In this document: piece by piece, positions 1 to 64,000 of the stretch
How positions within the stretch are numbered: the stretch's first letter is position 1
Layout: each line of letters opens with the position of its first letter
Assembly: GCA_965219995.1 (NCBI GenBank)
Contig: CBDCOX010000002.1
Location: 2,172,918-2,236,917 of the forward strand
DNA from: Candidatus Latescibacterota bacterium
Lineage (GTDB): Bacteria > Latescibacterota > UBA2968 > GCA-2709665
Direction of reading: 5' to 3'
Length of the DNA: 64,000 bases
The notes under the pieces: model-generated
Databases searched by the model: none
What the model saw: the letters and a program-made list of their open reading frames with translations, nothing else
What the model was told of the DNA's origin: nothing
Program-made: the position numbers and the translations under genes

Positions 1-1
1 G

Positions 2-673
2 GGCGGCGCCGTAAACGTCTACGACCAGAAATACCGTGAATGCGCGGGCGGCGGTATACCTGAACTCTTCGCGAAGACCGGTGCGGATGTGCTGGCCGGA
101 CATCGCGGGCGCATCGCCCGGCCCGACGACACCCGGCGCCTCGTGCCGGAAACCGAACTGGTCACCCTGTACGGGCTGGACTCGCGTGGACAGATCGAGC
201 GTCTGGGCTATACCGGCGGCAACGACTACACCGACAACGGGATTGAAGCCGAAAACCCGCTGAATCTTCCCCAGGCCAAGAACTGGGCCGGCGGTTGCGC
301 GAGCCTGGGGCCGGTTCTGGTCACGGATTCCGAGTTCGACGACGCCGGCGTCGCTGTCTCATGCGAAATCCTGAGAGACAATGTTCGTATCGCCCGCAAG
401 ACCGGACATACCGGACAGAGCCACCTCAATATGCCCGACCGCCTGTTCCACCTGGAGAGTTCTCTTTTCAGCCGTCTTCCCCTGCAGGAGAAGACGCTGC
501 AGTTGCTGTACTGGGGCACGCCCATCGTCTTTTCGGAAAGAGACCTGGCCAACGGCCTTCAGGTTGACGACATCGTCCTGATGTCCTTCGGCGGGATCGG
601 CTTCCTGCAGAACACGATTGCGCCGTTTCCCGACAGCCGCCAACTGGAGCGGCTGGAAGCCGGTAGGCGCTAG
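2..673 (+). CDS. fumarylacetoacetate hydrolase (FAH) family protein, C-terminal part; 5' end outside window
   Basis: Frame open from position 2 with no stop; C-terminal FAH-like motifs (LGPVLVT..., GTPIVF..., GDxV...GIGxLxNxV pattern); stop at 673. Confidence 0.55.
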   Translation, partial: GGAVNVYDQKYRECAGGGIPELFAKTGADVLAGHRGRIARPDDTRRLVPETELVTLYGLDSRGQIERLGYTGGNDYTDNGIEAENPLNLPQAKNWAGGCASLGPVLVTDSEFDDAGVAVSCEILRDNVRIARKTGHTGQSHLNMPDRLFHLESSLFSRLPLQEKTLQLLYWGTPIVFSERDLANGLQVDDIVLMSFGGIGFLQNTIAPFPDSRQLERLEAGRR

Positions 674-687
674 GCGGCGAATTCGCG

Positions 688-999
688 CTACAGCACCCGG
701 TCGTGACCCCACGGGTCCTGTTTGACAATCTCGAATTCCTTTACCGGACTGCGGCCGCGCGGCGGGTCGTGCAACGTTGAAGGATTGAAGGAGGCCCCGG
801 CCAGCTTCAGCAGCGATTCCAGTTGGGGTTGACCCAGCGTGAGTCCTTCAAGGAACATCTCGTCGCCGTTGATATCCTTCACGGTTGTTCCGTCCTGCCC
901 CACAAACACCCGGCGCAACGCCCGCAAGTTCGCACGGTGTTCGCGAAAATACGTCAGCGCGCGGGCGGGATCTCCGCCGTCGTACCTGAGGTCGGGCAT
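688..999 (-). CDS. hypothetical protein (~103 aa)
   Basis: ORF with GGAGG Shine-Dalgarno 6-8 nt upstream of ATG at 999 (longer ORF to 1029 lacks an RBS); no domain recognised. Confidence 0.4.
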   Translation of the reverse strand: MPDLRYDGGDPARALTYFREHRANLRALRRVFVGQDGTTVKDINGDEMFLEGLTLGQPQLESLLKLAGASFNPSTLHDPPRGRSPVKEFEIVKQDPWGHDRVL

Positions 1000-1334
1000 C
1001 GTTTGCCTCCGCGTTTCATTCGTGCGCATGGATCCTGAAGGAGAGACTGTAGATCAGACTGAAATATGGAAAAGCCCCCGAAATCGGGCAAGCGGATTCC
1101 ACGACCGTCCGCGGCAATTCACCTCCCGCCATTGGAGTCCTTCAAACGGAAGAGGTCAAAACAGCGCTTGCAGACAAGGTGCAATTGAGTTATATTAAGC
1201 CATCCTATTTCTTATAATTTAGTTTGTCTTATTGTTCATATTATCGAAAATGCAATGATTCCGGTCGTAAACCGGACCGGCAGTCGGACGTCAGAGTACA
1301 AGACGTCGAGTGCCCGTTGAAGAGGAGAACCGCC

Positions 1335-3356
1335 ATGGCGGAAAGCGCCAGAATACAGATTGACGGACGGCCGGGTGAATTTCCGTTTCCGGGCATTCCC
1401 GACGTGGGTGACGGCGGCGATGCCGCAGTCTGGGTGGAAAAACACATCAGCCAGGCCGCCTGCGCCTACCCCATCACATCTTCCTCCATTCTGGGTGAGA
1501 AATACAGCGCGGTCGTATCCAACGGCGGAGTCAACCTCTGGGGCGACACCCTGATCTTCATAGAGCCGGAGTCCGAACACAGTTCGGCTTCAGCCGCCGA
1601 GGGATTCGCGGTGGCCGGCGGCCGGGTCACGAACTTCACGTCCGGCCAGGGCCTGGTTCTTATGAAAGAGGTGCTCTACACGATCTCGGGCAAACGCCTT
1701 CCCGCCGTCTTCCATATCGGCGCGCGCGCGCTTACCTCGCAATCCCTCAACGTCCACGCCGGCCACGACGACATCATGGCCGTGGCCGACTGCGGCTGGG
1801 GTATCGTGTTTGCCCGGAACACTCAGGAAGTCATGGACACAACGCTCATCGCGCGGCGCGCGGCGGAAGCCTCGCAGACGCCGTTCATGGTTGTGCAGGA
1901 CGGATTCCTCACAACCCATACGGTCCAGAACGTCGTGGCCATCGAGCCCGAACTGATGAAGCTCTTCGTCGGACGCCCGGAAGACAAGATTCAGAATCTC
2001 ATGGACGTCGACAATCCGATGATGAGCGGCGTGGTACAGAACCAGGACAGTTACATGAAGGGCAAGATCGCCCAGCGGTACTTCTACGATCGCGTGCCCG
2101 ACGACCTGCGGGAAGCCATGCATGAATTCTACAGGATGACCGGAAGACGTTACGACATGATCGACGGATACCGGCTCGAAGATGCCGAATACGTCATCGT
2201 GGGCATGGGCAGTATGCTCGAAACCGCCCTCACGGCCGTCGACTGGCTGCGGGATACCGAGGACCTGAAAGTGGGCGCCCTTCACGTCACGTCGTTCCGC
2301 CCGTTCCCGGGCGTGGAGATTGTGGAAGCCCTGAAGAACGCGAAGGCCATATCGGTTGTGGAACGCATGGACAACCCCCTCGCGCAGTCCAATCCGCTGA
2401 CCGCCGAAATCAAGGCCGCCTTCGCCGACGCCGCGGGAGGCATGAACGGGTATCCTCGAATCGACCGCATTCCCCGGATTCTGTCGGGAATGGCCGGCCT
2501 GGGAAGCCGCGACGTCCGGCCGGGCGATTTCATTTCCACGGTCAGAAATATGCAGGCGGCCGCACCCGGACAAAAGGAACTGTTCGTTCTCAATATCGAA
2601 CACGATCTGGCACTCCAGAGGGAGGCCGATCCCGCCACCCGGGAAATCGGCGCCTTTGCGATGCGCGGGCACTCGGTGGGCGGGTACGGGTCCGTGACCA
2701 CCAATAAAGTCATTGCCACGCTGCTTGCCAACCTGGGGCTTCACGTGCAGGCCTATCCGAAATACGGATCCGAAAAGAAGGGTCTGCCCACCACCTACTA
2801 TCTCACCGCGGCCAACGAACACATCCGGACCCACTCCGAACTGGAAGTGGTGGACTTCGTGCCGCTCAACGACGTCAACGCCTTCAATACCGCCAATCCC
2901 CTGGCCGGCGTTGTCGACGGCGGTATGGTCTTCATCCAGAGCCCCCACACCGAAGCCGAAAGGGTATGGGACAATATACCGGGATGGGCCAAGAAGACGT
3001 TCCGCACCAAACAGATCAAACCCCTGGCCCTCGACGCCGTTAAAATCGCCCTGGAAGAAGCGCCCTCGCCGGACCTGATGCAGCGTTTCCAGGGCATTGT
3101 GCTTCTCGGTATCTTCCTGAAACACACGCCGTTTCAGAATGATCTGAATCTCACGGAAGACGAGCTGTTCGTCAACGTGGAAAACGCGGTCAACAAATAC
3201 TGGGGCAACAAGGGCAAGGGGGTCGTGGACGCCAATATGAGCGCAATCAGGAGAGGGTACCAGGAAGTGTTTGAAGTCCCGAGGGAACTGATCGAAAGCA
3301 CCATCGACCAGGAAACGGACGAACTTCCGGCGGGCCTGGTCTCAATCGGATGTTGA
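1335..3356 (+). CDS. pyruvate/2-oxoacid:ferredoxin oxidoreductase, fused alpha-gamma subunit
   Basis: GAGGAG RBS then ATG at 1335 (MAESARIQIDG...); POR N-terminal and transketolase-like domains followed by gamma-subunit motif GGYGSVTTNKVIATLLANLG...KYGSEKKGLPT; upstream extension of ORF to 1224 has no RBS. Confidence 0.85.
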   Translation: MAESARIQIDGRPGEFPFPGIPDVGDGGDAAVWVEKHISQAACAYPITSSSILGEKYSAVVSNGGVNLWGDTLIFIEPESEHSSASAAEGFAVAGGRVTNFTSGQGLVLMKEVLYTISGKRLPAVFHIGARALTSQSLNVHAGHDDIMAVADCGWGIVFARNTQEVMDTTLIARRAAEASQTPFMVVQDGFLTTHTVQNVVAIEPELMKLFVGRPEDKIQNLMDVDNPMMSGVVQNQDSYMKGKIAQRYFYDRVPDDLREAMHEFYRMTGRRYDMIDGYRLEDAEYVIVGMGSMLETALTAVDWLRDTEDLKVGALHVTSFRPFPGVEIVEALKNAKAISVVERMDNPLAQSNPLTAEIKAAFADAAGGMNGYPRIDRIPRILSGMAGLGSRDVRPGDFISTVRNMQAAAPGQKELFVLNIEHDLALQREADPATREIGAFAMRGHSVGGYGSVTTNKVIATLLANLGLHVQAYPKYGSEKKGLPTTYYLTAANEHIRTHSELEVVDFVPLNDVNAFNTANPLAGVVDGGMVFIQSPHTEAERVWDNIPGWAKKTFRTKQIKPLALDAVKIALEEAPSPDLMQRFQGIVLLGIFLKHTPFQNDLNLTEDELFVNVENAVNKYWGNKGKGVVDANMSAIRRGYQEVFEVPRELIESTIDQETDELPAGLVSIGC

Positions 3357-3488
3357 CCCGCGGTTCCGATTTCACCAACAGTGCAGTGCCTTCCGATATC
3401 GCGTTTCAGGTGCGCATCGTCGTCACGTTCCAAACCCGCAACGATCAAGCCCAATCCGAACGTTCAAGCCGAATGGGAGTAAAAAACC

Positions 3489-5132
3489 ATGTCGACCAAT
3501 GGCAAGAGCGAGCCAGCCACACTGTTGAGCGTCAGTTCATTGGAGGAAATGGAGGAGGAACCGGTCTCCTCTTCGCCGCTCAACCTGCATACCCTGCTGG
3601 ACATCGAAGACTTCAACGGCAGGGTCGTGGCGGGGTACAATACGGGCATTGCCGAACAGGGCCTGCCCGCTGACGTCGGCGTTGCCCGCAGCCTGGTGGG
3701 TCCGGGTACCGGCGCACTTCGCGACTTCAGCTACATCGCCCCCGAGATCCCGGAGTTCATCCAGGAAAACTGCGTCGGCTGCATGGACTGCGTCACGGAA
3801 TGTCCGGATACGGCCATACTCGGCAAAATCACCACCCGCGAAGAACTGGACGCCGCACTGGCCAAAACCACCGATCCGGAAACCAGAGAATTCCTGCGCA
3901 ACCAGTTTTCCGAGACCTCGAAGTACTACAAGAACTTCGAGAAAAAAGGAAAAGAGGGCGCTTATTTCGGCATCTTCATAGACCCCACCAAGTGCAAGGG
4001 CTGCGCCGAGTGCGTCGAGGTCTGCGCAGATAAGGACGCCCTGAAAATGGTCACCAAGACGGAAGAAAACCTTGAGGATTTCCGGGCGGCCTGGGACTTC
4101 CACAACGAACTGCCTGAATCTCCGAGCGAATACATCCTCGAAAAATCCGTTCAGGACATGATGCTGGCTGAACGATCTCTCCTCTACGTGGGCGGCGCCG
4201 GATCCTGCATGGGCTGCGGAGAAGCCACGGCCCTGCGAATGATGCTGGCTTCCACGGGTTATCTGCACGGGCCCGAAAACATCGGCCTTGTCGCATCCAC
4301 CGGCTGCAATACCGTCTACACCTCCACCTATCCATACAACCCCTATACGGTGCCCTGGACCAACTCCCTCTTCGAAAACGGACCCACGGATGCCATGGGC
4401 GTGCGTGCCCGCTGGGACCAGATGGGCTGGCAGGACAAGAAGATCTGGGTGATCGGCGGAGACGGGGCCATGCTCGATATCGGATTCCAGGCGCTCTCGC
4501 GGATGCTCATGTCAGGCATGAACATCAACGTCCTGGTCCTGGATACCCAGGTCTACTCCAATACCGGCGGACAGGCCTCCACTTCGAGTTACATGGGTCA
4601 GAACACCAAAATGTCGGTCCACGGTTCCGCCGTTCCCGGAAAGACCGAACGCCGGAAGGAACTCGGCCAGATCTGCATGATGCATCCGGACACCTTCGTG
4701 GCGCAGACCATATGCAGCCTTCAGAACCACTTTTACCGCGCAATCGCCGCGGCCAACGAATTCGACGGCCCGGCCGTAATCAACGTCTTCACCACGTGCC
4801 AGCCCGAACACGGTGTGGGAGACCACCTGGCAGGACACCAGGCCAAGCTGGCCATGGAGTCCAGGGCGTTCCCCATCTTCATCTACGATCCGCGCGAGGG
4901 TGAACGCATCAAGGAACGGCTGGATCTCCGGGGAAACCCGGCCGTCAAGGATGACTGGTATACCATCCGCAAAACCGGCGAAACGGTCGACTTTGTCACT
5001 TTCGCGCGGACCGAGGGACGATTCGCAAAGCACTTCGACAGAGACGGAAACCCATCCGAAACCCTGTTGGCCGCTCAGGAAGACCGCCGGCAGAACTGGC
5101 GCATGCTCCAGGAGATGGCCGGCATCATCTGA
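3489..5132 (+). CDS. pyruvate/2-oxoacid:ferredoxin oxidoreductase, fused delta-beta subunit (2x[4Fe-4S] + TPP-binding)
   Basis: Two CxxCxxCxxxCP ferredoxin motifs (CVGCMDCVTECP, CKGCAECVEVC) then TPP-binding GGDGAMLDIGFQALS; GGGAG RBS upstream of ATG 3489. Confidence 0.85.
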   Translation: MSTNGKSEPATLLSVSSLEEMEEEPVSSSPLNLHTLLDIEDFNGRVVAGYNTGIAEQGLPADVGVARSLVGPGTGALRDFSYIAPEIPEFIQENCVGCMDCVTECPDTAILGKITTREELDAALAKTTDPETREFLRNQFSETSKYYKNFEKKGKEGAYFGIFIDPTKCKGCAECVEVCADKDALKMVTKTEENLEDFRAAWDFHNELPESPSEYILEKSVQDMMLAERSLLYVGGAGSCMGCGEATALRMMLASTGYLHGPENIGLVASTGCNTVYTSTYPYNPYTVPWTNSLFENGPTDAMGVRARWDQMGWQDKKIWVIGGDGAMLDIGFQALSRMLMSGMNINVLVLDTQVYSNTGGQASTSSYMGQNTKMSVHGSAVPGKTERRKELGQICMMHPDTFVAQTICSLQNHFYRAIAAANEFDGPAVINVFTTCQPEHGVGDHLAGHQAKLAMESRAFPIFIYDPREGERIKERLDLRGNPAVKDDWYTIRKTGETVDFVTFARTEGRFAKHFDRDGNPSETLLAAQEDRRQNWRMLQEMAGII

Positions 5133-5166
5133 GAAACGCAGCAGACATCGCCATCGATCGTCACAC

Positions 5167-5206
5167 GAAAAGCCTCTGGAGGAGAGCGCCTCCCGGGGCT
5201 TTTTTC
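5167..5206 (+). terminator. rho-independent terminator after PFOR genes
   Basis: aaaagcctctggagg...cctcccggggctttttt: GC-rich hairpin followed by T-run (also complementary A/T flanks). Confidence 0.5.
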
Positions 5207-5257
5207 ATTATCGGTCCCGCTCAGACCGCGCGAAACAGTCCGTTGAGGGCAACAAAT

Positions 5258-5286
5258 TTGACTTTTCGGGCGTCTACCGGTAAATT
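5258..5286 (+). promoter_or_regulatory. putative sigma70-type promoter for aceE (TTGACT-N17-TAAATT)
   Basis: TTGACT at 5258-5263, 17-nt spacer, TAAATT at 5281-5286, ~60 nt upstream of aceE start. Confidence 0.3.
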
Positions 5287-5348
5287 CAGGAGCCGATCGC
5301 ACTCGGGAACTCATCAGGAATTTGAAACCGCTTCCAGCGAGGCCGTTC

Positions 5349-8054
5349 ATGTCAGACAAAGTCGTCCGAATCCCCTCCCGAGACGTCGACCCCGCCGAAA
5401 CCCGGGACTGGATCGAATCGCTCGACTATGCCCTGAAGAACTACGGCCCCGACCGGGTCCGCTTCCTTTTCAAGAAAATCGAAGAATGGGCGCACCGCGC
5501 CGAAGTGGTCATCCCTTTCAGCGCGAATACGCCCTACATCAACACCATTCCGGTGGATCAGCAGCACCCGTATCCCGGCAACCGGGAAATCGAACGCCGC
5601 ATCAAAAGCATCATCCGCTGGAACGCCATGGCCATGGTGGTTCGAGCCAACCGTGAATACGACGGCATTGGCGGCCACATTTCCACCTACGCATCCGCGG
5701 CCACGCTGCTCGAGGTGGGCTTCGACCACTTCTTTCATGGCCGGGGAAACGGCTTCGTGGGCGACCAGGTGTATTTCCAGGGGCACGCGGCACCGGGTGT
5801 CTACGCCCGGGCCTTCCTCGAGGGCAGGATCGACGAACAGGCCCTGGAGAATTTCCGCAGGGACCTGCGACGCCCCGGCGGTCTGTCCTCCTACCCGCAC
5901 CCCTGGCTGATGCCCGACTTCTGGGAGTACCCCACGGTATCGATGGGCCTGGCGCCCATAATGGGCATCTATCATGCGCGGTTCAACCGCTACCTGGAAG
6001 ACCGGGGCCTCAAGGACACCTCCGGTTCCCACGTTTGGGTCTTTATGGGTGACGGTGAAACCGACGAGCCGGAATCCCTCGGCGCCATCACACTGGCCTC
6101 CAGGGAAAAGCTGGACAACCTCATCTTCGTAATCAACTGCAATCTCCAGCGGCTGGACGGGCCGGTACGCGGCAACGGCAAAATCATCCAGGAACTGGAA
6201 GCCGCTTTCAGGGGGGCCGGCTGGAACGTCATCAAAGTGATCTGGGGCGACGACTGGGACCCGTTGCTGGACCGCGACGAGGAGGGCATCCTCGCTCAGC
6301 GCATGAACGAAGTGGTAGACGGTCAATACCAGAAATATACCGTTGAATCGGGCGACTACATCCGACGGGACTTCTTCGGCGTGCATCCCGAACTGCTCGA
6401 CATGGTCGACCATCTCTCCGACGAACAGTTGCAGAAAATGCGCCGGGGCGGACACGACCCGGAAAAAGTGTACGCCGCGTACAGGTCGGCCGTGGAGCAC
6501 GTGGGCTCGCCCACCGTCATTCTCGCAAAAACGATCAAGGGCTACGGAGTTGGCGAATCCGGCGAAGGCCGGAACGTCACCCACCAGCAGAAGAAACTGA
6601 ACGAAGACGAACTGCGGGAATTCCGATCCCGCTTCGGAATCCCGATCTCAGACGGCGAAGTCGCCGCAGCACCCTTTTACCGGCCACCCGAAGACAGTCC
6701 GGAAATCAAATACATGAAACGACGGCGGGAGGAACTCGGCGGTTATCTCCCGAGCCGACAGGTCAATACGCAACCTCTCGCCGTTCCCCCGCGGGGCCTG
6801 TTCGACGAATTCCTGAAGGGCACGCAGGGCCGGCAGGCCTCTACGACGATGGCCTTCGTCCGGATGTTCTCAAAGCTCCTGCGCGACCCGGAAATCGGCA
6901 AACTCATCGTGCCCATCATCCCCGACGAAGCCCGCACGTTCGGCATGGAACCGCTTTTTCGACAATGCGGAATCTACTCCCGCGTCGGGCAGCTTTACGA
7001 GCCCGTAGACGCCGACAGGCTTTTGTATTACCGGGAGGTCCGGGAGGGTCAGATTCTGGAAGAAGGCATCAACGAAGCCGGCTCCATGTGCTCCTTCATT
7101 GCCGCGGGCACGGCCTATGCCACCTGCGGCGTAAACACCATCCCGTTCTTCATCTACTATTCCATGTTCGGGTTTCAACGCATCGGCGACCTGATCTGGG
7201 CAGCCGCGGATATGCGGTGCAAGGGCTTCCTGCTGGGGGGCACGGCCGGCAGGACCACGTTGAACGGCGAAGGCCTGCAACACCAGGACGGACACAGTCA
7301 CGTACTGGCCAGCACTGTGCCCAACCTGCTCACCTACGATCCGGCATACGCTTACGAAATCGCGGTCATCGTTCACGACGGGATCCGGAGAATGTACGCG
7401 GAGCAGGAGGACATCTTCTATTATCTGACGCTTGGGAACGAGCCTTACGATATGCCGTCTATGCCCGAGGGCGCCGAGGAAGGCATCATCAGAGGCATCT
7501 ACAGACTCAAGCCGGACGCCCTGGAAGACGCGACGCACCACGTTCAACTCTTCGGCAGCGGCGCCATTTTGAGGGAAGCGCTTCGCGCCCGGGAGATTCT
7601 GGCGGATAAATACGGCATCTCCGCGCAGGTCTGGAGCGTCACCAGCTACAAGGAATTGCGTAAAGACGCCCTCGAAACCGAGCGCTGGAACCGGCTGCAT
7701 CCTTCCGAGCCCGCACGCAAACCCTACATCGCCAGCGTACTCGAAAACACCAGGGGCCCCATTGTGGCCGCGTCCGACTATATGAAAATCCTGCCCGATA
7801 TGATCCGCCCCTGGGTGCCGCAGGACCTGATCGCCCTGGGTACCGACGGCTTCGGAAGAAGCGATACCCGGGAGGCGCTTCGCCGGCATTTTGAAGTCGA
7901 CGCCGAATCCATCGTCGTTGCCGCGCTCCACGCCCTCTCGAAACGGGGCGGCATCGGGGGAGACCGGGTCGCCGGCGCCATCGAAGATCTCGGCGTCGAC
8001 CCCGAAAAAGCCAATCCGGTCGCGGCGGGTCCAACGTTGAGTTACGGAAAGTAG
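5349..8054 (+). CDS. aceE: pyruvate dehydrogenase E1 component (homodimeric type)
   Basis: MSDKVVRIPSRDVDPAETRDWIESLDYAL... matches AceE N-terminus over ~900 aa; alternative upstream ATG at 5322. Confidence 0.9.
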   Translation: MSDKVVRIPSRDVDPAETRDWIESLDYALKNYGPDRVRFLFKKIEEWAHRAEVVIPFSANTPYINTIPVDQQHPYPGNREIERRIKSIIRWNAMAMVVRANREYDGIGGHISTYASAATLLEVGFDHFFHGRGNGFVGDQVYFQGHAAPGVYARAFLEGRIDEQALENFRRDLRRPGGLSSYPHPWLMPDFWEYPTVSMGLAPIMGIYHARFNRYLEDRGLKDTSGSHVWVFMGDGETDEPESLGAITLASREKLDNLIFVINCNLQRLDGPVRGNGKIIQELEAAFRGAGWNVIKVIWGDDWDPLLDRDEEGILAQRMNEVVDGQYQKYTVESGDYIRRDFFGVHPELLDMVDHLSDEQLQKMRRGGHDPEKVYAAYRSAVEHVGSPTVILAKTIKGYGVGESGEGRNVTHQQKKLNEDELREFRSRFGIPISDGEVAAAPFYRPPEDSPEIKYMKRRREELGGYLPSRQVNTQPLAVPPRGLFDEFLKGTQGRQASTTMAFVRMFSKLLRDPEIGKLIVPIIPDEARTFGMEPLFRQCGIYSRVGQLYEPVDADRLLYYREVREGQILEEGINEAGSMCSFIAAGTAYATCGVNTIPFFIYYSMFGFQRIGDLIWAAADMRCKGFLLGGTAGRTTLNGEGLQHQDGHSHVLASTVPNLLTYDPAYAYEIAVIVHDGIRRMYAEQEDIFYYLTLGNEPYDMPSMPEGAEEGIIRGIYRLKPDALEDATHHVQLFGSGAILREALRAREILADKYGISAQVWSVTSYKELRKDALETERWNRLHPSEPARKPYIASVLENTRGPIVAASDYMKILPDMIRPWVPQDLIALGTDGFGRSDTREALRRHFEVDAESIVVAALHALSKRGGIGGDRVAGAIEDLGVDPEKANPVAAGPTLSYGK

Positions 8055-8096
8055 CGTCACGCCGGCTGCGTCTATGGTGCTTGCAAAGGAGGAACC

Positions 8097-9389
8097 GTGG
8101 CTGAGGAATTCAGACTTCCGGACCTGGGCGAAGGCATCGATCGGGGCGACGTGGTGCGTGTCCTGGTCTCGGAAGGAGATTCGATCGCGGTGGATCAGCC
8201 CGTTATCGAACTGGAGACCGACAAGGCGCTGGTTGAAGTCCCGTCTTCAGTCGCCGGCACGGTTGCTTCGGTCAACGTCGGGAACGGCGACAGCATCTCG
8301 CCCGGGACCGTGCTCATTACCGTCGAAGCGGCGCAGGCGGCGACTGCTGGCGAATCGGTCGAGGAGCCCCGCACCGTCGACCGGAAGGCCCAGCCGCAAT
8401 TCTCGGATAAGCGGGAGGTCGTGCAGCAGGCGCCAGGCCCGCCGAACGCGGGCGCGGACGAAGATTCGGGCGGGGCAGCGGCACCCGCCCAGGTCACCGT
8501 GCCGGCCGCGCCATCCGTACGAAGATTCGCACGCGAACTCGGCGTCGATCTCCGGCGGGTTTCCGGCAGCGGCGCAGGCGGGCGGATCACCCGCGACGAC
8601 GTAAAGAGCTACGTGCAGACCTCATTGAACGAAGCGGCGTCGGCCGGGCCCGTCATCGCGCCCGACCTGCCCGATTTCACGCGATGGGGTCATGTCGAGC
8701 GCCAATCCCTGCCAGGCGTGCGCAGAGCCATTGCGCAGAACGTCGGTACAGCCTGGGCGCAGGTCCCGCACGTCACGCAGTTCGACCGGGCCGACGTGAC
8801 GGACCTGGAGGCGTTCCGGCAGCGACACAAGGCCGGCACGGAGTCCCGTGGCGGCAAGCTCACGCCCACGGCATTCGTGCTGAAGGCCGTCGTTAACGCG
8901 CTGAAGGCCTTTCCCCGGTTCAATGCCAGTCTGGACCTGGCCGCGGGTCAGCTCATCCTCAAGCACTACTACCACGTCGGCGTGGCCGTCGATACCGAGA
9001 GGGGCCTGCTCGTGCCGGTGATCCGCGACGTCGACCGGAAAGACATCTTCGAACTGGCCGTTCAGCTGGACGACCTCGCCCGCCGTACCCGGGAAGGCAG
9101 AGCCGAGCTCGAAGAACTCCAGGGCGGGACCTTTACCGTCACCAATCTGGGCAGCATTGGCGGCGCTGCCTTCACGCCCATCGTCAACTTCCCGGAAGTC
9201 GCCATCCTCGGCATGGGGCGGTCCCGGCCGGAACCCGCCGTGAACGACGGGCGCATCGAATCCCGGCTCATCATGCCAATCTGCCTTTCGTACGACCACC
9301 GCGTGGTCGACGGCGCCGACGGCGCGCGATTCACCAGGCACCTGGTTGCGTCACTCGAAGATCCGGAACGCATGCTGCTCGGCGGATAA
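8097..9389 (+). CDS. aceF: dihydrolipoamide acetyltransferase E2 component
   Basis: GTG start at 8097 preceded by AAGGAGG; lipoyl domain (LPDLGEGI...ETDKA), E3-binding domain and catalytic C-terminus (SYDHRVVDGA). Confidence 0.9.
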   Translation: MAEEFRLPDLGEGIDRGDVVRVLVSEGDSIAVDQPVIELETDKALVEVPSSVAGTVASVNVGNGDSISPGTVLITVEAAQAATAGESVEEPRTVDRKAQPQFSDKREVVQQAPGPPNAGADEDSGGAAAPAQVTVPAAPSVRRFARELGVDLRRVSGSGAGGRITRDDVKSYVQTSLNEAASAGPVIAPDLPDFTRWGHVERQSLPGVRRAIAQNVGTAWAQVPHVTQFDRADVTDLEAFRQRHKAGTESRGGKLTPTAFVLKAVVNALKAFPRFNASLDLAAGQLILKHYYHVGVAVDTERGLLVPVIRDVDRKDIFELAVQLDDLARRTREGRAELEELQGGTFTVTNLGSIGGAAFTPIVNFPEVAILGMGRSRPEPAVNDGRIESRLIMPICLSYDHRVVDGADGARFTRHLVASLEDPERMLLGG

Positions 9390-9452
9390 CAGGCAATCAG
9401 GGAACCGAAAGCCCCATGCGGGGCCCGCCGTGAACACTCGACCGGAGCGACC

Positions 9453-10871
9453 ATGCCGGAAGACACCCACAGAACCGACCTGCTCGTAATCGGCGGCGGC
9501 CCCGGCGGCTACGCGGCCGCGTTCAGGTCGGCGGACCTCGGCGTCCCCGTTACCCTGGTGGAGGCCGACGAGCGTCTCGGGGGCACCTGCCTGCTCCGGG
9601 GTTGCATCCCGTCCAAGGCGCTGCTTCACGTCGCGAGTCTGATTTCGGAATCGCGTGAGGCGGCGGCGTGCGGACTGATGTTTGCCGAACCGGAAATCGA
9701 TTTAAACAGGATGCGGTCGTGGAAAGACGGAATTCTCACGAAGCTCTCGCGCGGCCTCGATGCCCTCTGCAAACGCCGCAAGGTCACTCGGATCCGCGGC
9801 CGCGCCGCCTTCGAGTCTTCCAATCGTGTTCAGATTACGGGGAATGACGACGTCTCTCATATTGACTTCGTCCATGCCGTCGTCGCCACGGGATCCCGGC
9901 CGGCGGCGCCTCCGGTCTTCGCCATTGACAGTTCGAAGATCCTGGATTCGGACAAGGCGCTCGAACTGGATGACATTCCGGATCGTCTGCTGGCCGTCGG
10001 CGGCGGCATCATCGGTCTGGAACTGAGCACCGTCTACGCACAACTCGGAAGCCGGGTGACGCTGGTCGAAATCACCGGCGGCCTCCTGCCCGGTGTGGAC
10101 CGGGACCTGGTCAAACCGCTGCAAAAACGCCTCGAAGGCATGTTCGACGGCATCCATTGCAACACTGCCGTGGCCGCCCTGAAAGAAGACGGCAGCGGCG
10201 TAACCGCGAGCTTCGAGGGGGATTGCCGGGACGGGCCACAGACGTTCGACAACATTCTGGTCTCCGCCGGCCGGGTCCCCAACACCGAAAACCTGGGCCT
10301 GGAGCATACCCGGATCGGGCTCTCGGATGCCGGCTTCATTGAGGTCGACGGCCGTATGCGAACGGCCGACAGCCGTATCTTTGCGCTTGGCGACGTGGTG
10401 GACGGCCCCGGTCTGGCCCACAAGGCCGCCCACCAGGGGAAGGTTGCCGCGGAAGTCATCGCGGGGCAACCCGCGGCCTTTGACGCCGTCGTCCCCTCGG
10501 TTGTCTACACGGACCCCGAAATCGCCTGGTGCGGGCTGACCGAAACCCTGGCGCGGGAGCAGGACTGGCCCGTCAAAATCGCCCGCTATCCCTGGGCCGC
10601 TTCGGGCCGGGCCGCCACCCTGGGCCGTACCGAGGGTCTCACGAAACTGATATTCGACCCTGAGACCCGCCGAATCCTGGGGGCGGGAATCGTTGGCCCC
10701 AACGCCGGCGAGCTCATCGCGGAAGCCGTGCTTGGCATCGAGATGGCCGCTGTCGCCGAAGACCTGTCACACACGATCCATCCCCATCCCTCCCTTTCCG
10801 AATCCCTGGGCATCGCAGCTGAAATCCATCTGGGTACCGCAACCGACCTGTATATCCCGAAAAGAAGATAG
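9453..10871 (+). CDS. lpdA: dihydrolipoyl dehydrogenase E3
   Basis: FAD motif VIGGGPGGY, redox disulfide GGTCLLRGCIPSKALL, NAD-binding and dimerisation domains. Confidence 0.9.
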   Translation: MPEDTHRTDLLVIGGGPGGYAAAFRSADLGVPVTLVEADERLGGTCLLRGCIPSKALLHVASLISESREAAACGLMFAEPEIDLNRMRSWKDGILTKLSRGLDALCKRRKVTRIRGRAAFESSNRVQITGNDDVSHIDFVHAVVATGSRPAAPPVFAIDSSKILDSDKALELDDIPDRLLAVGGGIIGLELSTVYAQLGSRVTLVEITGGLLPGVDRDLVKPLQKRLEGMFDGIHCNTAVAALKEDGSGVTASFEGDCRDGPQTFDNILVSAGRVPNTENLGLEHTRIGLSDAGFIEVDGRMRTADSRIFALGDVVDGPGLAHKAAHQGKVAAEVIAGQPAAFDAVVPSVVYTDPEIAWCGLTETLAREQDWPVKIARYPWAASGRAATLGRTEGLTKLIFDPETRRILGAGIVGPNAGELIAEAVLGIEMAAVAEDLSHTIHPHPSLSESLGIAAEIHLGTATDLYIPKRR

Positions 10872-10958
10872 CGTATCCAGGGCGAAGGTCTCCGTCGTCT
10901 GGTGAGCGAATGGCGGGCGAACCCCTGGCGGGCGGCCGTGGGAATTCCTGTCTGGACG

Positions 10959-13900
10959 TCATTTCAGCAGCACCATCTTCCTGACCGCCGTGAACCTGTC
11001 GTCGCCCGCGACAAGCCTGGCACAGTAGATCCCGCTGGACACTTCCCTCCCCGAGTCGTCCCTCCCGTCCCAGGTTGCCTGATAATACCCGGCCTGCCGG
11101 GTACCTTCTGCCAGCACGCGGACCCGCTGTCCGAGAAGATTGTAGACGATCAGCGAGATATCGCCGGTCTGGGGCAGTTGGTAAGCGATCTGGCACTCGA
11201 TATTGAACGGGTTCGGGAAATTCTGATACAGAGCATATTCCCCGGGTTCAGCCGGCGCCTCCCGCAGGAAGCGGCCTCCGATCTTCCATCCCGTCACCTC
11301 TCCCCTGTCCGTCCCGACGACCACGCCGTCCCCGGTTCTCACGATATGGGTTGGCTTCCCCGTCGTCTTTCCCAGACCGGCGACCTTACCGGAGCCGTCC
11401 AGGACGAGGATGCTCCCGTCCTCGGAGCCGGTCACGACAAAGGACGCGTCATTGGCGCGCAGGAACGCAAGCACGGTGGGCGGGCTGTGCAGCCGGCGAG
11501 TCCACACCCGCGCGCACCTCGCATCCAGCGCGACCACGAATCCCTTCGACGTCGCCGCAAGAATCTCCTTCTTCCCGTCCCCGTCCAGATCGCCGATATC
11601 CAGGTCGCGCATGTTCTGCGCGGGTATCCGGTTCCCCGGACCGAAGTTCGCGTTATGGAGGGCGGCGCCTCTTTCGTCCCACACGGTCACCCGGTTCCAC
11701 GTGCCGTTGATCTCGCTGACCACCTCTTTCTGCCCGTCACCGTCCAGGTCTTCGTTGAAGATGTGTTTCCGGCTCATCGAGGCCCATCCGCCGATGTACG
11801 TATGGCCCGCCGGGACCCCGGCGAACCGGCCCCGGGTCACGTGCGTCGACCGACTGTTCACCACGGACAGCGCGTGCGAATCCGTGGGCTGCCGCGCGAT
11901 CAGGAGATCGGCGCCGCCCCTGGGGCTCTCGATGAGTGCGAACCGGGTCCCGGGCCCCCAGAACACCGGCAGCCTCTCCTCCAGTTCTCCCCTTCCGTTC
12001 AGGATCTCCAGCGTACACGCGCTTCCCACGAATGCCTGGCTCTGCCCGTTTCGAAAGATCCCCGTGTGCAATCCGTGGATTCCTTCGTGACCCGGCGCGG
12101 TCTTGAACCAGTAGGTCTTCCCGGCCTGAAAGACCGCCGGATGCATTTCCGACACGAACGTCCACCGCCGTCTTCCCTCCAGGTCGAACGCGATCACCTG
12201 TTCGTCTCTGCACCCGGCGAGCAGCAACTGGAACGCATCCCACCAGCGCAGGACCCGGACCGGACCGTCGGTCCCGAAGAACCGACCCTCCCGGCCGTCC
12301 GAAGTGAGCAGATGCACCCCTTTATCCACACCGACGCCGACCCAGGTCCTGCCTTCCGCATCGAAGGTAATCATGTCCGTGACCGCGCCGCCGATCCCTG
12401 TCTTCAAAAACAATGGCGCGGGCGGGCCGTCCGGCGCGGCTGAGGAAGCGGGAATCCCGGCCTCCCGCCGCCTGGCCGCCCCGGCCTCCGCCAACAGGTC
12501 CCTGAGCCGGTCGACCGTTCGGGAAAGCACATCCGGATCGGGCGCCGCTCCCGTGAATTCATGCCGGCCTTCCGGCACAAGAAAAACGGCGCCGCTATCG
12601 GGATTGGCACGAATCGAGGGCGGAACGCCATTCATCCTGACCGTCGACGGTTCGGCGAACGCCGCGCGGACGCGGGTCTCTTCCAGTGTCGAGAGCACTG
12701 CGGTACCCGAGCGAAAGTCCCAGTCCAGATTCACCGGCGAGGACGCTGAGAACAGGACCGCCTCCAGTCGTGCGGTCTTCAATCCCTTACCGAAGAGATG
12801 ATCGGCGGCCAGCAGTGCGACGTCGCCCCGAATGCCGGAGTATTCGCCGGAAACGGCAATCGCCGGTTCGGGAAGTCCCAGTATCGCCGCCTGCGGATCC
12901 AGCCGCAGGCAGGCGACCGGCGCTCCCGCCGTGCCGTTCCCGGCAATCAGCGAAAAGAACGCGCGCTCCTCACCGGACGACACGGCGCCTGTCCACACCA
13001 GGGATGCCGTTCTGCCGTTGATCGTCATCTCCACGGGGTCCGAGGCACGGATGCCAAACCGGGTTCCGCCGGTCCGGATGTGCGGCGTACCGCCCTCTGA
13101 AGACGAATGCCATCGCCCCGGCGCCGTCCATTCCGTCCGCACCTCGAGGTTCGCGCTATTCACCCGGAATCTCAGTTGGTCAACAAACAACGCATACCTT
13201 CCCACGCGTTGCACGAGGGCGCGGCGCCAATTGCAGAACGGCGCGTCGGGCACTTCGGCGACGGCCACGGCCGTCCGGCCCAGCACGTCCCGATAGCGAA
13301 GCGCCGCGTCCATCGGGCTGTGCGCCTCCACCAGTCCGTCGGCCCCCGTCAGCACCTGATTTCCGTACCCTTCGAGTACGGTCTCCCCGTCCAGGCGGAG
13401 TTCCAAAACCGCAAACGAATGGTATGGGTTTCGGGACGCTCCGTTCAATCCGTCGATCAGGATGAAATCCCCCGTCGCGTCGGTTGTGCTTCGAAAGCTA
13501 CCGAATTGGAACGAGTCCGAAATCGGCAGCCCGCTCGCCCGCCGTATCCACAGCGGCTCCGGCAACCGCAGGATGCTCCACTTTTCAGCAAGATCCGTCG
13601 GCTGGACCGGAACCATGTCGGACCCGGGCCAGAAGGACTGGCCCAGCCGGAACTTTTTCAGATCCACTCCGGTCCGGCGCGCGTATTCCAGGTATCGCCC
13701 GTCGCCCGTGAGATACGCGGCTTTGTGGAGGTACCCGATGGAGGCGTAGCGAAGGGCCCAGTCGGGCTCGCGGCCGGAGATCAGCATCTCCTGCCCGCGC
13801 AGCAGCGTTTCCAGCACGCCGTTCCGCAGCGCGGCCCGGTCCCCCGAAATCAGCATATAGGTGAAGATGGGGGCGATGCCGGTACTGTACCAGTACAGAT

Positions 13901-15074
13901 TGTCGGCTTCGCCAAACACCCACGCGTGATCACGCAACGGTGAAAAATGCCACCCGGCGGCTGCCATCGAATGCTCCCAGAGCGTGTGGGGATACCCATT
14001 CTGAAAATAGCGGCCCAGACAGTAAAGCGAAACCGCCGACCACTGACCGTGGCGTGATCCAACCATGGATGGTGGTACGTCGTAATCCCATACCCCGTTC
14101 TGTACGTTTTCGACGATTCGCCGTCTGGGGCCCTGGTCCTGCGGGTGGGCGAACTGTCTGGAAAAGGCATTGGTCACCCGCAATCGCTCCGCGTCCGTAA
14201 ATACCGGGCTCTCTTCAATCAGGTCCCAGTAGAGAATCATCATATGCGCGTTGTAGTGATACGGACCGCTGAGCGGCTCGTCCTTGTTTTCGATTCGCTC
14301 GCCGTCGATCGCGGCAATCTCCGATCTCGCCTTCGCATCCGGAAACGCCAGCCGGAGAAACTCCCGCGCATGGTGTTCTCTTCCGGTCATGTAGTACATC
14401 GCCATATGCTTGCTGATGCTGTTCCACCCGAAATAACCCACAGACCGGTATCCGGCCGAGGCCTCCCAGGTTTCGAAGTCCTCTAGCGCTTCGGGCACGT
14501 GCGTCCCTTCTCCAAGCCGGATTTCCATAAGCCGGCCGACCGACAGGCCGGTGGCTCCCCCGGAATCGCCGGCCAGCCTTCGAATAAACACGTCCGCCGC
14601 CTGAGCCACGCCGGCTGCATCGCTCCCGCCAACCGCAATCACGTTGCGGCCGTTTCCGAACGGATTGTGGAGCGATCGCACGACGTAGCCGCCAGGACCC
14701 GGGTACCTCAAGTCCAGCAGCGTGTAATACAGGTCGTACAACGCCGCTATGGTGCGATTCGTGGACCTGTTGCCCAGCACGATCAGGTTTTCCATGATTG
14801 GCACCGAACCGGAGGGCGGCCCATCCCCCGCCACAGGTACTTCCACGCCGGTGCGTGAGAGAATAGCGCGCTGGATACGCAGTGCGGCGGCGTCGTGGAT
14901 TCCGCTTGAAGGGGTCACGATGGTCGCGGCCGCCCGCCCGTTCTCGACCAGTCCGGTCGTCAGGTGAAGGTCTTTCAGGCTGCTGTATACGGGTGGAATC
15001 GACGCCGGGTCCGCGTACAGGGGCGCTGCCGCCACAGGAAGGAGCAGAAGAAGGGCTGTCATGCGGGGGGACAT
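10959..15074 (-). CDS. large secreted protein (~1371 aa) with possible polysaccharide-lyase/heparinase II/III-like region, FG-GAP/VCBS repeats and T9SS type-A C-terminal sorting domain
   Basis: Signal peptide MSPRMTALLLLLPVAAAPLYA (ATG 15074 with AAGGA RBS; ORF open to 15191); DLDGDGKKE/DLDGDGQKE FG-GAP-like repeats; C-terminal ...YALYQNFPNPFNIECQIAY...IYCARL... typical Por secretion CTD. Confidence 0.8.
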   Translation of the reverse strand: MSPRMTALLLLLPVAAAPLYADPASIPPVYSSLKDLHLTTGLVENGRAAATIVTPSSGIHDAAALRIQRAILSRTGVEVPVAGDGPPSGSVPIMENLIVLGNRSTNRTIAALYDLYYTLLDLRYPGPGGYVVRSLHNPFGNGRNVIAVGGSDAAGVAQAADVFIRRLAGDSGGATGLSVGRLMEIRLGEGTHVPEALEDFETWEASAGYRSVGYFGWNSISKHMAMYYMTGREHHAREFLRLAFPDAKARSEIAAIDGERIENKDEPLSGPYHYNAHMMILYWDLIEESPVFTDAERLRVTNAFSRQFAHPQDQGPRRRIVENVQNGVWDYDVPPSMVGSRHGQWSAVSLYCLGRYFQNGYPHTLWEHSMAAAGWHFSPLRDHAWVFGEADNLYWYSTGIAPIFTYMLISGDRAALRNGVLETLLRGQEMLISGREPDWALRYASIGYLHKAAYLTGDGRYLEYARRTGVDLKKFRLGQSFWPGSDMVPVQPTDLAEKWSILRLPEPLWIRRASGLPISDSFQFGSFRSTTDATGDFILIDGLNGASRNPYHSFAVLELRLDGETVLEGYGNQVLTGADGLVEAHSPMDAALRYRDVLGRTAVAVAEVPDAPFCNWRRALVQRVGRYALFVDQLRFRVNSANLEVRTEWTAPGRWHSSSEGGTPHIRTGGTRFGIRASDPVEMTINGRTASLVWTGAVSSGEERAFFSLIAGNGTAGAPVACLRLDPQAAILGLPEPAIAVSGEYSGIRGDVALLAADHLFGKGLKTARLEAVLFSASSPVNLDWDFRSGTAVLSTLEETRVRAAFAEPSTVRMNGVPPSIRANPDSGAVFLVPEGRHEFTGAAPDPDVLSRTVDRLRDLLAEAGAARRREAGIPASSAAPDGPPAPLFLKTGIGGAVTDMITFDAEGRTWVGVGVDKGVHLLTSDGREGRFFGTDGPVRVLRWWDAFQLLLAGCRDEQVIAFDLEGRRRWTFVSEMHPAVFQAGKTYWFKTAPGHEGIHGLHTGIFRNGQSQAFVGSACTLEILNGRGELEERLPVFWGPGTRFALIESPRGGADLLIARQPTDSHALSVVNSRSTHVTRGRFAGVPAGHTYIGGWASMSRKHIFNEDLDGDGQKEVVSEINGTWNRVTVWDERGAALHNANFGPGNRIPAQNMRDLDIGDLDGDGKKEILAATSKGFVVALDARCARVWTRRLHSPPTVLAFLRANDASFVVTGSEDGSILVLDGSGKVAGLGKTTGKPTHIVRTGDGVVVGTDRGEVTGWKIGGRFLREAPAEPGEYALYQNFPNPFNIECQIAYQLPQTGDISLIVYNLLGQRVRVLAEGTRQAGYYQATWDGRDDSGREVSSGIYCARLVAGDDRFTAVRKMVLLK

Positions 15075-15227
15075 TTCCACGATCCTTTTTCGCGCGGCGC
15101 GGGGCGGTCGATGAGCCGCGAAAGCGTTAATATACAGGAATATACCCTGTTTGATGCGGAATGTATAGTCGTACCTGTTCAGTAGTCGCATCGACCAGGA
15201 GCGTGAGCGCTCGTTGATATTTTCGCC

Positions 15228-15256
15228 TTGACATTGAATGGTGCTATATGTAGTAT
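15228..15256 (+). promoter_or_regulatory. near-consensus sigma70 promoter TTGACA-N17-TAGTAT driving the PIN/RHH TA pair
   Basis: TTGACA 15228-15233, exact 17-nt spacer, TAGTAT 15251-15256, in low-GC intergenic segment; predicted TSS within a few nt of the CDS start (possibly leaderless). Confidence 0.5.
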
Positions 15257-15262
15257 CATTTT

Positions 15263-15691
15263 GTGGCCTCCATTAATGCCATCCTCGATACGAATGTGCT
15301 CTACGCGGGCCTGTACTCCTCTTATGGCGCCTCGTATCAGGTTTTGCATGCGTTAGAGCAGGGCCGGATCCAAATCGTCCTCTCGACGACCCTGGTCTTC
15401 GAATACGAAGAGGTCTTGAAAAGAGATCAGGAAACACTGAATCTCACAGATATGGAGATAGAGGGCCTGTTGGATGATCTTTGCCTGCGTAGTAATCACC
15501 AGGTCCTTTACTTTCATTGGCGACCTTGTCTATCGGATCCGAAAGACGATCACATTCTGGAATTGGCGGTGGCCTCTGCCACCTCAACGATTATCACCCA
15601 TAATGTCAGGGACTTTAAGCAAGCGACGGCGTTCGGTATTCGAGCGATCACCCCAAGGCAATTATTGGAGGAACTGAAATGGGTGCGTTAA
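15263..15691 (+). CDS. PIN-domain toxin of type II toxin-antitoxin system
   Basis: N-terminal ILDTNVL PIN signature, conserved acidic residues; GTG start at 15263; lower GC than flanks. Confidence 0.75.
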   Translation: MASINAILDTNVLYAGLYSSYGASYQVLHALEQGRIQIVLSTTLVFEYEEVLKRDQETLNLTDMEIEGLLDDLCLRSNHQVLYFHWRPCLSDPKDDHILELAVASATSTIITHNVRDFKQATAFGIRAITPRQLLEELKWVR

Positions 15692-15915
15692 ACCTGCGAT
15701 TGCCCGATTCTATCCATCGTCATATCAAAAAGATCGCCAAACACGAAGGGGTTTCCATCAATCAGTTTATCTCGACCGCGGTATCGGAGAAAGTCTCAGC
15801 GATATTAACCGAGGAGTATTTGTCCGCGAGAGCAGGTCGAGCAAAAGAGGGTGCTCTCAAGAGTATCCTGGATCAGGTGCGCGACCGACCTCCTCTTCCA
15901 GAAGACATGCTCTAA
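15679..15915 (+). CDS. ribbon-helix-helix / HicB-like antitoxin
   Basis: 78 aa, overlaps toxin stop by 13 nt; NLRLPDSIHRHIKKIAKHEGVSINQFISTAV typical RHH antitoxin. Confidence 0.7.
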   Translation: MGALNLRLPDSIHRHIKKIAKHEGVSINQFISTAVSEKVSAILTEEYLSARAGRAKEGALKSILDQVRDRPPLPEDML

Positions 15916-15947
15916 CCTTGCCACACCTCCGGCCGGAAGGAAGTGAA

Positions 15948-16811
15948 ATGCGATACCGTCCGTTCGGCAAGACGGGCGTCCGTGTCAGCGAGGTCAGCCT
16001 GGGCGGCGCGTACATCGGCGGAACCGACCCCGAACGCCAGAGAGTTAACGCGTCCGAGATCGTCCTTCGCGCGAAATCGCTCGGAATCAACTATGTCGAC
16101 ACCGCGCCGCTGTACCGCGGAAGCGAAGCGCTGTTCGGCTGCGCCCTGGAAGCCGCAAAGGCGCGCATGCACGTCGCCACGAAGGTCGGCTTTGACCCCG
16201 AAGACTTCGATTATCGCCGGGACAGCGTACTGCGCAGCCTGGAAAGAAGCCTCGAGCGGCTGCGAATATCGAGGCTCTTCATGGCTCAGATCCACCAGGT
16301 GAGCGAGGCCGGCTGGCAGCGCATCATGGAACCGGGCGGGACCCTCGAGGGGCTGCGCGAGGCACAAAAACGCGGCCTGTGCGACCACATCGGCATAACG
16401 GACAGGGCCATTCCCCTGCTGGCGAAGCTCGCCCGTACAGGCGAATTCGATTCCCTGCTCGTCTTTCTCGATTACCACCCCCTTTCGAAAAAAGCCGTCG
16501 AAGAGGTCATACCGGCCGCCGCCGAAGGCCGGATGGGCGTTGTCGTCGCGACCGTGCTTGCCGGCGGTCTCTTTTCCGATGAACCCCGGCGCATTGCCGC
16601 GCTTGGAAATCTCGGAGACCGCGGGGAGCGTGCCGAAGCCGAACGGATCATCGAGAGACTGCGTGACGAGCCGGGGACCGTACCCCGGAATGCGTTTCGT
16701 TACGTCCTTGCGGACGCGAGGGTCAGCACGGTCTCGAGCGGTGCGACAACGGCGGACGAGTTGGAAGACGTAGCGCGCGCATCGGACATGGAACCGCTTG
16801 CGTGGCGATGA
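15948..16811 (+). CDS. aldo/keto reductase family oxidoreductase
   Basis: MRYRPFGKTGVRVSEVSLGG...INYVDTAPLYRGSE AKR signature; GGAAG RBS before ATG 15948. Confidence 0.85.
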   Translation: MRYRPFGKTGVRVSEVSLGGAYIGGTDPERQRVNASEIVLRAKSLGINYVDTAPLYRGSEALFGCALEAAKARMHVATKVGFDPEDFDYRRDSVLRSLERSLERLRISRLFMAQIHQVSEAGWQRIMEPGGTLEGLREAQKRGLCDHIGITDRAIPLLAKLARTGEFDSLLVFLDYHPLSKKAVEEVIPAAAEGRMGVVVATVLAGGLFSDEPRRIAALGNLGDRGERAEAERIIERLRDEPGTVPRNAFRYVLADARVSTVSSGATTADELEDVARASDMEPLAWR

Positions 16812-17001
16812 GGCCTGCGCGGCGACACAGCTCGACCCGCCTACTGGTCTTGAAGGGAACCATTTTCGGAAAATCCGTGTCTTTCATGGGTGCGTGAGTC
16901 CATCCATGTCAGAGCCCGTGGTGTCCCGTTGAAATCGATGGCCGGAATCGATCCGGCCGCGGAACGGCGAACACCGGCGTTACCGTGCGAAGGAATTGAA
17001 G

Positions 17002-19467
17002 ATGGGATACGTTCTGGCATTCGCGATGGCGTTTGTCCTGGGTGCGGCCGGCGAAACCCTTGCCGCGTCGACCCACGCCGCCCGGACGCCGGTTGAAGCC
17101 CTTTACAGCGAGGGCATGCGGCTCCTCGAGGCAGGAGAGCCGGACGCCGCGCTGATGAAATTCACGGAAGCGCTGGCTGTCGACAAAAAGCATGCGCCCT
17201 CGCTGGTGGGCGTGGGTCACGTGTATTTGACGCGCGGCGACCTTGATGCGGCCGAAGACGCGTTTATGGATGCCAGGCGCAGGAAAAGGAAGTACGCCCC
17301 CGCGCACAACGGGTTGGGACTGGTGTACATGAAGAAGGAAAAAGGATTGCTGTGGGCAATCAAATACTTTCAGGATGCAATTTCCGTGGACCGGACCTTC
17401 GCAAAGGCCTATTACAATCTGGCGCGCGCCTATCGGCAGATCGAAGACACCAAGGAACTGACGACGTACCGGCGGCTCTCCAGAATCGTCCCGGACCACG
17501 CGGACGTGTGGTTCCAGATCGGACGCATCCTGAAAAACGGGGAATCGGGAGAATACGTCCAGCCGGAGAAGGCCGAGGCCGCCTTCCGCAGACAGCTGCA
17601 GATCAATCCGGACCACCCGCAATCGAGACTGAGCCTGGGAGAGGTATTGACGCAACAGGAAAGAGCCGAAGAGGCAGTCCCGATTCTGATGCCCCTTGCG
17701 GAATCGCCGAATCCCCATCAGCGCCAGTCGCTCGTGGCGCTCGCCGAAGCCTTTCTCAAGCAACGTGAATACGACCGTGCCGACGTACTGTTCGACCGGT
17801 ATCTCGAAGGCCTTGCGGCGGACACCCAGGCCGTGTATTACGACTTGCGCAACGTGGCGGAAGAAGGGGAGCGGGAGCCTTTCGCGGCCGCGTCCGCTGC
17901 GGAGTGGAAAGCGCTGGCGGAGACGTACTGGGCGGGAAGAGACCCGGCCCCGGCGACGGCCGCGAACGAGCGAAAACTGGAACACTACCGCCGCGTGGCC
18001 TACTCGCTGGAACATTTCAGCGCGGACCGGTTCCCGTGGGACGTGCGCGGCGACGTGTACGTCCGGTACGGCCGTCCGGCCCATGTAAGCAGTTCCGAAA
18101 ATATCCGGTTCGAGACAGATGCGAAGGCGATCCGGATCAAGGAACGGATCGCGCTCCAGGCCGGCGATGCGGTATCCCACATGCTCAGGGTGCGCAACAG
18201 CGAAACGACGTCCCACGGTGGAAGGGTCGGGGACCTGGGCGAGGCCAGTGTTCTGGGGCCCGTCAGCGAGAGTTTGCGCGAATCGGAGGAGGCGGGCGTC
18301 ACCAGGACGGCGACCGGCAGCTACAGGGCGGTCCCGTTGAGCGACGGATCCGGGGACCTCTCCGGCAAGTTGCGTATGACGTCCGGCATTCTGGGCTGGC
18401 CCGTCTATCCGATTTTCGGAAAGGTCTGGGAATACTGGATTTATACGGATGTAGGACCCGGAATCGAGATTACGTTCACCCGAACGCTGGGTAAGACGTC
18501 TTTCAAGTTCGCGGATATGCCGAGCGGGAAGGGGGGCCACTCGCGCCACCTCTATACGTGGCAGCGTATGAACCCGAAATTGCAACTCGATCACGTGGGT
18601 CGCCGCGTGCCCGCACTCTACCGGCCCTCGTTCGCTACGGGACCGCTGGCCTATTTCTTCGACTCCGCGGGCTTCAAGGGGGCGCAGGACGCCTCGAATC
18701 TTGAGATATACTACGGGATTCCGGTTTGGGAACTGTCCTTCTCGCCGGGGACCGACAATAAACCGACGTCCAGACTGAAAAAGGGCGTGGCGCTTTACAA
18801 CGATACCAACGAGCGGGTGCTAAGGAGAGACGGGGAGTTCGAGCTGTTTTCGGAGGCGGCGGGGGATACGGCCCGGCAAGCGTACGTGCCGGAGATGTTC
18901 CGGGTTGCTGCGCCGCCCGGCAGATACCGGATGTCCGTCCAGGTCCTCGAAATCGACACGGGCAGATCGCAGGTCTACGAGCAGCAGGTCGTGCTGCCGG
19001 CGTATCCCCGCGGGTATCTAAGGCTGAGCGGCATTCAGCTCGCCGCGACTATCCGACCCGCGGAGGGAGATCGATTCCGCAAGGGAGACATCCAGGTCGT
19101 CCCCAATCCCACGCGGACGTACGAACGCGGGCAGTCGGTGTACATATACTATGAAGTCTACAATCTGAAGCGTGACGAGTTCGGAACCACGCGGTACCGG
19201 GTGTCCTACGAAATGCGATCGGCGCTCAGCGAGTCGATTGGCGCCCGTATACTGGGTGGAATCGGGAGGTTGCTGGCCGTCCGACAGAACACCCGCGCGT
19301 CGATTTCGATCGAGTATGCCCATATTGGCGACCGTGAGGACGACCAGGGGTACGTGGAGCTGGACATGGCCGCATCCGACCCGGGTGAAAAAATCCTGAC
19401 GGTGACCGTATCGGACCTGGTGTCCGGACAGAAGACGGCGGGAACCACAAGATTGACCATCCGATAG
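17002..19467 (+). CDS. secreted TPR-repeat protein with C-terminal GWxTD-like domain
   Basis: Signal peptide MGYVLAFAMAFVLGAAGETLAAS (ATG 17002 with AAGGAA RBS); multiple TPR repeats; PWDVRGDVYVRYGRP motif resembling the GWxTDRGxxYIxYG core of GWxTD domains (tentative). Confidence 0.7.
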   Translation: MGYVLAFAMAFVLGAAGETLAASTHAARTPVEALYSEGMRLLEAGEPDAALMKFTEALAVDKKHAPSLVGVGHVYLTRGDLDAAEDAFMDARRRKRKYAPAHNGLGLVYMKKEKGLLWAIKYFQDAISVDRTFAKAYYNLARAYRQIEDTKELTTYRRLSRIVPDHADVWFQIGRILKNGESGEYVQPEKAEAAFRRQLQINPDHPQSRLSLGEVLTQQERAEEAVPILMPLAESPNPHQRQSLVALAEAFLKQREYDRADVLFDRYLEGLAADTQAVYYDLRNVAEEGEREPFAAASAAEWKALAETYWAGRDPAPATAANERKLEHYRRVAYSLEHFSADRFPWDVRGDVYVRYGRPAHVSSSENIRFETDAKAIRIKERIALQAGDAVSHMLRVRNSETTSHGGRVGDLGEASVLGPVSESLRESEEAGVTRTATGSYRAVPLSDGSGDLSGKLRMTSGILGWPVYPIFGKVWEYWIYTDVGPGIEITFTRTLGKTSFKFADMPSGKGGHSRHLYTWQRMNPKLQLDHVGRRVPALYRPSFATGPLAYFFDSAGFKGAQDASNLEIYYGIPVWELSFSPGTDNKPTSRLKKGVALYNDTNERVLRRDGEFELFSEAAGDTARQAYVPEMFRVAAPPGRYRMSVQVLEIDTGRSQVYEQQVVLPAYPRGYLRLSGIQLAATIRPAEGDRFRKGDIQVVPNPTRTYERGQSVYIYYEVYNLKRDEFGTTRYRVSYEMRSALSESIGARILGGIGRLLAVRQNTRASISIEYAHIGDREDDQGYVELDMAASDPGEKILTVTVSDLVSGQKTAGTTRLTIR

Positions 19468-19548
19468 AATCGTCAGCCCAGGGTCGCGCCAGACACAAAG
19501 GTGCGCCGAGGGCAAGACGCCCTCGCTCCCGGGGTAGCGGGATGACTT

Positions 19549-21834
19549 ATGGAAAGAAACCCTTCAATCTGGCTCGCCCTGGCATTTGTCCTGGGTGCCT
19601 GTTCCGGGGAAGAGGCCGGGGTAACGCTATCCGGCGCCGTGGCTCGCCCCGGGAAGTACGCGCACCGGACCGGGTGGGCCGTGGCCGATTACGTAAAGGC
19701 GGCCGGCGGATACACGCGGGAAGCCGTCGTGAACGAAGGAAGGTTGATCCGGGTAATTCGGGACAGCGTGACGAACGAAGAGACGAACCGGTCGTGGTGG
19801 CCGCTGGTATCGTCGCCCCGGGTCGTCGCCGGGGACCTGATTCTCGTCCCGTTGCGGACCTACACGGTGCGGATGGATAGCGTACGGGCGATTGAAGACC
19901 TGTCCATTCAATGGCAGGAAAGAGAATACCGGGTTCCGAGAGGCTGGATGGCAGAAGGTCGGACCAGCGCGGGCGTGATGGTTGTATCGATAATCGGCGT
20001 CGGCACGGTTTTTGGTAACGGGGACGGCGAAGCCATGGGCAGGTTTCAGTACCTCTATCTGCATCTGCATCCCGAAGTGTTTCACGAACTTGCCTTGCCC
20101 GGGGGAAGCCCGGTGAGCAACCGGCTGGTTCTGGAGGACGCCCGCGGAGTCCACCAGAGTGTCTTCCCCCGACTGCGGCATCGCTCCGGCGAGCGGGCCG
20201 AAATGCCGCCGGAGGGGCACATGCGGGTTCTGGCGGGCGTATGGCCGAAGCCCCGAAGCAAGGCGTCGCCCGGTTCCGGCATGCGGAAACGGAAATACAA
20301 GGACGGGCGTGAGTGGACCACGTTTCCCGACGGCAGGCAACGAACGGTGTTCCCGCACGGACGCGTGGAAGTGGAATTTGCCGACGGATCGCGCAAAACA
20401 CACCACCCTGATGGCGGTGTCGAGTCAACGGATGCGGGGGGAAACGTGCGGGTCACCCATCCCGATGGAAGGATCTCAGCAACGTTCGCCGACGGCAACC
20501 GGGAAGAGCGGCTGATCGACGGACGGATCGTGCAACATTTCAAGACCGGAACGCGGCGGACGATTTTTCCGGGCGGCACGGAGAAGACGCAATTTGCGGA
20601 CGGCACCGTGCACGTCAAACGCAGAGACGGAACCGTGGAAATGTCCTTCCCCGAGGGCGCGAGCGAAACGCGGCATGCCGACGGCCGAATCACAGCGGTC
20701 ACCCGCGACGGGCATCGGGTGACGATATTTCCGAACGGCCGGCGGCTGACCCGGGCCGCAGACGGGACGGTGCTCGAGGAGTTCGCGGACGGGAGGCGCG
20801 TGCAGTCGGGCCCGGACGGCGAGCGGGTGGAGGTGTTTATAGACGGGACCCGTCGAACGGCCTTGAAAAACGGCGCTACGGTTATTGAGAAACCCGACGG
20901 CAGCCGGGTCGAGCGCCATGCGGACGGGACGATCATAGAGATTACTCCGGATGGTCGAAGGGTGCAAACCGGCGTCGACGGAATCCGGTTGGAGACGCGT
21001 CCCGATGGGACGGAGATACAGACCGATACGGCAGGGAACCGGCTGGAGACATTTCCGGATGGTCGGCGCACACAGACGGACGTCGAAGGCAATCGCGTTG
21101 AGGAATTTCCGGACGGCATGCGGATCAAGACGTTCGCCAATGCCTACAGGTACTGGGGACCGTTACGGGACGATCTGGCGGCGGTCGACGAAACACCCGG
21201 GCAATTGGCGCCAGGAGGTCGTTTGCGTGTGTCCGGCGCCGTACATTCCGATCCGGAGGACCTGATGGCGGCGGTCTTTCGGCTTCCCGACGGAAGCGTT
21301 TTCGAAATTCCGGCCGAACGGGTAAACGGGCGTTTCTCCTGTGTGTTTCCCGAAAGCGTCTTCACCGCGCCCGGACATTACCGGCTACAGGTTCGGGCGC
21401 AACGTACCGGCGGATCCGTGGTGATGGCCGACCGGGCGCTGGTCGTGGGGAATCCGCCGCCGCTCGAGAAGATGGTGCTCGCGGTCATGCCATTTCGTGG
21501 CGCGGACGATGCCCGAGACCGGTTTAAAAAAATGGTTCACGGGGTACGCAGCCGCCTCGGATTGCCGGAACTGGATACCGACGCCCGGCTGGCCGAAATC
21601 GCCGGCGCGAAAATATGGGACGTCATGGCCAGCGGCGCCTTCGCGTCCGAGCCCGCCCACGCAGGCGAGGAAAGTTTCGCCCGGGGTCCGTCCGTTGAAG
21701 AGGTTTTTACGTTCCTGATGCTGAGCGGGGCTCACAGAAAGGGCATTCTGAATGAGGAATGGACGCGCTGGGGCGTGGCCGTACAGCAGGATGGAGACGA
21801 CGTCCTTGTGGTGATGGCTTTCGATACCGGGTAG
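19549..21834 (+). CDS. lipoprotein with SLBB domain, ~30 tandem TCP10/G-box-like repeats and C-terminal CAP (SCP/YkwD-like) domain
   Basis: Lipobox LGAC after MERNPSIWLALAFV; GAVARPGKYAHRTGWAVADYVKAAGGYT SLBB-like; repeats FPDGxxxxxFADGxxxx...; C-terminal ...HRKGILNEEWTRWGVAVQQDGDDVLVVMAF CAP-like. Confidence 0.75.
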   Translation: MERNPSIWLALAFVLGACSGEEAGVTLSGAVARPGKYAHRTGWAVADYVKAAGGYTREAVVNEGRLIRVIRDSVTNEETNRSWWPLVSSPRVVAGDLILVPLRTYTVRMDSVRAIEDLSIQWQEREYRVPRGWMAEGRTSAGVMVVSIIGVGTVFGNGDGEAMGRFQYLYLHLHPEVFHELALPGGSPVSNRLVLEDARGVHQSVFPRLRHRSGERAEMPPEGHMRVLAGVWPKPRSKASPGSGMRKRKYKDGREWTTFPDGRQRTVFPHGRVEVEFADGSRKTHHPDGGVESTDAGGNVRVTHPDGRISATFADGNREERLIDGRIVQHFKTGTRRTIFPGGTEKTQFADGTVHVKRRDGTVEMSFPEGASETRHADGRITAVTRDGHRVTIFPNGRRLTRAADGTVLEEFADGRRVQSGPDGERVEVFIDGTRRTALKNGATVIEKPDGSRVERHADGTIIEITPDGRRVQTGVDGIRLETRPDGTEIQTDTAGNRLETFPDGRRTQTDVEGNRVEEFPDGMRIKTFANAYRYWGPLRDDLAAVDETPGQLAPGGRLRVSGAVHSDPEDLMAAVFRLPDGSVFEIPAERVNGRFSCVFPESVFTAPGHYRLQVRAQRTGGSVVMADRALVVGNPPPLEKMVLAVMPFRGADDARDRFKKMVHGVRSRLGLPELDTDARLAEIAGAKIWDVMASGAFASEPAHAGEESFARGPSVEEVFTFLMLSGAHRKGILNEEWTRWGVAVQQDGDDVLVVMAFDTG
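20280..21130 (+). repeat. in-frame tandem array of ~27-nt (9-codon) imperfect repeats encoding xDGxxxxxF units
   Basis: Read directly from translation: TFPDGRQRTVFPHGRVEVEFADGSRKTHHPDGG...ETFPDGRRTQTDVEGNRVEEFPDGMRIKTF. Confidence 0.6.
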
Positions 21835-21860
21835 GCCGCGTGAAACGCGGATACGGACGT

Positions 21861-21893
21861 GCAAAGGCCGCCGGATTTCCGGCGGCCTTTGCC
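21861..21893. terminator. bidirectional rho-independent terminator between convergent genes
   Basis: Perfect inverted repeat gcaaaggccgccgga tt tccggcggcctttgc. Confidence 0.6.
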
Positions 21894-21938
21894 ATTCGAA
21901 TCCATCACTACCCCAGCCATGCGACCGGTGCGGAACTG

Positions 21939-23021
21939 CTATTTGCGCCCGTATTGCAGAATGAAATCTTCCACCATCTCCCGGGCCTCGTCGTCGCTGA
22001 ACTGCTCGGGCGGGGTCTTCATAAAGTAGGATGAAGGACCCATCAGTGGTCCCTTGAGGCCGTGTTCGAGGCCAAGTTTGCAGCAACGGACCGCGTCGAT
22101 AACCACCCCCGCGGAATTGGGCGAATCCCAGACTTCGAGTTTCAATTCAAGATTGAGCGGAACGCCGCCGAAGGTTTCGCCTTCCATCCGGATGTGGCAC
22201 CACTTCCTGTCTTCCAGCCACGGCACATGATCGCTGGGGCCGACGTGAACGTTCGCCTCGCCCAGGTCGTAGTCGAGCTGGGACGTAACGGCGTTGGTCT
22301 TGCTGATCTTTTTGGATTCCAGCCTCGATCGTTCCAGCATGTTGTAGAAGTCGGTATTCCCGCCAAAGTTCAACTGGTAGGTGCGGGTAAGCTTAACGCC
22401 TCGTTCGCGAAAGAGCCGGGTGAGAACCCGGTGGGCGATGGTTGCCCCGACCTGCGATTTGATATCGTCTCCAATGATGGGCAGGCCGCGTTTTTCGAAG
22501 CGCTCGGGCCAGTGCCCCGCGCTCGCAATAAACACGGGCACACAGTTGACGAAACCACATCCGGCTTGAAGAACCTGCTCGACGTACCACTTCGTGGCCT
22601 CTTCGCTGCCTACCGGCAGATAGTTGACAACGACATCGGTTCCGGTGGCTTTGAGGACCTCTGCCACGTCCACGGTACTCCCGTCGGCCTTTTCGATGAC
22701 TTCGCTGAGATATCGGCCGAGACCGTCGTGGGTCATGCCGCGCTGAACGGGCACGTCCAGATGGGGAACGTCCGAAAACCTGACCGTATTATTCGGCTCG
22801 GTGAAGATTGCCTCGCTGAGGTCCTTTCCGACCTTGTTCCGGTCGATATCGAACGCGGCGGAGAATTCAATGTCGCTGATGTGATAGCCGCCCAGTTCGG
22901 GATGCATCAGACCGGGAATGAAGCTGTCTTCAGATGCGTCTCTGTAATACCGGACACCCTGAACGAGAGAAGATGCGCAGTTGCCGACGCCGACGATGGC
23001 AACCCGGACTTTTCTGGCCAT
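21939..23021 (-). CDS. ino1: myo-inositol-1-phosphate (inositol-3-phosphate) synthase, bacterial/archaeal type
   Basis: [22 protein letters not shown]... Rossmann start and overall ~360-aa MIPS architecture; AAAGGAG RBS. Confidence 0.8.
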
Positions 23022-23125
23022 TGGGAAACTCCTTTAAAGGGTAATGTTCTGCTGTTCTCGACATGAGCCGGCTGAAAAGATAGGTACTTTTATGTATTTG
23101 ACAAATGAATAATTGCTATATTATT

Positions 23126-23142
23126 TATAGAAAATTTCTATA
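23126..23142. promoter_or_regulatory. perfect 17-bp palindrome TATAGAAA-A-TTTCTATA, candidate operator upstream of ino1
   Basis: Seen directly; ~105 bp upstream of ino1 start in AT-rich divergent region. Confidence 0.35.
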
Positions 23143-23158
23143 AATGAAACACACTAAA

Positions 23159-23535
23159 GGCGGTGAGACGTAAGACGGGAGACGTGAGATTAAGTGAGTG
23201 CTCTATGGTTTTCCTGATCGCAACGAGAAGGGTGCAAAATTCGGCACTGGTTAAGACAAAAAGCTGTATGTCAATCCAGGGTCTTGGTCGACGAGATTCA
23301 ACCTCGTGTTTCGGCCCTGTACCTCATTTACTTCACGCCGTATAGTGTGATAAGGTCTTTCATCTACCGTCTACCCTCTTACGTCTCACCGGTTTTATTG
23401 CCGGTTTCATTTCTTGCCAGAGGCATAAAGGACGAACCAATCGGGCACGGACGTCATCTACCGTCTAACGTCTACCCTCTCACCGCTTTCAGGTTTTCAT
23501 TCTACCCGCTTACGTCTCACCGGTCTTGTTGCCTG
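23159..23535. repeat. MITE-like repeat-rich low-GC insertion in ino1/lysR intergenic region
   Basis: ggtgagacgtaagacgg (23162) inverted relative to cttacgtctcaccgg copies at ~23387 and ~23507; direct repeats catctaccgtcta...cttacgtctcaccggt(c/t)tt(a/g)ttgcc at 23361-23410 and 23454-23535. Confidence 0.45.
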
Positions 23536-23557
23536 GCTGTCCCTACAGGAGGCGTTT

Positions 23558-24481
23558 ATGAACCTGCAACACCTGAAGTATTTCCTTGCGGTTGCCCGCG
23601 AGGGCAGTTTCAGCCGGGCCGCGCGAGAACTGCACGTGACGCAGCCTACCGTCAGCAGCGGCGTGGCCGACCTGGAGACGGCACTTGGCGTGCGACTGTT
23701 CAACCGGGGCAACCGGCACGTCGGACTGACGATGGAGGGAAGGACGCTTTCGAATTACGGAATGCAGATTCAGGACCTGGTGGAGTCGACCGAAGACCGA
23801 CTCAGGCGACGGGACGTTCTGCCGGGCGAAGGATTTCAGTTCGGGGCGATCGACGCCGCCGTTACCTATCTGCTGCCTGACATTCTGAAAGCGTATATGC
23901 GGGACTTTCCCAACGTGGCGCTCTCGGTCCAGGTGGCCCCCTCACGGTACCTCGTGGACGATCTGCTACTGAACCGCTCCGAATTCGCGGTGATTTCGTT
24001 GCCGTTCGACCATCCGAAACTGGAAACGGTTTCCATACATCGAGACTCCATGCCCCTGGTGACAGGGTCCTCACACAGGTTTTCGCAACGTTCGCCCGTG
24101 GTGCTGGAAGACGTTGCAAAGGAGCCGCTGATTCTGTTTCACGCCGACTCCGTGTCCAGAAAAATCGTAGACGAGCGGTTTGCGGAGGCGGGCGTGTCAC
24201 CCGGGGTGGTTATGGAAATGCGCAGCCCCGAGGCCATGCGAAAACTGGTTGAGGCGGGCGTCGGGATCTCGTTTCTGCCTCATCTCACGGTGCGGGATTC
24301 GCTGGAGTCCGGGGCGCTGGTGACCGTACCTGTGAAGGGCGTGCGATTCGGCCGTGAGATAGGCGTGGCCTGGCGGGAGGGGCGGTATTTCGGACCCGCG
24401 ATCCGGCACCTGCTGGACGCCGTATTCGAACGGTTCGGGGTGACAGCGGACGGAATGCAGGGCGACGTGGCGGAGGTCTAG
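23558..24481 (+). CDS. LysR-family transcriptional regulator
   Basis: N-terminal HTH MNLQHLKYFLAVAREGSFSRAARELHVTQPTVS plus LysR substrate-binding domain. Confidence 0.85.
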   Translation: MNLQHLKYFLAVAREGSFSRAARELHVTQPTVSSGVADLETALGVRLFNRGNRHVGLTMEGRTLSNYGMQIQDLVESTEDRLRRRDVLPGEGFQFGAIDAAVTYLLPDILKAYMRDFPNVALSVQVAPSRYLVDDLLLNRSEFAVISLPFDHPKLETVSIHRDSMPLVTGSSHRFSQRSPVVLEDVAKEPLILFHADSVSRKIVDERFAEAGVSPGVVMEMRSPEAMRKLVEAGVGISFLPHLTVRDSLESGALVTVPVKGVRFGREIGVAWREGRYFGPAIRHLLDAVFERFGVTADGMQGDVAEV

Positions 24482-25650
24482 GATTTCTCCGTCGTTACGT
24501 CTGTCGCCTTCAGCGCCTGATCGATCAGTGGGGGCAGGTCGAGTTTCGGCTCGATTTCATGGACCGTGTTCAGATCGGCGCGTGTCTCCGGGTGTTTGGG
24601 CACGAAGACCGTACAACAGTCTTCATAGGGCTCGATTGAAATGTCGAAAGTGCCGATGCGGCGGGCAAGGTCGATGATTTCCTCTTTGTTTTCGCCGGAA
24701 AGCGGGCGCAGCACGGGAAGTGCCGTCACTTCCTCGATGGCGCGCATGTTTGACAGGGTCTGCGAGGCGACCTGACCCACGCTCTCGCCCGTGACGAGGG
24801 CCTGCGCGCCTTCCCGCTCGGCGATGGCTTCGGCTATGCGCAGCATGGCCCTGCGATAGAGGATTACGCGGTACCCGGGCGGCGCGTGGGACATTACCCG
24901 CCGCTGAATCTCTACGAACGGTACCAGATACAGCGTGGACCGGTACTGGTACCGCGTCAGCACGCGGACGAGTTCCTCGGTATTGCGCTGCGAGCTTCGG
25001 TTGGTATACGGCTGGCTGTGAAAGTGTACGAACGAAAGCCGAACGCCGCGCTTCATTGTCTTGTATGAAGCGACCGGCGAGTCGATGCCGGAAGACAGCA
25101 AACTGACGGCCCGCTCGTTCGCGCCAACGGGAAGACCTCCGGGGCCGGGCATTTTCCCGGTGTAGATAAAGGCGCCCTGGTAGGAAACTTCGATGTGACA
25201 TGTCAGGTCAGGGTCATCCAGCTTTACCTGTGCCCGGGAGAGGGCCTGGACGTGCGCGCCGACGTCGCGGTTGATCTCCTCGGACGTGAGGGGAAAGTTC
25301 TTGTCGCCGCGACGGGCCGCGATCTTGAACGAGCCGAAGTTCTGGCGCATGACAAGCTCCCACGCCCCTGCCCGAATGTGTTCGATGGCGTTGGGAACGC
25401 GAACGGCTTCGGAGTAGTTCGCGATCCCGAACACGTCGGCCAGACGCTCCCGGATGGCCCCGGTCTCCGCGTCCGGCGCGAGTTCCAGTACAATGCGACC
25501 TGAAAGACGGCGGACGGCTCCGCGCGGCAGACCTTTCAACGCCCGTGCGATGTTCGTGAGCAGTTGCTGTTCGAACCGGCCGCGGTTCCGGCCCTTCAGA
25601 CCGATTTCGTGGTAGTGGATGAGGACAACGCGTTCGGACACGGCGTCCAT
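24478..25650 (-). CDS. thiI: tRNA 4-thiouridine synthase / thiamine biosynthesis protein ThiI
   Basis: THUMP domain and PP-loop SGGIDSPVA; start taken at MDAVSERVVLIHYHEIGLKG (ORF open to 25701). Confidence 0.8.
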   Translation of the reverse strand: MDAVSERVVLIHYHEIGLKGRNRGRFEQQLLTNIARALKGLPRGAVRRLSGRIVLELAPDAETGAIRERLADVFGIANYSEAVRVPNAIEHIRAGAWELVMRQNFGSFKIAARRGDKNFPLTSEEINRDVGAHVQALSRAQVKLDDPDLTCHIEVSYQGAFIYTGKMPGPGGLPVGANERAVSLLSSGIDSPVASYKTMKRGVRLSFVHFHSQPYTNRSSQRNTEELVRVLTRYQYRSTLYLVPFVEIQRRVMSHAPPGYRVILYRRAMLRIAEAIAEREGAQALVTGESVGQVASQTLSNMRAIEEVTALPVLRPLSGENKEEIIDLARRIGTFDISIEPYEDCCTVFVPKHPETRADLNTVHEIEPKLDLPPLIDQALKATDVTTEKS

Positions 25651-25743
25651 GGCGTCTTTCCGGTGAGTCGATCGCGGCGAAGCGGTCAGGTGATCCGGCA
25701 TGCGGCACGCTGGCGCGGGTCCGGTTCGGCTTTCGGCCGGCCG

Positions 25744-26892
25744 CTACATCTCGCGAAGCATCTGGTAGAGATTGTGCAGAAAGACCCGGTTGTCGCCGTC
25801 GACATATACCATCTCCCCCCCCATTCGGCTGAAGGACTTACAGAATCTGAGATAGTACGCCGGGTTTTCCTTCGGCGGTTCGCCTCTCGACCAGTCCCAG
25901 GTCAACGGCGACAGATCGTTGACAACGATGAACGGGCGTACAACGCGCCTGTGTTTCTGAATTCGAAGGTTGTTGGCCAGCGAAAGGGCCTTTTCGAAGA
26001 CCTGCGGCGCCATGACGGCCGAGCCAACCGAGACAAACACGCCTCCGTCCAGATCGACGACACCGCGTGCGAACACCCGAAAGTCGACATCCGCGCCTCG
26101 CCCGATGGCCGCTCCGTTGGCGAGGTGGTGGTTGTGGATGATGTCGTAACCGATGCCCGGATGGACGGTAAGCGGCACGCCAGCCCGATAGGCCTGGCCC
26201 GTAACGGATAGGTCCTTGAACGGATGGTTTACCCGGCAGCGCCCATGGGGAATGTCGAAACGCAAAACGGCCTGGATCAGTTCCGCAACCGCCGGCATGA
26301 AGGGCGAATCCGCCGGTTCGTGGGCCCAATGGCGTAGCGCGGAGACCAGGTCGCTTCGATCGGGGATGTCACACCCGTTTTCCCAGATGAATTTTCCGAG
26401 GGATTCCCCGTAGCCCATGCCCTTCAGCGCGCCGGTGAGAACGGCCAGATGAATGTAGCGTCCGGTTTCCTCCCAGGTACCGAAACATCCCTGTGCGACG
26501 TTTGCCCGCACGTCTTCTTCCGATCGGCCATGAAAGGCGTATTCCCAGTCGTGAATCGTGCCGGCGCCGTTGGTGGCCAGATGGGTGATCCAGCCCGCGT
26601 CCATCATGCGGATCAACACCGGCCCCAGGCCGTTCTTGACCAGGTGCGCGCCGTATGCCAGCATCACGGAGGCGCCCCGCCGCCTGGCGCGTTGAATCTC
26701 TTCGGCGACCTGCCGGAGCCTGTCCGCCAGCGACCCGGGGTCCGGAGCGAGCGCGTCGGGGTCGACCATGATCTCGTCGATCGAGTACTTGCTGGCTCTC
26801 TCCGACAGAGGTCTGAGGACGACGTCGCGATGGTCGATCTGCGGGTAGGGCATTTCAACCGGTTTCCCTATCAGCCCGTTGATAAAGTTCAT
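25744..26892 (-). CDS. deoxyhypusine synthase-like family protein
   Basis: HLATNGAGTIHD and HNHHLANGAAIGRGAD resemble DHS motifs VTTAGGVEED and KHHIANANLMRNGAD; start set at MNFINGL to avoid overlap with downstream gene (ORF open to 27000). Confidence 0.5.
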   Translation of the reverse strand: MNFINGLIGKPVEMPYPQIDHRDVVLRPLSERASKYSIDEIMVDPDALAPDPGSLADRLRQVAEEIQRARRRGASVMLAYGAHLVKNGLGPVLIRMMDAGWITHLATNGAGTIHDWEYAFHGRSEEDVRANVAQGCFGTWEETGRYIHLAVLTGALKGMGYGESLGKFIWENGCDIPDRSDLVSALRHWAHEPADSPFMPAVAELIQAVLRFDIPHGRCRVNHPFKDLSVTGQAYRAGVPLTVHPGIGYDIIHNHHLANGAAIGRGADVDFRVFARGVVDLDGGVFVSVGSAVMAPQVFEKALSLANNLRIQKHRRVVRPFIVVNDLSPLTWDWSRGEPPKENPAYYLRFCKSFSRMGGEMVYVDGDNRVFLHNLYQMLREM

Positions 26893-26900
26893 CCGGGCTG

Positions 26901-27326
26901 TTATTCGGCCACCCAGACCCGCTTGAGTGGGACGTCGGGGGATTTCAAGACGCCGCCGTAGATCGTCACGGCGGTGATTTTTCCGTTCTGCATCCGGCAC
27001 ATATGCACTTCGGTAGCATCCAGATGCTTGCCGTACATTGCTTCGGGCAGTCCGGGAAGGGGCTGGTTTACGATACCCCTGAAGAAAAACTCCACGGCGA
27101 CCATGTCGCGGTCTGCAACGACATTGAGAATCTCGAGCCGCATGTCCCGCTCTTCCTCGTGACAGCCCTGCCAGAGCGCCACCAGTTTGTCCGCGCCGCG
27201 GATATCGAGTCCCCCTCCCTGCATGGTCGCGTCATCGTCGTACGTTTCACGAAGGCGCTTCCAGTCACAGGCAAAGGCGGCTTCGAGTGACTCCCGGGCA
27301 ATTTGCGCATTGGATTCGACTGACAT
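26901..27326 (-). CDS. SnoaL/NTF2-like (ketosteroid-isomerase fold) protein
   Basis: 141 aa, ...VAVEFFFRGI...TVYGGV pattern typical of SnoaL-like polyketide cyclase fold. Confidence 0.55.
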   Translation of the reverse strand: MSVESNAQIARESLEAAFACDWKRLRETYDDDATMQGGGLDIRGADKLVALWQGCHEEERDMRLEILNVVADRDMVAVEFFFRGIVNQPLPGLPEAMYGKHLDATEVHMCRMQNGKITAVTIYGGVLKSPDVPLKRVWVAE

Positions 27327-27365
27327 TGGCGTCTCCCTCCGTTATTTCAGATCGTGGTCGTCTCT

Positions 27366-28154
27366 CTATTCCGCGTCGTCGCCGGTTCGGTACTGTTCCA
27401 GGTTTCCCCTGTATTCAAGGCCGAGCACGTCTCGGGACCGTGCGACGTTGCACGTCCTTTCGGCCCCAGGTGTTCCCACGATGTGGAAAATGTCGAAATC
27501 GACGGTCTCGGATTCCAGGCTGAGGCGGCAGGCTTCCGCGAGGTCGTGCCGGCAGACCCAGCCCTGTCGGTAAGGACGCTCTTCCGTACCCAGTTTTTCC
27601 CTGTACCGGCCGATGCCGAGTCTGCTGTCGACAATGTAGTCCGGCCGGAGTACGATGATGCGGAGACCGAATGCGTCGTGGAATTGCCGGCACATTTCTT
27701 CCTGAAGGCGTTTCGTGACGCCGTAAAGGCCGCCGTCGGGCCGCCTGACGTCGGCCGTGAAGAAGACCCCTTTCGGATGGGCGGTCTGACACGATCCGAT
27801 ATGCACGATCCGCCCGATGCCGTGCCGGCGGGCGGACTCAAGCACGTTCCAAAGGCCCTTTATATTAATGAGGAAGGGCTTCCGGTCGTCGACGCCGTGA
27901 GAACCCGGCTCGTCCGAATGGTACACGGCCATGTGCAGTACCGCGTCCATGCCCTCGACGGCACTGTGGACGGCTTCGAAATTCACGATATCTCCGTGAA
28001 GGACCTCACCGCCCGTCCATTCACCGTCGGTATTCTGCCAGGCGCGCCACGCCTCCTGGCCGTAGTCGAACGCCCGTACCCGATGGTTCCCATCCAGAGC
28101 GGCCAACGCCGCCCGCCCGAGCCAACCGGCCGCGCCGAATACCACAATGTTCAT
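27366..28154 (-). CDS. NAD(P)-dependent epimerase/dehydratase family oxidoreductase (atypical SDR)
   Basis: MNIVVFGAAGWLGRAAL Rossmann motif right after AAGGAG RBS (ATG 28154); long upstream ORF extension to 28475 is non-homologous. Confidence 0.7.
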   Translation of the reverse strand: MNIVVFGAAGWLGRAALAALDGNHRVRAFDYGQEAWRAWQNTDGEWTGGEVLHGDIVNFEAVHSAVEGMDAVLHMAVYHSDEPGSHGVDDRKPFLINIKGLWNVLESARRHGIGRIVHIGSCQTAHPKGVFFTADVRRPDGGLYGVTKRLQEEMCRQFHDAFGLRIIVLRPDYIVDSRLGIGRYREKLGTEERPYRQGWVCRHDLAEACRLSLESETVDFDIFHIVGTPGAERTCNVARSRDVLGLEYRGNLEQYRTGDDAE

Positions 28155-28183
28155 CTTCCGGTCTCCTTCCGTGAAAACGCGTG

Positions 28184-29590
28184 TCAGGACCTTTCCCGTG
28201 CCAGTCCATACTTCCGGTAGAAGTGGCGGAACTGGTCGTAGCTCAGACTGAGCGATTCGGCCGCCCTGCGCTGGTTCCAGTTGGAATTGGACAACGCGCT
28301 CCTGAGCAACCCGAGCTCGAAAGCCTTGACCTGGGCGTCGAACCCGTCTCCCGGCGGCGCCGGATCTCCGCTGGTGATCTCCGCAGGCAAATCCGGGGGT
28401 TCGATGGACGTGCCCGTGGCCATGCACGCCGCGCGTTCCACTGCAAACTTGAGCTCGCGCACGTTCCCGGGCCATGGGTAGCCCTGCAGGTGTCGGAGGG
28501 CGCCGTCGGAGAACGGACGCATGGTGAGTCCCGGCACCTCCCGGACGATCTGCTCAACGAAGAACCCGGCAAGCGGCTGGATGTCTTCCCGCCGTTCGCG
28601 AAGCGGGGGAATGCGGATCACTTCGAAGCGGAGGCGGTCGTAAAGATCCTGACGAAAGCGGCTTTCGGCAATCTCACGTTCGAGATCGGCATTCGTGGCG
28701 GCAATGATCCGGACGTCCACGCTGGTGGACACGGCCCCGCCCACCCGTTGAATTTCCTGGTATTCGATGGCGCGAAGGACATTCTGCTGGAATTCGGGTG
28801 TGGTGTTGCCAATCTCGTCCAACAGCAGCGTACCGCCGTTGGCCGCTTCAAACCGCCCGGGACGGGCTTCAGTCGCTCCGGTGAACGCGCCTTTTTCGTG
28901 CCCGAAGAGTTCGCTTTCCAGCAGGTTGGCCGAAAGGGCCGCGCAGTTGACTTTAACGAACGGTCGATCGCTGCGTACTCCACCATAGTGGATTGCCGCC
29001 GCCACGAGTTCCTTGCCGGTGCCGGGTTCGCCGAGCACCAGAACCGGCCGGGGGATGGAAGCAATGCGCTGGGCCTGTTGCATGATCCTCAGCATCTGGG
29101 GACTGGCATTGACCGTCCTGTACTTCTTTCCGAATTCGTCCCGGTAGAATCGATTCTCGCGGTCCAGATCCTTCACACGGGCGTGAAGCCGCGCATTCTC
29201 TCTGAGGACGGCGAGTACCCGGTCGAGTTTCTCCAGGCTGAGTTCAAGCCGGTCCTCAATATAGAAATCCTTTTCGATAAAGTCCGATGCGCCCATGCGC
29301 AGGGCGGCTACGGCGTTCTCCACGGTACCCTTGCCAGTGAGAATGATCACCGGCATATCCGGCACGAAGTCGCGAATCTTCCGAAGGATATCCAGACCGT
29401 CCGCCTCGGCCGGTCCGAAGTCGATATCCAAAATGGCCATATCGACGTCCGAAACGTGCGCCTTCAGGTACGCGAATGCCTGACTTCCCGTTGGAAAGGC
29501 CCGCACGATCCTGCCATCCACCTGAAGGCTTCGCGTGAGCATGGCCAGTATTTCGGGCTGGTCATCGGCGACGACGATTTGCGCTTTCAT
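28184..29590 (-). CDS. sigma54-dependent response regulator (NtrC family enhancer-binding protein)
   Basis: Receiver domain (VADDQPEIL...D), AAA+ sigma54-interaction domain (GEPGTGKE..., GAFTGA), C-terminal Fis-type HTH. Confidence 0.9.
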
Positions 29591-29593
29591 GGT

Positions 29594-31288
29594 CTACTCG
29601 ATAAATTCCTCGGCCAGGGGCAGCCGCGAGGCGGACAACGGATCGCCGCTCCAGCCGATGCTGTCGGTTCCGGCGACCAGTTCGAAGTCCACCGGGAGAT
29701 CGATGCGGAATACGGCGCCCGCGCCCGGACGGCTGATCATCCGCAGGGTACCCCGGTGGGCGGAGACGATGCGCGAACAGATGCTCAGCCCGAATCCATT
29801 GCCTTTTTCCTTGGTGGAAAACCCGGGGTCGAAGATCCTGGACTGGATCTCTTCGGATATGCCCGGTCCGTTGTCTTCCACCTCGATGAATACCGACCCG
29901 CGCCTGTTGTCGTAACCGGCCTGTACCGTGACGGCGCCACGCTCATCAACGGCGTCCAGCGCGTTGAGAATCAGGTTCGTGACGGCTTCACGCAGCATGC
30001 CGGGATCGACCTTGACCTGCGGGACGTGCGGTTCGGATGCGAAGCGGAGAGCCGCGCCTCCGGTGCGGGTCGCGACGGCTTGCCTGATTTTGCCCACGAG
30101 TTGCGGAATATCCACGAGTGACGGATTCAGCGGATCCTGCTTCATGCTGCGCAGATAGGCCACCCACTGGTCGAAGATGTGTTCCTGGTCGCGAGCGATG
30201 TCTCGCAGGTCGTCGAGTACGGCGTCGTGCTTCGAAACGCTCCGAATAAGCCGGCGTGTGCGGCTCCCCACCAGACCCATCAGATTCTTGATCTGGTGCC
30301 CCCGGGTGTACAGGCTTTCTCCCACCTGTACGCGTCCCATGTCGATGAGTTCAAGAGACAGGCGCGCCAGCACCGAGGCTGCCTGCGTACCGAATTCTTC
30401 GATGATGGCGGTATACTCCTGTTCCATCTGGGCCGAACTCTTGTGACCGAAGAGAAGATGCGCCAGGTTTCTGTAGGGTAGCGCATAGTCCGGCTCGAGC
30501 TGGATGGCAATCTTGAACGCGCCCAGGGCCTGGAGGGTCTGACCTGTTTGCATGAGCAAAACACCGAGGTTATTGTGACCCGGGGCGAACAGCGGATTTG
30601 CTTCCAGCCCGCGACGGTAAACTGTGATGGCCTCGTCCATGTTTTCCGGAAGGTCGTCGAGAAAGCTGGCCAACAGGAAACAGGCGCCGTCCACGTTGTC
30701 GAAGGGCACGCCACGGTCCACGGCCTCGAGAATAGACCGAAGCGCTTCAACCGCCTGCTGCCGGCCACTCGATCCCGAGGTCGCGCTCTCGGCCCGCAAG
30801 AGCGCCAACTGCAACTGCGCCTCCAGATGGTCCGGATTCGTTGCGATTGCAGACTCAAAGGCCTGCGCCGCTCCTTCAACGCCTCCTTTCAACCGGCAGA
30901 GACCGATCTTGTAATGCAGGTCCGCCCCAATCTCCGGCGCAAGTTCCAGGCAACGCGTGAAACATGCCAGCGCGTCCTGCCAGTTGCCTTTTCTGAAATG
31001 GACCGCGCCCAGGTTGTGGCGCGCCCGTACGTTCCCTTCATCGGCCGCCAGGGCGGCCAGGTAGGCGGCCCGGGCTTTCGACAGGTCGCCCGCTTCCATC
31101 GCGTTGTCGCCGTCACGACCGCGCCGCCTGGCTTCGTCGTTCGCCGATTCCGGCAGGGTCTGTGCGATGCCGATACGGTCGGCAGCCGCGGGTCGGCTGT
31201 CGGATTTTTCGGGTCGGTTCAAATCGTTGCTCCACGATGAAACGCTAAGAAGCTGTTTCCGATGCGCCCGCGTCGTCGCCGTTTGCAT
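29594..31288 (-). CDS. cytoplasmic TPR-repeat sensor histidine kinase
   Basis: N-terminal TPR repeats; HisKA H-box and HATPase_c (NLILNALDA...GxGLGL); no TM segment; alternative start ATG 31099 (MEAGDLSKARAAYL) would remove the 44-nt overlap with the flotillin gene. Confidence 0.8.
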   Translation of the reverse strand: MQTATTRAHRKQLLSVSSWSNDLNRPEKSDSRPAAADRIGIAQTLPESANDEARRRGRDGDNAMEAGDLSKARAAYLAALAADEGNVRARHNLGAVHFRKGNWQDALACFTRCLELAPEIGADLHYKIGLCRLKGGVEGAAQAFESAIATNPDHLEAQLQLALLRAESATSGSSGRQQAVEALRSILEAVDRGVPFDNVDGACFLLASFLDDLPENMDEAITVYRRGLEANPLFAPGHNNLGVLLMQTGQTLQALGAFKIAIQLEPDYALPYRNLAHLLFGHKSSAQMEQEYTAIIEEFGTQAASVLARLSLELIDMGRVQVGESLYTRGHQIKNLMGLVGSRTRRLIRSVSKHDAVLDDLRDIARDQEHIFDQWVAYLRSMKQDPLNPSLVDIPQLVGKIRQAVATRTGGAALRFASEPHVPQVKVDPGMLREAVTNLILNALDAVDERGAVTVQAGYDNRRGSVFIEVEDNGPGISEEIQSRIFDPGFSTKEKGNGFGLSICSRIVSAHRGTLRMISRPGAGAVFRIDLPVDFELVAGTDSIGWSGDPLSASRLPLAEEFIE

Positions 31289-32756
31289 TTGCGTCGCCGG
31301 TGGCTTTGCCCAGAAACTCGGGCAACTCCAGGCCCGCCAGTTTGGCCAGTTCGTGCATTGGCGGGATGGCGCCCATCAGGCGCTGCCCGAGATTGGACAT
31401 GCCGCCCTGTCCGCCGCCGCCGTCCCAGACCATGATTTTCTCCAGGGGGAGATTCTGAATGGCTTCCGCCTGAATGCCTGCGACCTCGGTCAGACGCTCG
31501 ACGATGAGGAAGGCCGCCGCAGCCTGGTCCTTTCCTCCGCACGCGGCCACCAACTCCTTGTAACCCTCCGCCTTGGCATCCAGAATGGCCTGGGTACCCT
31601 CGGCTTCGGCTCGCTTTTGGGCGAGAATTGCGGCGGCCTCCCCCTGCGCCACCAGCGTCCTCTGCACCTTCTCTGCCTCCGCCTGTACAACCAGCTTCTG
31701 TTTTTCCGCGTCGGCCTGTACCACAATTTCGGCTCTCAACCGGGCTTCTTCCCGGAGCGCCCGGGCTTCCTCGGCCTCTTTTTCGGCCCTTTCCTGCGCC
31801 ACCCGGATCGCGCCGTCCGCCGCCTTCGCGGCCTCCTGCCCCTGTTGCCGTGCAACCTCCTCGGCCACTTTCTGCCGGGCCATATAACCGGCTTTCTTGG
31901 AATCGGCATCGGCCTCCGCCTGTACCGCTTCCGCATCCAGAGAAGAAACCATCTGGCGTTTGTTTCTGGTGGCTTCGGCCTCGCCGATCTGGGCTTCAGA
32001 TTCCAGGGCGGCCACCCGCTGGCGGCGATCCCTGGCCGCTTCGGCCTCGCCGATTTCGGCGGCCGCGTTCGCGGCCGCCACGTCGGTGCGCTGGTCCCGT
32101 TCCCGCTCGGCTACACCCACCTTGCCCATCTTCTCCTGCTCGGCCACGTCGATTGCCGCCTGGTTGATGGCTTCGGCTGCGGCCTTTTGCCCGAGAGCCT
32201 TGATATAACCGCTTTCGTCTTCTATGTCCTTGATGTTCACGTTAATCACGGCCAGGCCGATTTTTTCCATTTCGGTAGAGACCGCTTCATTGACCTTGGA
32301 CATGAATGCCTGCCGATCCTGGTTGATTTCTTCAATTTCCATCGTGGCGATCACCGCCCGCATCTGGCCGAGGATGATGTCCTGCGCCTGACTCTGGATC
32401 TGGTCGCGAGAGAGTCCCAGGAGACGAATCGACGCGTTCTGCATCACGCCCATCTGGTTTGATACGGCCGCTGTGACGGTTGTGGGAACAGACACCCGGA
32501 TGTTCTCCTGCGACAGGGCGTTGTCCAGATCGATGGGAACAACGAATGGCTCAAGATCCAGATACTCATAGTCCTGCAGGAGAGGCAGCACGAAGGCCGC
32601 GCCCCCGTGAACGCATTTTGCCGCCCCTTTTCCTGTTTTTCCGTAGACGACCAGAATCTTGTTGGACGGGCACCGCTTGTACCTCGAAATAAACGTCACG
32701 AAGAGCAGGAACACCACCAGCAGCAATATAATTGTCAATACGGTCTCGGTTGACAT
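31245..32756 (-). CDS. flotillin / SPFH (band-7) family protein (YqiK/FloT-like)
   Basis: N-terminal TM helix, SPFH domain, long Ala/Glu-rich coiled-coil (AEAAARDRRQRVAALESEAQIGEAEA...) typical flotillin. Confidence 0.85.
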   Translation of the reverse strand: MSTETVLTIILLLVVFLLFVTFISRYKRCPSNKILVVYGKTGKGAAKCVHGGAAFVLPLLQDYEYLDLEPFVVPIDLDNALSQENIRVSVPTTVTAAVSNQMGVMQNASIRLLGLSRDQIQSQAQDIILGQMRAVIATMEIEEINQDRQAFMSKVNEAVSTEMEKIGLAVINVNIKDIEDESGYIKALGQKAAAEAINQAAIDVAEQEKMGKVGVAERERDQRTDVAAANAAAEIGEAEAARDRRQRVAALESEAQIGEAEATRNKRQMVSSLDAEAVQAEADADSKKAGYMARQKVAEEVARQQGQEAAKAADGAIRVAQERAEKEAEEARALREEARLRAEIVVQADAEKQKLVVQAEAEKVQRTLVAQGEAAAILAQKRAEAEGTQAILDAKAEGYKELVAACGGKDQAAAAFLIVERLTEVAGIQAEAIQNLPLEKIMVWDGGGGQGGMSNLGQRLMGAIPPMHELAKLAGLELPEFLGKATGDANANGDDAGASETAS

Positions 32757-33052
32757 GACAATCCCTCCTCGAATGAATCTGTCACCAATGTTGAAGCTTG
32801 ATTCGTCATTATTCGGGGTCGTTAATTCGAAGTTGTGCAGAATAATAAAAGCGATTGAACTGCTGATTTCCAGGAACCTTCAGGTCACCGGACGCGAACG
32901 GAAAAAATGTCCTTCCGGACGACCCTTTCGGCCCGTTTCGAAAGTTTTCTCCACAGTGTCTGCTTGCTGGATTCTTCGATGCAAGGCAAATCGACGCAAG
33001 AGGCACAAGAACAGCGAAAAGGTTGAGTACCGTCGTCTCAGCCAAATTGCAG

Positions 33053-33658
33053 TCAGGACAACAGCGGCTCGACCTCCAGCGTTGTCGTATCCACCACGCG
33101 AAGAACCCTGACCGGTGTCTTTGCGGAGATGGACATCCCGTTTTTGCCGCGGGCCGATACGTAGGCGACCGCCCCGCTCTCCATCACCCGGACCTGTCCG
33201 TTCCCGCATTGGGGGATGTCCAGATATACCTCACCAGAGGTTCCCACGCACGTATCCAGATTGGCGTTTCCAGTCTCGGTGAGCTTCCGGACATTGTGGA
33301 AGAAATAGGCAACGACCCCCATGCCTGCACTGCCCCAGACAAACGCGTAAAACACTGCCGTCCGAACGTCCAGACCTCTCTCCAGATACAGAGCTCCCGC
33401 CCATCCGAACAACATGCCAAAGGCGATCAGAGACCTGATAGACAGCAGTTTGAATGCCGCCACCGTGCCGTCTCCCGGTCCGTCGTTCAATTCGGGACCC
33501 GCGTCGCCAAGTTCCGCGTCGCCATCAATGCCGGCGTCGGACCCGCCCAGGCCAAAAAGGGCTGCCAGGAGTTGCCAGACAAAAAACGCGCTGAAAAACG
33601 CCGCCAACACGTAGAACGCCTGGTTGAGGACGCTCAGATCTGTCCACCATCCATCCAT
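33053..33658 (-). CDS. NfeD/YqiJ-family membrane protein (flotillin partner)
   Basis: Multi-TM N-terminus and C-terminal OB-fold-like soluble domain; upstream of the flotillin gene as in the E. coli yqiJK pair. Confidence 0.65.
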   Translation of the reverse strand: MDGWWTDLSVLNQAFYVLAAFFSAFFVWQLLAALFGLGGSDAGIDGDAELGDAGPELNDGPGDGTVAAFKLLSIRSLIAFGMLFGWAGALYLERGLDVRTAVFYAFVWGSAGMGVVAYFFHNVRKLTETGNANLDTCVGTSGEVYLDIPQCGNGQVRVMESGAVAYVSARGKNGMSISAKTPVRVLRVVDTTTLEVEPLLS

Positions 33659-33876
33659 GTCCGGCTCCTTTCCCGGGATCGTCCTCGTGTTGCACGCGGC
33701 CGGATCATCTGAAACGCCGCCGTGCTGCGAAATGTGACATAGAATGTACTTCGCGTCAATACAAATTCGCGACGGTTTTCGCCGGAGTTCTGACCTTCAT
33801 TGCGGTCGAAGCCCAGGGTGCCCCCCGCCAAATCCGTTCCTCGAACTTGTGCGCCGGGACTCCGGGGTCCACGTGT

Positions 33877-34452
33877 TCACGAGGGAACCAGCCCCCGCTT
33901 TCTGAATTCACCCTTCAATTGAAATCTTCCTCGGTTGAGCCAGGTCTTGACCGTGCCCATCGGAATCTGCAACTCCCTGGTAATTTCCTCGTAGGACCGG
34001 TCTCTCACGTAGCGCATCCAGAGTACTTCCCGATACCTGGACGGCAATGACCGAATGCTCTTCCTGACCAGGTCCCGGTGCTCGTTTCGCTGGACGGACA
34101 GTTCAGGGTTCTCGCCTGGTGCAGGCCTGCGTGTGGCGTCGGCAAGAGCAGCCGGATCCTCCGTTGTCTGAATCCATTTTCGCCGTACCTGCTGTTTGCG
34201 AAAATGGGACTTGTGTACGTTGAGCGCGATCTGGGTGAGCCACGTGGCAAAGGCTGCCTCCCCGCGGTACGAGCCGAGGGCCAGAAATGCCCGCAGAAAG
34301 GCAGTCTGCATCAGGTCCTGCGCGGTATCGGGATCGCTCGTTCTGCGAACCATCGTGGCGTAGACCTGTTCGTGGCAGGCTTTGTAAAGGTCTCCGAAGG
34401 CAGCCGCGTCTCCCGCGACTGCTTTCCGGATCAGATACCGTTCGTTTTCCAT
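33877..34452 (-). CDS. ECF-type RNA polymerase sigma-70 factor
   Basis: Region 2 (FGDLYKACHEQVYATMVRR...DLMQTAFLRAF) and region 4 HTH (SYEEITRELQIPMGTVKTWLNRGR). Confidence 0.85.
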   Translation of the reverse strand: MENERYLIRKAVAGDAAAFGDLYKACHEQVYATMVRRTSDPDTAQDLMQTAFLRAFLALGSYRGEAAFATWLTQIALNVHKSHFRKQQVRRKWIQTTEDPAALADATRRPAPGENPELSVQRNEHRDLVRKSIRSLPSRYREVLWMRYVRDRSYEEITRELQIPMGTVKTWLNRGRFQLKGEFRKRGLVPS

Positions 34453-34483
34453 TAGCGGGATATCCTTTCGAAAGGACGGTCGA

Positions 34484-34659
34484 TTACCTGGAGTCGCTGG
34501 TAAGCAGCCGGTAACCCACGTAAATCAGGACAATCGAAACTGACAATTTAAGGAGCAGGAAAAGGATTTCCAGAGACACGCCGATCAGCTTGATCGCTTC
34601 GAAGATGCCGAGGTACGCGCCGATGCCGATCAGGATGATGCCGAGAATCTTCGCGAACA
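34484..34659 (-). CDS. small hydrophobic membrane protein (58 aa), not in supplied ORF track
   Basis: Hand-translated MFAKILGIILIGIGAYLGIFEAIKLIGVSLEILFLLLKLSVSIVLIYVGYRLLTSDSR; AAGGAAA RBS 6 nt upstream of ATG 34659; sits between PspB-like genes and the ECF sigma gene. Confidence 0.4.
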
Positions 34660-34780
34660 TGGGATTTCCTTTCTTGTACCGATTTATTGCAGTTAGCGAA
34701 AATCCAGCCAGGGAATCGGGACAAACCGCGAGACCCTTTCAGCCGGGGTTTGCACAAGCGTAAAACCGTCTTAAGGCCAA

Positions 34781-35158
34781 TCAGCCACCTGGATTCTTGG
34801 CTTCCGATCGGCTCAGTTTGTCGTCCATCGAAATGAGTACGTCCTGAACGTCAGTGACCCTCCGCTCCAGATCGTTCAGGCGGGCATTGAACGCTTCCGT
34901 CTGCTGCGCGCCGATTCCGCGGGACTGGCCCCCGGCACGGCGTTTCAGGAAGATCACGACGCTGCCGAGGGTGAAAACTGACACGGCACCGATTACGGAG
35001 ATCGCCAGAATTCCAAGCGCGATATCCATGGCGAATCTCCCGAAGCCGAAATGGCGCGTCGGTGCCAGAGGGTCGCCGAAGAGAAACTTCAGCGTTGCCA
35101 TGCCCAGGAGAAACAGAACAAAGATGATGGCGGCCTTCGTCGCGAATTCTCGTGTCAT
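34781..35158 (-). CDS. PspB-like membrane protein, paralog 1 (2 TM + C-terminal conserved helix)
   Basis: C-terminal FNARLNDLERRVTDVQDVLISMDDKL motif shared with two neighbouring paralogs and pattern-similar to PspB/PspC leucine-zipper helix; AAAGGAG RBS 8 nt before ATG 35158. Confidence 0.65.
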   Translation of the reverse strand: MTREFATKAAIIFVLFLLGMATLKFLFGDPLAPTRHFGFGRFAMDIALGILAISVIGAVSVFTLGSVVIFLKRRAGGQSRGIGAQQTEAFNARLNDLERRVTDVQDVLISMDDKLSRSEAKNPGG

Positions 35159-35189
35159 CAGGATCACTCCTTTCTATCGCAGCCCAAAC

Positions 35190-35765
35190 CTATACTTTCG
35201 TTCGGTCCCTTCTAAGCCCCTCGTCCAGGCTGATGATGACCTCCTGGAGATCGTTCAAGCGCTGGTCAACGGTATCCAGCCGCTCTTCCATTCGTCTCGC
35301 CCGGTCCGGACTCATCCCCTTGCCCTCCCGCTTTTTCCTGAGGTGTATATAGCTCACCAGACCCCCGGCGAAGATGATCAGGCAGATTCCGATGCCGATT
35401 TCCATTGCGATACCAAGACCGGTTCCGGATCGAACCAACTCGAGACGGTCCGCGACGCCTTCAAGTTTCCTGGCGGCCGATTCTAATCGCCGCTGGTTGT
35501 CCAGGAGTAGACTCACGCCTTCGTCCGACAGACCACTTGCACTACCGACCTCGGTCGGTCCCGGTATATAATCAGCATCCGGCAGCACGTTCCATCGGTC
35601 AGACGTGAAGGCCCAGATTGCGAACCCGACGGCCGCCACCGCCAGGAAGATCCCAACCGTTGATCCGCTCGGCTTCTTGTTACCGGGGGTCATCAGGTAG
35701 ACTGAATACCCGCCCGCAACCATCAGCAGGCAAAGGGCTAACGCCAGTTCCAGTATCCAGCTCAT
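35190..35765 (-). CDS. PspB-like membrane protein, paralog 2
   Basis: N- and mid-protein TM segments, C-terminal MEERLDTVDQRLNDLQEVIISLDEGL motif; GAGGAGGGA RBS. Confidence 0.65.
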   Translation of the reverse strand: MSWILELALALCLLMVAGGYSVYLMTPGNKKPSGSTVGIFLAVAAVGFAIWAFTSDRWNVLPDADYIPGPTEVGSASGLSDEGVSLLLDNQRRLESAARKLEGVADRLELVRSGTGLGIAMEIGIGICLIIFAGGLVSYIHLRKKREGKGMSPDRARRMEERLDTVDQRLNDLQEVIISLDEGLRRDRTKV

Positions 35766-35832
35766 CGTGTTCCCTCCTCTTGTTTCCCGGACTTATGCAA
35801 ATCAAGCGGATAAATTCATACCTGTCAGAGAT

Positions 35833-36207
35833 TTACACGACCTTTCTCAGCTTGCTTGCAGTGGCGTCCGGTCCGGCGGCTCCCGGGTCTGCCTTCTTGA
35901 GGACACCAGACAGTCTCGTGGTCCTCAGTGTCTTGTCGACACTTCCGGATACGCCGCTCAACTTCAGTTCGCCGCCTGCGCCCCTGACAGTCTTCAGACC
36001 GCTGATCAACTCTCCAATCATGGCAGCGCCGACAAACTTCAATTTTGACAGGTCGACCACGACCGTCCGGGCCCCGCTGTTCGCCAGGTTTCGTATTTTG
36101 CGTCGCAGCGGCGCCACTTCCGACCTGGCGACGGGGTCGCCGCTGACGGAGACAATGACCGCTCCGCCCTGAATGCGTTCGCCGACGTCAATGCGCCTCG
36201 AATTCAT
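35833..36207 (-). CDS. STAS-domain anti-sigma-factor-antagonist-like protein (non-phosphorylatable)
   Basis: MNSRRIDVGERIQGGAVIVSVSGD...VVDLSKLKFVGAAMIGEL: SpoIIAA fold, but the conserved Ser/Thr position carries Ala (GAAM instead of DSSG); AGAGGGA RBS before ATG 36207. Confidence 0.7.
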   Translation of the reverse strand: MNSRRIDVGERIQGGAVIVSVSGDPVARSEVAPLRRKIRNLANSGARTVVVDLSKLKFVGAAMIGELISGLKTVRGAGGELKLSGVSGSVDKTLRTTRLSGVLKKADPGAAGPDATASKLRKVV

Positions 36208-36298
36208 CGTACAATCCCTCTTGTTTTTGTGTAAATCCGGTCCGCGTGGGACAGTCCGGTGATTCCTGCCATTGGATTTCATCCGATTCCGGCGTCCC

Positions 36299-36514
36299 TT
36301 ACGACGTTTCCCCCGGGCTTCCTCGATCGAGCTTTTCGTCGATCGCGATCATGATTTCCTGGATATCGGTAAGCCGCCGATCCAGGTCGTCCAGCCGGGC
36401 GTTCAATCGATCCTCGACTTTGCCGGGCACGGAACCCTTGGTCTGTCGATCCACATATTTCAGTACAGCCGACGCAAGAACAATCAGCGCAACGCCAACA
36501 CCGACTTCAAACAT
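36299..36514 (-). CDS. PspB-like membrane protein, paralog 3 (71 aa, single TM)
   Basis: MFEVGVGVALIVLASAVL TM then VEDRLNARLDDLDRRLTDIQEIMIAIDEKL; GGAGGGA RBS. Confidence 0.7.
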   Translation of the reverse strand: MFEVGVGVALIVLASAVLKYVDRQTKGSVPGKVEDRLNARLDDLDRRLTDIQEIMIAIDEKLDRGSPGETS

Positions 36515-36540
36515 GACATCCCTCCGTCATATGCAGGATT

Positions 36541-37170
36541 TCAGAGTTCATCCACTGGTTTTGCCTGGCGTTTTTCCTGACCGCGTTCAATTTCAGGAAA
36601 ATAGTACACGACGAGTCCGGATTCGGAGACGCGCACCTCGGCGCTGCCTTTCTCGCCCAATGTGCGCAGGATCTCCTCCGCCTTCTCTACGGTCATCCGC
36701 CCATCGGTTGCGGCTTCCAGCACGGTGAGGCTGCCTCCCTTTTCGCGGGCGAGCCTGAGCAGGCGATGCTGATATTGCGCATATCGCTTCCGGTCGGCCG
36801 ATTCGTGCGCCGTGCGTCCCGCAAGCCTGAATACAAGCGCGCCGGTCAGGGCCAGGATAAACAGCAACGCCTCCGGGTGGAACGAGCGCTCGACAATGCC
36901 GATGACGAAGGGGACAATCGCGGCGAATACACACAAGATCGCGGCAGCTTTCAGGAAGTGTCCGAGGACGTATCGCATGTCGCAGCTCCAATTGATGGCC
37001 ATGTCCGAAATCCGAGTCGACAGACCCGCGGACCGTGCACGGCAAGCCTGACGCGGGTATTGCCGTCCATCGCCGCCCTTACGGGCCGCCTCCACGGCCT
37101 TTTTCGCATCGCGTACGGCATTCCTGACTTCATACGCGATCTCGTCCAGAATTTTCTGTACCTCACGCAT
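36541..37170 (-). CDS. membrane protein translationally coupled to pspA (function unknown; LiaI/PspM-like role inferred)
   Basis: Start ATG overlaps pspA stop (ATGCGTGA, 8-nt overlap); amphipathic N-terminus, 2-3 TM helices, C-terminal soluble domain. Confidence 0.6.
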   Translation of the reverse strand: MREVQKILDEIAYEVRNAVRDAKKAVEAARKGGDGRQYPRQACRARSAGLSTRISDMAINWSCDMRYVLGHFLKAAAILCVFAAIVPFVIGIVERSFHPEALLFILALTGALVFRLAGRTAHESADRKRYAQYQHRLLRLAREKGGSLTVLEAATDGRMTVEKAEEILRTLGEKGSAEVRVSESGLVVYYFPEIERGQEKRQAKPVDEL

Positions 37171-37840
37171 CGGACTTGCGCATCCTGTCTTTCAGGGCCT
37201 GCAGTTCCTCTTCCACGGTGTTCTGCCGTTCCAGCTTTTCGAATGAGTCTTCGAGCGAAGGATCTTCTCCCGCAATTTCGGCGTGCGCATGGGCCTCTGC
37301 TTCTTCGGTCTCCACCCGATTCCGGAAGCGCTCAAAGCTCGAAAACGCGTCGTCGCCGACACCCGAAAGTCCCTGGGCGATCTGCTTTCTCGCCTGAGCG
37401 GCGCGACGCCGGGCGATAAGAGCGCCCTGACGGGTGCGTGCCTCGTCCAGTTTGGATTTGAGTTGCGTTAATTGCTTCTTGAGCTGATCGGAGGTCTTGT
37501 GGCTTTCGTCGAAAGCGACTTCCAGATCCAGGGCGGCTCTTTCAACCGCGGCTTTTCGTTCCAGCGCGCGCCGCGCCAGGTCGTCTTCGCCGGACTCGAC
37601 GGCCAGCTCGGCCTTCTTCTGCCAGGACTCGATCTGGTCCGTCTTGTCCAGCAATTGACGCTCAAGGCGTTTTTCGTTGGCAACGGCGGTGCCGACGGAC
37701 GCGGTTGCCTTGTTGACGGCCTCTTCCATTTCAAGGATCATCTGCCGGATCATCTTTTCCGGATCTTCGGCGCGATTCAGAAGATCGTTGATGTTGGCCT
37801 TGACGATGTCCGCCATGCGGGAGAAGATTCCTTTGGCCAC
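37163..37840 (-). CDS. pspA: phage shock protein A / IM30 / Vipp1 family protein
   Basis: MAKGIFSRMADIVKANINDLLNRAEDPEKMIRQMILEMEEAV... canonical PspA N-terminus, coiled-coil throughout. Confidence 0.9.
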   Translation of the reverse strand: MAKGIFSRMADIVKANINDLLNRAEDPEKMIRQMILEMEEAVNKATASVGTAVANEKRLERQLLDKTDQIESWQKKAELAVESGEDDLARRALERKAAVERAALDLEVAFDESHKTSDQLKKQLTQLKSKLDEARTRQGALIARRRAAQARKQIAQGLSGVGDDAFSSFERFRNRVETEEAEAHAHAEIAGEDPSLEDSFEKLERQNTVEEELQALKDRMRKSDA

Positions 37841-37931
37841 TGTCTTTCTCCTTTCTATCGTAGGCTTCTTGACCCCACGAGGGTGGAAAAATCCGATTTC
37901 CTGTAATTATTCAAGGTCCTGCCGACATTCC

Positions 37932-37947
37932 TTGCAAGTATCGTACC
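37932..37947 (-). promoter_or_regulatory. putative sigma54 (-24/-12) promoter for pspA operon
   Basis: Minus-strand GGGTACG-ATAC-TTGCA vs consensus TGGCACG-N4-TTGCW, ~95 nt upstream of pspA ATG; locus encodes a sigma54-dependent activator. Confidence 0.45.
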
Positions 37948-38215
37948 CGTTTTACAAAATAGGCGATCCCGATGTTAAATGTCGGTATTTACTGGCTTTA
38001 TACTGACACGTGAAATCATGTCACCAATAGAAGTTGGTGAAAAACGCCGTACACAAGGCGAAAACGACCGGATCGAATGGCCGTGGAGTGCCTGATCATG
38101 AACGGAGCCGGCTTGTCTTTTGGGGACAAATGGCGTAATATCTGGGGTGTTCTGCCGGTTGAACCCGACCGGTGCGGTCGCTGTTTCATTCGAGTCTCCG
38201 CGTTGGACCATAGTC

Positions 38216-39337
38216 ATGAAAAACTGTCGCCATCTGCGTCTGTTCAGTGTCGCACTCTGCGTGGTCATGTTGCTTGCCAGCCCCCTTGCCGGGCTCTCGC
38301 TTGTACACAAGGTCCGGAAAGGGGAATCTCTCTGGTCCATTGCCCGGCAGTGGGGAACGAGCATCCGGGAGATCAAGCGAATCAACAAGCTGCGCACCAA
38401 CAACGTCTATCCGGGCCAGGTGCTACGCCTGGGCGCGCGGATCGTCAAATACGACGCGGCGAACGGTCCGTACTACTGGCGAAAGCCGAAGGCGTCAAGG
38501 CAAAGGCACCGGAACTATTCCGAAAGGGCGCGCTCCGCCCCGAGTGTGGATTATCGCCGGGCCCAGGCCCTTTTGCGCGCCTTCGACAACGAGATTCTCG
38601 CCAAGGCGCCCAAGAGAAGAAGGAAACCGCTGAAGGGCTGGTGGATCGTGCTCGACCCGGGGCACGGCGGCATCGATCCGGGCGCGATCGTTTCCAATTT
38701 GACGGGCAAGAAACGACGGGTCTACGTGGTCGAAGACGAATACGTGTATGATATTGCGCTGCGAATGTACAAGAAACTCCGGCTCCTGGGCGCGGAGGTG
38801 ACACTCACGGTGATCAGCCCCAATCATCTGATTCGGGAAAACCAAACGGCCAAAATTACATTTGTCCACGAAAAGAACGAAGTCTATAACGATGAACGGT
38901 ACAACCGGAGGAATTCGGAGAAGGTACGCCCCAGGAGCGCCAATATCTCACAGCGCGTCCGGGTTGCAAACCGCTTCGTCAAGCGGGCGCGCGGGGGCAG
39001 GAGCCTGTTTGTCTCGGTACACGCGGACAACACTCCCGGACGATCCAGGGGGCCCCTGGCGATCTATCATAAACGGCGGGGCAGGGTTGACAGCCGGTCC
39101 AGGGCGTTCGCCCGTGTCATGCGTTCGGTCCTGCACCGGCGGGACCTTCCGGCTCGGGTTCAGGGGCGGAACCTTGCGGTATTGCGGAACAATCTGGCCC
39201 ACGCGGAGATTCTGGTCGAGGTCCACAACGTCCACTATACGCACGACGCCTATCAGATCCGGTACCATGAACATCGGGAGCGCGACGCGGATCGGCTGGT
39301 AAACGGCATCCTGGCGTATGCCAGAAAACGTCGATGA
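38216..39337 (+). CDS. LysM-domain N-acetylmuramoyl-L-alanine amidase (Amidase_3 family)
   Basis: Signal peptide MKNCRHLRLFSVALCVVMLLA; LysM (HKVRKGESLWSIARQWGTSIREIKRIN); amidase motifs LDPGHGGIDPGA...SVHADN. Confidence 0.8.
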   Translation: MKNCRHLRLFSVALCVVMLLASPLAGLSLVHKVRKGESLWSIARQWGTSIREIKRINKLRTNNVYPGQVLRLGARIVKYDAANGPYYWRKPKASRQRHRNYSERARSAPSVDYRRAQALLRAFDNEILAKAPKRRRKPLKGWWIVLDPGHGGIDPGAIVSNLTGKKRRVYVVEDEYVYDIALRMYKKLRLLGAEVTLTVISPNHLIRENQTAKITFVHEKNEVYNDERYNRRNSEKVRPRSANISQRVRVANRFVKRARGGRSLFVSVHADNTPGRSRGPLAIYHKRRGRVDSRSRAFARVMRSVLHRRDLPARVQGRNLAVLRNNLAHAEILVEVHNVHYTHDAYQIRYHEHRERDADRLVNGILAYARKRR

Positions 39338-39432
39338 TTCCCCGGACATCGCGCACGCACGTCGCAGTGGATGGCTATTGGCGTACGTACCTGTACGACG
39401 GCTGCCGAGGCTGAAGAACGGCAGCCTCCGAA

Positions 39433-41877
39433 CTATCGCATGAATCTCCGGATCCGAAGTGAATTCGAGATGACCGAGACCGAACTCAGGGCCATGGCGC
39501 CGGCCGCGACCATGGGACCCCCGAGCGGATTGAGCAGGCCGAGTGCGGCGACCGGAATCAGCAGGACGTTGTAGACGAACGCCCAGAACAGGTTCTGGCG
39601 GATCGTGCGCATGGTCCGGCCCGACAGGCGGATGGCGGTCTCTATTCCTGACAGGCTGCCGGACATCAGGGTGATGTCCGCGGTTTCCATGGCAACGCCC
39701 GTACCGGTCCCCATGGCGATGCCGACATCCGCGGTCGCGAGGGCGGGCGCGTCGTTGACGCCGTCCCCGACCATGGCCACACGGTGACGCCCGGTTTGCA
39801 TTGCTGCGATCCGGGCGGCCTTCTCTTCGGGAGTTACCCCGGCAGCGACCCTCGCGATCCCTGCCTGTTCGGCGATGGCGCGGGCGGTTTTCTCGTTGTC
39901 TCCGGTGAGGAGGACGACGTCAAGTTCCAGTGACTTGAGATCTGAAACGGCGCGGACAACGTCCGGTTTCAGAACGTCTGCTACGCCGATGAGCCCCTCT
40001 ACCTGATCGTCTACAGCGACGAACAGGACCGTTTTGCCGCCGGCTTCCAGACGCGCTGCCCGCGCATCCAGATTGTCAGGTACCATCGTACGGGATTCCA
40101 TCAGACGCCGGTTGCCCAGAAGAATGGTGCGACCGGCCTTTTTTGCGCGCACGCCCAGCCCTGGCAGGGCTTCGAATTCCACCGAATCTTCAATCTTCTG
40201 CCCCCGTTCCCGCGCCGCGTTGCGGACGGCCTCTCCGAGGGGGTGTTCGGAACCCTGTTCGACGGCCGCCGCCAAATTGAGAAGTTCCGTTTCCGAGCGG
40301 GATCCGGCGGTGACGAGATCGGTCACGACGGGCCGACCGGTAGTCAGCGTGCCTGTCTTGTCCAGGACAATCGTGTCGAGCCTGTGCGCGGATTCGAGGA
40401 CGTCGCCGCCCTTGATGAGAACCCCCAGTTCCGCCGCACGGCCGGTGCCCACCAGAATGGCGGTGGGTGTGGCCAGGCCGAGCGCGCACGGACAGGCGAT
40501 GATGAGGACCGCAACGGCGTTGAGCAGCGCGTCGGGATTTCCGGATCCTGAACCCGCGATCCACCACAGGGCGAACGTCATCACCGCAATTCCGAAAACC
40601 ACGGGTACAAAAATACCGGCAACGCGGTCCGCGACGCGCTGAACGGGCGCGCGCGCGCCCTGAGCCTGGCGCACCATCCGAACAATTCGCGCATGCACCG
40701 TCTCGGCGCCGACCTGCGAAGCCTGGAAAGTGAAGCTTCCCGTCCTGTTGAGCGTTGCCCCGAGGACACGGCTGCCGGCGCCTTTCTCAACGGGGAGGCT
40801 TTCGCCCGTGATCACGGATTCGTCAACGCCCGATCGCCCGTCCTGAACAACCCCGTCCACCGGGATTCTGTCGCCCGGTCTGATGCGAAGCAGGTCTCCA
40901 ACGGCGACGTCGTCCACGGAAACGACCAACTCTTCCCCATCGCGAATCACGCAGGCGGTCTCCGGGCGAAGGTCCATCAACCCGCGGATCGCTTCGGTGG
41001 TGAGCCCGCGGGAGCGGATCTCCAGGACCCGTCCCAGAAGGATCAGGGTAACGATCATCGCTGAAGTGTCGAAGTAGACGTTGACGGGCTGTCCTGCTCC
41101 CGCGACGGACGCGGGCGCCAGCACGCCGGCGACGCTGTATCCGTACGCCGCGAGCGTGCCGACGGCGATGAGGCTGTTCATGTCTGCAGTCCCGTGGCGC
41201 AGACCGTTCCAGAACCCACTGAGAAATCGCCAGCCGCACCAGAATTGCACGGGGGTTGCCAGGACGAACAGCAACAGATGCACCTCTCGCGTGGAGAACG
41301 GCGTGCCATGGATTTTGTGCGTCATCCCCGCACCCATAATGAGGGTTGACAGCACCGCCCCAACGACGAGACGAACCCACACCGAACGGCGATCCGTCAG
41401 TTCCGTCGCCTGGTCTTCGTCTTCTCCGGTTGCACGCTCCTCCAGGACCGTTGCGCCGTATCCGGCATCGACCGCCGCCCCTGTGAGGAAGGACGCGTCA
41501 ACGTGGAGATGGCGAACGGTTGCCTGACCGGTTGCGAAGTTGACCGTGGCGTCAATGACGCCGGGTATCCCGTTCAATGCATCTTCGACGCGGGAAACGC
41601 ATGCGGCACAGCTCATGCCGCGAATGACGAGCGCCGTTTCCGCGATGCGCAGCCCGTAGCCGAGACGCTCGATTCTCCGGACAAGCTGCTCCTCGTCGGC
41701 CTGATCGGGACTGAGCAGCAATGTCGCCTCCGCCGTCGCGAAGTTGACGGCCACCTCGTTTACGCCGCTGATTTCCTGCAGTTCTTTCTGGATCCGGGCG
41801 GCGCAGGCGGCACAACTCATGCCGCTGACGGGCACGGTCAGGCGGACGGCGGGGTTCGTTTCGAGAATTCGGGACAT
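39433..41877 (-). CDS. copA: copper-translocating P1B-type ATPase
   Basis: Two N-terminal HMA domains ([22 protein letters not shown]), CPC motif [19 protein letters not shown] phosphorylation site, [10 protein letters not shown]. Confidence 0.9.
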
Positions 41878-42126
41878 GGTCCCCTTTCATTCAAAACACA
41901 GAACTCACATGGATAAACATGATGGACAGGATAAAAACCAAAAAGCGCGACATAAACACAAGAATACAGACATCAGAAACTACGAAACACGCGAAAAAAA
42001 CGAAACACACATGAATGGACTGGATGGGCGGGAAAAAGTCAAAAAGCGCGGGAATACGAGGAGCGGCAGGGAATCGAATCACCATAGGCCGCAGGTCGTC
42101 TCTCCGACCACGCTGAAACCCCAGCG

Positions 42127-43122
42127 TTACGCGGGACCAGAAAAATGGTCGAAACCGCGCGTCTTCAGTTCCGTTTTCGCACCCAGCGCATCTTCGAGAT
42201 GGATACGTCCGTCCCCGGCCTCGATCCGCCCGATGCGGCGGATCCGTGTTCCGGCGGCGAGCGCCTCGATCTCACGATTGCCTCCGGGCGCCGCCGTAAA
42301 CAGCAGTTCATAGTCCTCCCCACCGGTAATCGACAGACTCCGGGATTCCGGGGTCGAGCATTCGCAGAATCGGCGGAACGCCGGTGAAACCGGAATCTCC
42401 GTTTCCCTAATTACCCCGGAAACCCCGCTCTGCGTGCAGATGTGGCGTAAATCCGACGCCATCCCGTCCGAAAGATCCAGCATCGCCGTCACGGCGCCCG
42501 ATGCCGCCAGCGCCTGACCCAACTTCACCCTGGGCACCGGCCGGTGGTGCCTGCCCAGCAGAAACTCCCGGTCGTCCGCAGAAAGCCTGATCTCGCCGCC
42601 CATCGCCAGCTTCAACCCCGCCGCGGAGTCCCCAAGGGTGCCGGACACGTAAATCTGATCGCCGGGGCGGGCGCCTGAGCGGTAGCACACACGGTCATGA
42701 TCCATCTCGCCGGTCAGCGTCAGATTCATCACCAGCGGCCCGGTACTCCGCGTTGTGTCGCCCCCCACGACGTTCACGCCAAAAAGCGACGCCAATGCGC
42801 GCAATCCAACATATACGCGCTCCATGTAGTCAATGTCGAAATCGGGTGGAACCGCCACCGAAACCAGCGCCTCCCGTGGCTCCCCGCCCATCGCTGCGAC
42901 GTCTGAAAGACTGACGGCGAGCAGCTTGTGACCCAGCGACCCTGCATCGGACGCTCCGACCTCGAAATGCACGCCTTCTACCATCAGATCGGTCGTGATG
43001 AGGCGCACCCGGTCGCGTCCGCACGACATCACGGCGCAATCGTCCCCGATACCACGCCGTACGCCCTCCGTCCGCGACCATCCTGCCGCCGCAATCCGCT
43101 CGATAAATTCGAATTCTCCCAT
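42127..43122 (-). CDS. thiL: thiamine-monophosphate kinase
   Basis: MGEFEFIERI...GIGDDCAV... AIR-synthase-related fold; start chosen at MGEFEFI (ORF open to 43218). Confidence 0.75.
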   Translation of the reverse strand: MGEFEFIERIAAAGWSRTEGVRRGIGDDCAVMSCGRDRVRLITTDLMVEGVHFEVGASDAGSLGHKLLAVSLSDVAAMGGEPREALVSVAVPPDFDIDYMERVYVGLRALASLFGVNVVGGDTTRSTGPLVMNLTLTGEMDHDRVCYRSGARPGDQIYVSGTLGDSAAGLKLAMGGEIRLSADDREFLLGRHHRPVPRVKLGQALAASGAVTAMLDLSDGMASDLRHICTQSGVSGVIRETEIPVSPAFRRFCECSTPESRSLSITGGEDYELLFTAAPGGNREIEALAAGTRIRRIGRIEAGDGRIHLEDALGAKTELKTRGFDHFSGPA

Positions 43123-43214
43123 TTCCCGAAACGTCGTCACGGGTTCTCCACCGGAATCGTCGATACGCTCCGTCAAGCAAAGGGCAGGAGAGTGCGGACA
43201 CGGGGCGGACCGGC

Positions 43215-43982
43215 TCACGCGGAACGCTCGCGCCGCCGCTGCCAGGCCACGACTTCCGCGTAGGGAACGTCGCCGCCGAATATGTCCAGTGCGCTGCCGA
43301 TGGTCAGACCCACGCGCCCTTTCCCCAATCTCTCGACGCGGTCCAGGTCTTCCAGCCGCCGGGCGCCGCCAGCGTACGTCACTTCGATGGGCGATTCGAC
43401 TCCGAGCATCTCCACAAGCGAGTCTTCAATCCCCGTGCGCTTTCCCTCGACGTCCACCCCGTGCACAAGGAAGCCGTCGCAGAATTCCGAAAGCCAGGCC
43501 AGCGTTGGACCGTGCACCTGGACGCTGGTGAACTTCTGCCACTGGTCGGTTACCACCAGATACGCATCGCCCTGTCTTCGGCAGCTCAGATCCAGCACCA
43601 GCCTGTCACGACCTACAGTGTCCACCATCATGTCCAGTCGGTCGGCATCCACGCGCCCGTCTCGAAACACATACGAAGTGACGATCACGTGGCTGGCGCC
43701 GGCGTCCAGATATCGCTGCGCGTTCTCCGGCCGGATGCCGCCGCCCACCCGGAACCCCCCGGGCCAGGCGGACAGCGCCGACAGGGCGGCGGACTCGTTG
43801 CCCGGGCCCAGCATGATGACGTGGCCTCCCGGCAGGTTGTCGGTCCTGTACAGCTCCGCGTAGTCGGCCGCCGCACGGTCTGTCTCAAAGTTCGTCGCCG
43901 GCGTTCCACCGCCTCGCACGGACCCACCCACAATTTGCACCACGCGCCCGCCGCGCAGATCGATACACGGCCTGAAATTCAC
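43215..43982 (-). CDS. hisA: ProFAR isomerase (HisA), eukaryote-type His6 family
   Basis: NFRPCIDLRGGRVVQIVGG...LDLSCRR...FLVHGVDVEG...YAGGA...LTIGSALDIFGG colinear with yeast His6; GTG start at 43982 inferred (ORF open to 44069). Confidence 0.65.
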   Translation of the reverse strand: MNFRPCIDLRGGRVVQIVGGSVRGGGTPATNFETDRAAADYAELYRTDNLPGGHVIMLGPGNESAALSALSAWPGGFRVGGGIRPENAQRYLDAGASHVIVTSYVFRDGRVDADRLDMMVDTVGRDRLVLDLSCRRQGDAYLVVTDQWQKFTSVQVHGPTLAWLSEFCDGFLVHGVDVEGKRTGIEDSLVEMLGVESPIEVTYAGGARRLEDLDRVERLGKGRVGLTIGSALDIFGGDVPYAEVVAWQRRRERSA

Positions 43983-44164
43983 GGAGTTGCCTCGCTGCAG
44001 ACGGAAAATCGGACGGCCGCGCCATACGACGCCCGATGCCGGAACCGTGCAGGCTTCCTGCGTTGTCACCGCACCCGTCTCGCCCGGAAGGTCCGGAAGA
44101 CAGCCGTTTCAATATAACGTACAATACCACTCACTTCAACCCTCGCCCAGCCGCTACAAGGCTA

Positions 44165-44192
44165 AGAAAAAACCGGAGGCTCGCGCCTCCGG
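44165..44192 (-). terminator. rho-independent terminator downstream of RND permease gene
   Basis: Minus-strand ccggaggcGCGAgcctccgg hairpin followed by TTTTTT. Confidence 0.6.
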
Positions 44193-44269
44193 CGTTGACA
44201 TCGCGCATTTGGAAGACCACTTCAACAACCACCCCGGGAAACCGCCCGCCATTGGCCTCGGGGATCCGT

Positions 44270-47200
44270 TCAGTCGTCGGCCGACTGATGGGTTGCGGCC
44301 TGGCGGGAAAACGCGGCGCTGACGATCCTTTGCAGAACGGCGCGCAGGTCGTCCAGCAGCGTGTAACAAATGGGCACGAGCAGCAGGGTCAGAAACGTGG
44401 ATGCCAGCAACCCGCCCATCAGGGTCCGGCCAAGCGGCGCGTAGGGAATCCCGATGAGATTGCTGTTGCCCAACGCCATTGGCAACAGGCCGCAAACCGT
44501 GGTAAACGTGGTCATCAGGATCGGGCGAAACCGGTTGTGCCCGGCCTCCAGAATAGCCTCGGTCCGGTTCATGCCCTCGTGACGCATTCGGTTGATCATA
44601 TCCACCAGGACAATGGCGTTGTTGACGACGACGCCGATCAGTACAATCATGCCGATGTTGGCCATCATGTCCATTGGCGTGCCGGTCAGATAGAGCGTCC
44701 AGTACACCCCCAGGAACGAAAACGGAATGGAAAACAACACTGAAAACGGTAGAACCACGGACTCGAACAACACCCCCATCAGGAGAAAGACGCACGTTAC
44801 TGCCATCACCACCGCAAAAATCGTCTCGTTGTCCGACTCCCGGAACCTGGCGAAGCGTTCGCCCTTGTTCCACGAATATCCCCGCGGCATGTGGAAACCG
44901 GCCATCGCCCGGTCGATTTCGGCGTAAAGACCCTTCAGATCATCCTTTGTCGTAAACGCCTTCACCGCCAGACGCGTCTTGCCGTCTTCCCTCCGGATTC
45001 TCCCGCGCCCCGGCGTCACCTTGAAAGTGGCCAGTTCGGACAGGGGGATCTCCTCTCCGGACGCCGACCTGAACATGAAACTCTTCAGGTGATGCAGCGT
45101 CTGCCGGTCCGCCTCTTCCAGGTACAGTCGCGTATCCACCTCGCGCTCACCGGACTGGTACCGGGGAAGGCTGACCCCCTGCATCGTGAAGGCCAGGGTC
45201 CGCGCCACGACCTGCGGCGAAATCCCGTAGCGCCTCGCGCGGACTCGATGAATTTGGACCTGCACCTCGTCGGTGGATCGTTCCAGGTCGGAATCCACGT
45301 TCACGACCGACGGAATCTGCCGGAGCCGGCGCTCGACTTCCGTCACGAGGCCGGCCAGCACCTCGGTGTCGTCTCCGTAGAGATAGACCGAAACCGAAGG
45401 ATCCCCGCCGCCGCGGGCGCGGCTCTCCACGCCGATCCGCACCCCCACGTACTTGGGCATGTCCTTCTTCAGATCAGCGATGACCTCCGTACGGGCCATC
45501 GTGTTGTCCACCGGAACGCCAAGACCCGCCCGCAGGTTCTTGTACGCGACGTACCACCACGCCTCATTGGGGTTCGTATCCAGAAAGATCTCAAAATTCC
45601 CACGGGTCTTGCGGAACCAGGACCGGATGGTCCGGATGCCGTAGGCCTCTCGCTTTGAATTCAGAAACTCCTCCACCTCGTTCATCAATTCAAAGGTCTC
45701 GTACGTCGTAAAGTCGCGGGGGGTCCGAATATTGATGTCGATATCGTTGATATTGCCACGAGAGGAATCCGACCGTTTCATTTTGTCCGCCGGAATTGCA
45801 ATGGTCGCAAAAACCGCCAGGAGGATCAATATGGCGTCCCGGCGGTGGCTCAACGCCCAGTTCAGCACCCGCCCGTAGCGCATCCGCGCCCAGCCGATGG
45901 ACTTCGAATCCGGCTTCACCCGGCTGCCCCCGAAACGCACCGAAGCCAGCGGGATGATTAACAACGCCACGAACAACGACCCCACCAGCATCACGATGAC
46001 GGGGACACCCATGCGAGAGAGATAGAACGTCATCCCCACGTTTCCGGTCATCAACATCAACGGCAGAAAGACCACGACCGTGGTCAGCGTGGCCATGGTT
46101 ATCGCCATGGCAACTTCGCTGGCGCCCGCCACGGCGGCAGGCCTGGGGGATTCGCCCTTCTCGCGCCGCCGGTAGATGTTCTCCAGAATCACGACGGCGT
46201 TGTCGACAACCATCCCCACACCCACCATCAAACCCATCATCGTCATGAGATTCAGAGACCACCCGGAAAAATAAAGCACCGTTACGGTTATCATGGCGCA
46301 CAGCGGTATCGACAGCGTGATGATGGCCGTCATACGAAGGACGCGCAGGAAGAACAGAAGAACCAGCGCGGCGAACAATCCGCCCCAGAGGCCCGTATTC
46401 CTTAAATTGGCAACGGATGCCCGGATGAGTTCGCCCTGGTTGAAAAACACATTGAACTGGATCTTGCCTGCCACGGCGGATCCGGTCTCAATCTCCGCGA
46501 GCGCCGCTGAAACACGGTCGCACACCGTGGCGATATCGGCCCCCGACTCGGCCTTGATACCCACGGAAGAAGCCGGTTGGCCGTCGATTCTCTGATACCA
46601 GCTTCGGGCCGGGATATCGTAGACGACGTCGGCGACTTCCCGCAATCTGACGACGCCCTGGCGCGAACTTACAGGGATATTACCGACCTCGTCGAGACTG
46701 CGGTACCGCGCCAGGGAACGGACGTAGAATTTCTTGGTGCCTTCGTTGACGTAACCGCTCTTGAGCGCGAAATTGTCGTTCTGCAGGCTTTGTACCATCT
46801 CATAGATATTCACGCCCCTCGCCATCAGTTGCTCGCGGTTGATTTCAATCATTACCTCTTTGGGGTCGGCGCCCCAGAGTTCCACTCTGGCCACTCCTTC
46901 GATGCGTTCAAGGGGCCGCTGAACGTGCGTTTCCAGGAAACGGTACACGTCCACGATCGTGGAGTCCAGGGCCGCGCCGATCCACATGATGTTCCAGCCC
47001 TCGTCATTATACTTCCAGACGAAGACATTGTCCCGCACCTCCTCAGGGAGTTCCGGCTTGAGCCGGTCCAGTTGATCCCTCAACTGGTTGTACGCCAGGG
47101 TCATGTCGGCATCCTGCTGAAACCGGAGGGGGGCGCCCACGCCGCGGCTGTCCGTGTACGTCCGGACCCGTTCGATACCCTTGATGGTCCGCAGACGCTC

Positions 47201-47428
47201 CTCGAGGGGGCGTGTGATCTGCTGTTCGACCTCCTGAGGCGTGGCGTTCGAGCCGGGATACCGCACGCTCAACCACAGGAAGGGTGGATCGAAGCCGGCC
47301 GGCATCATCTTCACCGCGATCCGTGAATAGGCGACGGCGCCCATCACGAGCAGGGCCACGAGACACACCGTGATTGTTACGGGTCGATTAACGGATATGG
47401 ATGAAAGGAGGGAGGGTCGACTGTTCAT
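44270..47428 (-). CDS. RND-family efflux transporter permease (HAE1/AcrB-like), no adjacent MFP or OMF genes
   Basis: 12-TM RND architecture with two large periplasmic loops over ~1050 aa; start MNSRPSLL with AAGGA RBS (ORF open to 47539). Confidence 0.85.
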   Translation of the reverse strand: MNSRPSLLSSISVNRPVTITVCLVALLVMGAVAYSRIAVKMMPAGFDPPFLWLSVRYPGSNATPQEVEQQITRPLEERLRTIKGIERVRTYTDSRGVGAPLRFQQDADMTLAYNQLRDQLDRLKPELPEEVRDNVFVWKYNDEGWNIMWIGAALDSTIVDVYRFLETHVQRPLERIEGVARVELWGADPKEVMIEINREQLMARGVNIYEMVQSLQNDNFALKSGYVNEGTKKFYVRSLARYRSLDEVGNIPVSSRQGVVRLREVADVVYDIPARSWYQRIDGQPASSVGIKAESGADIATVCDRVSAALAEIETGSAVAGKIQFNVFFNQGELIRASVANLRNTGLWGGLFAALVLLFFLRVLRMTAIITLSIPLCAMITVTVLYFSGWSLNLMTMMGLMVGVGMVVDNAVVILENIYRRREKGESPRPAAVAGASEVAMAITMATLTTVVVFLPLMLMTGNVGMTFYLSRMGVPVIVMLVGSLFVALLIIPLASVRFGGSRVKPDSKSIGWARMRYGRVLNWALSHRRDAILILLAVFATIAIPADKMKRSDSSRGNINDIDINIRTPRDFTTYETFELMNEVEEFLNSKREAYGIRTIRSWFRKTRGNFEIFLDTNPNEAWWYVAYKNLRAGLGVPVDNTMARTEVIADLKKDMPKYVGVRIGVESRARGGGDPSVSVYLYGDDTEVLAGLVTEVERRLRQIPSVVNVDSDLERSTDEVQVQIHRVRARRYGISPQVVARTLAFTMQGVSLPRYQSGEREVDTRLYLEEADRQTLHHLKSFMFRSASGEEIPLSELATFKVTPGRGRIRREDGKTRLAVKAFTTKDDLKGLYAEIDRAMAGFHMPRGYSWNKGERFARFRESDNETIFAVVMAVTCVFLLMGVLFESVVLPFSVLFSIPFSFLGVYWTLYLTGTPMDMMANIGMIVLIGVVVNNAIVLVDMINRMRHEGMNRTEAILEAGHNRFRPILMTTFTTVCGLLPMALGNSNLIGIPYAPLGRTLMGGLLASTFLTLLLVPICYTLLDDLRAVLQRIVSAAFSRQAATHQSADD

Positions 47429-47549
47429 TGAGAAGACATTCCTTCGGTCCTTCGTATACGGTCGATGTAATAGACCCGTGGAATTACGCCCCACATCTCC
47501 TGGCTTACATAGCATCTGGTACACATAGTCCCGCCACATCCTGTGGAGA

Positions 47550-47730
47550 CTGTGCGCTGAGACGCTCCCTGAGCTTGTCGAAGGGTCGGCGAAGGGCTAT
47601 CGACGCCTTCCATCGGCGCACAAAGGGCGTTTCCGGTTGCGTCGCGCTGAACCTGTCGAAGCGGCCGGTGTATAGCGGGCATTTCGACAAGCTCAATGAC
47701 CACGCGTACAAAAGCTGTTTCGACGGACTC
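47550..47730. promoter_or_regulatory. regulatory region upstream of orphan RND gene with repeated TGTCGAA/TTCGACA motifs
   Basis: cttgtcgaa (47571) and ttcgacaag (47684) form a 9-bp inverted repeat 105 bp apart; further ctgtcgaag (47654) and ttcgacgga (47719); direct repeat gcgctga..ctgtcgaag at 47553 and 47643. Confidence 0.3.
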
Positions 47731-47997
47731 GAGGGGCGAAAAGTACCTGATACGACAACGACCATTTGAGGCCCCGAAGAAAGGAGATTTGCATCCTTAG
47801 ACGGGACATTGAGCGGAAGATGGCGCCCCTCGTCGGTTGAAAGCCGAAACGTGGCATATCCGTAAGACGCGCGAACCCTAGATATGATTCAGACAAGCGA
47901 TAGAAAACACCGGCGATGCGGAAGGAAAAGCGCCCGGGTTGGGATCCCGGCAACGAATCCGGCGGCCGCCGAATGGTTGAGCGGATGCCTGCTACCT

Positions 47998-48336
47998 TTA
48001 CGATACGTCCACGATGCGGCGAAGCGATTTTTTGCGGGACTGCCGGCGTTTCTGCTCCAGGCGTTTTTCTCTGGACGCGCGCGAGGGTCTGGTTGGTATT
48101 CGGGATCTGACCGTGTGGTTCAATCCGATGAGTTTTCGCCGGAGACGCTGGAGGGCGAGGTCTCTGTTGCGTCCCTGGAAGCGATGTTCGGACGCAACGA
48201 CCGTGATACCGGTGGGAATGTGTACGAGCCTGACCGCGCTTTCAACCTTGTTGCGGTGCTGGCCTCCGGGTCCCCCGCCGCGAAAAGGATGGAATCGCAC
48301 TTCCTTGAGAAGGATATCCGGATTGGTATTATACAT
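47998..48336 (-). CDS. arfB: alternative ribosome-rescue factor ArfB (YaeJ-like peptidyl-tRNA hydrolase)
   Basis: GGQ motif GPGGQHRNKVESAVRL and basic C-terminal tail RPSRASREKRLEQKRRQSRKK; start uncertain (ATG 48336, or 48411 abutting rpsA stop). Confidence 0.65.
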   Translation of the reverse strand: MYNTNPDILLKEVRFHPFRGGGPGGQHRNKVESAVRLVHIPTGITVVASEHRFQGRNRDLALQRLRRKLIGLNHTVRSRIPTRPSRASREKRLEQKRRQSRKKSLRRIVDVS

Positions 48337-48411
48337 GCCGGGATCCCGGGCATTTCTCGGCCGTTGCGGTCTCGTCAAACCGGGCCGGATGCGGGATCCT
48401 GCGACCCTCAA

Positions 48412-49638
48412 TTACAATAATCCGGCTCGGCGGAGGGCGTCGGCCATGACGCTTTCAGATTTGTTTTCGGACGTGTCTTCCTTGACCTTGAACGCTTTGA
48501 CTTCCTCGACTTCAACCGCTTTCTTTTCTTCTTCCTGAACGTCGCGAATGGATAGGGAGATGCGTTTTCTCTCCCGGTCGATTTTCCGGATTCTGGCGCG
48601 CACTTCCTGGCCTACCGAAACCGCGTCGGCAGGCCGCGAAACGCGGCTTCGGGCGAGCTGGGATACGTGCACCAGACCCTCCACACCCGGCGAGACTTCG
48701 ACAAAGGCGCCGAATTGCTGAATGGAGACGACCGTTCCGGAAATGACCTCCCCTTCGCTGACTTTCTCGATCGCGCCGTCCCAGGGGTCGGGCTGAAGCG
48801 CTTTCATGGAGAGCGAGATTCGTTCCTTGTCTCCTCCGAGATCCTTGAGTTCGAGGATCTTCACGTTCACCTCGTCTCCTGACCGCAGCACGTCTTTCGG
48901 ATGGCCCACGCGGTTGTGCGCAATCTCCGAAATGTGGACCAGCCCCTCCACGCCGCCGAGGTCGACAAAGGCGCCAAACCTCTCCAGCCGGGTGACTTTT
49001 CCGGTGACTTCAGCGCCCTCGCTGAGCTTTTCGCGCAGTTCGTCCGCCCGGCGGGCGGCCTCGGCTTCGAGATGGGCGCGGCGTGACAGTACGATATTGC
49101 GGCCCCTGCCCCTGAATTCGACAATCTTGAAGGTAAGGGTCTGGCCCGCATACGAGGCCAGGTCCTTGCTGTAACCCGTATCGATCTGTGACACGGGACA
49201 GAAAGCCCGGCGCCCTCCGAGGTTGACAACCAGACCGCCCGAGTTGAACCCGGTAACCCGTCCGTCGACCGGGATTCCGTTCTCGTAGGCCTGCCGCAGT
49301 ATCTGAACGTTACCCGTACGCCGTGACAGCGTCAGCCGGACTTCGTTCTCCACGGAGACGACAAAGGCTTCGATATTGTCGCCAACCCGGCATGAAACCT
49401 CGCCGTTTTCGTCCCTCAGTTCCTGGAGGTCGACAACGGCCTCACTCCGGCCCCCATAGTCTACGAATACGGAAGATTCATCGATGGTCCGGATGCGGCC
49501 TGAGAGGCGCTGTCCCACCGAAAGAATCGGCGCGGGCGCCTGCTCCGGCTCGCCTTCGAGCATGGCTGCGAATTCGTCGCTCGACCGGTCCGAAACGTAT
49601 TTCTCGTCCATTTCCTGCACATTTCGTGGTTCGCTCAT
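48412..49638 (-). CDS. rpsA: 30S ribosomal protein S1 (short, four S1 domains)
   Basis: Four consecutive S1 RNA-binding domains (G...G.V.....GAFV......G.VH.SE). Confidence 0.8.
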
Positions 49639-49962
49639 GCGGGTTCTCTCATGCTCCCTTTCCGGCGATGTTCGGACTATCCCCCGCGCGCTCGCCCGGC
49701 GCGCATGGCGCGGGGATTCTCAGGGCTGCTCCGATCAGGAGGCCATCGGATCAAGACAAGTAAAGGTATGAGAAAATTCGAAATACGCAAGGTTTTTTTG
49801 GAAATCCGAAATGGCGGCCCGGGCGCGTGACCGGCAGGTTCGCCCTGTGAGCGGATCCGGTCCCGAAGGGTCAGGGAAATCTCAACATTGATTGAGCGAG
49901 GACGTTATGGTATATTCTGGAGTACCTCGGCAGGAAATACACGAACGGACAGGGGACCGAAG

Positions 49963-51174
49963 ATGAACGAGAAGATCGAAGATGCTTGGCAGGCCGCGCT
50001 TCAGATATTGAAGCCGCGAAAGAAAGACCTGGAACACGGGTTGGCCCTGCACGCGGACTCCATCGTGTGTGACACGTACGGATTCGCGCCGCGGGCCGCC
50101 ATCGATGGCGACGCAATGGCGGCCGCCGTGGAAGCCGGCGCGTCGGCGGCCGAGTTGAACGATATGAACGAGGAAATGTCGATGACCCGGTGCGCGACCG
50201 ATCCGGTCGAGCGGGCGGAGTTTCAGGAGGCCTGGCTGTCGGCAGGGGTGACGTGTATCGTGCAGAACGCGGGAGAAGAGGGCCAGGCGCCGTTACGGTT
50301 GATCAAACGTCTCGCCAGGTTTACGTACGTGGCCGACGTGATGCGGGATTTTCTGCTTCGGGCAACCACGCCCGCGGATATCGAGGCGGCCAGGGCGAAG
50401 GGGAGACAGTGTTTCTATATGAGCGGCAACGGGGTACCCCTGTCGCAGGACTGGGTGACCGTCGAGGAGGAATTGAGACATATACGGACCTTCTTCCAAC
50501 TTGGGATTCGCATGATGCACCTCACGTACAACCGGCGAAATATGCTTGGAGACGGGTGCGCCGAGCCCGCCAATGCGGGCTTGAGCGATTTCGGCAGATC
50601 GGTCGTGGCCGAAATGAACCGGGTGGGCGTGATCGTAGACGTGGCGCACGCCGGCTGGCAAACCAGCCTCGAAGCAGCCAGGGCGTCCGCGGTACCCATG
50701 GTGGCAAGCCATTCCGGCTGCTGCGCGGTGAACGAACACATCCGGTGCAAACCGGACGACGTGATCCGGGCGATTGCGGATACGGGAGGTTACGTGGGCA
50801 TCTGCTGCATTCCGGCGTTTCTGGGTCGGAGCGGAGACATACAGGCGCTGCTGGATCACGTCGATCATATGGTCAAGACGTATGGCGCCGACCATGTAAC
50901 GATCGGGACGGATACGGCGTACGCGTCACGCGCGTCGGGAAAGGAGAGGAGAAAGGCGCCCCGTCCGCGCACGCGTCCGCGCTGGGCGTATTTCTGGCCG
51001 CCGGATGCGTTTGACGCGCACTGGCGACAGGAACACATGGTGAATAGCCTTGCGTGGACCAACTGGCCGCTCTTTACGGTGGGAATGGTACAGCGCGGTT
51101 ATTCGGATGGGGATATCCGCAAAATCCTGGGCGGCAACATGCTCCGCGTGGCACGGGCGGCACTTGCCTCCTGA
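49963..51174 (+). CDS. membrane dipeptidase (peptidase family M19)
   Basis: HLTYNRRN, VDVAH, ASHSG motifs of renal-dipeptidase family; start at MNEKIEDAW with RBS (ORF open to 49888). Confidence 0.8.
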   Translation: MNEKIEDAWQAALQILKPRKKDLEHGLALHADSIVCDTYGFAPRAAIDGDAMAAAVEAGASAAELNDMNEEMSMTRCATDPVERAEFQEAWLSAGVTCIVQNAGEEGQAPLRLIKRLARFTYVADVMRDFLLRATTPADIEAARAKGRQCFYMSGNGVPLSQDWVTVEEELRHIRTFFQLGIRMMHLTYNRRNMLGDGCAEPANAGLSDFGRSVVAEMNRVGVIVDVAHAGWQTSLEAARASAVPMVASHSGCCAVNEHIRCKPDDVIRAIADTGGYVGICCIPAFLGRSGDIQALLDHVDHMVKTYGADHVTIGTDTAYASRASGKERRKAPRPRTRPRWAYFWPPDAFDAHWRQEHMVNSLAWTNWPLFTVGMVQRGYSDGDIRKILGGNMLRVARAALAS

Positions 51175-51235
51175 TGGCCGCGACGGCTCCGGCCAGATTC
51201 CAGAAAGACCGCGGCGCTTCAGAAAAGGGTGCTTC

Positions 51236-52486
51236 ATGACCGGTAATCTCAATCGTCTGTCGATTCTTCCTGTTTTCTTTATTGCTTTCCTGCATCCGGC
51301 GCATGGACAGAGCCCGAAGTTGATCTGGCAGCCCGAGAGTCCCGCTACGCAACGTTCGACAGACCCGCTCGCGGCGGATTTCGACGGCGACGGCGACGTC
51401 GGATTTTCGGATTTCGTGCTGTTCGCGCGCAGCTTCAACGCCCGGGTAGGTGAAACGGCGTACGACGCCGGGCTGGACCTGAACGGCGACGGTACCGTCA
51501 ACTTTCCCGATTTTATCGCGTTCAGCGCCGCTTTTGGAGCCGGTTCCAACGTCGCGCCGTCCACGCGCCATGCGGTTTACGTACTCGACCCGGTGTTGGG
51601 GGGTGCGGCGATCTTCGATTCCGAATCCCATCTGCTGACGGACTATCTGAGATTTCGGGGACCCACCGGTATCGCGGTTTCCGCGGACGAGCGGGCAATT
51701 TACGTCTCGGAAGGATTCGGGCTTTTCGCCATCGACGCAAATCACGAAGCGCTGTTCTCGATTCCGACGGAGTCGCAGGGACGCGTCGTGCTGAGTCCAG
51801 ACGAGCGATTCGCATACGTGACGGAAGAACGAAACGACCGGTTGGTGGTGCTGGACCTTGTCGCCCGGGTTCCCGCGGACACGATCCTGGTCGGCGAGCG
51901 GCCGATCGACGTTGCGATTACCCCGGACGGCAGGAAGCTTTACGTGGCGAACGCCGACAGCCGCGACGTTTCCGTCATCGACGTGGACCAGGGAGAGGTC
52001 GTGGCCGGCATAGTCATCGGCGGCGTCCCAGGTGAGATCGACGTTACGGCGGACGGCGCGCGGGCGTACGTGACGAACGTCGACCGGGGTGTGATTTCGG
52101 TTTTGGATCTGAATTCGGATCGGGTTGCGGGGGGCATCCAGCTGAGGGGAGATTCCGCGAGGGGGCTGGCGTTCTCGCCGGACGGCCGGACGCTCTACGT
52201 GGCTTCCACGGGGACGCAGACCGGCGGATTCCTGCTTGCCGTCGACGTGCAGCGCAATCTTATATCCCGGCGGCTCCGCGTGGGCGACGCCGCGTCCACG
52301 GTCGGCGTCTCGCCGGATGGCTCGCGCCTTTATATAGGCACGCTGGTGCTGGACGGCGGCGGACCCGGTCTGAGTGCCGTCGACCTGAATGAGTGGCGGG
52401 TGATGGGGCGGCTGCTGGGGGTCGACTTTATTGCGCAGTTCGCATTCCGCACCCTGTCGCAGGGGGAGTCCGCGGGGGAACGCTGA
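51236..52486 (+). CDS. secreted protein with dockerin-type Ca-binding repeats and YVTN-family beta-propeller
   Basis: Signal peptide MTGNLNRLSILPVFFIAFLHPAHG; DFDGDGDVGFSDF...DLNGDGTVNFPDF dockerin-like pair; repeated YVTN/YVAN...VSVID blades. Confidence 0.75.
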   Translation: MTGNLNRLSILPVFFIAFLHPAHGQSPKLIWQPESPATQRSTDPLAADFDGDGDVGFSDFVLFARSFNARVGETAYDAGLDLNGDGTVNFPDFIAFSAAFGAGSNVAPSTRHAVYVLDPVLGGAAIFDSESHLLTDYLRFRGPTGIAVSADERAIYVSEGFGLFAIDANHEALFSIPTESQGRVVLSPDERFAYVTEERNDRLVVLDLVARVPADTILVGERPIDVAITPDGRKLYVANADSRDVSVIDVDQGEVVAGIVIGGVPGEIDVTADGARAYVTNVDRGVISVLDLNSDRVAGGIQLRGDSARGLAFSPDGRTLYVASTGTQTGGFLLAVDVQRNLISRRLRVGDAASTVGVSPDGSRLYIGTLVLDGGGPGLSAVDLNEWRVMGRLLGVDFIAQFAFRTLSQGESAGER

Positions 52487-52492
52487 ATGCGG

Positions 52493-52529
52493 AAACCCGC
52501 ACGTCGGGCTGGTGGTATTGCGGGTTTTT
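52493..52529 (+). terminator. rho-independent terminator (gaaacccgca...tgcgggttttt) between convergent genes
   Basis: 9-bp stem aaacccgca/tgcgggttt followed by T-run; overlaps rlpA stop codon. Confidence 0.5.
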
Positions 52530-53062
52530 CAGTCGACGGCCTTGATAATGCGGATCTTGACCCGGGCGACCCCCTCTTCCACCATGTCCAGGCGACGGGC
52601 CGCACCCAGGGAAAGGTCCAGAATCCGTCCTTCGACAAAGGGTCCCCGGTCGTTCACCTTCACTCTGACGCTCCGTCCGTTTCCAAGATGGGTTACGTGG
52701 ATGACGGTACCGAGCGGAAGTTCCCGATGTGCCGCGGAGAGCCCGTACATATTGTAGATCTCACCGCTGGCGGTGGGACGGCCGTGGAACTTGTGCGCGT
52801 AATACGAGGCAAGGCCGACCTGAAAGGCGTCCTGGGTGGAAATCACGGGAGCGTCGACGGCGGTCTTTTCGGAGTCGGTTCCCGGCGGCGAGGAGCGATA
52901 CCTGGGTCGGGAGAAACAGCCTGAACCAAGGCCGATTGCAAATATCAGGAGCACGTGAACCGCAACGCGGTCAGCCCCGCGGCCCGGTCTCAAACGAACC
53001 CACGAGGTCCGGGATTCGCCCGATCCGCTGGCTGCGGCAGTATTCGGCAAGGCCATCGACAA
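52529..53062 (-). CDS. rlpA: RlpA-like septal ring lytic transglycosylase (DPBB domain) lipoprotein
   Basis: GLASYYAHKFHGRPTASGEIY...GRSVRVKVNDRGPF...LDLSLGAARRL DPBB core; lipobox LGSGC; true start probably internal (~52960) since ORF overlaps pyrD 3' end. Confidence 0.6.
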   Translation of the reverse strand: MSMALPNTAAASGSGESRTSWVRLRPGRGADRVAVHVLLIFAIGLGSGCFSRPRYRSSPPGTDSEKTAVDAPVISTQDAFQVGLASYYAHKFHGRPTASGEIYNMYGLSAAHRELPLGTVIHVTHLGNGRSVRVKVNDRGPFVEGRILDLSLGAARRLDMVEEGVARVKIRIIKAVD

Positions 53063-53894
53063 TCTCCAGGGCAGCCCACGGGTTGATGAAGGTGGTCGTC
53101 CCTACCTGTACGGCGGATGCGCCGACAATCAGAAACTCGATTGCATCTTCAGCCGTCGCAATGCCGCCCATGCCGACGATCGGGATCGAGACCGCATTTG
53201 CGACCCGCCACACCATCGCCAGCGCAACCGGCTTGATGGCGGGCCCGGAAAGACCGCCGGTAACGTTGCCCAGAACCGGACGCCGGGTGCCGACGTCCAC
53301 GGCCAGCCCCAGCAGCGTATTGATCAACGCGATGCTGTCGGCGCCTCCTTCTTCCACGGCCGCGGCCACAGCGGCGACGTCGGTGACGTTGGGCGTGAGC
53401 TTGACGATGACTGGAAGCCTGCATACCTCTTTTACCGCCGCCGTGACACCGTACGCGGCCTCCTCGCGACATCCGAAGAGCTGACCGCCGTCCTTCATAT
53501 TCGGCGACGAGATGTTCAATTCCAGTGCGTCGATGTCCGGTATGTCGTTGAACCGGCGCGCCATTTCGGCGAATTCCGCGTTCGAGGTGCCGGCGATGCT
53601 GACAATCCTCGCCGTGGAAAGCGCCTGCAGGGCCGGGACCTTTTCCGCAATAAACGCGTCGATACCCGGATTCGTCAGGCCGATGGAGTTGAGCATTCCC
53701 GACGGGGTCTCCGCGGTACGGGGGGTGGGGTTGCCCGCGCGGGGACGAGAGGTGATGGTCTTGGTGACCACGCCGCCAACCTGCGCGAAGTCGAACACGC
53801 CCGCGTATTCGGCGCCGTGCCCGATGGTCCCCGAGGCCATCATCACGGGGTTCCTGATGGTCAGGCCGCCTCCGATGTGCGTGGAAAGGTCCAT
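52971..53894 (-). CDS. pyrD: dihydroorotate dehydrogenase, catalytic subunit (class 1B)
   Basis: NPVMMASGTIGHGAEY...NSIGLTNPG... FMN-binding TIM barrel typical PyrD. Confidence 0.85.
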   Translation of the reverse strand: MDLSTHIGGGLTIRNPVMMASGTIGHGAEYAGVFDFAQVGGVVTKTITSRPRAGNPTPRTAETPSGMLNSIGLTNPGIDAFIAEKVPALQALSTARIVSIAGTSNAEFAEMARRFNDIPDIDALELNISSPNMKDGGQLFGCREEAAYGVTAAVKEVCRLPVIVKLTPNVTDVAAVAAAVEEGGADSIALINTLLGLAVDVGTRRPVLGNVTGGLSGPAIKPVALAMVWRVANAVSIPIVGMGGIATAEDAIEFLIVGASAVQVGTTTFINPWAALEIVDGLAEYCRSQRIGRIPDLVGSFETGPRG

Positions 53895-53972
53895 TGGCGT
53901 TTTGGGAGATGATTCCGGTCCGGGAAGCGCCCGCAGGCAAAGGCCTTCCCTGTCGGGACGGTCATGGGCCGT

Positions 53973-54767
53973 CTACCAGACGATGGCATGGGCGTCCACC
54001 ACCGGTCCTTCAATGCAGACCCGTCGATATCGATGATCTTCCCGATCCGCTTCCCGGTATTCCACCACACAGCCCACACAGGCACCGAATCCGCAGGCCA
54101 TATGGTTCTCGAGTGACGCGAAGCAGGGCAGACGGTGCTCGGCAGCGATCCCGGCGACCCGCGCCATCATCGGGTGCGGGCCGCAGGCAAGGATCTGGGT
54201 TTCGCCGGGTCGGACGTGTGCCGGAATCAGGTCCGTTACGGGGCCTCTGTGTCCGAGGCTCCCGTCGTCCGTTGCAAGGCGTCGGCACAGATCGGCGGGA
54301 ATCACACGATCCATTTCGGGCATTCGCGCTTTGCTGGCAGCCCCCATCAGGAAGACCATTTCGGCTCGACGTTCCTTGTAGAACCAGGCCGAAAAGGCAA
54401 GCGGGACCAGACCTACGCCCCCGGCGACCAGTAGGAGCCGGCCCGTATCGGGCGGGACAAACGCCTGGCCCAGCGGGCCGAGCAGATCCAGATACCGACC
54501 GGCCGGGGCCGCGGCCATTCTGCGCGTGCCTTCGCCGATGGCGTCATAGACGATCTCCAGCCATCCCGCTTCGGCATCCACGCGCAGCGCGCTGAACGGG
54601 CGCCGGAGATAGGGTGTCCGGCCGGGGTCGGTAAGGACATGAACAAACTGGGCCGGGCGGCAGGACCGGGCAATTCCCGGGGCGCGCAGGCGCATCAGGT
54701 AGACGTTTCGAGCAATCCGCTCGTTGACGAGGACTTCGGCGTTTTCCTGGAAGAATCGTGAATTCAT
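53973..54767 (-). CDS. pyrK: dihydroorotate dehydrogenase electron-transfer subunit
   Basis: FAD/NAD-binding ferredoxin-reductase fold and C-terminal 2Fe-2S cluster CGFGACVGC. Confidence 0.8.
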   Translation of the reverse strand: MNSRFFQENAEVLVNERIARNVYLMRLRAPGIARSCRPAQFVHVLTDPGRTPYLRRPFSALRVDAEAGWLEIVYDAIGEGTRRMAAAPAGRYLDLLGPLGQAFVPPDTGRLLLVAGGVGLVPLAFSAWFYKERRAEMVFLMGAASKARMPEMDRVIPADLCRRLATDDGSLGHRGPVTDLIPAHVRPGETQILACGPHPMMARVAGIAAEHRLPCFASLENHMACGFGACVGCVVEYREADREDHRYRRVCIEGPVVDAHAIVW

Positions 54768-54833
54768 GCGGTGAAGGCTTCACGGGGACAACCCGGACCG
54801 CACTGACGATCCGAGCTGGCCGCGCTCCGTCGA

Positions 54834-56606
54834 TCATTTCTTTTGCGGACCCCGGGAATCTCCATTGCGTGTTTCGTCTCCCCGGTCTGAAGGCGTCGTT
54901 CCGCCGGCGGCTTCGGCGTCCGAATCGGACTGCGCGACGGCGCCCAGAAAGTCGCCCTTAAGGCTTTTCGACGCGATTTCCGCGAAGTCGGTCTGAGGAT
55001 AACTGTCCATCAGCCGCTGGTAATAGACCCGGGCGGTGTCCGGGTTTTCCAGACGGTTCGCGTAGGTCCAGGCGATGGTATAGAGGGCTTTAGCCGCAAC
55101 GGGGCTGTTCGGGTGATCCGACGAGAGTTGTTTGAGGACCTTCAGGAATCCGGACGGCGGAGCCCCCTCGCTGATCAGCGTTTCGGCCTCGAGAAAACTG
55201 GCTTTCGCCCTGGCGTCTTCTTCCAGCGACTTCGCCAGCCGCTGACGGGCGTTCACCGCGTAGGGATTGACGGGATACGCGTCGATCAGTTGCCGGAACG
55301 TCTTTTCGGCAGCATCCTGGTTTTTCAGGCTGTCCGCGTAAATCAGGCCGATGGCATAGAGTGCCTTTGGCGCCAGTTCGGCATCCAGACTGTCGGCGAT
55401 TCCGTAGGCTCTGCGGTAGGTCGCGAGCGCGGAGTCGGGTTCCGAAAAGTTGAACAGATACATCTCGGCCACATTGAAGAGCGCTTTCAGACCCTTCTTC
55501 TTGCCTTTGGCGGCCGCCTTCTGGTAACGAGCCAGCTTGCCAAGGTCCTTTTCCCGGTCTCGGGCCGCCCTGCCCGCATCGGACCCGGGATTTTCTTTTC
55601 GGGCGCTGGCGAAGAGTTCCTGCGCCTTTTCCAAATTCCGGTGCGTCCGCTGCGCCACCATCGCCAGGCGATAGTAAGCCTCGGCGCTGTACTCGGTCTT
55701 CGGGTTGTCCTTGATGACTTCATTGTAGATCTCATCGGCGGTTTCCTGCCGGCCCATCAGATGATATGCGTGCGCCCGTCTGAGATGCACGTTCGGCTCA
55801 TAGGATCTCAGGCTCTTGATCTTCAGAATGCGGTCGTACTCCGCCAGGACTTCGTCCAGTTTCCCCTGGCGCTCCAGAATTCGCCCGATCTGAAGGCGGG
55901 TCTCGTAATTGACTTTGTTTTTCGGCTTTGATTTAAGAACGCGCCTATACGCCGTAAGGGCTTCTTCGTACTGTTCCAGCCGAAACCTGGCGTTCCCGAT
56001 ACCCTCCCATATTTTCGCGGCGAGTCCTCGAGGCCTGCCCTTGAGCAGTTGTTGATATGCGTCGATGGCGGCGGCGTGATCGCCGGCTTCCGATTCCAGT
56101 TCCGCAAGCGCGAGCCGGGCCTTTCCCGAGAATTGCGGATCACCGCTTTCACCCACCTTCGCCAGCAAGGGCCGCGCTTCTTCGGGCCTTCCGACGGCCC
56201 AGAGCGAAAGCCCCTTCCAGTAGAAGCCTTCGGTAAGCAGCAGGCTCTGAGGAAAATTGTCCTGCAGCTCCTGGAACTTGGTGAGTGCATCCCGGTAGCT
56301 GCCCCGCCAGTAGAAGGCCTTGCCGATGAGCAACAGGCTGTCGTCAACCCACTTGCTTTCAGGATGCCGGTCGAGGACGATGGACGCCTTTCTTATGGCC
56401 CGCATGTAGAAATCGCGGTACCGGAATACCATCTGTCGGCTCTTCTGGCCGCTGGCGGCCACGTTCTCGGCTTCCTCTCTTTTGCGCTCGGCCTCCCGGT
56501 ACTGTTTCCGGGCGTTATAGAATGTGTTGTAATAGACACACCCGGAAATCAGGCTCACGGCGAACAGGACGACGCAGGGGATGAGGATTTTCCGGTTCGA
56601 ATTCAT
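54834..56606 (-). CDS. TPR-repeat lipoprotein (590 aa)
   Basis: Lipoprotein signal [23 protein letters not shown]; >10 TPR repeats; start overlaps carB stop (ATGA). Confidence 0.75.
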   Translation of the reverse strand: MNSNRKILIPCVVLFAVSLISGCVYYNTFYNARKQYREAERKREEAENVAASGQKSRQMVFRYRDFYMRAIRKASIVLDRHPESKWVDDSLLLIGKAFYWRGSYRDALTKFQELQDNFPQSLLLTEGFYWKGLSLWAVGRPEEARPLLAKVGESGDPQFSGKARLALAELESEAGDHAAAIDAYQQLLKGRPRGLAAKIWEGIGNARFRLEQYEEALTAYRRVLKSKPKNKVNYETRLQIGRILERQGKLDEVLAEYDRILKIKSLRSYEPNVHLRRAHAYHLMGRQETADEIYNEVIKDNPKTEYSAEAYYRLAMVAQRTHRNLEKAQELFASARKENPGSDAGRAARDREKDLGKLARYQKAAAKGKKKGLKALFNVAEMYLFNFSEPDSALATYRRAYGIADSLDAELAPKALYAIGLIYADSLKNQDAAEKTFRQLIDAYPVNPYAVNARQRLAKSLEEDARAKASFLEAETLISEGAPPSGFLKVLKQLSSDHPNSPVAAKALYTIAWTYANRLENPDTARVYYQRLMDSYPQTDFAEIASKSLKGDFLGAVAQSDSDAEAAGGTTPSDRGDETRNGDSRGPQKK

Positions 56607-58534
56607 GCGTTTTCACCCGCCTCCTTCCCGTGGAACTCCTGCAGAGAACGAATCCGGACCGCGCCGTTTTTCTTCAGGGACTCGATGCCGGACACCGCGG
56701 CCGAAGCGCCCGCCAGCGTGGTCGTGTACGGGATGCCGTATTGCAGCGTTGCCTGGCGAATCCTGTGATCGTCCGCCTGCGCGGCTTCTCCCGCCGGGGT
56801 GTTGACCATCAGGACGATCGACCTGTTCTTGATGGCGTCCAGAATATTGGGGCGGCCCTGCTGGATCTTGAGGATGGGTTCGGCGAGGATATCGTGCGCC
56901 ATCAGCCGGGCGTGGGTTCCACGGGTGGCGACAATCCGAAACCCGAGTTCCGCCAGCCGCCGGGCAACGGGTATCACGGCATCCTTGTCCCGGTCGTTGA
57001 CCGAGATGAAAACCGCGCCCGACGTGGGAAGCCGTACCCCTGCGCCGAACTGCGCCTTGTGGAAGCTCAGACCGAAGTCCGTATCGATGCCCATGACTTC
57101 GCCGGTGGACTTCATTTCGGGCCCCAGCAGGGTATCCACGCCCGGGAACTTGGCAAACGGCAAAACGGCTTCCTTTACAGCAATGTGATCGAAGACGACT
57201 TCGCCTGTCAACCCCTGTTCCCTGAGGGATCGGCCGACCATGGCCCGCGCCGCCACTTTCGCCAGCGGAATGCCGATCGTCTTCGAGACAAACGGCACGG
57301 TGCGGCTTGCCCGCGGGTTGACTTCGAGAATGTAGACCTGGTTGTCCTGAAGGGCGAACTGCACGTTCATCAACCCCACGACGTTCAGGGCGCCGGCCAG
57401 CGCGTGGGTGTGGGAACGGAGTTCATCGAGGTGTTCCACGGAGATGTCGTAGGGCGGCAGCACGCAGGCGCTGTCGCCGGAATGCACGCCCGCGCTCTCG
57501 ATATGCTGCATGATGCCTCCGATCACAACCGTCGTATCGTCCGCGACGGCGTCCACGTCGAACTCGTGCGCGTCTTCGAGAAAACGGTCGATGAGAATGG
57601 GATGCTCGGGCGAGGCCTGGATTGCCTTTTCCATGTAGCTGAGAAGCGCATTCCGCTCGTAGACGATGACCATGGCGCGCCCGCCGAGGACGTACGAGGG
57701 CCGTACAAGCACGGGATAGCCGATGTCGTCGGCCACGGCAACGGCTTCGTCCACGCTGGTGGCGGTTCCGTTATCGGGCTGCGTGATGCCGAGTTGCCTG
57801 ATCAGAGCGCCGAATCGCTTTCGGTCTTCGGCCAGATCGATGCTGTCCGGAGACGTCCCGATGATGTTGACGCCGCCGCGTTCCAGGTCGCGCGCGAGAT
57901 TCAGGGGAGTTTGCCCGCCAAGCTGCACGATCACGCCGTCGGGCTGTTCCAGATGCGCGATATTGAGCACGTCTTCGGCCGTGAGCGGCTCGAAATAGAG
58001 TTTGTCGGAGGTGTCGTAATCGGTGCTGACGGTTTCGGGGTTCGAGTTGACCATAATGGTCTCATAGCCGTCTTCCTTGAGCGCAAAAGCCGCATGCACG
58101 CAGCAGTAGTCGAACTCGATCCCCTGCCCGATGCGATTCGGGCCGCCGCCCAGGATCATGACTTTGGGCCGATCCGATCGCGTGGCCTCGTTTTCGTCTT
58201 CATACGTGGAATAGTGGTACGGCGTATACGCCTCGAACTCGGCGGCGCACGTATCGATGGTCTTGTAGACCGCGTGTATATTCATTTCCTTTCGGAGGGC
58301 CCTGACGGTCCATTCGCTGGTCGTCCACAGGTGGGCGAGCTGACGGTCGCTGAACCCGTATCGCTTGGCCTTGATCAGGTCGGCGCGATCCACACGGGTC
58401 CGCAGATCTTCGAGCGTTCGTTGTTTCCGGTGCATAGCGGCTGCCGGACTCGTTCGGGCGCCTGGAATCACGCGACGAGGTCCGCGAGCTCCTTTTCGTA
58501 GTCGGTGATCTGACGCAGGTTCTCGAGAAACCAC
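56603..58534 (-). CDS. carB: carbamoyl-phosphate synthase large subunit, C-terminal segment (frame-shifted relative to N-terminal segment)
   Basis: Homology to CarB second half begins at ...[19 protein letters not shown]...[14 protein letters not shown]...; first plausible ATG at 58435 ([11 protein letters not shown]); ORF frame open to 58534. Confidence 0.8.
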
Positions 58535-59916
58535 GGGTCGATTCCAGTCAGTTCGTAAAGCTCGGCCAGGGGCCAGTCCGCTTCCAGCGCGGCCTTGAGA
58601 TAGAAGATTCTCTGGGAATTGGGCACCCGCAGCCGGTGCTCGACCACGGCACGGTCCAGGGCGGGAATGGCCAGGTCCTTGCCGTCGGCCCCGAAGCCCC
58701 CGCGGCCGATTTCCAGGGACCGCAGTCCCTTCTGAAAGGCCTCTTTGAACGTCCGTCCGATGGCCATCGTTTCACCCACGGACTTCATCTGAGTCCCGAG
58801 GAGGTCTTCGGTCTGCGGGAACTTTTCGAAGGTCCACCGCGGAATCTTGACCACGCAGTAGTCTATGGTCGGCTCGAAAGAGGCCGGGGTTTCCCTGGTA
58901 ATGTCGTTCCGGATTTCGTCCAGTGTGTATCCAACGGCGAGTTTGGCCGCGATCTTCGCAATGGGAAATCCGGTGGCTTTCGAAGCCAGTGCGGAACTCC
59001 GGGAGACCCTGGGGTTCATTTCGATGATGACGATACGTCCGTCCCGAGGATTCAGTGCGAACTGAATATTGGACCCCCCCGTCTCCACGCCGATTTCCCG
59101 AATAACGGCGATAGACGCGTCACGCATGGCCTGGTACTCTTTGTCGGTCAGGGTCTGTGCGGGCGCCACGGTAATGGAATCGCCGGTATGAATTCCCATG
59201 GGGTCGAAATTCTCGATCGAACAGATAATGACCACGTTGTCTTTCAGATCGCGCATGACTTCCAGTTCGAACTCCTTCCACCCGATGATCGATTCTTCGA
59301 CCAGGATTTCGGTGGTGGGCGAGAGCTCCAGTCCGCGACCCGCGAGGTGTTCGTACTCTTCCGCATTATAGGCCGTGCCGCCGCCGGTGCCTCCTAGCGT
59401 GTAAGAGGGACGGATGATGGCGGGATAGCCTATTTCGGCAATCACGTCCCGGGCTTCTTCCGCACTGTGCGCAAACCTCCCCTTCGGAAACTCGACGCCG
59501 ATCCCGGCCATCGCGGCCTGGAATCGCTCCCTGTTCTCGGCCTTTTCGATGGCTTCGGCATTCGCGCCGATCATCTCTACATTGAATTCTTCCAGAACGC
59601 CCCCGTTGTAGAGATCCATGGCCACATTCAGGCCGGTCTGCCCGCCGAGTGTTGGAAGAAGCGCGTCCGGGCGCTCACGTTCGATAATGGCGGCACACAC
59701 TTCGGGCGCAACCGGTTCCACGTAGGTCCGGTCCGCCATTTCCGGATCGGTCATGATCGTGGCCGGATTGCTGTTCAACAGAACGACCGTGTATCCCTCT
59801 TCCTTGAGGGCTTTGCACGCCTGGGCGCCGGAATAGTCGAACTCGCACGCCTGGCCGATGACGATCGGCCCGGAACCGATGAGCATGATTTTCCGAATGT
59901 CGTTACGCCTGGGCAT
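58468..59916 (-). CDS. carB: carbamoyl-phosphate synthase large subunit, N-terminal segment
   Basis: [42 protein letters not shown]... near-identical to CarB N-terminus; ends with in-frame TGA inside the oligomerisation domain. Confidence 0.85.
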
Positions 59917-60008
59917 ATCCGCATCCTGCCCCTAAAAAAAACACCTGCGGCCGTCCTTGAAAACCGAGGATGATCGCAGGTAACGTGGAAGCGGTTTGTC
60001 GTACGCGT

Positions 60009-60536
60009 CTAGACATTTTGCAACAGAACCAGGTAGACCAGCAGAAGGATCAGGAGGAGCGTAACGGCAAAGCAGGTTTTCAGGAAGAGATCCTTCGCCC
60101 TGTTCCGGGGTGGGTGTTCGCCAATGGGCAGAGACGAGGCGGACGGTTTCGGGAGCGACCCCGAAAACCGCTCCTGTTCGATAAGCTGCTCCAGTTTTGG
60201 ATCGCACTCTCTGATGACCCGGAGGATCAGACGCTTGTTGCGGGCGGCCCGTTCGGCGTACCGCCCCCGGCGCGACGTGCGGGTTTCCGCATTGGGTATG
60301 AGAAGATCCGCGTCTTCCCTTGATCCCGAAGCGTCTTCGACCAGGCTGAGCGCACGCGCTCTGGCCAGCTGTTCCGTGAGTCTGCGGGTCTGTTTCCTGT
60401 CGTGGACGTTTTCCCGGATCACCCTTCCGCAGATGCCCACAAAGCGTTCCATATCCGCCCTGATTTCGCCTTCCGTGAGACCGGCGAGATAGGATTCTTC
60501 GATCATTTCGTCGATGCTGTCGCGAATGTCCGGCAT
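60009..60536 (-). CDS. hypothetical tail-anchored membrane protein (175 aa)
   Basis: Start MPDIRDSIDEMIEE 12 nt downstream of nnr stop; C-terminal TM FAVTLLLILLLVYLVLL; ORF extension to 60716 overlaps nnr. Confidence 0.4.
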   Translation of the reverse strand: MPDIRDSIDEMIEESYLAGLTEGEIRADMERFVGICGRVIRENVHDRKQTRRLTEQLARARALSLVEDASGSREDADLLIPNAETRTSRRGRYAERAARNKRLILRVIRECDPKLEQLIEQERFSGSLPKPSASSLPIGEHPPRNRAKDLFLKTCFAVTLLLILLLVYLVLLQNV

Positions 60537-60547
60537 TCGTCTGATTC

Positions 60548-62116
60548 TCAGTTTGGCGTGTGAAATCGTATGTACCGGTTCCGGTCCTCGCCTGTTTCGA
60601 TCACGCGGCGTGCGCCAGGGAGCGCCGAAGCGACGTCGCCCGCGATCATCCCGGCCTCGCCGGTGCGTTCCGCGCACAGGTCCCCGGCCAAACCATGGTA
60701 GTAGACGCCCAGGCATCCCGCCGTTTCGGTGTCGGCGCCCTGCGCGATCAGGGCCGCGAGAATCCCTGTGAGTACGTCTCCGGTGCCGCCCGAGGCCATG
60801 CCGGCGTTGCCGCTGGGATTGACGTACGCGCGGCCGTTCGGCGCAGCCACGACGGTTGGGGCGCCTTTGAGGATGACAGTGACGCCGGCCGCTCGAGCCA
60901 GCGTCCGCGCCGAACCGATGGGATCGGAACGAATGGCTTCGCTGTCAAGACCGGTGAGCCGGGCGAATTCCCCCGGGTGTGGCGTGACGACGGTTGGCGC
61001 AGCCCGATTTTCGAGAACTTCCGGTGCTCCGGCGAGCGCGTTGATGCCGTCGGCGTCCAGAACGAGCGGCGCTTTGATATCCTCAACGATCCGGCGCACC
61101 AGTTGTACGGTTTCGCGATGGGTGCCAAGGCCCGGCCCGAGCGCGACACAGTCGGCCTCCGCAACCAGTCTCCGGACGTCCCCGCGGGCGCGAAGGGCGA
61201 GGCAGCGGGGTTTTCGGACCTCGGGAAGCGGATGGGTCATTGCCTCCGTGAGCTTGACCTCGAGAATATCGTTCAGGCTCTCCGGAATGCCCACCCGAAC
61301 CAGCCCGGCGCCGCTCCTGAGCGCCCCCTGCGCCGATAACGCCGCAGCACCCGTGAGACCGGAAGAGCCGGCCAGAATGACGACCCGGCCGCAGTCACCC
61401 TTGTGGGCGTCGGGCCGTCTTCGGGGCAGCAGGGGCGCGCCCCCGTGCGCGGCGATGAGCCGGACGTTGACCTTCTCGGCGTTTACGGCCGCCTTCGGCA
61501 GACCGATGTCCGTACAGTAAAGGGTTCCGCAGAGGGACCGGCCCGGGTAGCGGAACTGCCCGATCTTGGGCAGACCGAAAGTCACCGTGCGGGATGCCGC
61601 GGCGCAGGGGCCCGCGACACGGCCAGTGTCGGCGTCCAGGCCCGACGGGACGTCGACGGCCAGGACCGGACAGGCTGCATCCCGAAGCGTTTCGATTGCG
61701 CCCGCAACGACTCCACGGGGGCCGCCGCGAATCCCCGTTCCGAGCAGGGCGTCTACGGCCGAAGACGCGCCGGAAAGCGCGGACCGGACTCGCACAAGAC
61801 CATCAGATTCCGGGATTTCGTGGATCTCAAGGCCGTTTTTCCGGGCCCTGTCCAGGTGTTGGCGCGCATCGCCCACAACCTGGTCGTCCGCGGCCAGCAG
61901 AAAAGCGGAAACCGACGCGCCGGCAGAGGCGGCGATGTCCGCGATCACAAATCCGTCCCCGCCGTTGTTGCCTTTCCCGCAGAGTACAACGATCTTTTTA
62001 CCCGGAAAACCGCCGACGAGGTCGTTCAGCACCCGGGCGCCCCCACGACCTGCGGACGCCATCAATTCCATACCGGCAACCCCGCGCTCGATGGCTCCGC
62101 GGTCGATGCGAGCCAT
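60548..62116 (-). CDS. nnr: bifunctional NAD(P)H-hydrate repair enzyme Nnr (YjeF N- and C-terminal domains)
   Basis: YjeF_N GKGNNGGDGFV and C-terminal carbohydrate-kinase-like GNAGMASGGTGDVLTG; start at MARIDRGAIE (ATG 62116) by alignment to Nnr N-termini; ORF open to 62374. Confidence 0.75.
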   Translation of the reverse strand: MARIDRGAIERGVAGMELMASAGRGGARVLNDLVGGFPGKKIVVLCGKGNNGGDGFVIADIAASAGASVSAFLLAADDQVVGDARQHLDRARKNGLEIHEIPESDGLVRVRSALSGASSAVDALLGTGIRGGPRGVVAGAIETLRDAACPVLAVDVPSGLDADTGRVAGPCAAASRTVTFGLPKIGQFRYPGRSLCGTLYCTDIGLPKAAVNAEKVNVRLIAAHGGAPLLPRRRPDAHKGDCGRVVILAGSSGLTGAAALSAQGALRSGAGLVRVGIPESLNDILEVKLTEAMTHPLPEVRKPRCLALRARGDVRRLVAEADCVALGPGLGTHRETVQLVRRIVEDIKAPLVLDADGINALAGAPEVLENRAAPTVVTPHPGEFARLTGLDSEAIRSDPIGSARTLARAAGVTVILKGAPTVVAAPNGRAYVNPSGNAGMASGGTGDVLTGILAALIAQGADTETAGCLGVYYHGLAGDLCAERTGEAGMIAGDVASALPGARRVIETGEDRNRYIRFHTPN

Positions 62117-62379
62117 CTGCGCGCCGGTTACGAGCCTGGCATGGACCTGGGGCACCGGGTCTCCTCGAGGGTGCTCATTATGGCAGGGAAAATCGATGAA
62201 AACCGTCGTTGATTCCCTGCCAATTCCGAACGCCTCAAACTCGCCTAAAAATACAGGAATTGGAAGGGCGGCGCAACCCCAAACTTGTATCGCGGAAACC
62301 GGCGAAGACGAACGATCAGAGGCGTCGAAACCGCGCGGTCCGGACGGTGGGGCTCGACCCGTTTCGAGAGACAAATCGC

Positions 62380-62409
62380 TTGACAGAAAGCGCCCGATTT
62401 CTGTTATTT
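62380..62409 (+). promoter_or_regulatory. putative sigma70 promoter for tRNA-Ser (TTGACA-N18-TTATTT)
   Basis: TTGACA 62380-62385, TTATTT 62404-62409, ~45 nt upstream of tRNA. Confidence 0.3.
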
Positions 62410-62453
62410 TTCCGGAGGATCGCCGCAGATTTCAGGCCCGCATCCATAGCGAC

Positions 62454-62542
62454 GGTGGGGTGACGGAGTGGTCGAACGTGGCGGTCTTGAAAACCGTTGA
62501 TCCTTACCGGATCCGTGGGTTCGAATCCCACCCCCACCGCCA
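62454..62542 (+). tRNA. tRNA-Ser (anticodon TGA)
   Basis: Acceptor GGTGGGG/CCCCACC, anticodon loop CTTGAAA, long variable arm, T-loop GTGGGTTCGAATCCCAC, discriminator G, encoded CCA. Confidence 0.85.
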
Positions 62543-62683
62543 GAAACGCACGATGGTCCGCGAGTCGCCCGTCGGCCAGGTACGTCGGAAAACAAGGGGT
62601 TGGATTCCATAGTGCAATGCCGGTTTTTCCTTGATTTTAACTACACGTTATGGTAGTATTAAACCCGATTGGATTTACGTTCC

Positions 62684-62776
<93 letters not shown>

Positions 62777-62845
62777 AAAAAACAAGCGCACGCCTGCTCT
62801 TCCTGACCACTGGCCACTGCCCACTAATCACTGCTACTGGTAACA

Positions 62846-64000
62846 ATGTCTGAACCGGTATTGCGATTCGCACCGTCGCCTACGGGCGGATTTCACGTGG
62901 GCAACGCCCGGACAGCGCTGTTCAACTATCTCTACATCCGGCAATACGGCGGCCGGCTGCATCTGCGTATCGAAGACACGGATCGCGACCGGTCCACCGA
63001 CGCCGCACTGAAGACGATCCTGGAAGGACTGGACTGGCTGGGGATTGCTTTCCACGGACGGCCGGCTTTTCAATCGCGTAACGCCGTGGCGCACGGCACA
63101 GCGGTGGATCGGCTCCTGGAAACCGGTCACGCGTATTACGCCTACGAGACACCGGAAGAGGTCCGCGCCATGCAGCAGCGGGCGCAGTCGGAGGGCAGGC
63201 GGGTCCGATACAACCGCGACGTAACACCCGAACAGTGTGCGGCCTTCGAGGCCGAGGGGCGGCCGAAGACGGTGCGCTTCAAGGTCCCTGAAGGCGAGAC
63301 GGTCTGGCGGGATCCCATCAGGGGCGTGCAGCGATGGGACAACCGCGAGGTTGAAGACTTCATCGTCCTGCGGGCGGATGGGTCTCCTATCTACCATCTT
63401 GCCGTGGTCGTCGACGATCATGATCTGGGCGTGACGCTGGTGATCCGCGGCGCCGAACACCTGTCCAATACGCCGAAGCAGGCCATGCTCTTTCAAGCGC
63501 TGGGATGGACCGCACCCGCATATGCGCATACGACGTTGCTCATGGGGCCGGACGGGAGGAAACTGAGCAAGCGCCTGGGCGCAACGACCGTCACGGAATA
63601 CCGGCAGCAGGGCATCCTGCCGGAAGCGTTGTTCAACTTCCTGGCGCTTCAGGGTTGGTCGCCGGGTGACGACCGGGAGGTATTCACCCGGGAGGAACTG
63701 GTTGACGCGTTTTCCGTTGCGGGCCTGCTCAGCAAGAACGCGGTGTTCGACGAACGGAAGCTTCTCTGGCTGAACGGCGAACACCTGCGGATGAAACCCG
63801 CTCCCGAACTCCTGCGTGCGGCGACAAGCCTGTGGATCGATGCGGAATGGATTACGGCGGAAGACGCGGAGACCCGGAGGGAGCGCCTGCTGAGGGCCGT
63901 GAAACTGATGCAGCCTCGCATCCGGACCGTACGGGATTTCCTGAACTACGAATACTTTTTCAACGATCCGGAAACGTACGAGACGAAAGCCCGGAAAAAA
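62846..64000 (+). CDS. gltX: glutamate--tRNA ligase, 5' part (continues beyond window)
   Basis: Hand-translated MSEPVLRFAPSPTGGFHVGNARTALFNYLYIRQYGGRLHLRIEDTD... HIGH-class signature; absent from ORF track only because no stop within window. Confidence 0.85.
   Translation, partial: MSEPVLRFAPSPTGGFHVGNARTALFNYLYIRQYGGRLHLRIEDTDRDRSTDAALKTILEGLDWLGIAFHGRPAFQSRNAVAHGTAVDRLLETGHAYYAYETPEEVRAMQQRAQSEGRRVRYNRDVTPEQCAAFEAEGRPKTVRFKVPEGETVWRDPIRGVQRWDNREVEDFIVLRADGSPIYHLAVVVDDHDLGVTLVIRGAEHLSNTPKQAMLFQALGWTAPAYAHTTLLMGPDGRKLSKRLGATTVTEYRQQGILPEALFNFLALQGWSPGDDREVFTREELVDAFSVAGLLSKNAVFDERKLLWLNGEHLRMKPAPELLRAATSLWIDAEWITAEDAETRRERLLRAVKLMQPRIRTVRDFLNYEYFFNDPETYETKARKK

Follow-up and report, generated by a model that had tools for sequence, protein, structure and literature searches.

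A carB cut inside its oligomerisation domain: a probable in situ gene fission in an uncultured bacterial lineage

Results

Two consecutive ORFs encode the parts of CarB

On the minus strand of the window (the whole stretch of DNA analysed, 64,000 nucleotides), the ORF listing gives two consecutive reading frames that correspond to the N-part of CarB and then, in another frame, its C-part. The first, carB-N (58468..59916), was called as 482 residues with a TGA stop at 58470-58468, and the second, carB-C (56603..58435), as 610 residues from an ATG at 58435-58433, followed by its own stop. The frame of the C-part is open from a GTG at 58534, and its first ATG, at 58435, lies 32 nt past the carB-N stop. 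Thus, instead of a single CarB chain of ~1060-1075 residues, the locus holds ORFs of 482 and 610 residues with a stop, 32 nt and a change of frame between them. The positions of the TGA (58468), of the opening of the second frame and of the ATG are those given by the initial annotation, which had read the locus as a carB interrupted inside the oligomerisation domain.

All of the neighbouring genes considered here lie on the same strand. Upstream of carB-N are yjeF/nnr (60548-62374, assigned by Pfam and synteny) and a conserved small protein (60009-60716), which has no Pfam match and was recognised by synteny. Downstream of carB-C, Pfam identifies a TPR protein (54834-56606), pyrK (53973-54767) and pyrD (52971-53894), bearing out the earlier description of pyrK and pyrD as neighbours, and the order carB, TPR, pyrK, pyrD (52971..56606) is kept in the split clade described below and in its unsplit sisters. 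The TGA stop of carB-C overlaps the ATG of the TPR gene (ATGA, 56603..56606), which has a Shine-Dalgarno sequence (GGAAGGAGG) just upstream. A second carB copy, which the initial annotation had suggested looking for, was not found in a Pfam scan of the window; a 1089-residue ORF (44270-47539) considered as a candidate was rejected because its Pfam assignment is an AcrB-type transporter. No carA was found within the window with an approximate query sequence.

By Pfam, carB-N (PF25596, PF02786 and PF02787) combines a pre-ATP-grasp and an ATP-grasp domain, which form the carboxyphosphate-synthetic unit, with the opening half of the oligomerisation domain. carB-C (PF02787, PF25596, PF02786 and PF02142) takes in the remaining half of that domain, then the carbamoyl-phosphate-synthetic unit and, at its C-terminus, the MGS-like allosteric domain. 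The two tandem ATP-grasp units, each with its pre-ATP-grasp domain, are thus divided one to each part, with E-values of 1e-46 (N-part) and 1e-50 (C-part) for PF25596 and of 2e-70 and 4e-35 for CPSase_L_D2 (PF02786). PF02142 matches residues 487-572 of the C-part. Each part alone exceeds the cut-off of the NCBIfam carB equivalog NF003671 (828 and 862 bits; cut-off 599), and the two cover nearly all of its 1058 positions in succession (1-474 and 477-1057). Against TIGR01369 the halves score 771 and 745 bits, each under the cut-off of 1027, as expected for half a protein. Aligned to E. coli CarB, the N-part corresponds to residues 1-478 and the C-part to residues 486-1070 (both E < 1e-260). By sequence, both ORFs are clearly CarB, and jointly they hold all of its parts.

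The cut falls inside the oligomerisation domain, as the initial annotation had proposed: the 80 positions of PF02787 are tiled across the two ORFs, 2-53 on the N-part and 50-80 on the C-part. The oligomerisation domain of E. coli CarB comprises residues 401-552 (PMC6245113). Its counterpart on carB-N (58471..58710) is formed by residues ~403-482, which align to E. coli 401-481, and that on carB-C (58181..58435) by residues 1 to ~85, which align to E. coli 486-552, so that the break maps to a mid-domain loop of variable length, at about residues 481-485 in E. coli. AlphaFold2 predictions of the separate halves from clade-only alignments had a mean pLDDT of ~50, and use of them was confined to the helices adjacent to the junction. 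In these models, which are poor as a whole, the carB-N piece terminates in a long helix (residues 461-481; pLDDT of the tail block 52-84).

The stop and the restart are conserved, but the spacer is not

The spacer of 32 nt that separates the carB-N stop from the carB-C ATG (58436..58467) is not kept in relatives, whose spacers measure 2, 7, 34-37, 35, 53 or 125 nt, whose carB-N genes end in TGA, TAA or TAG, and whose C-parts lie in relative frame +1 or +2. A promoter and terminator scan of the spacer found neither a promoter-like nor a terminator-like site on the minus strand. Folding gave no significant RNA structure in the spacer of the window (z = +0.28) and no structure common to the five spacers folded, among which only that of one relative (L001) contained a significant hairpin. 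The C-part frame also offers an alternative GTG start (58469..58471), which overlaps the carB-N stop (GTGA) and would add 12 non-conserved residues. One relative, L003, has the same GTGA arrangement, with an intervening peptide (VNFKTASQESDSR) unlike the 12-residue peptide of the window. Gene calls for carB-C in close relatives include both 610- and 621-residue versions, and the spacers of several relatives contain stops in the C-part frame. The suggestion in the initial annotation that the two genes are translationally coupled is supported in part: the junction of one sublineage reads TAAccATG; in the window, however, the 32-nt spacer carries no clear Shine-Dalgarno sequence ahead of ATG 58435, and the GTGA overlap is the alternative.

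Two features flanking this spacer are constant. In an alignment of 31 N-parts, the stop falls in the same column in 28 and within 2 residues of it in 2 more, the last being a gene call that extends 14 residues further, and the tails leading up to it vary in sequence. In 27 aligned C-parts, the start methionine is conserved together with a 17-residue N-terminal head (58385..58435; clade consensus M-x-x-KQHTLxDLRxRIxR). When the junction was aligned with the unsplit CarB of E. coli, L094, L004, L016, L006 and L010, about 12-14 residues of this head had no counterpart. We conclude that the carB-N stop and the carB-C start methionine are fixed features of a monophyletic lineage, while the spacer evolves freely. 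The extra head of ~13 residues probably makes up for the missing covalent link through additional contacts.

The split is shared by diverged relatives and is under purifying selection

The initial annotation had proposed comparing orthologues for an identical junction, and relatives do have the same split. At least 30 clusters of N-part matches (defined at 90% identity) are 472-498 residues long and 79-98% identical to the query, and every N-part match at or below 75% identity is at least 704 residues long. For the C-part, 106 of the best 120 matches are 603-623 residues long (77-94% identity), and the other 14 are full-length proteins of 1059-1068 residues (63-68%). The split proteins occur on closed long-read contigs of 4-8 Mb (up to 8.4 Mb) and, in many samples, on contigs assembled from short reads. 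One C-part is present on 11 contigs; the 8 of these loci that were viewed span long-read and short-read assemblies from different samples, and all 8 have the TAAccATG junction. A contig scan with the whole N-part, whose peptide patterns took in universal CarB motifs, gave 80 loci among the matches listed, of which one, L003, is a member of the split clade; the remainder served as unsplit outgroups.

In a neighbour-joining tree, all 37 split tips group in one clade (100 of 100 bootstraps), which includes N-parts down to 77% identity, and the tree of the C-parts is congruent with that of the N-parts. The nearest unsplit relatives have an intact carB of 1063 residues in the same gene neighbourhood: in the sisters L094 and L004 it lies within the order yjeF, small ORF, carB, TPR, with pyrK and pyrD also downstream in L094. 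This shared neighbourhood argues that carB underwent fission once, in an ancestor and in situ. Purifying selection is strong on both halves, with dN/dS of 0.035-0.10 for the N-part and 0.047-0.12 for the C-part, and the two oligomerisation-domain fragments are likewise constrained (0.05-0.25, with 0.05-0.18 for that of carB-C); synonymous sites are near saturation between sublineages. Members of the split clade are labelled Gemmatimonadota by NCBI, and sometimes Latescibacteria; the lineage is uncultured and diverged. It is also abundant, with closed genomes of 4-8 Mb.

Discussion

We consider that carB here is a genuine two-gene locus derived from one ancestral in situ gene fission (probability about 0.88). 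A genuine split was among the options raised by the initial annotation, and it is this one that the shared split in diverged relatives and the purifying selection support. The most likely mechanism, on our analysis of the locus, is co-transcription followed by non-covalent assembly. A single transcript would carry carB-N and carB-C along with the TPR gene, pyrK and pyrD downstream of them, and the two chains would be translated separately, by stop-start coupling in some relatives and here probably from ATG 58435, with the stop-overlapping GTG a less likely start. The 482- and 610-residue chains would then join non-covalently, as do Aquifex CPS.A and CPS.B, and through their association two helical fragments would again make up the oligomerisation domain and the pseudo-twofold interface of the synthetase units would be restored. 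With CarA, which would be encoded elsewhere, the assembled large subunit is predicted to form an active glutamine-dependent carbamoyl-phosphate synthase.

Each half could instead function independently, by itself or as a homodimer that binds CarA, or else one half could have acquired a new role, and a 41-kDa single-unit CPS described in the literature for Methanobrevibacter smithii provides a precedent. We find this improbable, because in the relatives examined the two genes are always adjacent, in constant order and evolving at similar rates, because their trees agree, and because a small helical domain is divided between them, so that neither would have it complete on its own. Programmed recoding (ribosomal frameshifting, bypassing or stop read-through) would yield one full-length CarB chain from ORFs that are adjacent on the same strand and whose second frame is open across the stop in the window and in L003; yet recoding of this kind would call for a fixed frame, a conserved context and a stimulatory structure, and the junctions of the relatives have two relative frames, unalignable spacers of 2-125 nt, three different stop codons, no conserved slippery site or RNA structure that we could find, C-frame stops within several spacers, and a conserved methionine start and head on the C-part. 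We regard recoding as very unlikely.

The remaining two options of the initial annotation are effectively excluded. An assembly or sequencing error, in which a single-base indel artificially splits a continuous carB, is a known fault of MAG assemblies, as in two long-read loci (L077 and L046) where homology continues directly from one frame into another and neither a stop nor a spacer nor a start intervenes, but here carB is interrupted alike in dozens of diverged relatives from independent long-read and short-read assemblies, each time by a stop codon and a spacer ahead of a conserved start, and no single indel restores the unsplit frame across a junction with ~12-14 extra residues and a non-coding spacer. 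Recent pseudogenisation, leaving the organism auxotrophic or reliant on another copy, would account for an in-frame stop and frame change in a window with neither carA nor a second carB, but the split is ancestral to its clade, the catalytic and allosteric domains are all intact, dN/dS is 0.04-0.12 on both halves with synonymous sites near saturation across the clade, and we observed none of the expected signs of decay, whether a dN/dS approaching 1, additional disabling changes in relatives or a scattered distribution.

A two-gene locus of this kind has precedents. In Aquifex, the large subunit of CPS is also encoded by two genes, but the cut lies between the homologous halves, and CPS.A and CPS.B assemble non-covalently with the glutaminase subunit into an active enzyme (PMC6022934). 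CPS.A therefore retains the whole oligomerisation domain, the cut falling after it (at about E. coli residue 553), whereas the cut described here lies ~70 residues earlier, inside 401-552; measured against both the E. coli domain map and the Aquifex split (PMC6022934), the initial annotation was correct that the break is not at the inter-half boundary. The split genes here are also adjacent and probably co-transcribed, in a lineage not known to be thermophilic. The Aquifex genes, by contrast, are unlinked, and their products have 557 and 537 residues. Compared with canonical single-chain CarB (E. coli, PDB 1BXR/1JDB; NF003671), the domains and their order are the same, but there are two polypeptides and ~12-14 extra junction residues at the head of the C-part. 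Methanocaldococcus jannaschii likewise has a two-gene CarB (MJ1378 / MJ1381), although it is archaeal; its sections are ~482 and ~618 residues long, which would put its cut in the same loop as here, and other genes lie between them. If the sites do coincide, this would be convergent fission at a permissive loop and not shared ancestry; our literature search found no paper stating the position of the M. jannaschii break. A parallel in distribution is the split pheT of Altiarchaeales, a lineage-defining fission of a housekeeping gene at a poorly conserved, insertion-prone position that was recovered with several assemblers (PMC4975002). Both are fissions of a housekeeping gene common to a whole uncultured clade, but the pheT halves lie at non-adjacent loci. 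For Gemmatimonadota and Latescibacterota, the literature search returned no account of a divided carB; 'carB1/carB2' of Francisella, considered as a further split carB, was rejected because the names denote transposon alleles.

We tentatively raise the possibility that the loop past the long helix (about E. coli residues 479-485) is a recurrent, permissive fission point of CarB, used independently by several lineages, and that the ~13-residue C-part head evolved as a docking element, though we think this rather less likely than otherwise. The candidates for such recurrence are the split clade, an unrelated singleton (L095/P0440) and possibly Methanocaldococcus. The singleton came from a search of a representative library for other lineages cut there; its CarB N-part ends at the very same alignment column, no C-part was found in the 318 nt downstream, and it may be either an independent split or a repeat-truncated gene. 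If this holds, the fission would also serve as a clean rare-genomic-change marker to delimit a deep uncultured lineage of the FCB group, and the loop would be a ready-made split site for CPS engineering.

Split CPS genes were already known, and nothing here overturns current understanding. For evolution, the locus offers a clean case of in situ gene fission, and because intact sisters have been identified, the carB split can serve as a rare genomic change. For enzymology, CarB is divided here within its oligomerisation domain and yet remains constrained, in agreement with the report that oligomerisation itself has no effect on CPS regulation (PMC6245113), and this suggests a position at which a split is tolerated. 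For annotation, NCBI nr includes the adjacent YjeF protein of at least one contig whose CarB C-part is found only among ENA gene calls, which would fit mis-annotation as a pseudogene; pipelines that read a frame-broken essential gene in this way would deny the lineage arginine and pyrimidine synthesis.

Results

The two halves of carB in the window together cover the whole protein

On the minus strand, carB is carried by two open reading frames, carB-N (58468..59916, 482 aa) and carB-C (ATG 58435 to 56603, 610 aa). As the initial annotation had described, the N-terminal segment is closed by an in-frame TGA (58470-58468), and the frame of carB-C is open from 58534 with its first ATG at 58435, which we measured to lie 32 nt past the carB-N stop (about 30 nt had been estimated). 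According to Pfam, each half has its own pre-ATP-grasp and ATP-grasp unit, the MGS-like allosteric domain is on carB-C, and the 80 positions of its oligomerisation-domain model are divided between the halves (2–53 matched by carB-N, 50–80 by carB-C). Both halves exceed the cut-off of the NCBIfam carB equivalog (1058 positions), with carB-N covering 1–474 and carB-C 477–1057. Against Escherichia coli CarB (PDB 1BXR), carB-N aligned to residues 1–478 and carB-C, from its own residue 18, to residues 486–1070; because the E. coli oligomerisation domain is delimited as 401–552 (PMC6245113), the cut falls in the middle of this domain and away from the inter-half boundary, both as first proposed. Thus, the tiling and the alignments confirm the earlier account, and no portion of CarB is absent from the two ORFs together. 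No second carB and no carA were found within the 64-kb window.

The split is shared by diverged relatives

A search with carB-N returned at least 30 clusters of N-part homologues (472–498 aa, 79–98% identity), and the matches at or below 75% identity were all longer proteins. The stop occupies one shared alignment column in 28 of 31 N-parts and lies at most two residues away in two more, while the gene call of the remaining one extends 14 residues further; the final residues themselves vary (...LADLVA, ...LAGLMAP, ...LTSLMS, ...LAALVD). Among the best 120 C-part matches, 106 clusters are 603–623 aa long (77–94% identity) and the other 14 are full-length proteins of just 63–68% identity. The two genes lie side by side on long-read contigs of 8.08, 8.43, 5.94, and 4.29 Mb. 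One single C-part is present on 11 contigs, and the eight places shown, from differing samples and assemblers, all have the junction TAAccATG. Because the split recurs in diverged relatives and across different samples and assemblers, sequencing or assembly error, one of the options first considered, is excluded. The identical N-part stop column among orthologues instead bears out the option of a genuine split gene, and we conclude that the two-gene carB is genuine, ancient, and clade-wide.

Both halves are under purifying constraint in dN/dS

Recent pseudogenisation had also been suggested. Using the Nei-Gojobori method on codon alignments, we obtained dN/dS of 0.035–0.10 for the N-part, 0.047–0.12 for the C-part, and 0.05–0.25 for the two oligomerisation-domain fragments, with synonymous sites at or near saturation between sublineages. 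With values of 0.035–0.12, neither carB half is a pseudogene, and the suggestion does not hold.

No split-clade CarB half had an NCBI nr source among the matches listed, and on a 50,507-bp contig the YjeF protein is in nr, unlike the CarB half there (ENA gene calls). The presence of YjeF and absence of the CarB halves fits a handling of split-clade carB as a pseudogene by the NCBI pipeline. Of note, the 50,507-bp contig and a 227,973-bp contig show the same pattern, with YjeF in nr and the CarB halves ENA-only or missing among the matches listed.

The junction resembles an ordinary intergenic region

We measured the spacer from the carB-N stop to the homologous start codon, and the frame relative to carB-N. 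The window junction (58436..58467) has 32 nt after TGA in frame +2. Among loci of relatives, frame +2 is also found in L003 (35 nt, TGA), L001 (53 nt, TAA), L091 (125 nt, TGA), and the L083 group (2 nt, TAA), and frame +1 in L092 (34–37 nt, TGA) and L002 (7 nt, TAG). The spacers could not be aligned with one another, and a significant hairpin was detected in that of L001 only (L001:7453-7472, in an 8-Mb genome; a perfect GGGCACGG-CAUG-CCGUGCCC, z = -2.2, without a U-tract). The C-part head, in contrast, follows one conserved pattern across 27 sequences, M-x-x-KQHTLxDLRxRIxRxDLLKAK. A programmed frameshift or read-through site does not match unalignable spacers followed by a conserved C-part head; this combination is typical of an ordinary intergenic stretch separating two genes.

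In two long-read MAG outgroups labelled proteobacteria, homology passes from frame to frame without stop, spacer, or start (L077:6330-6600, with two frame changes within ~40 nt, and L046:7470-7490); these look like assembly indel errors, not splits.

The split clade and its gene neighbourhood

We built a neighbour-joining tree from 117 sequences of the N-part region, 37 of them split. All 37 group together with no unsplit member among them, a clade recovered in 100 of 100 bootstraps, and the tree of the C-parts is in agreement. In the nearest outgroups carB is intact: L094 (1063 aa, on a contig of 4.2 Mb) and L004, which bears the label Candidatus Latescibacterota. Both share with the split clade the order yjeF, small conserved ORF, carB, TPR protein; L094 also retains pyrK and pyrD downstream. 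The simplest history is that carB underwent a single fission, in situ, in the ancestor common to all split sequences. NCBI labels on clade members or neighbour genes are Gemmatimonadota, Gemmatimonadetes, or Candidatus Latescibacteria; L016, a MAG labelled Gemmatimonadales, carries an intact carB within another gene context.

The TPR protein (54834-56606, minus strand) always lies between carB and pyrK and is a constant yet unexpected member of the pyrimidine gene cluster; most relatives examined have a TonB_C domain in it. The small ORF (60009-60716, minus strand) has no Pfam match and is 235 aa as the longest ORF (164–177 aa in relatives' calls); most split-clade loci, as well as L004 and L094, conserve it between yjeF and carB, and the L083 group lacks it. 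The longest yjeF/nnr ORF (60548-62374, minus strand) is 608 aa, relatives being called at 521–537 aa, and the true start is probably ~70–85 codons downstream of TTG 62374. On the plus strand, opposite to yjeF and immediately upstream of it, are two tRNA-Ser genes with anticodons TGA (62454-62542) and GCT (62684-62776). Elsewhere in the window are two large, unusual proteins, one of 761 aa with Tcp10_C-type repeats (19549-21831, plus strand; 6e-36) and one of 1410 aa with a beta-propeller and, at its C-terminus, a FlgD_ig domain (10962-15191, minus strand), and a pyruvate:ferredoxin oxidoreductase-like pair directly adjoining a complete pyruvate dehydrogenase E1-E2-E3 set (1224-10868, plus strand).

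The cut site in the protein

An alignment to E. coli CarB and to five relatives with unsplit carB shows ~12–14 additional residues at the junction of the split forms, entirely on the C-part head, at a loop whose length already varies among unsplit CarBs. AlphaFold2 models of the separate halves, from shallow alignments, were poor overall (mean pLDDT ~50); in them the N-part ends with a long helix (residues 461–481, local pLDDT 52–84) and the C-part begins with short helices at residues 8–14 and 17–25, hinting that the cut may lie between helices.

Discussion

Split CPS genes occur in Methanocaldococcus jannaschii, whose N-terminal section may be ~482 aa, so that its cut would fall in the same loop; our literature search found no statement of the M. 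jannaschii break point and no paper describing the present split. Split CPS genes have also been described from Aquifex. There the cut separates two complete homologous halves, whereas in this clade it comes ~70 residues earlier, within the oligomerisation domain, and the two genes have stayed next to each other.

A search of a 50%-identity representative library gave one further such protein, the 490-aa CarB N-part P0440 (L095:182-1972), from a lineage unrelated to the split clade and 61–65% identical to all other CarBs sampled. It terminates at the very alignment column of the split-clade N-parts. Its source is a single 1,972-bp metagenome contig, and the 318 nt past the gene hold inverted repeats and no C-part. 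P0440 may stem from a separate, independent fission at the split-clade loop, or a repeat element may have truncated its gene.

A site scan found no promoter-like or terminator-like site in the 32-nt spacer, and the carB-C stop overlaps the TPR gene start as ATGA (56606-56603), preceded by GGAAGGAGG; thus, carB-N, carB-C, the TPR gene, pyrK, and pyrD are probably co-transcribed as one transcript. Translation of carB-C would most likely start at the conserved ATG 58435, ahead of which there is no clear Shine-Dalgarno sequence. An alternative GTG overlaps the carB-N stop (GTGA) in the window and in L003; the 12–13 codons that it adds are not conserved. Once made, CarB-N and CarB-C would pair without a covalent link, and together they would bind CarA.

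The practical value of the finding lies in annotation. In addition, the split may serve as a rare genomic change, and the position of the cut as a naturally tolerated split site.
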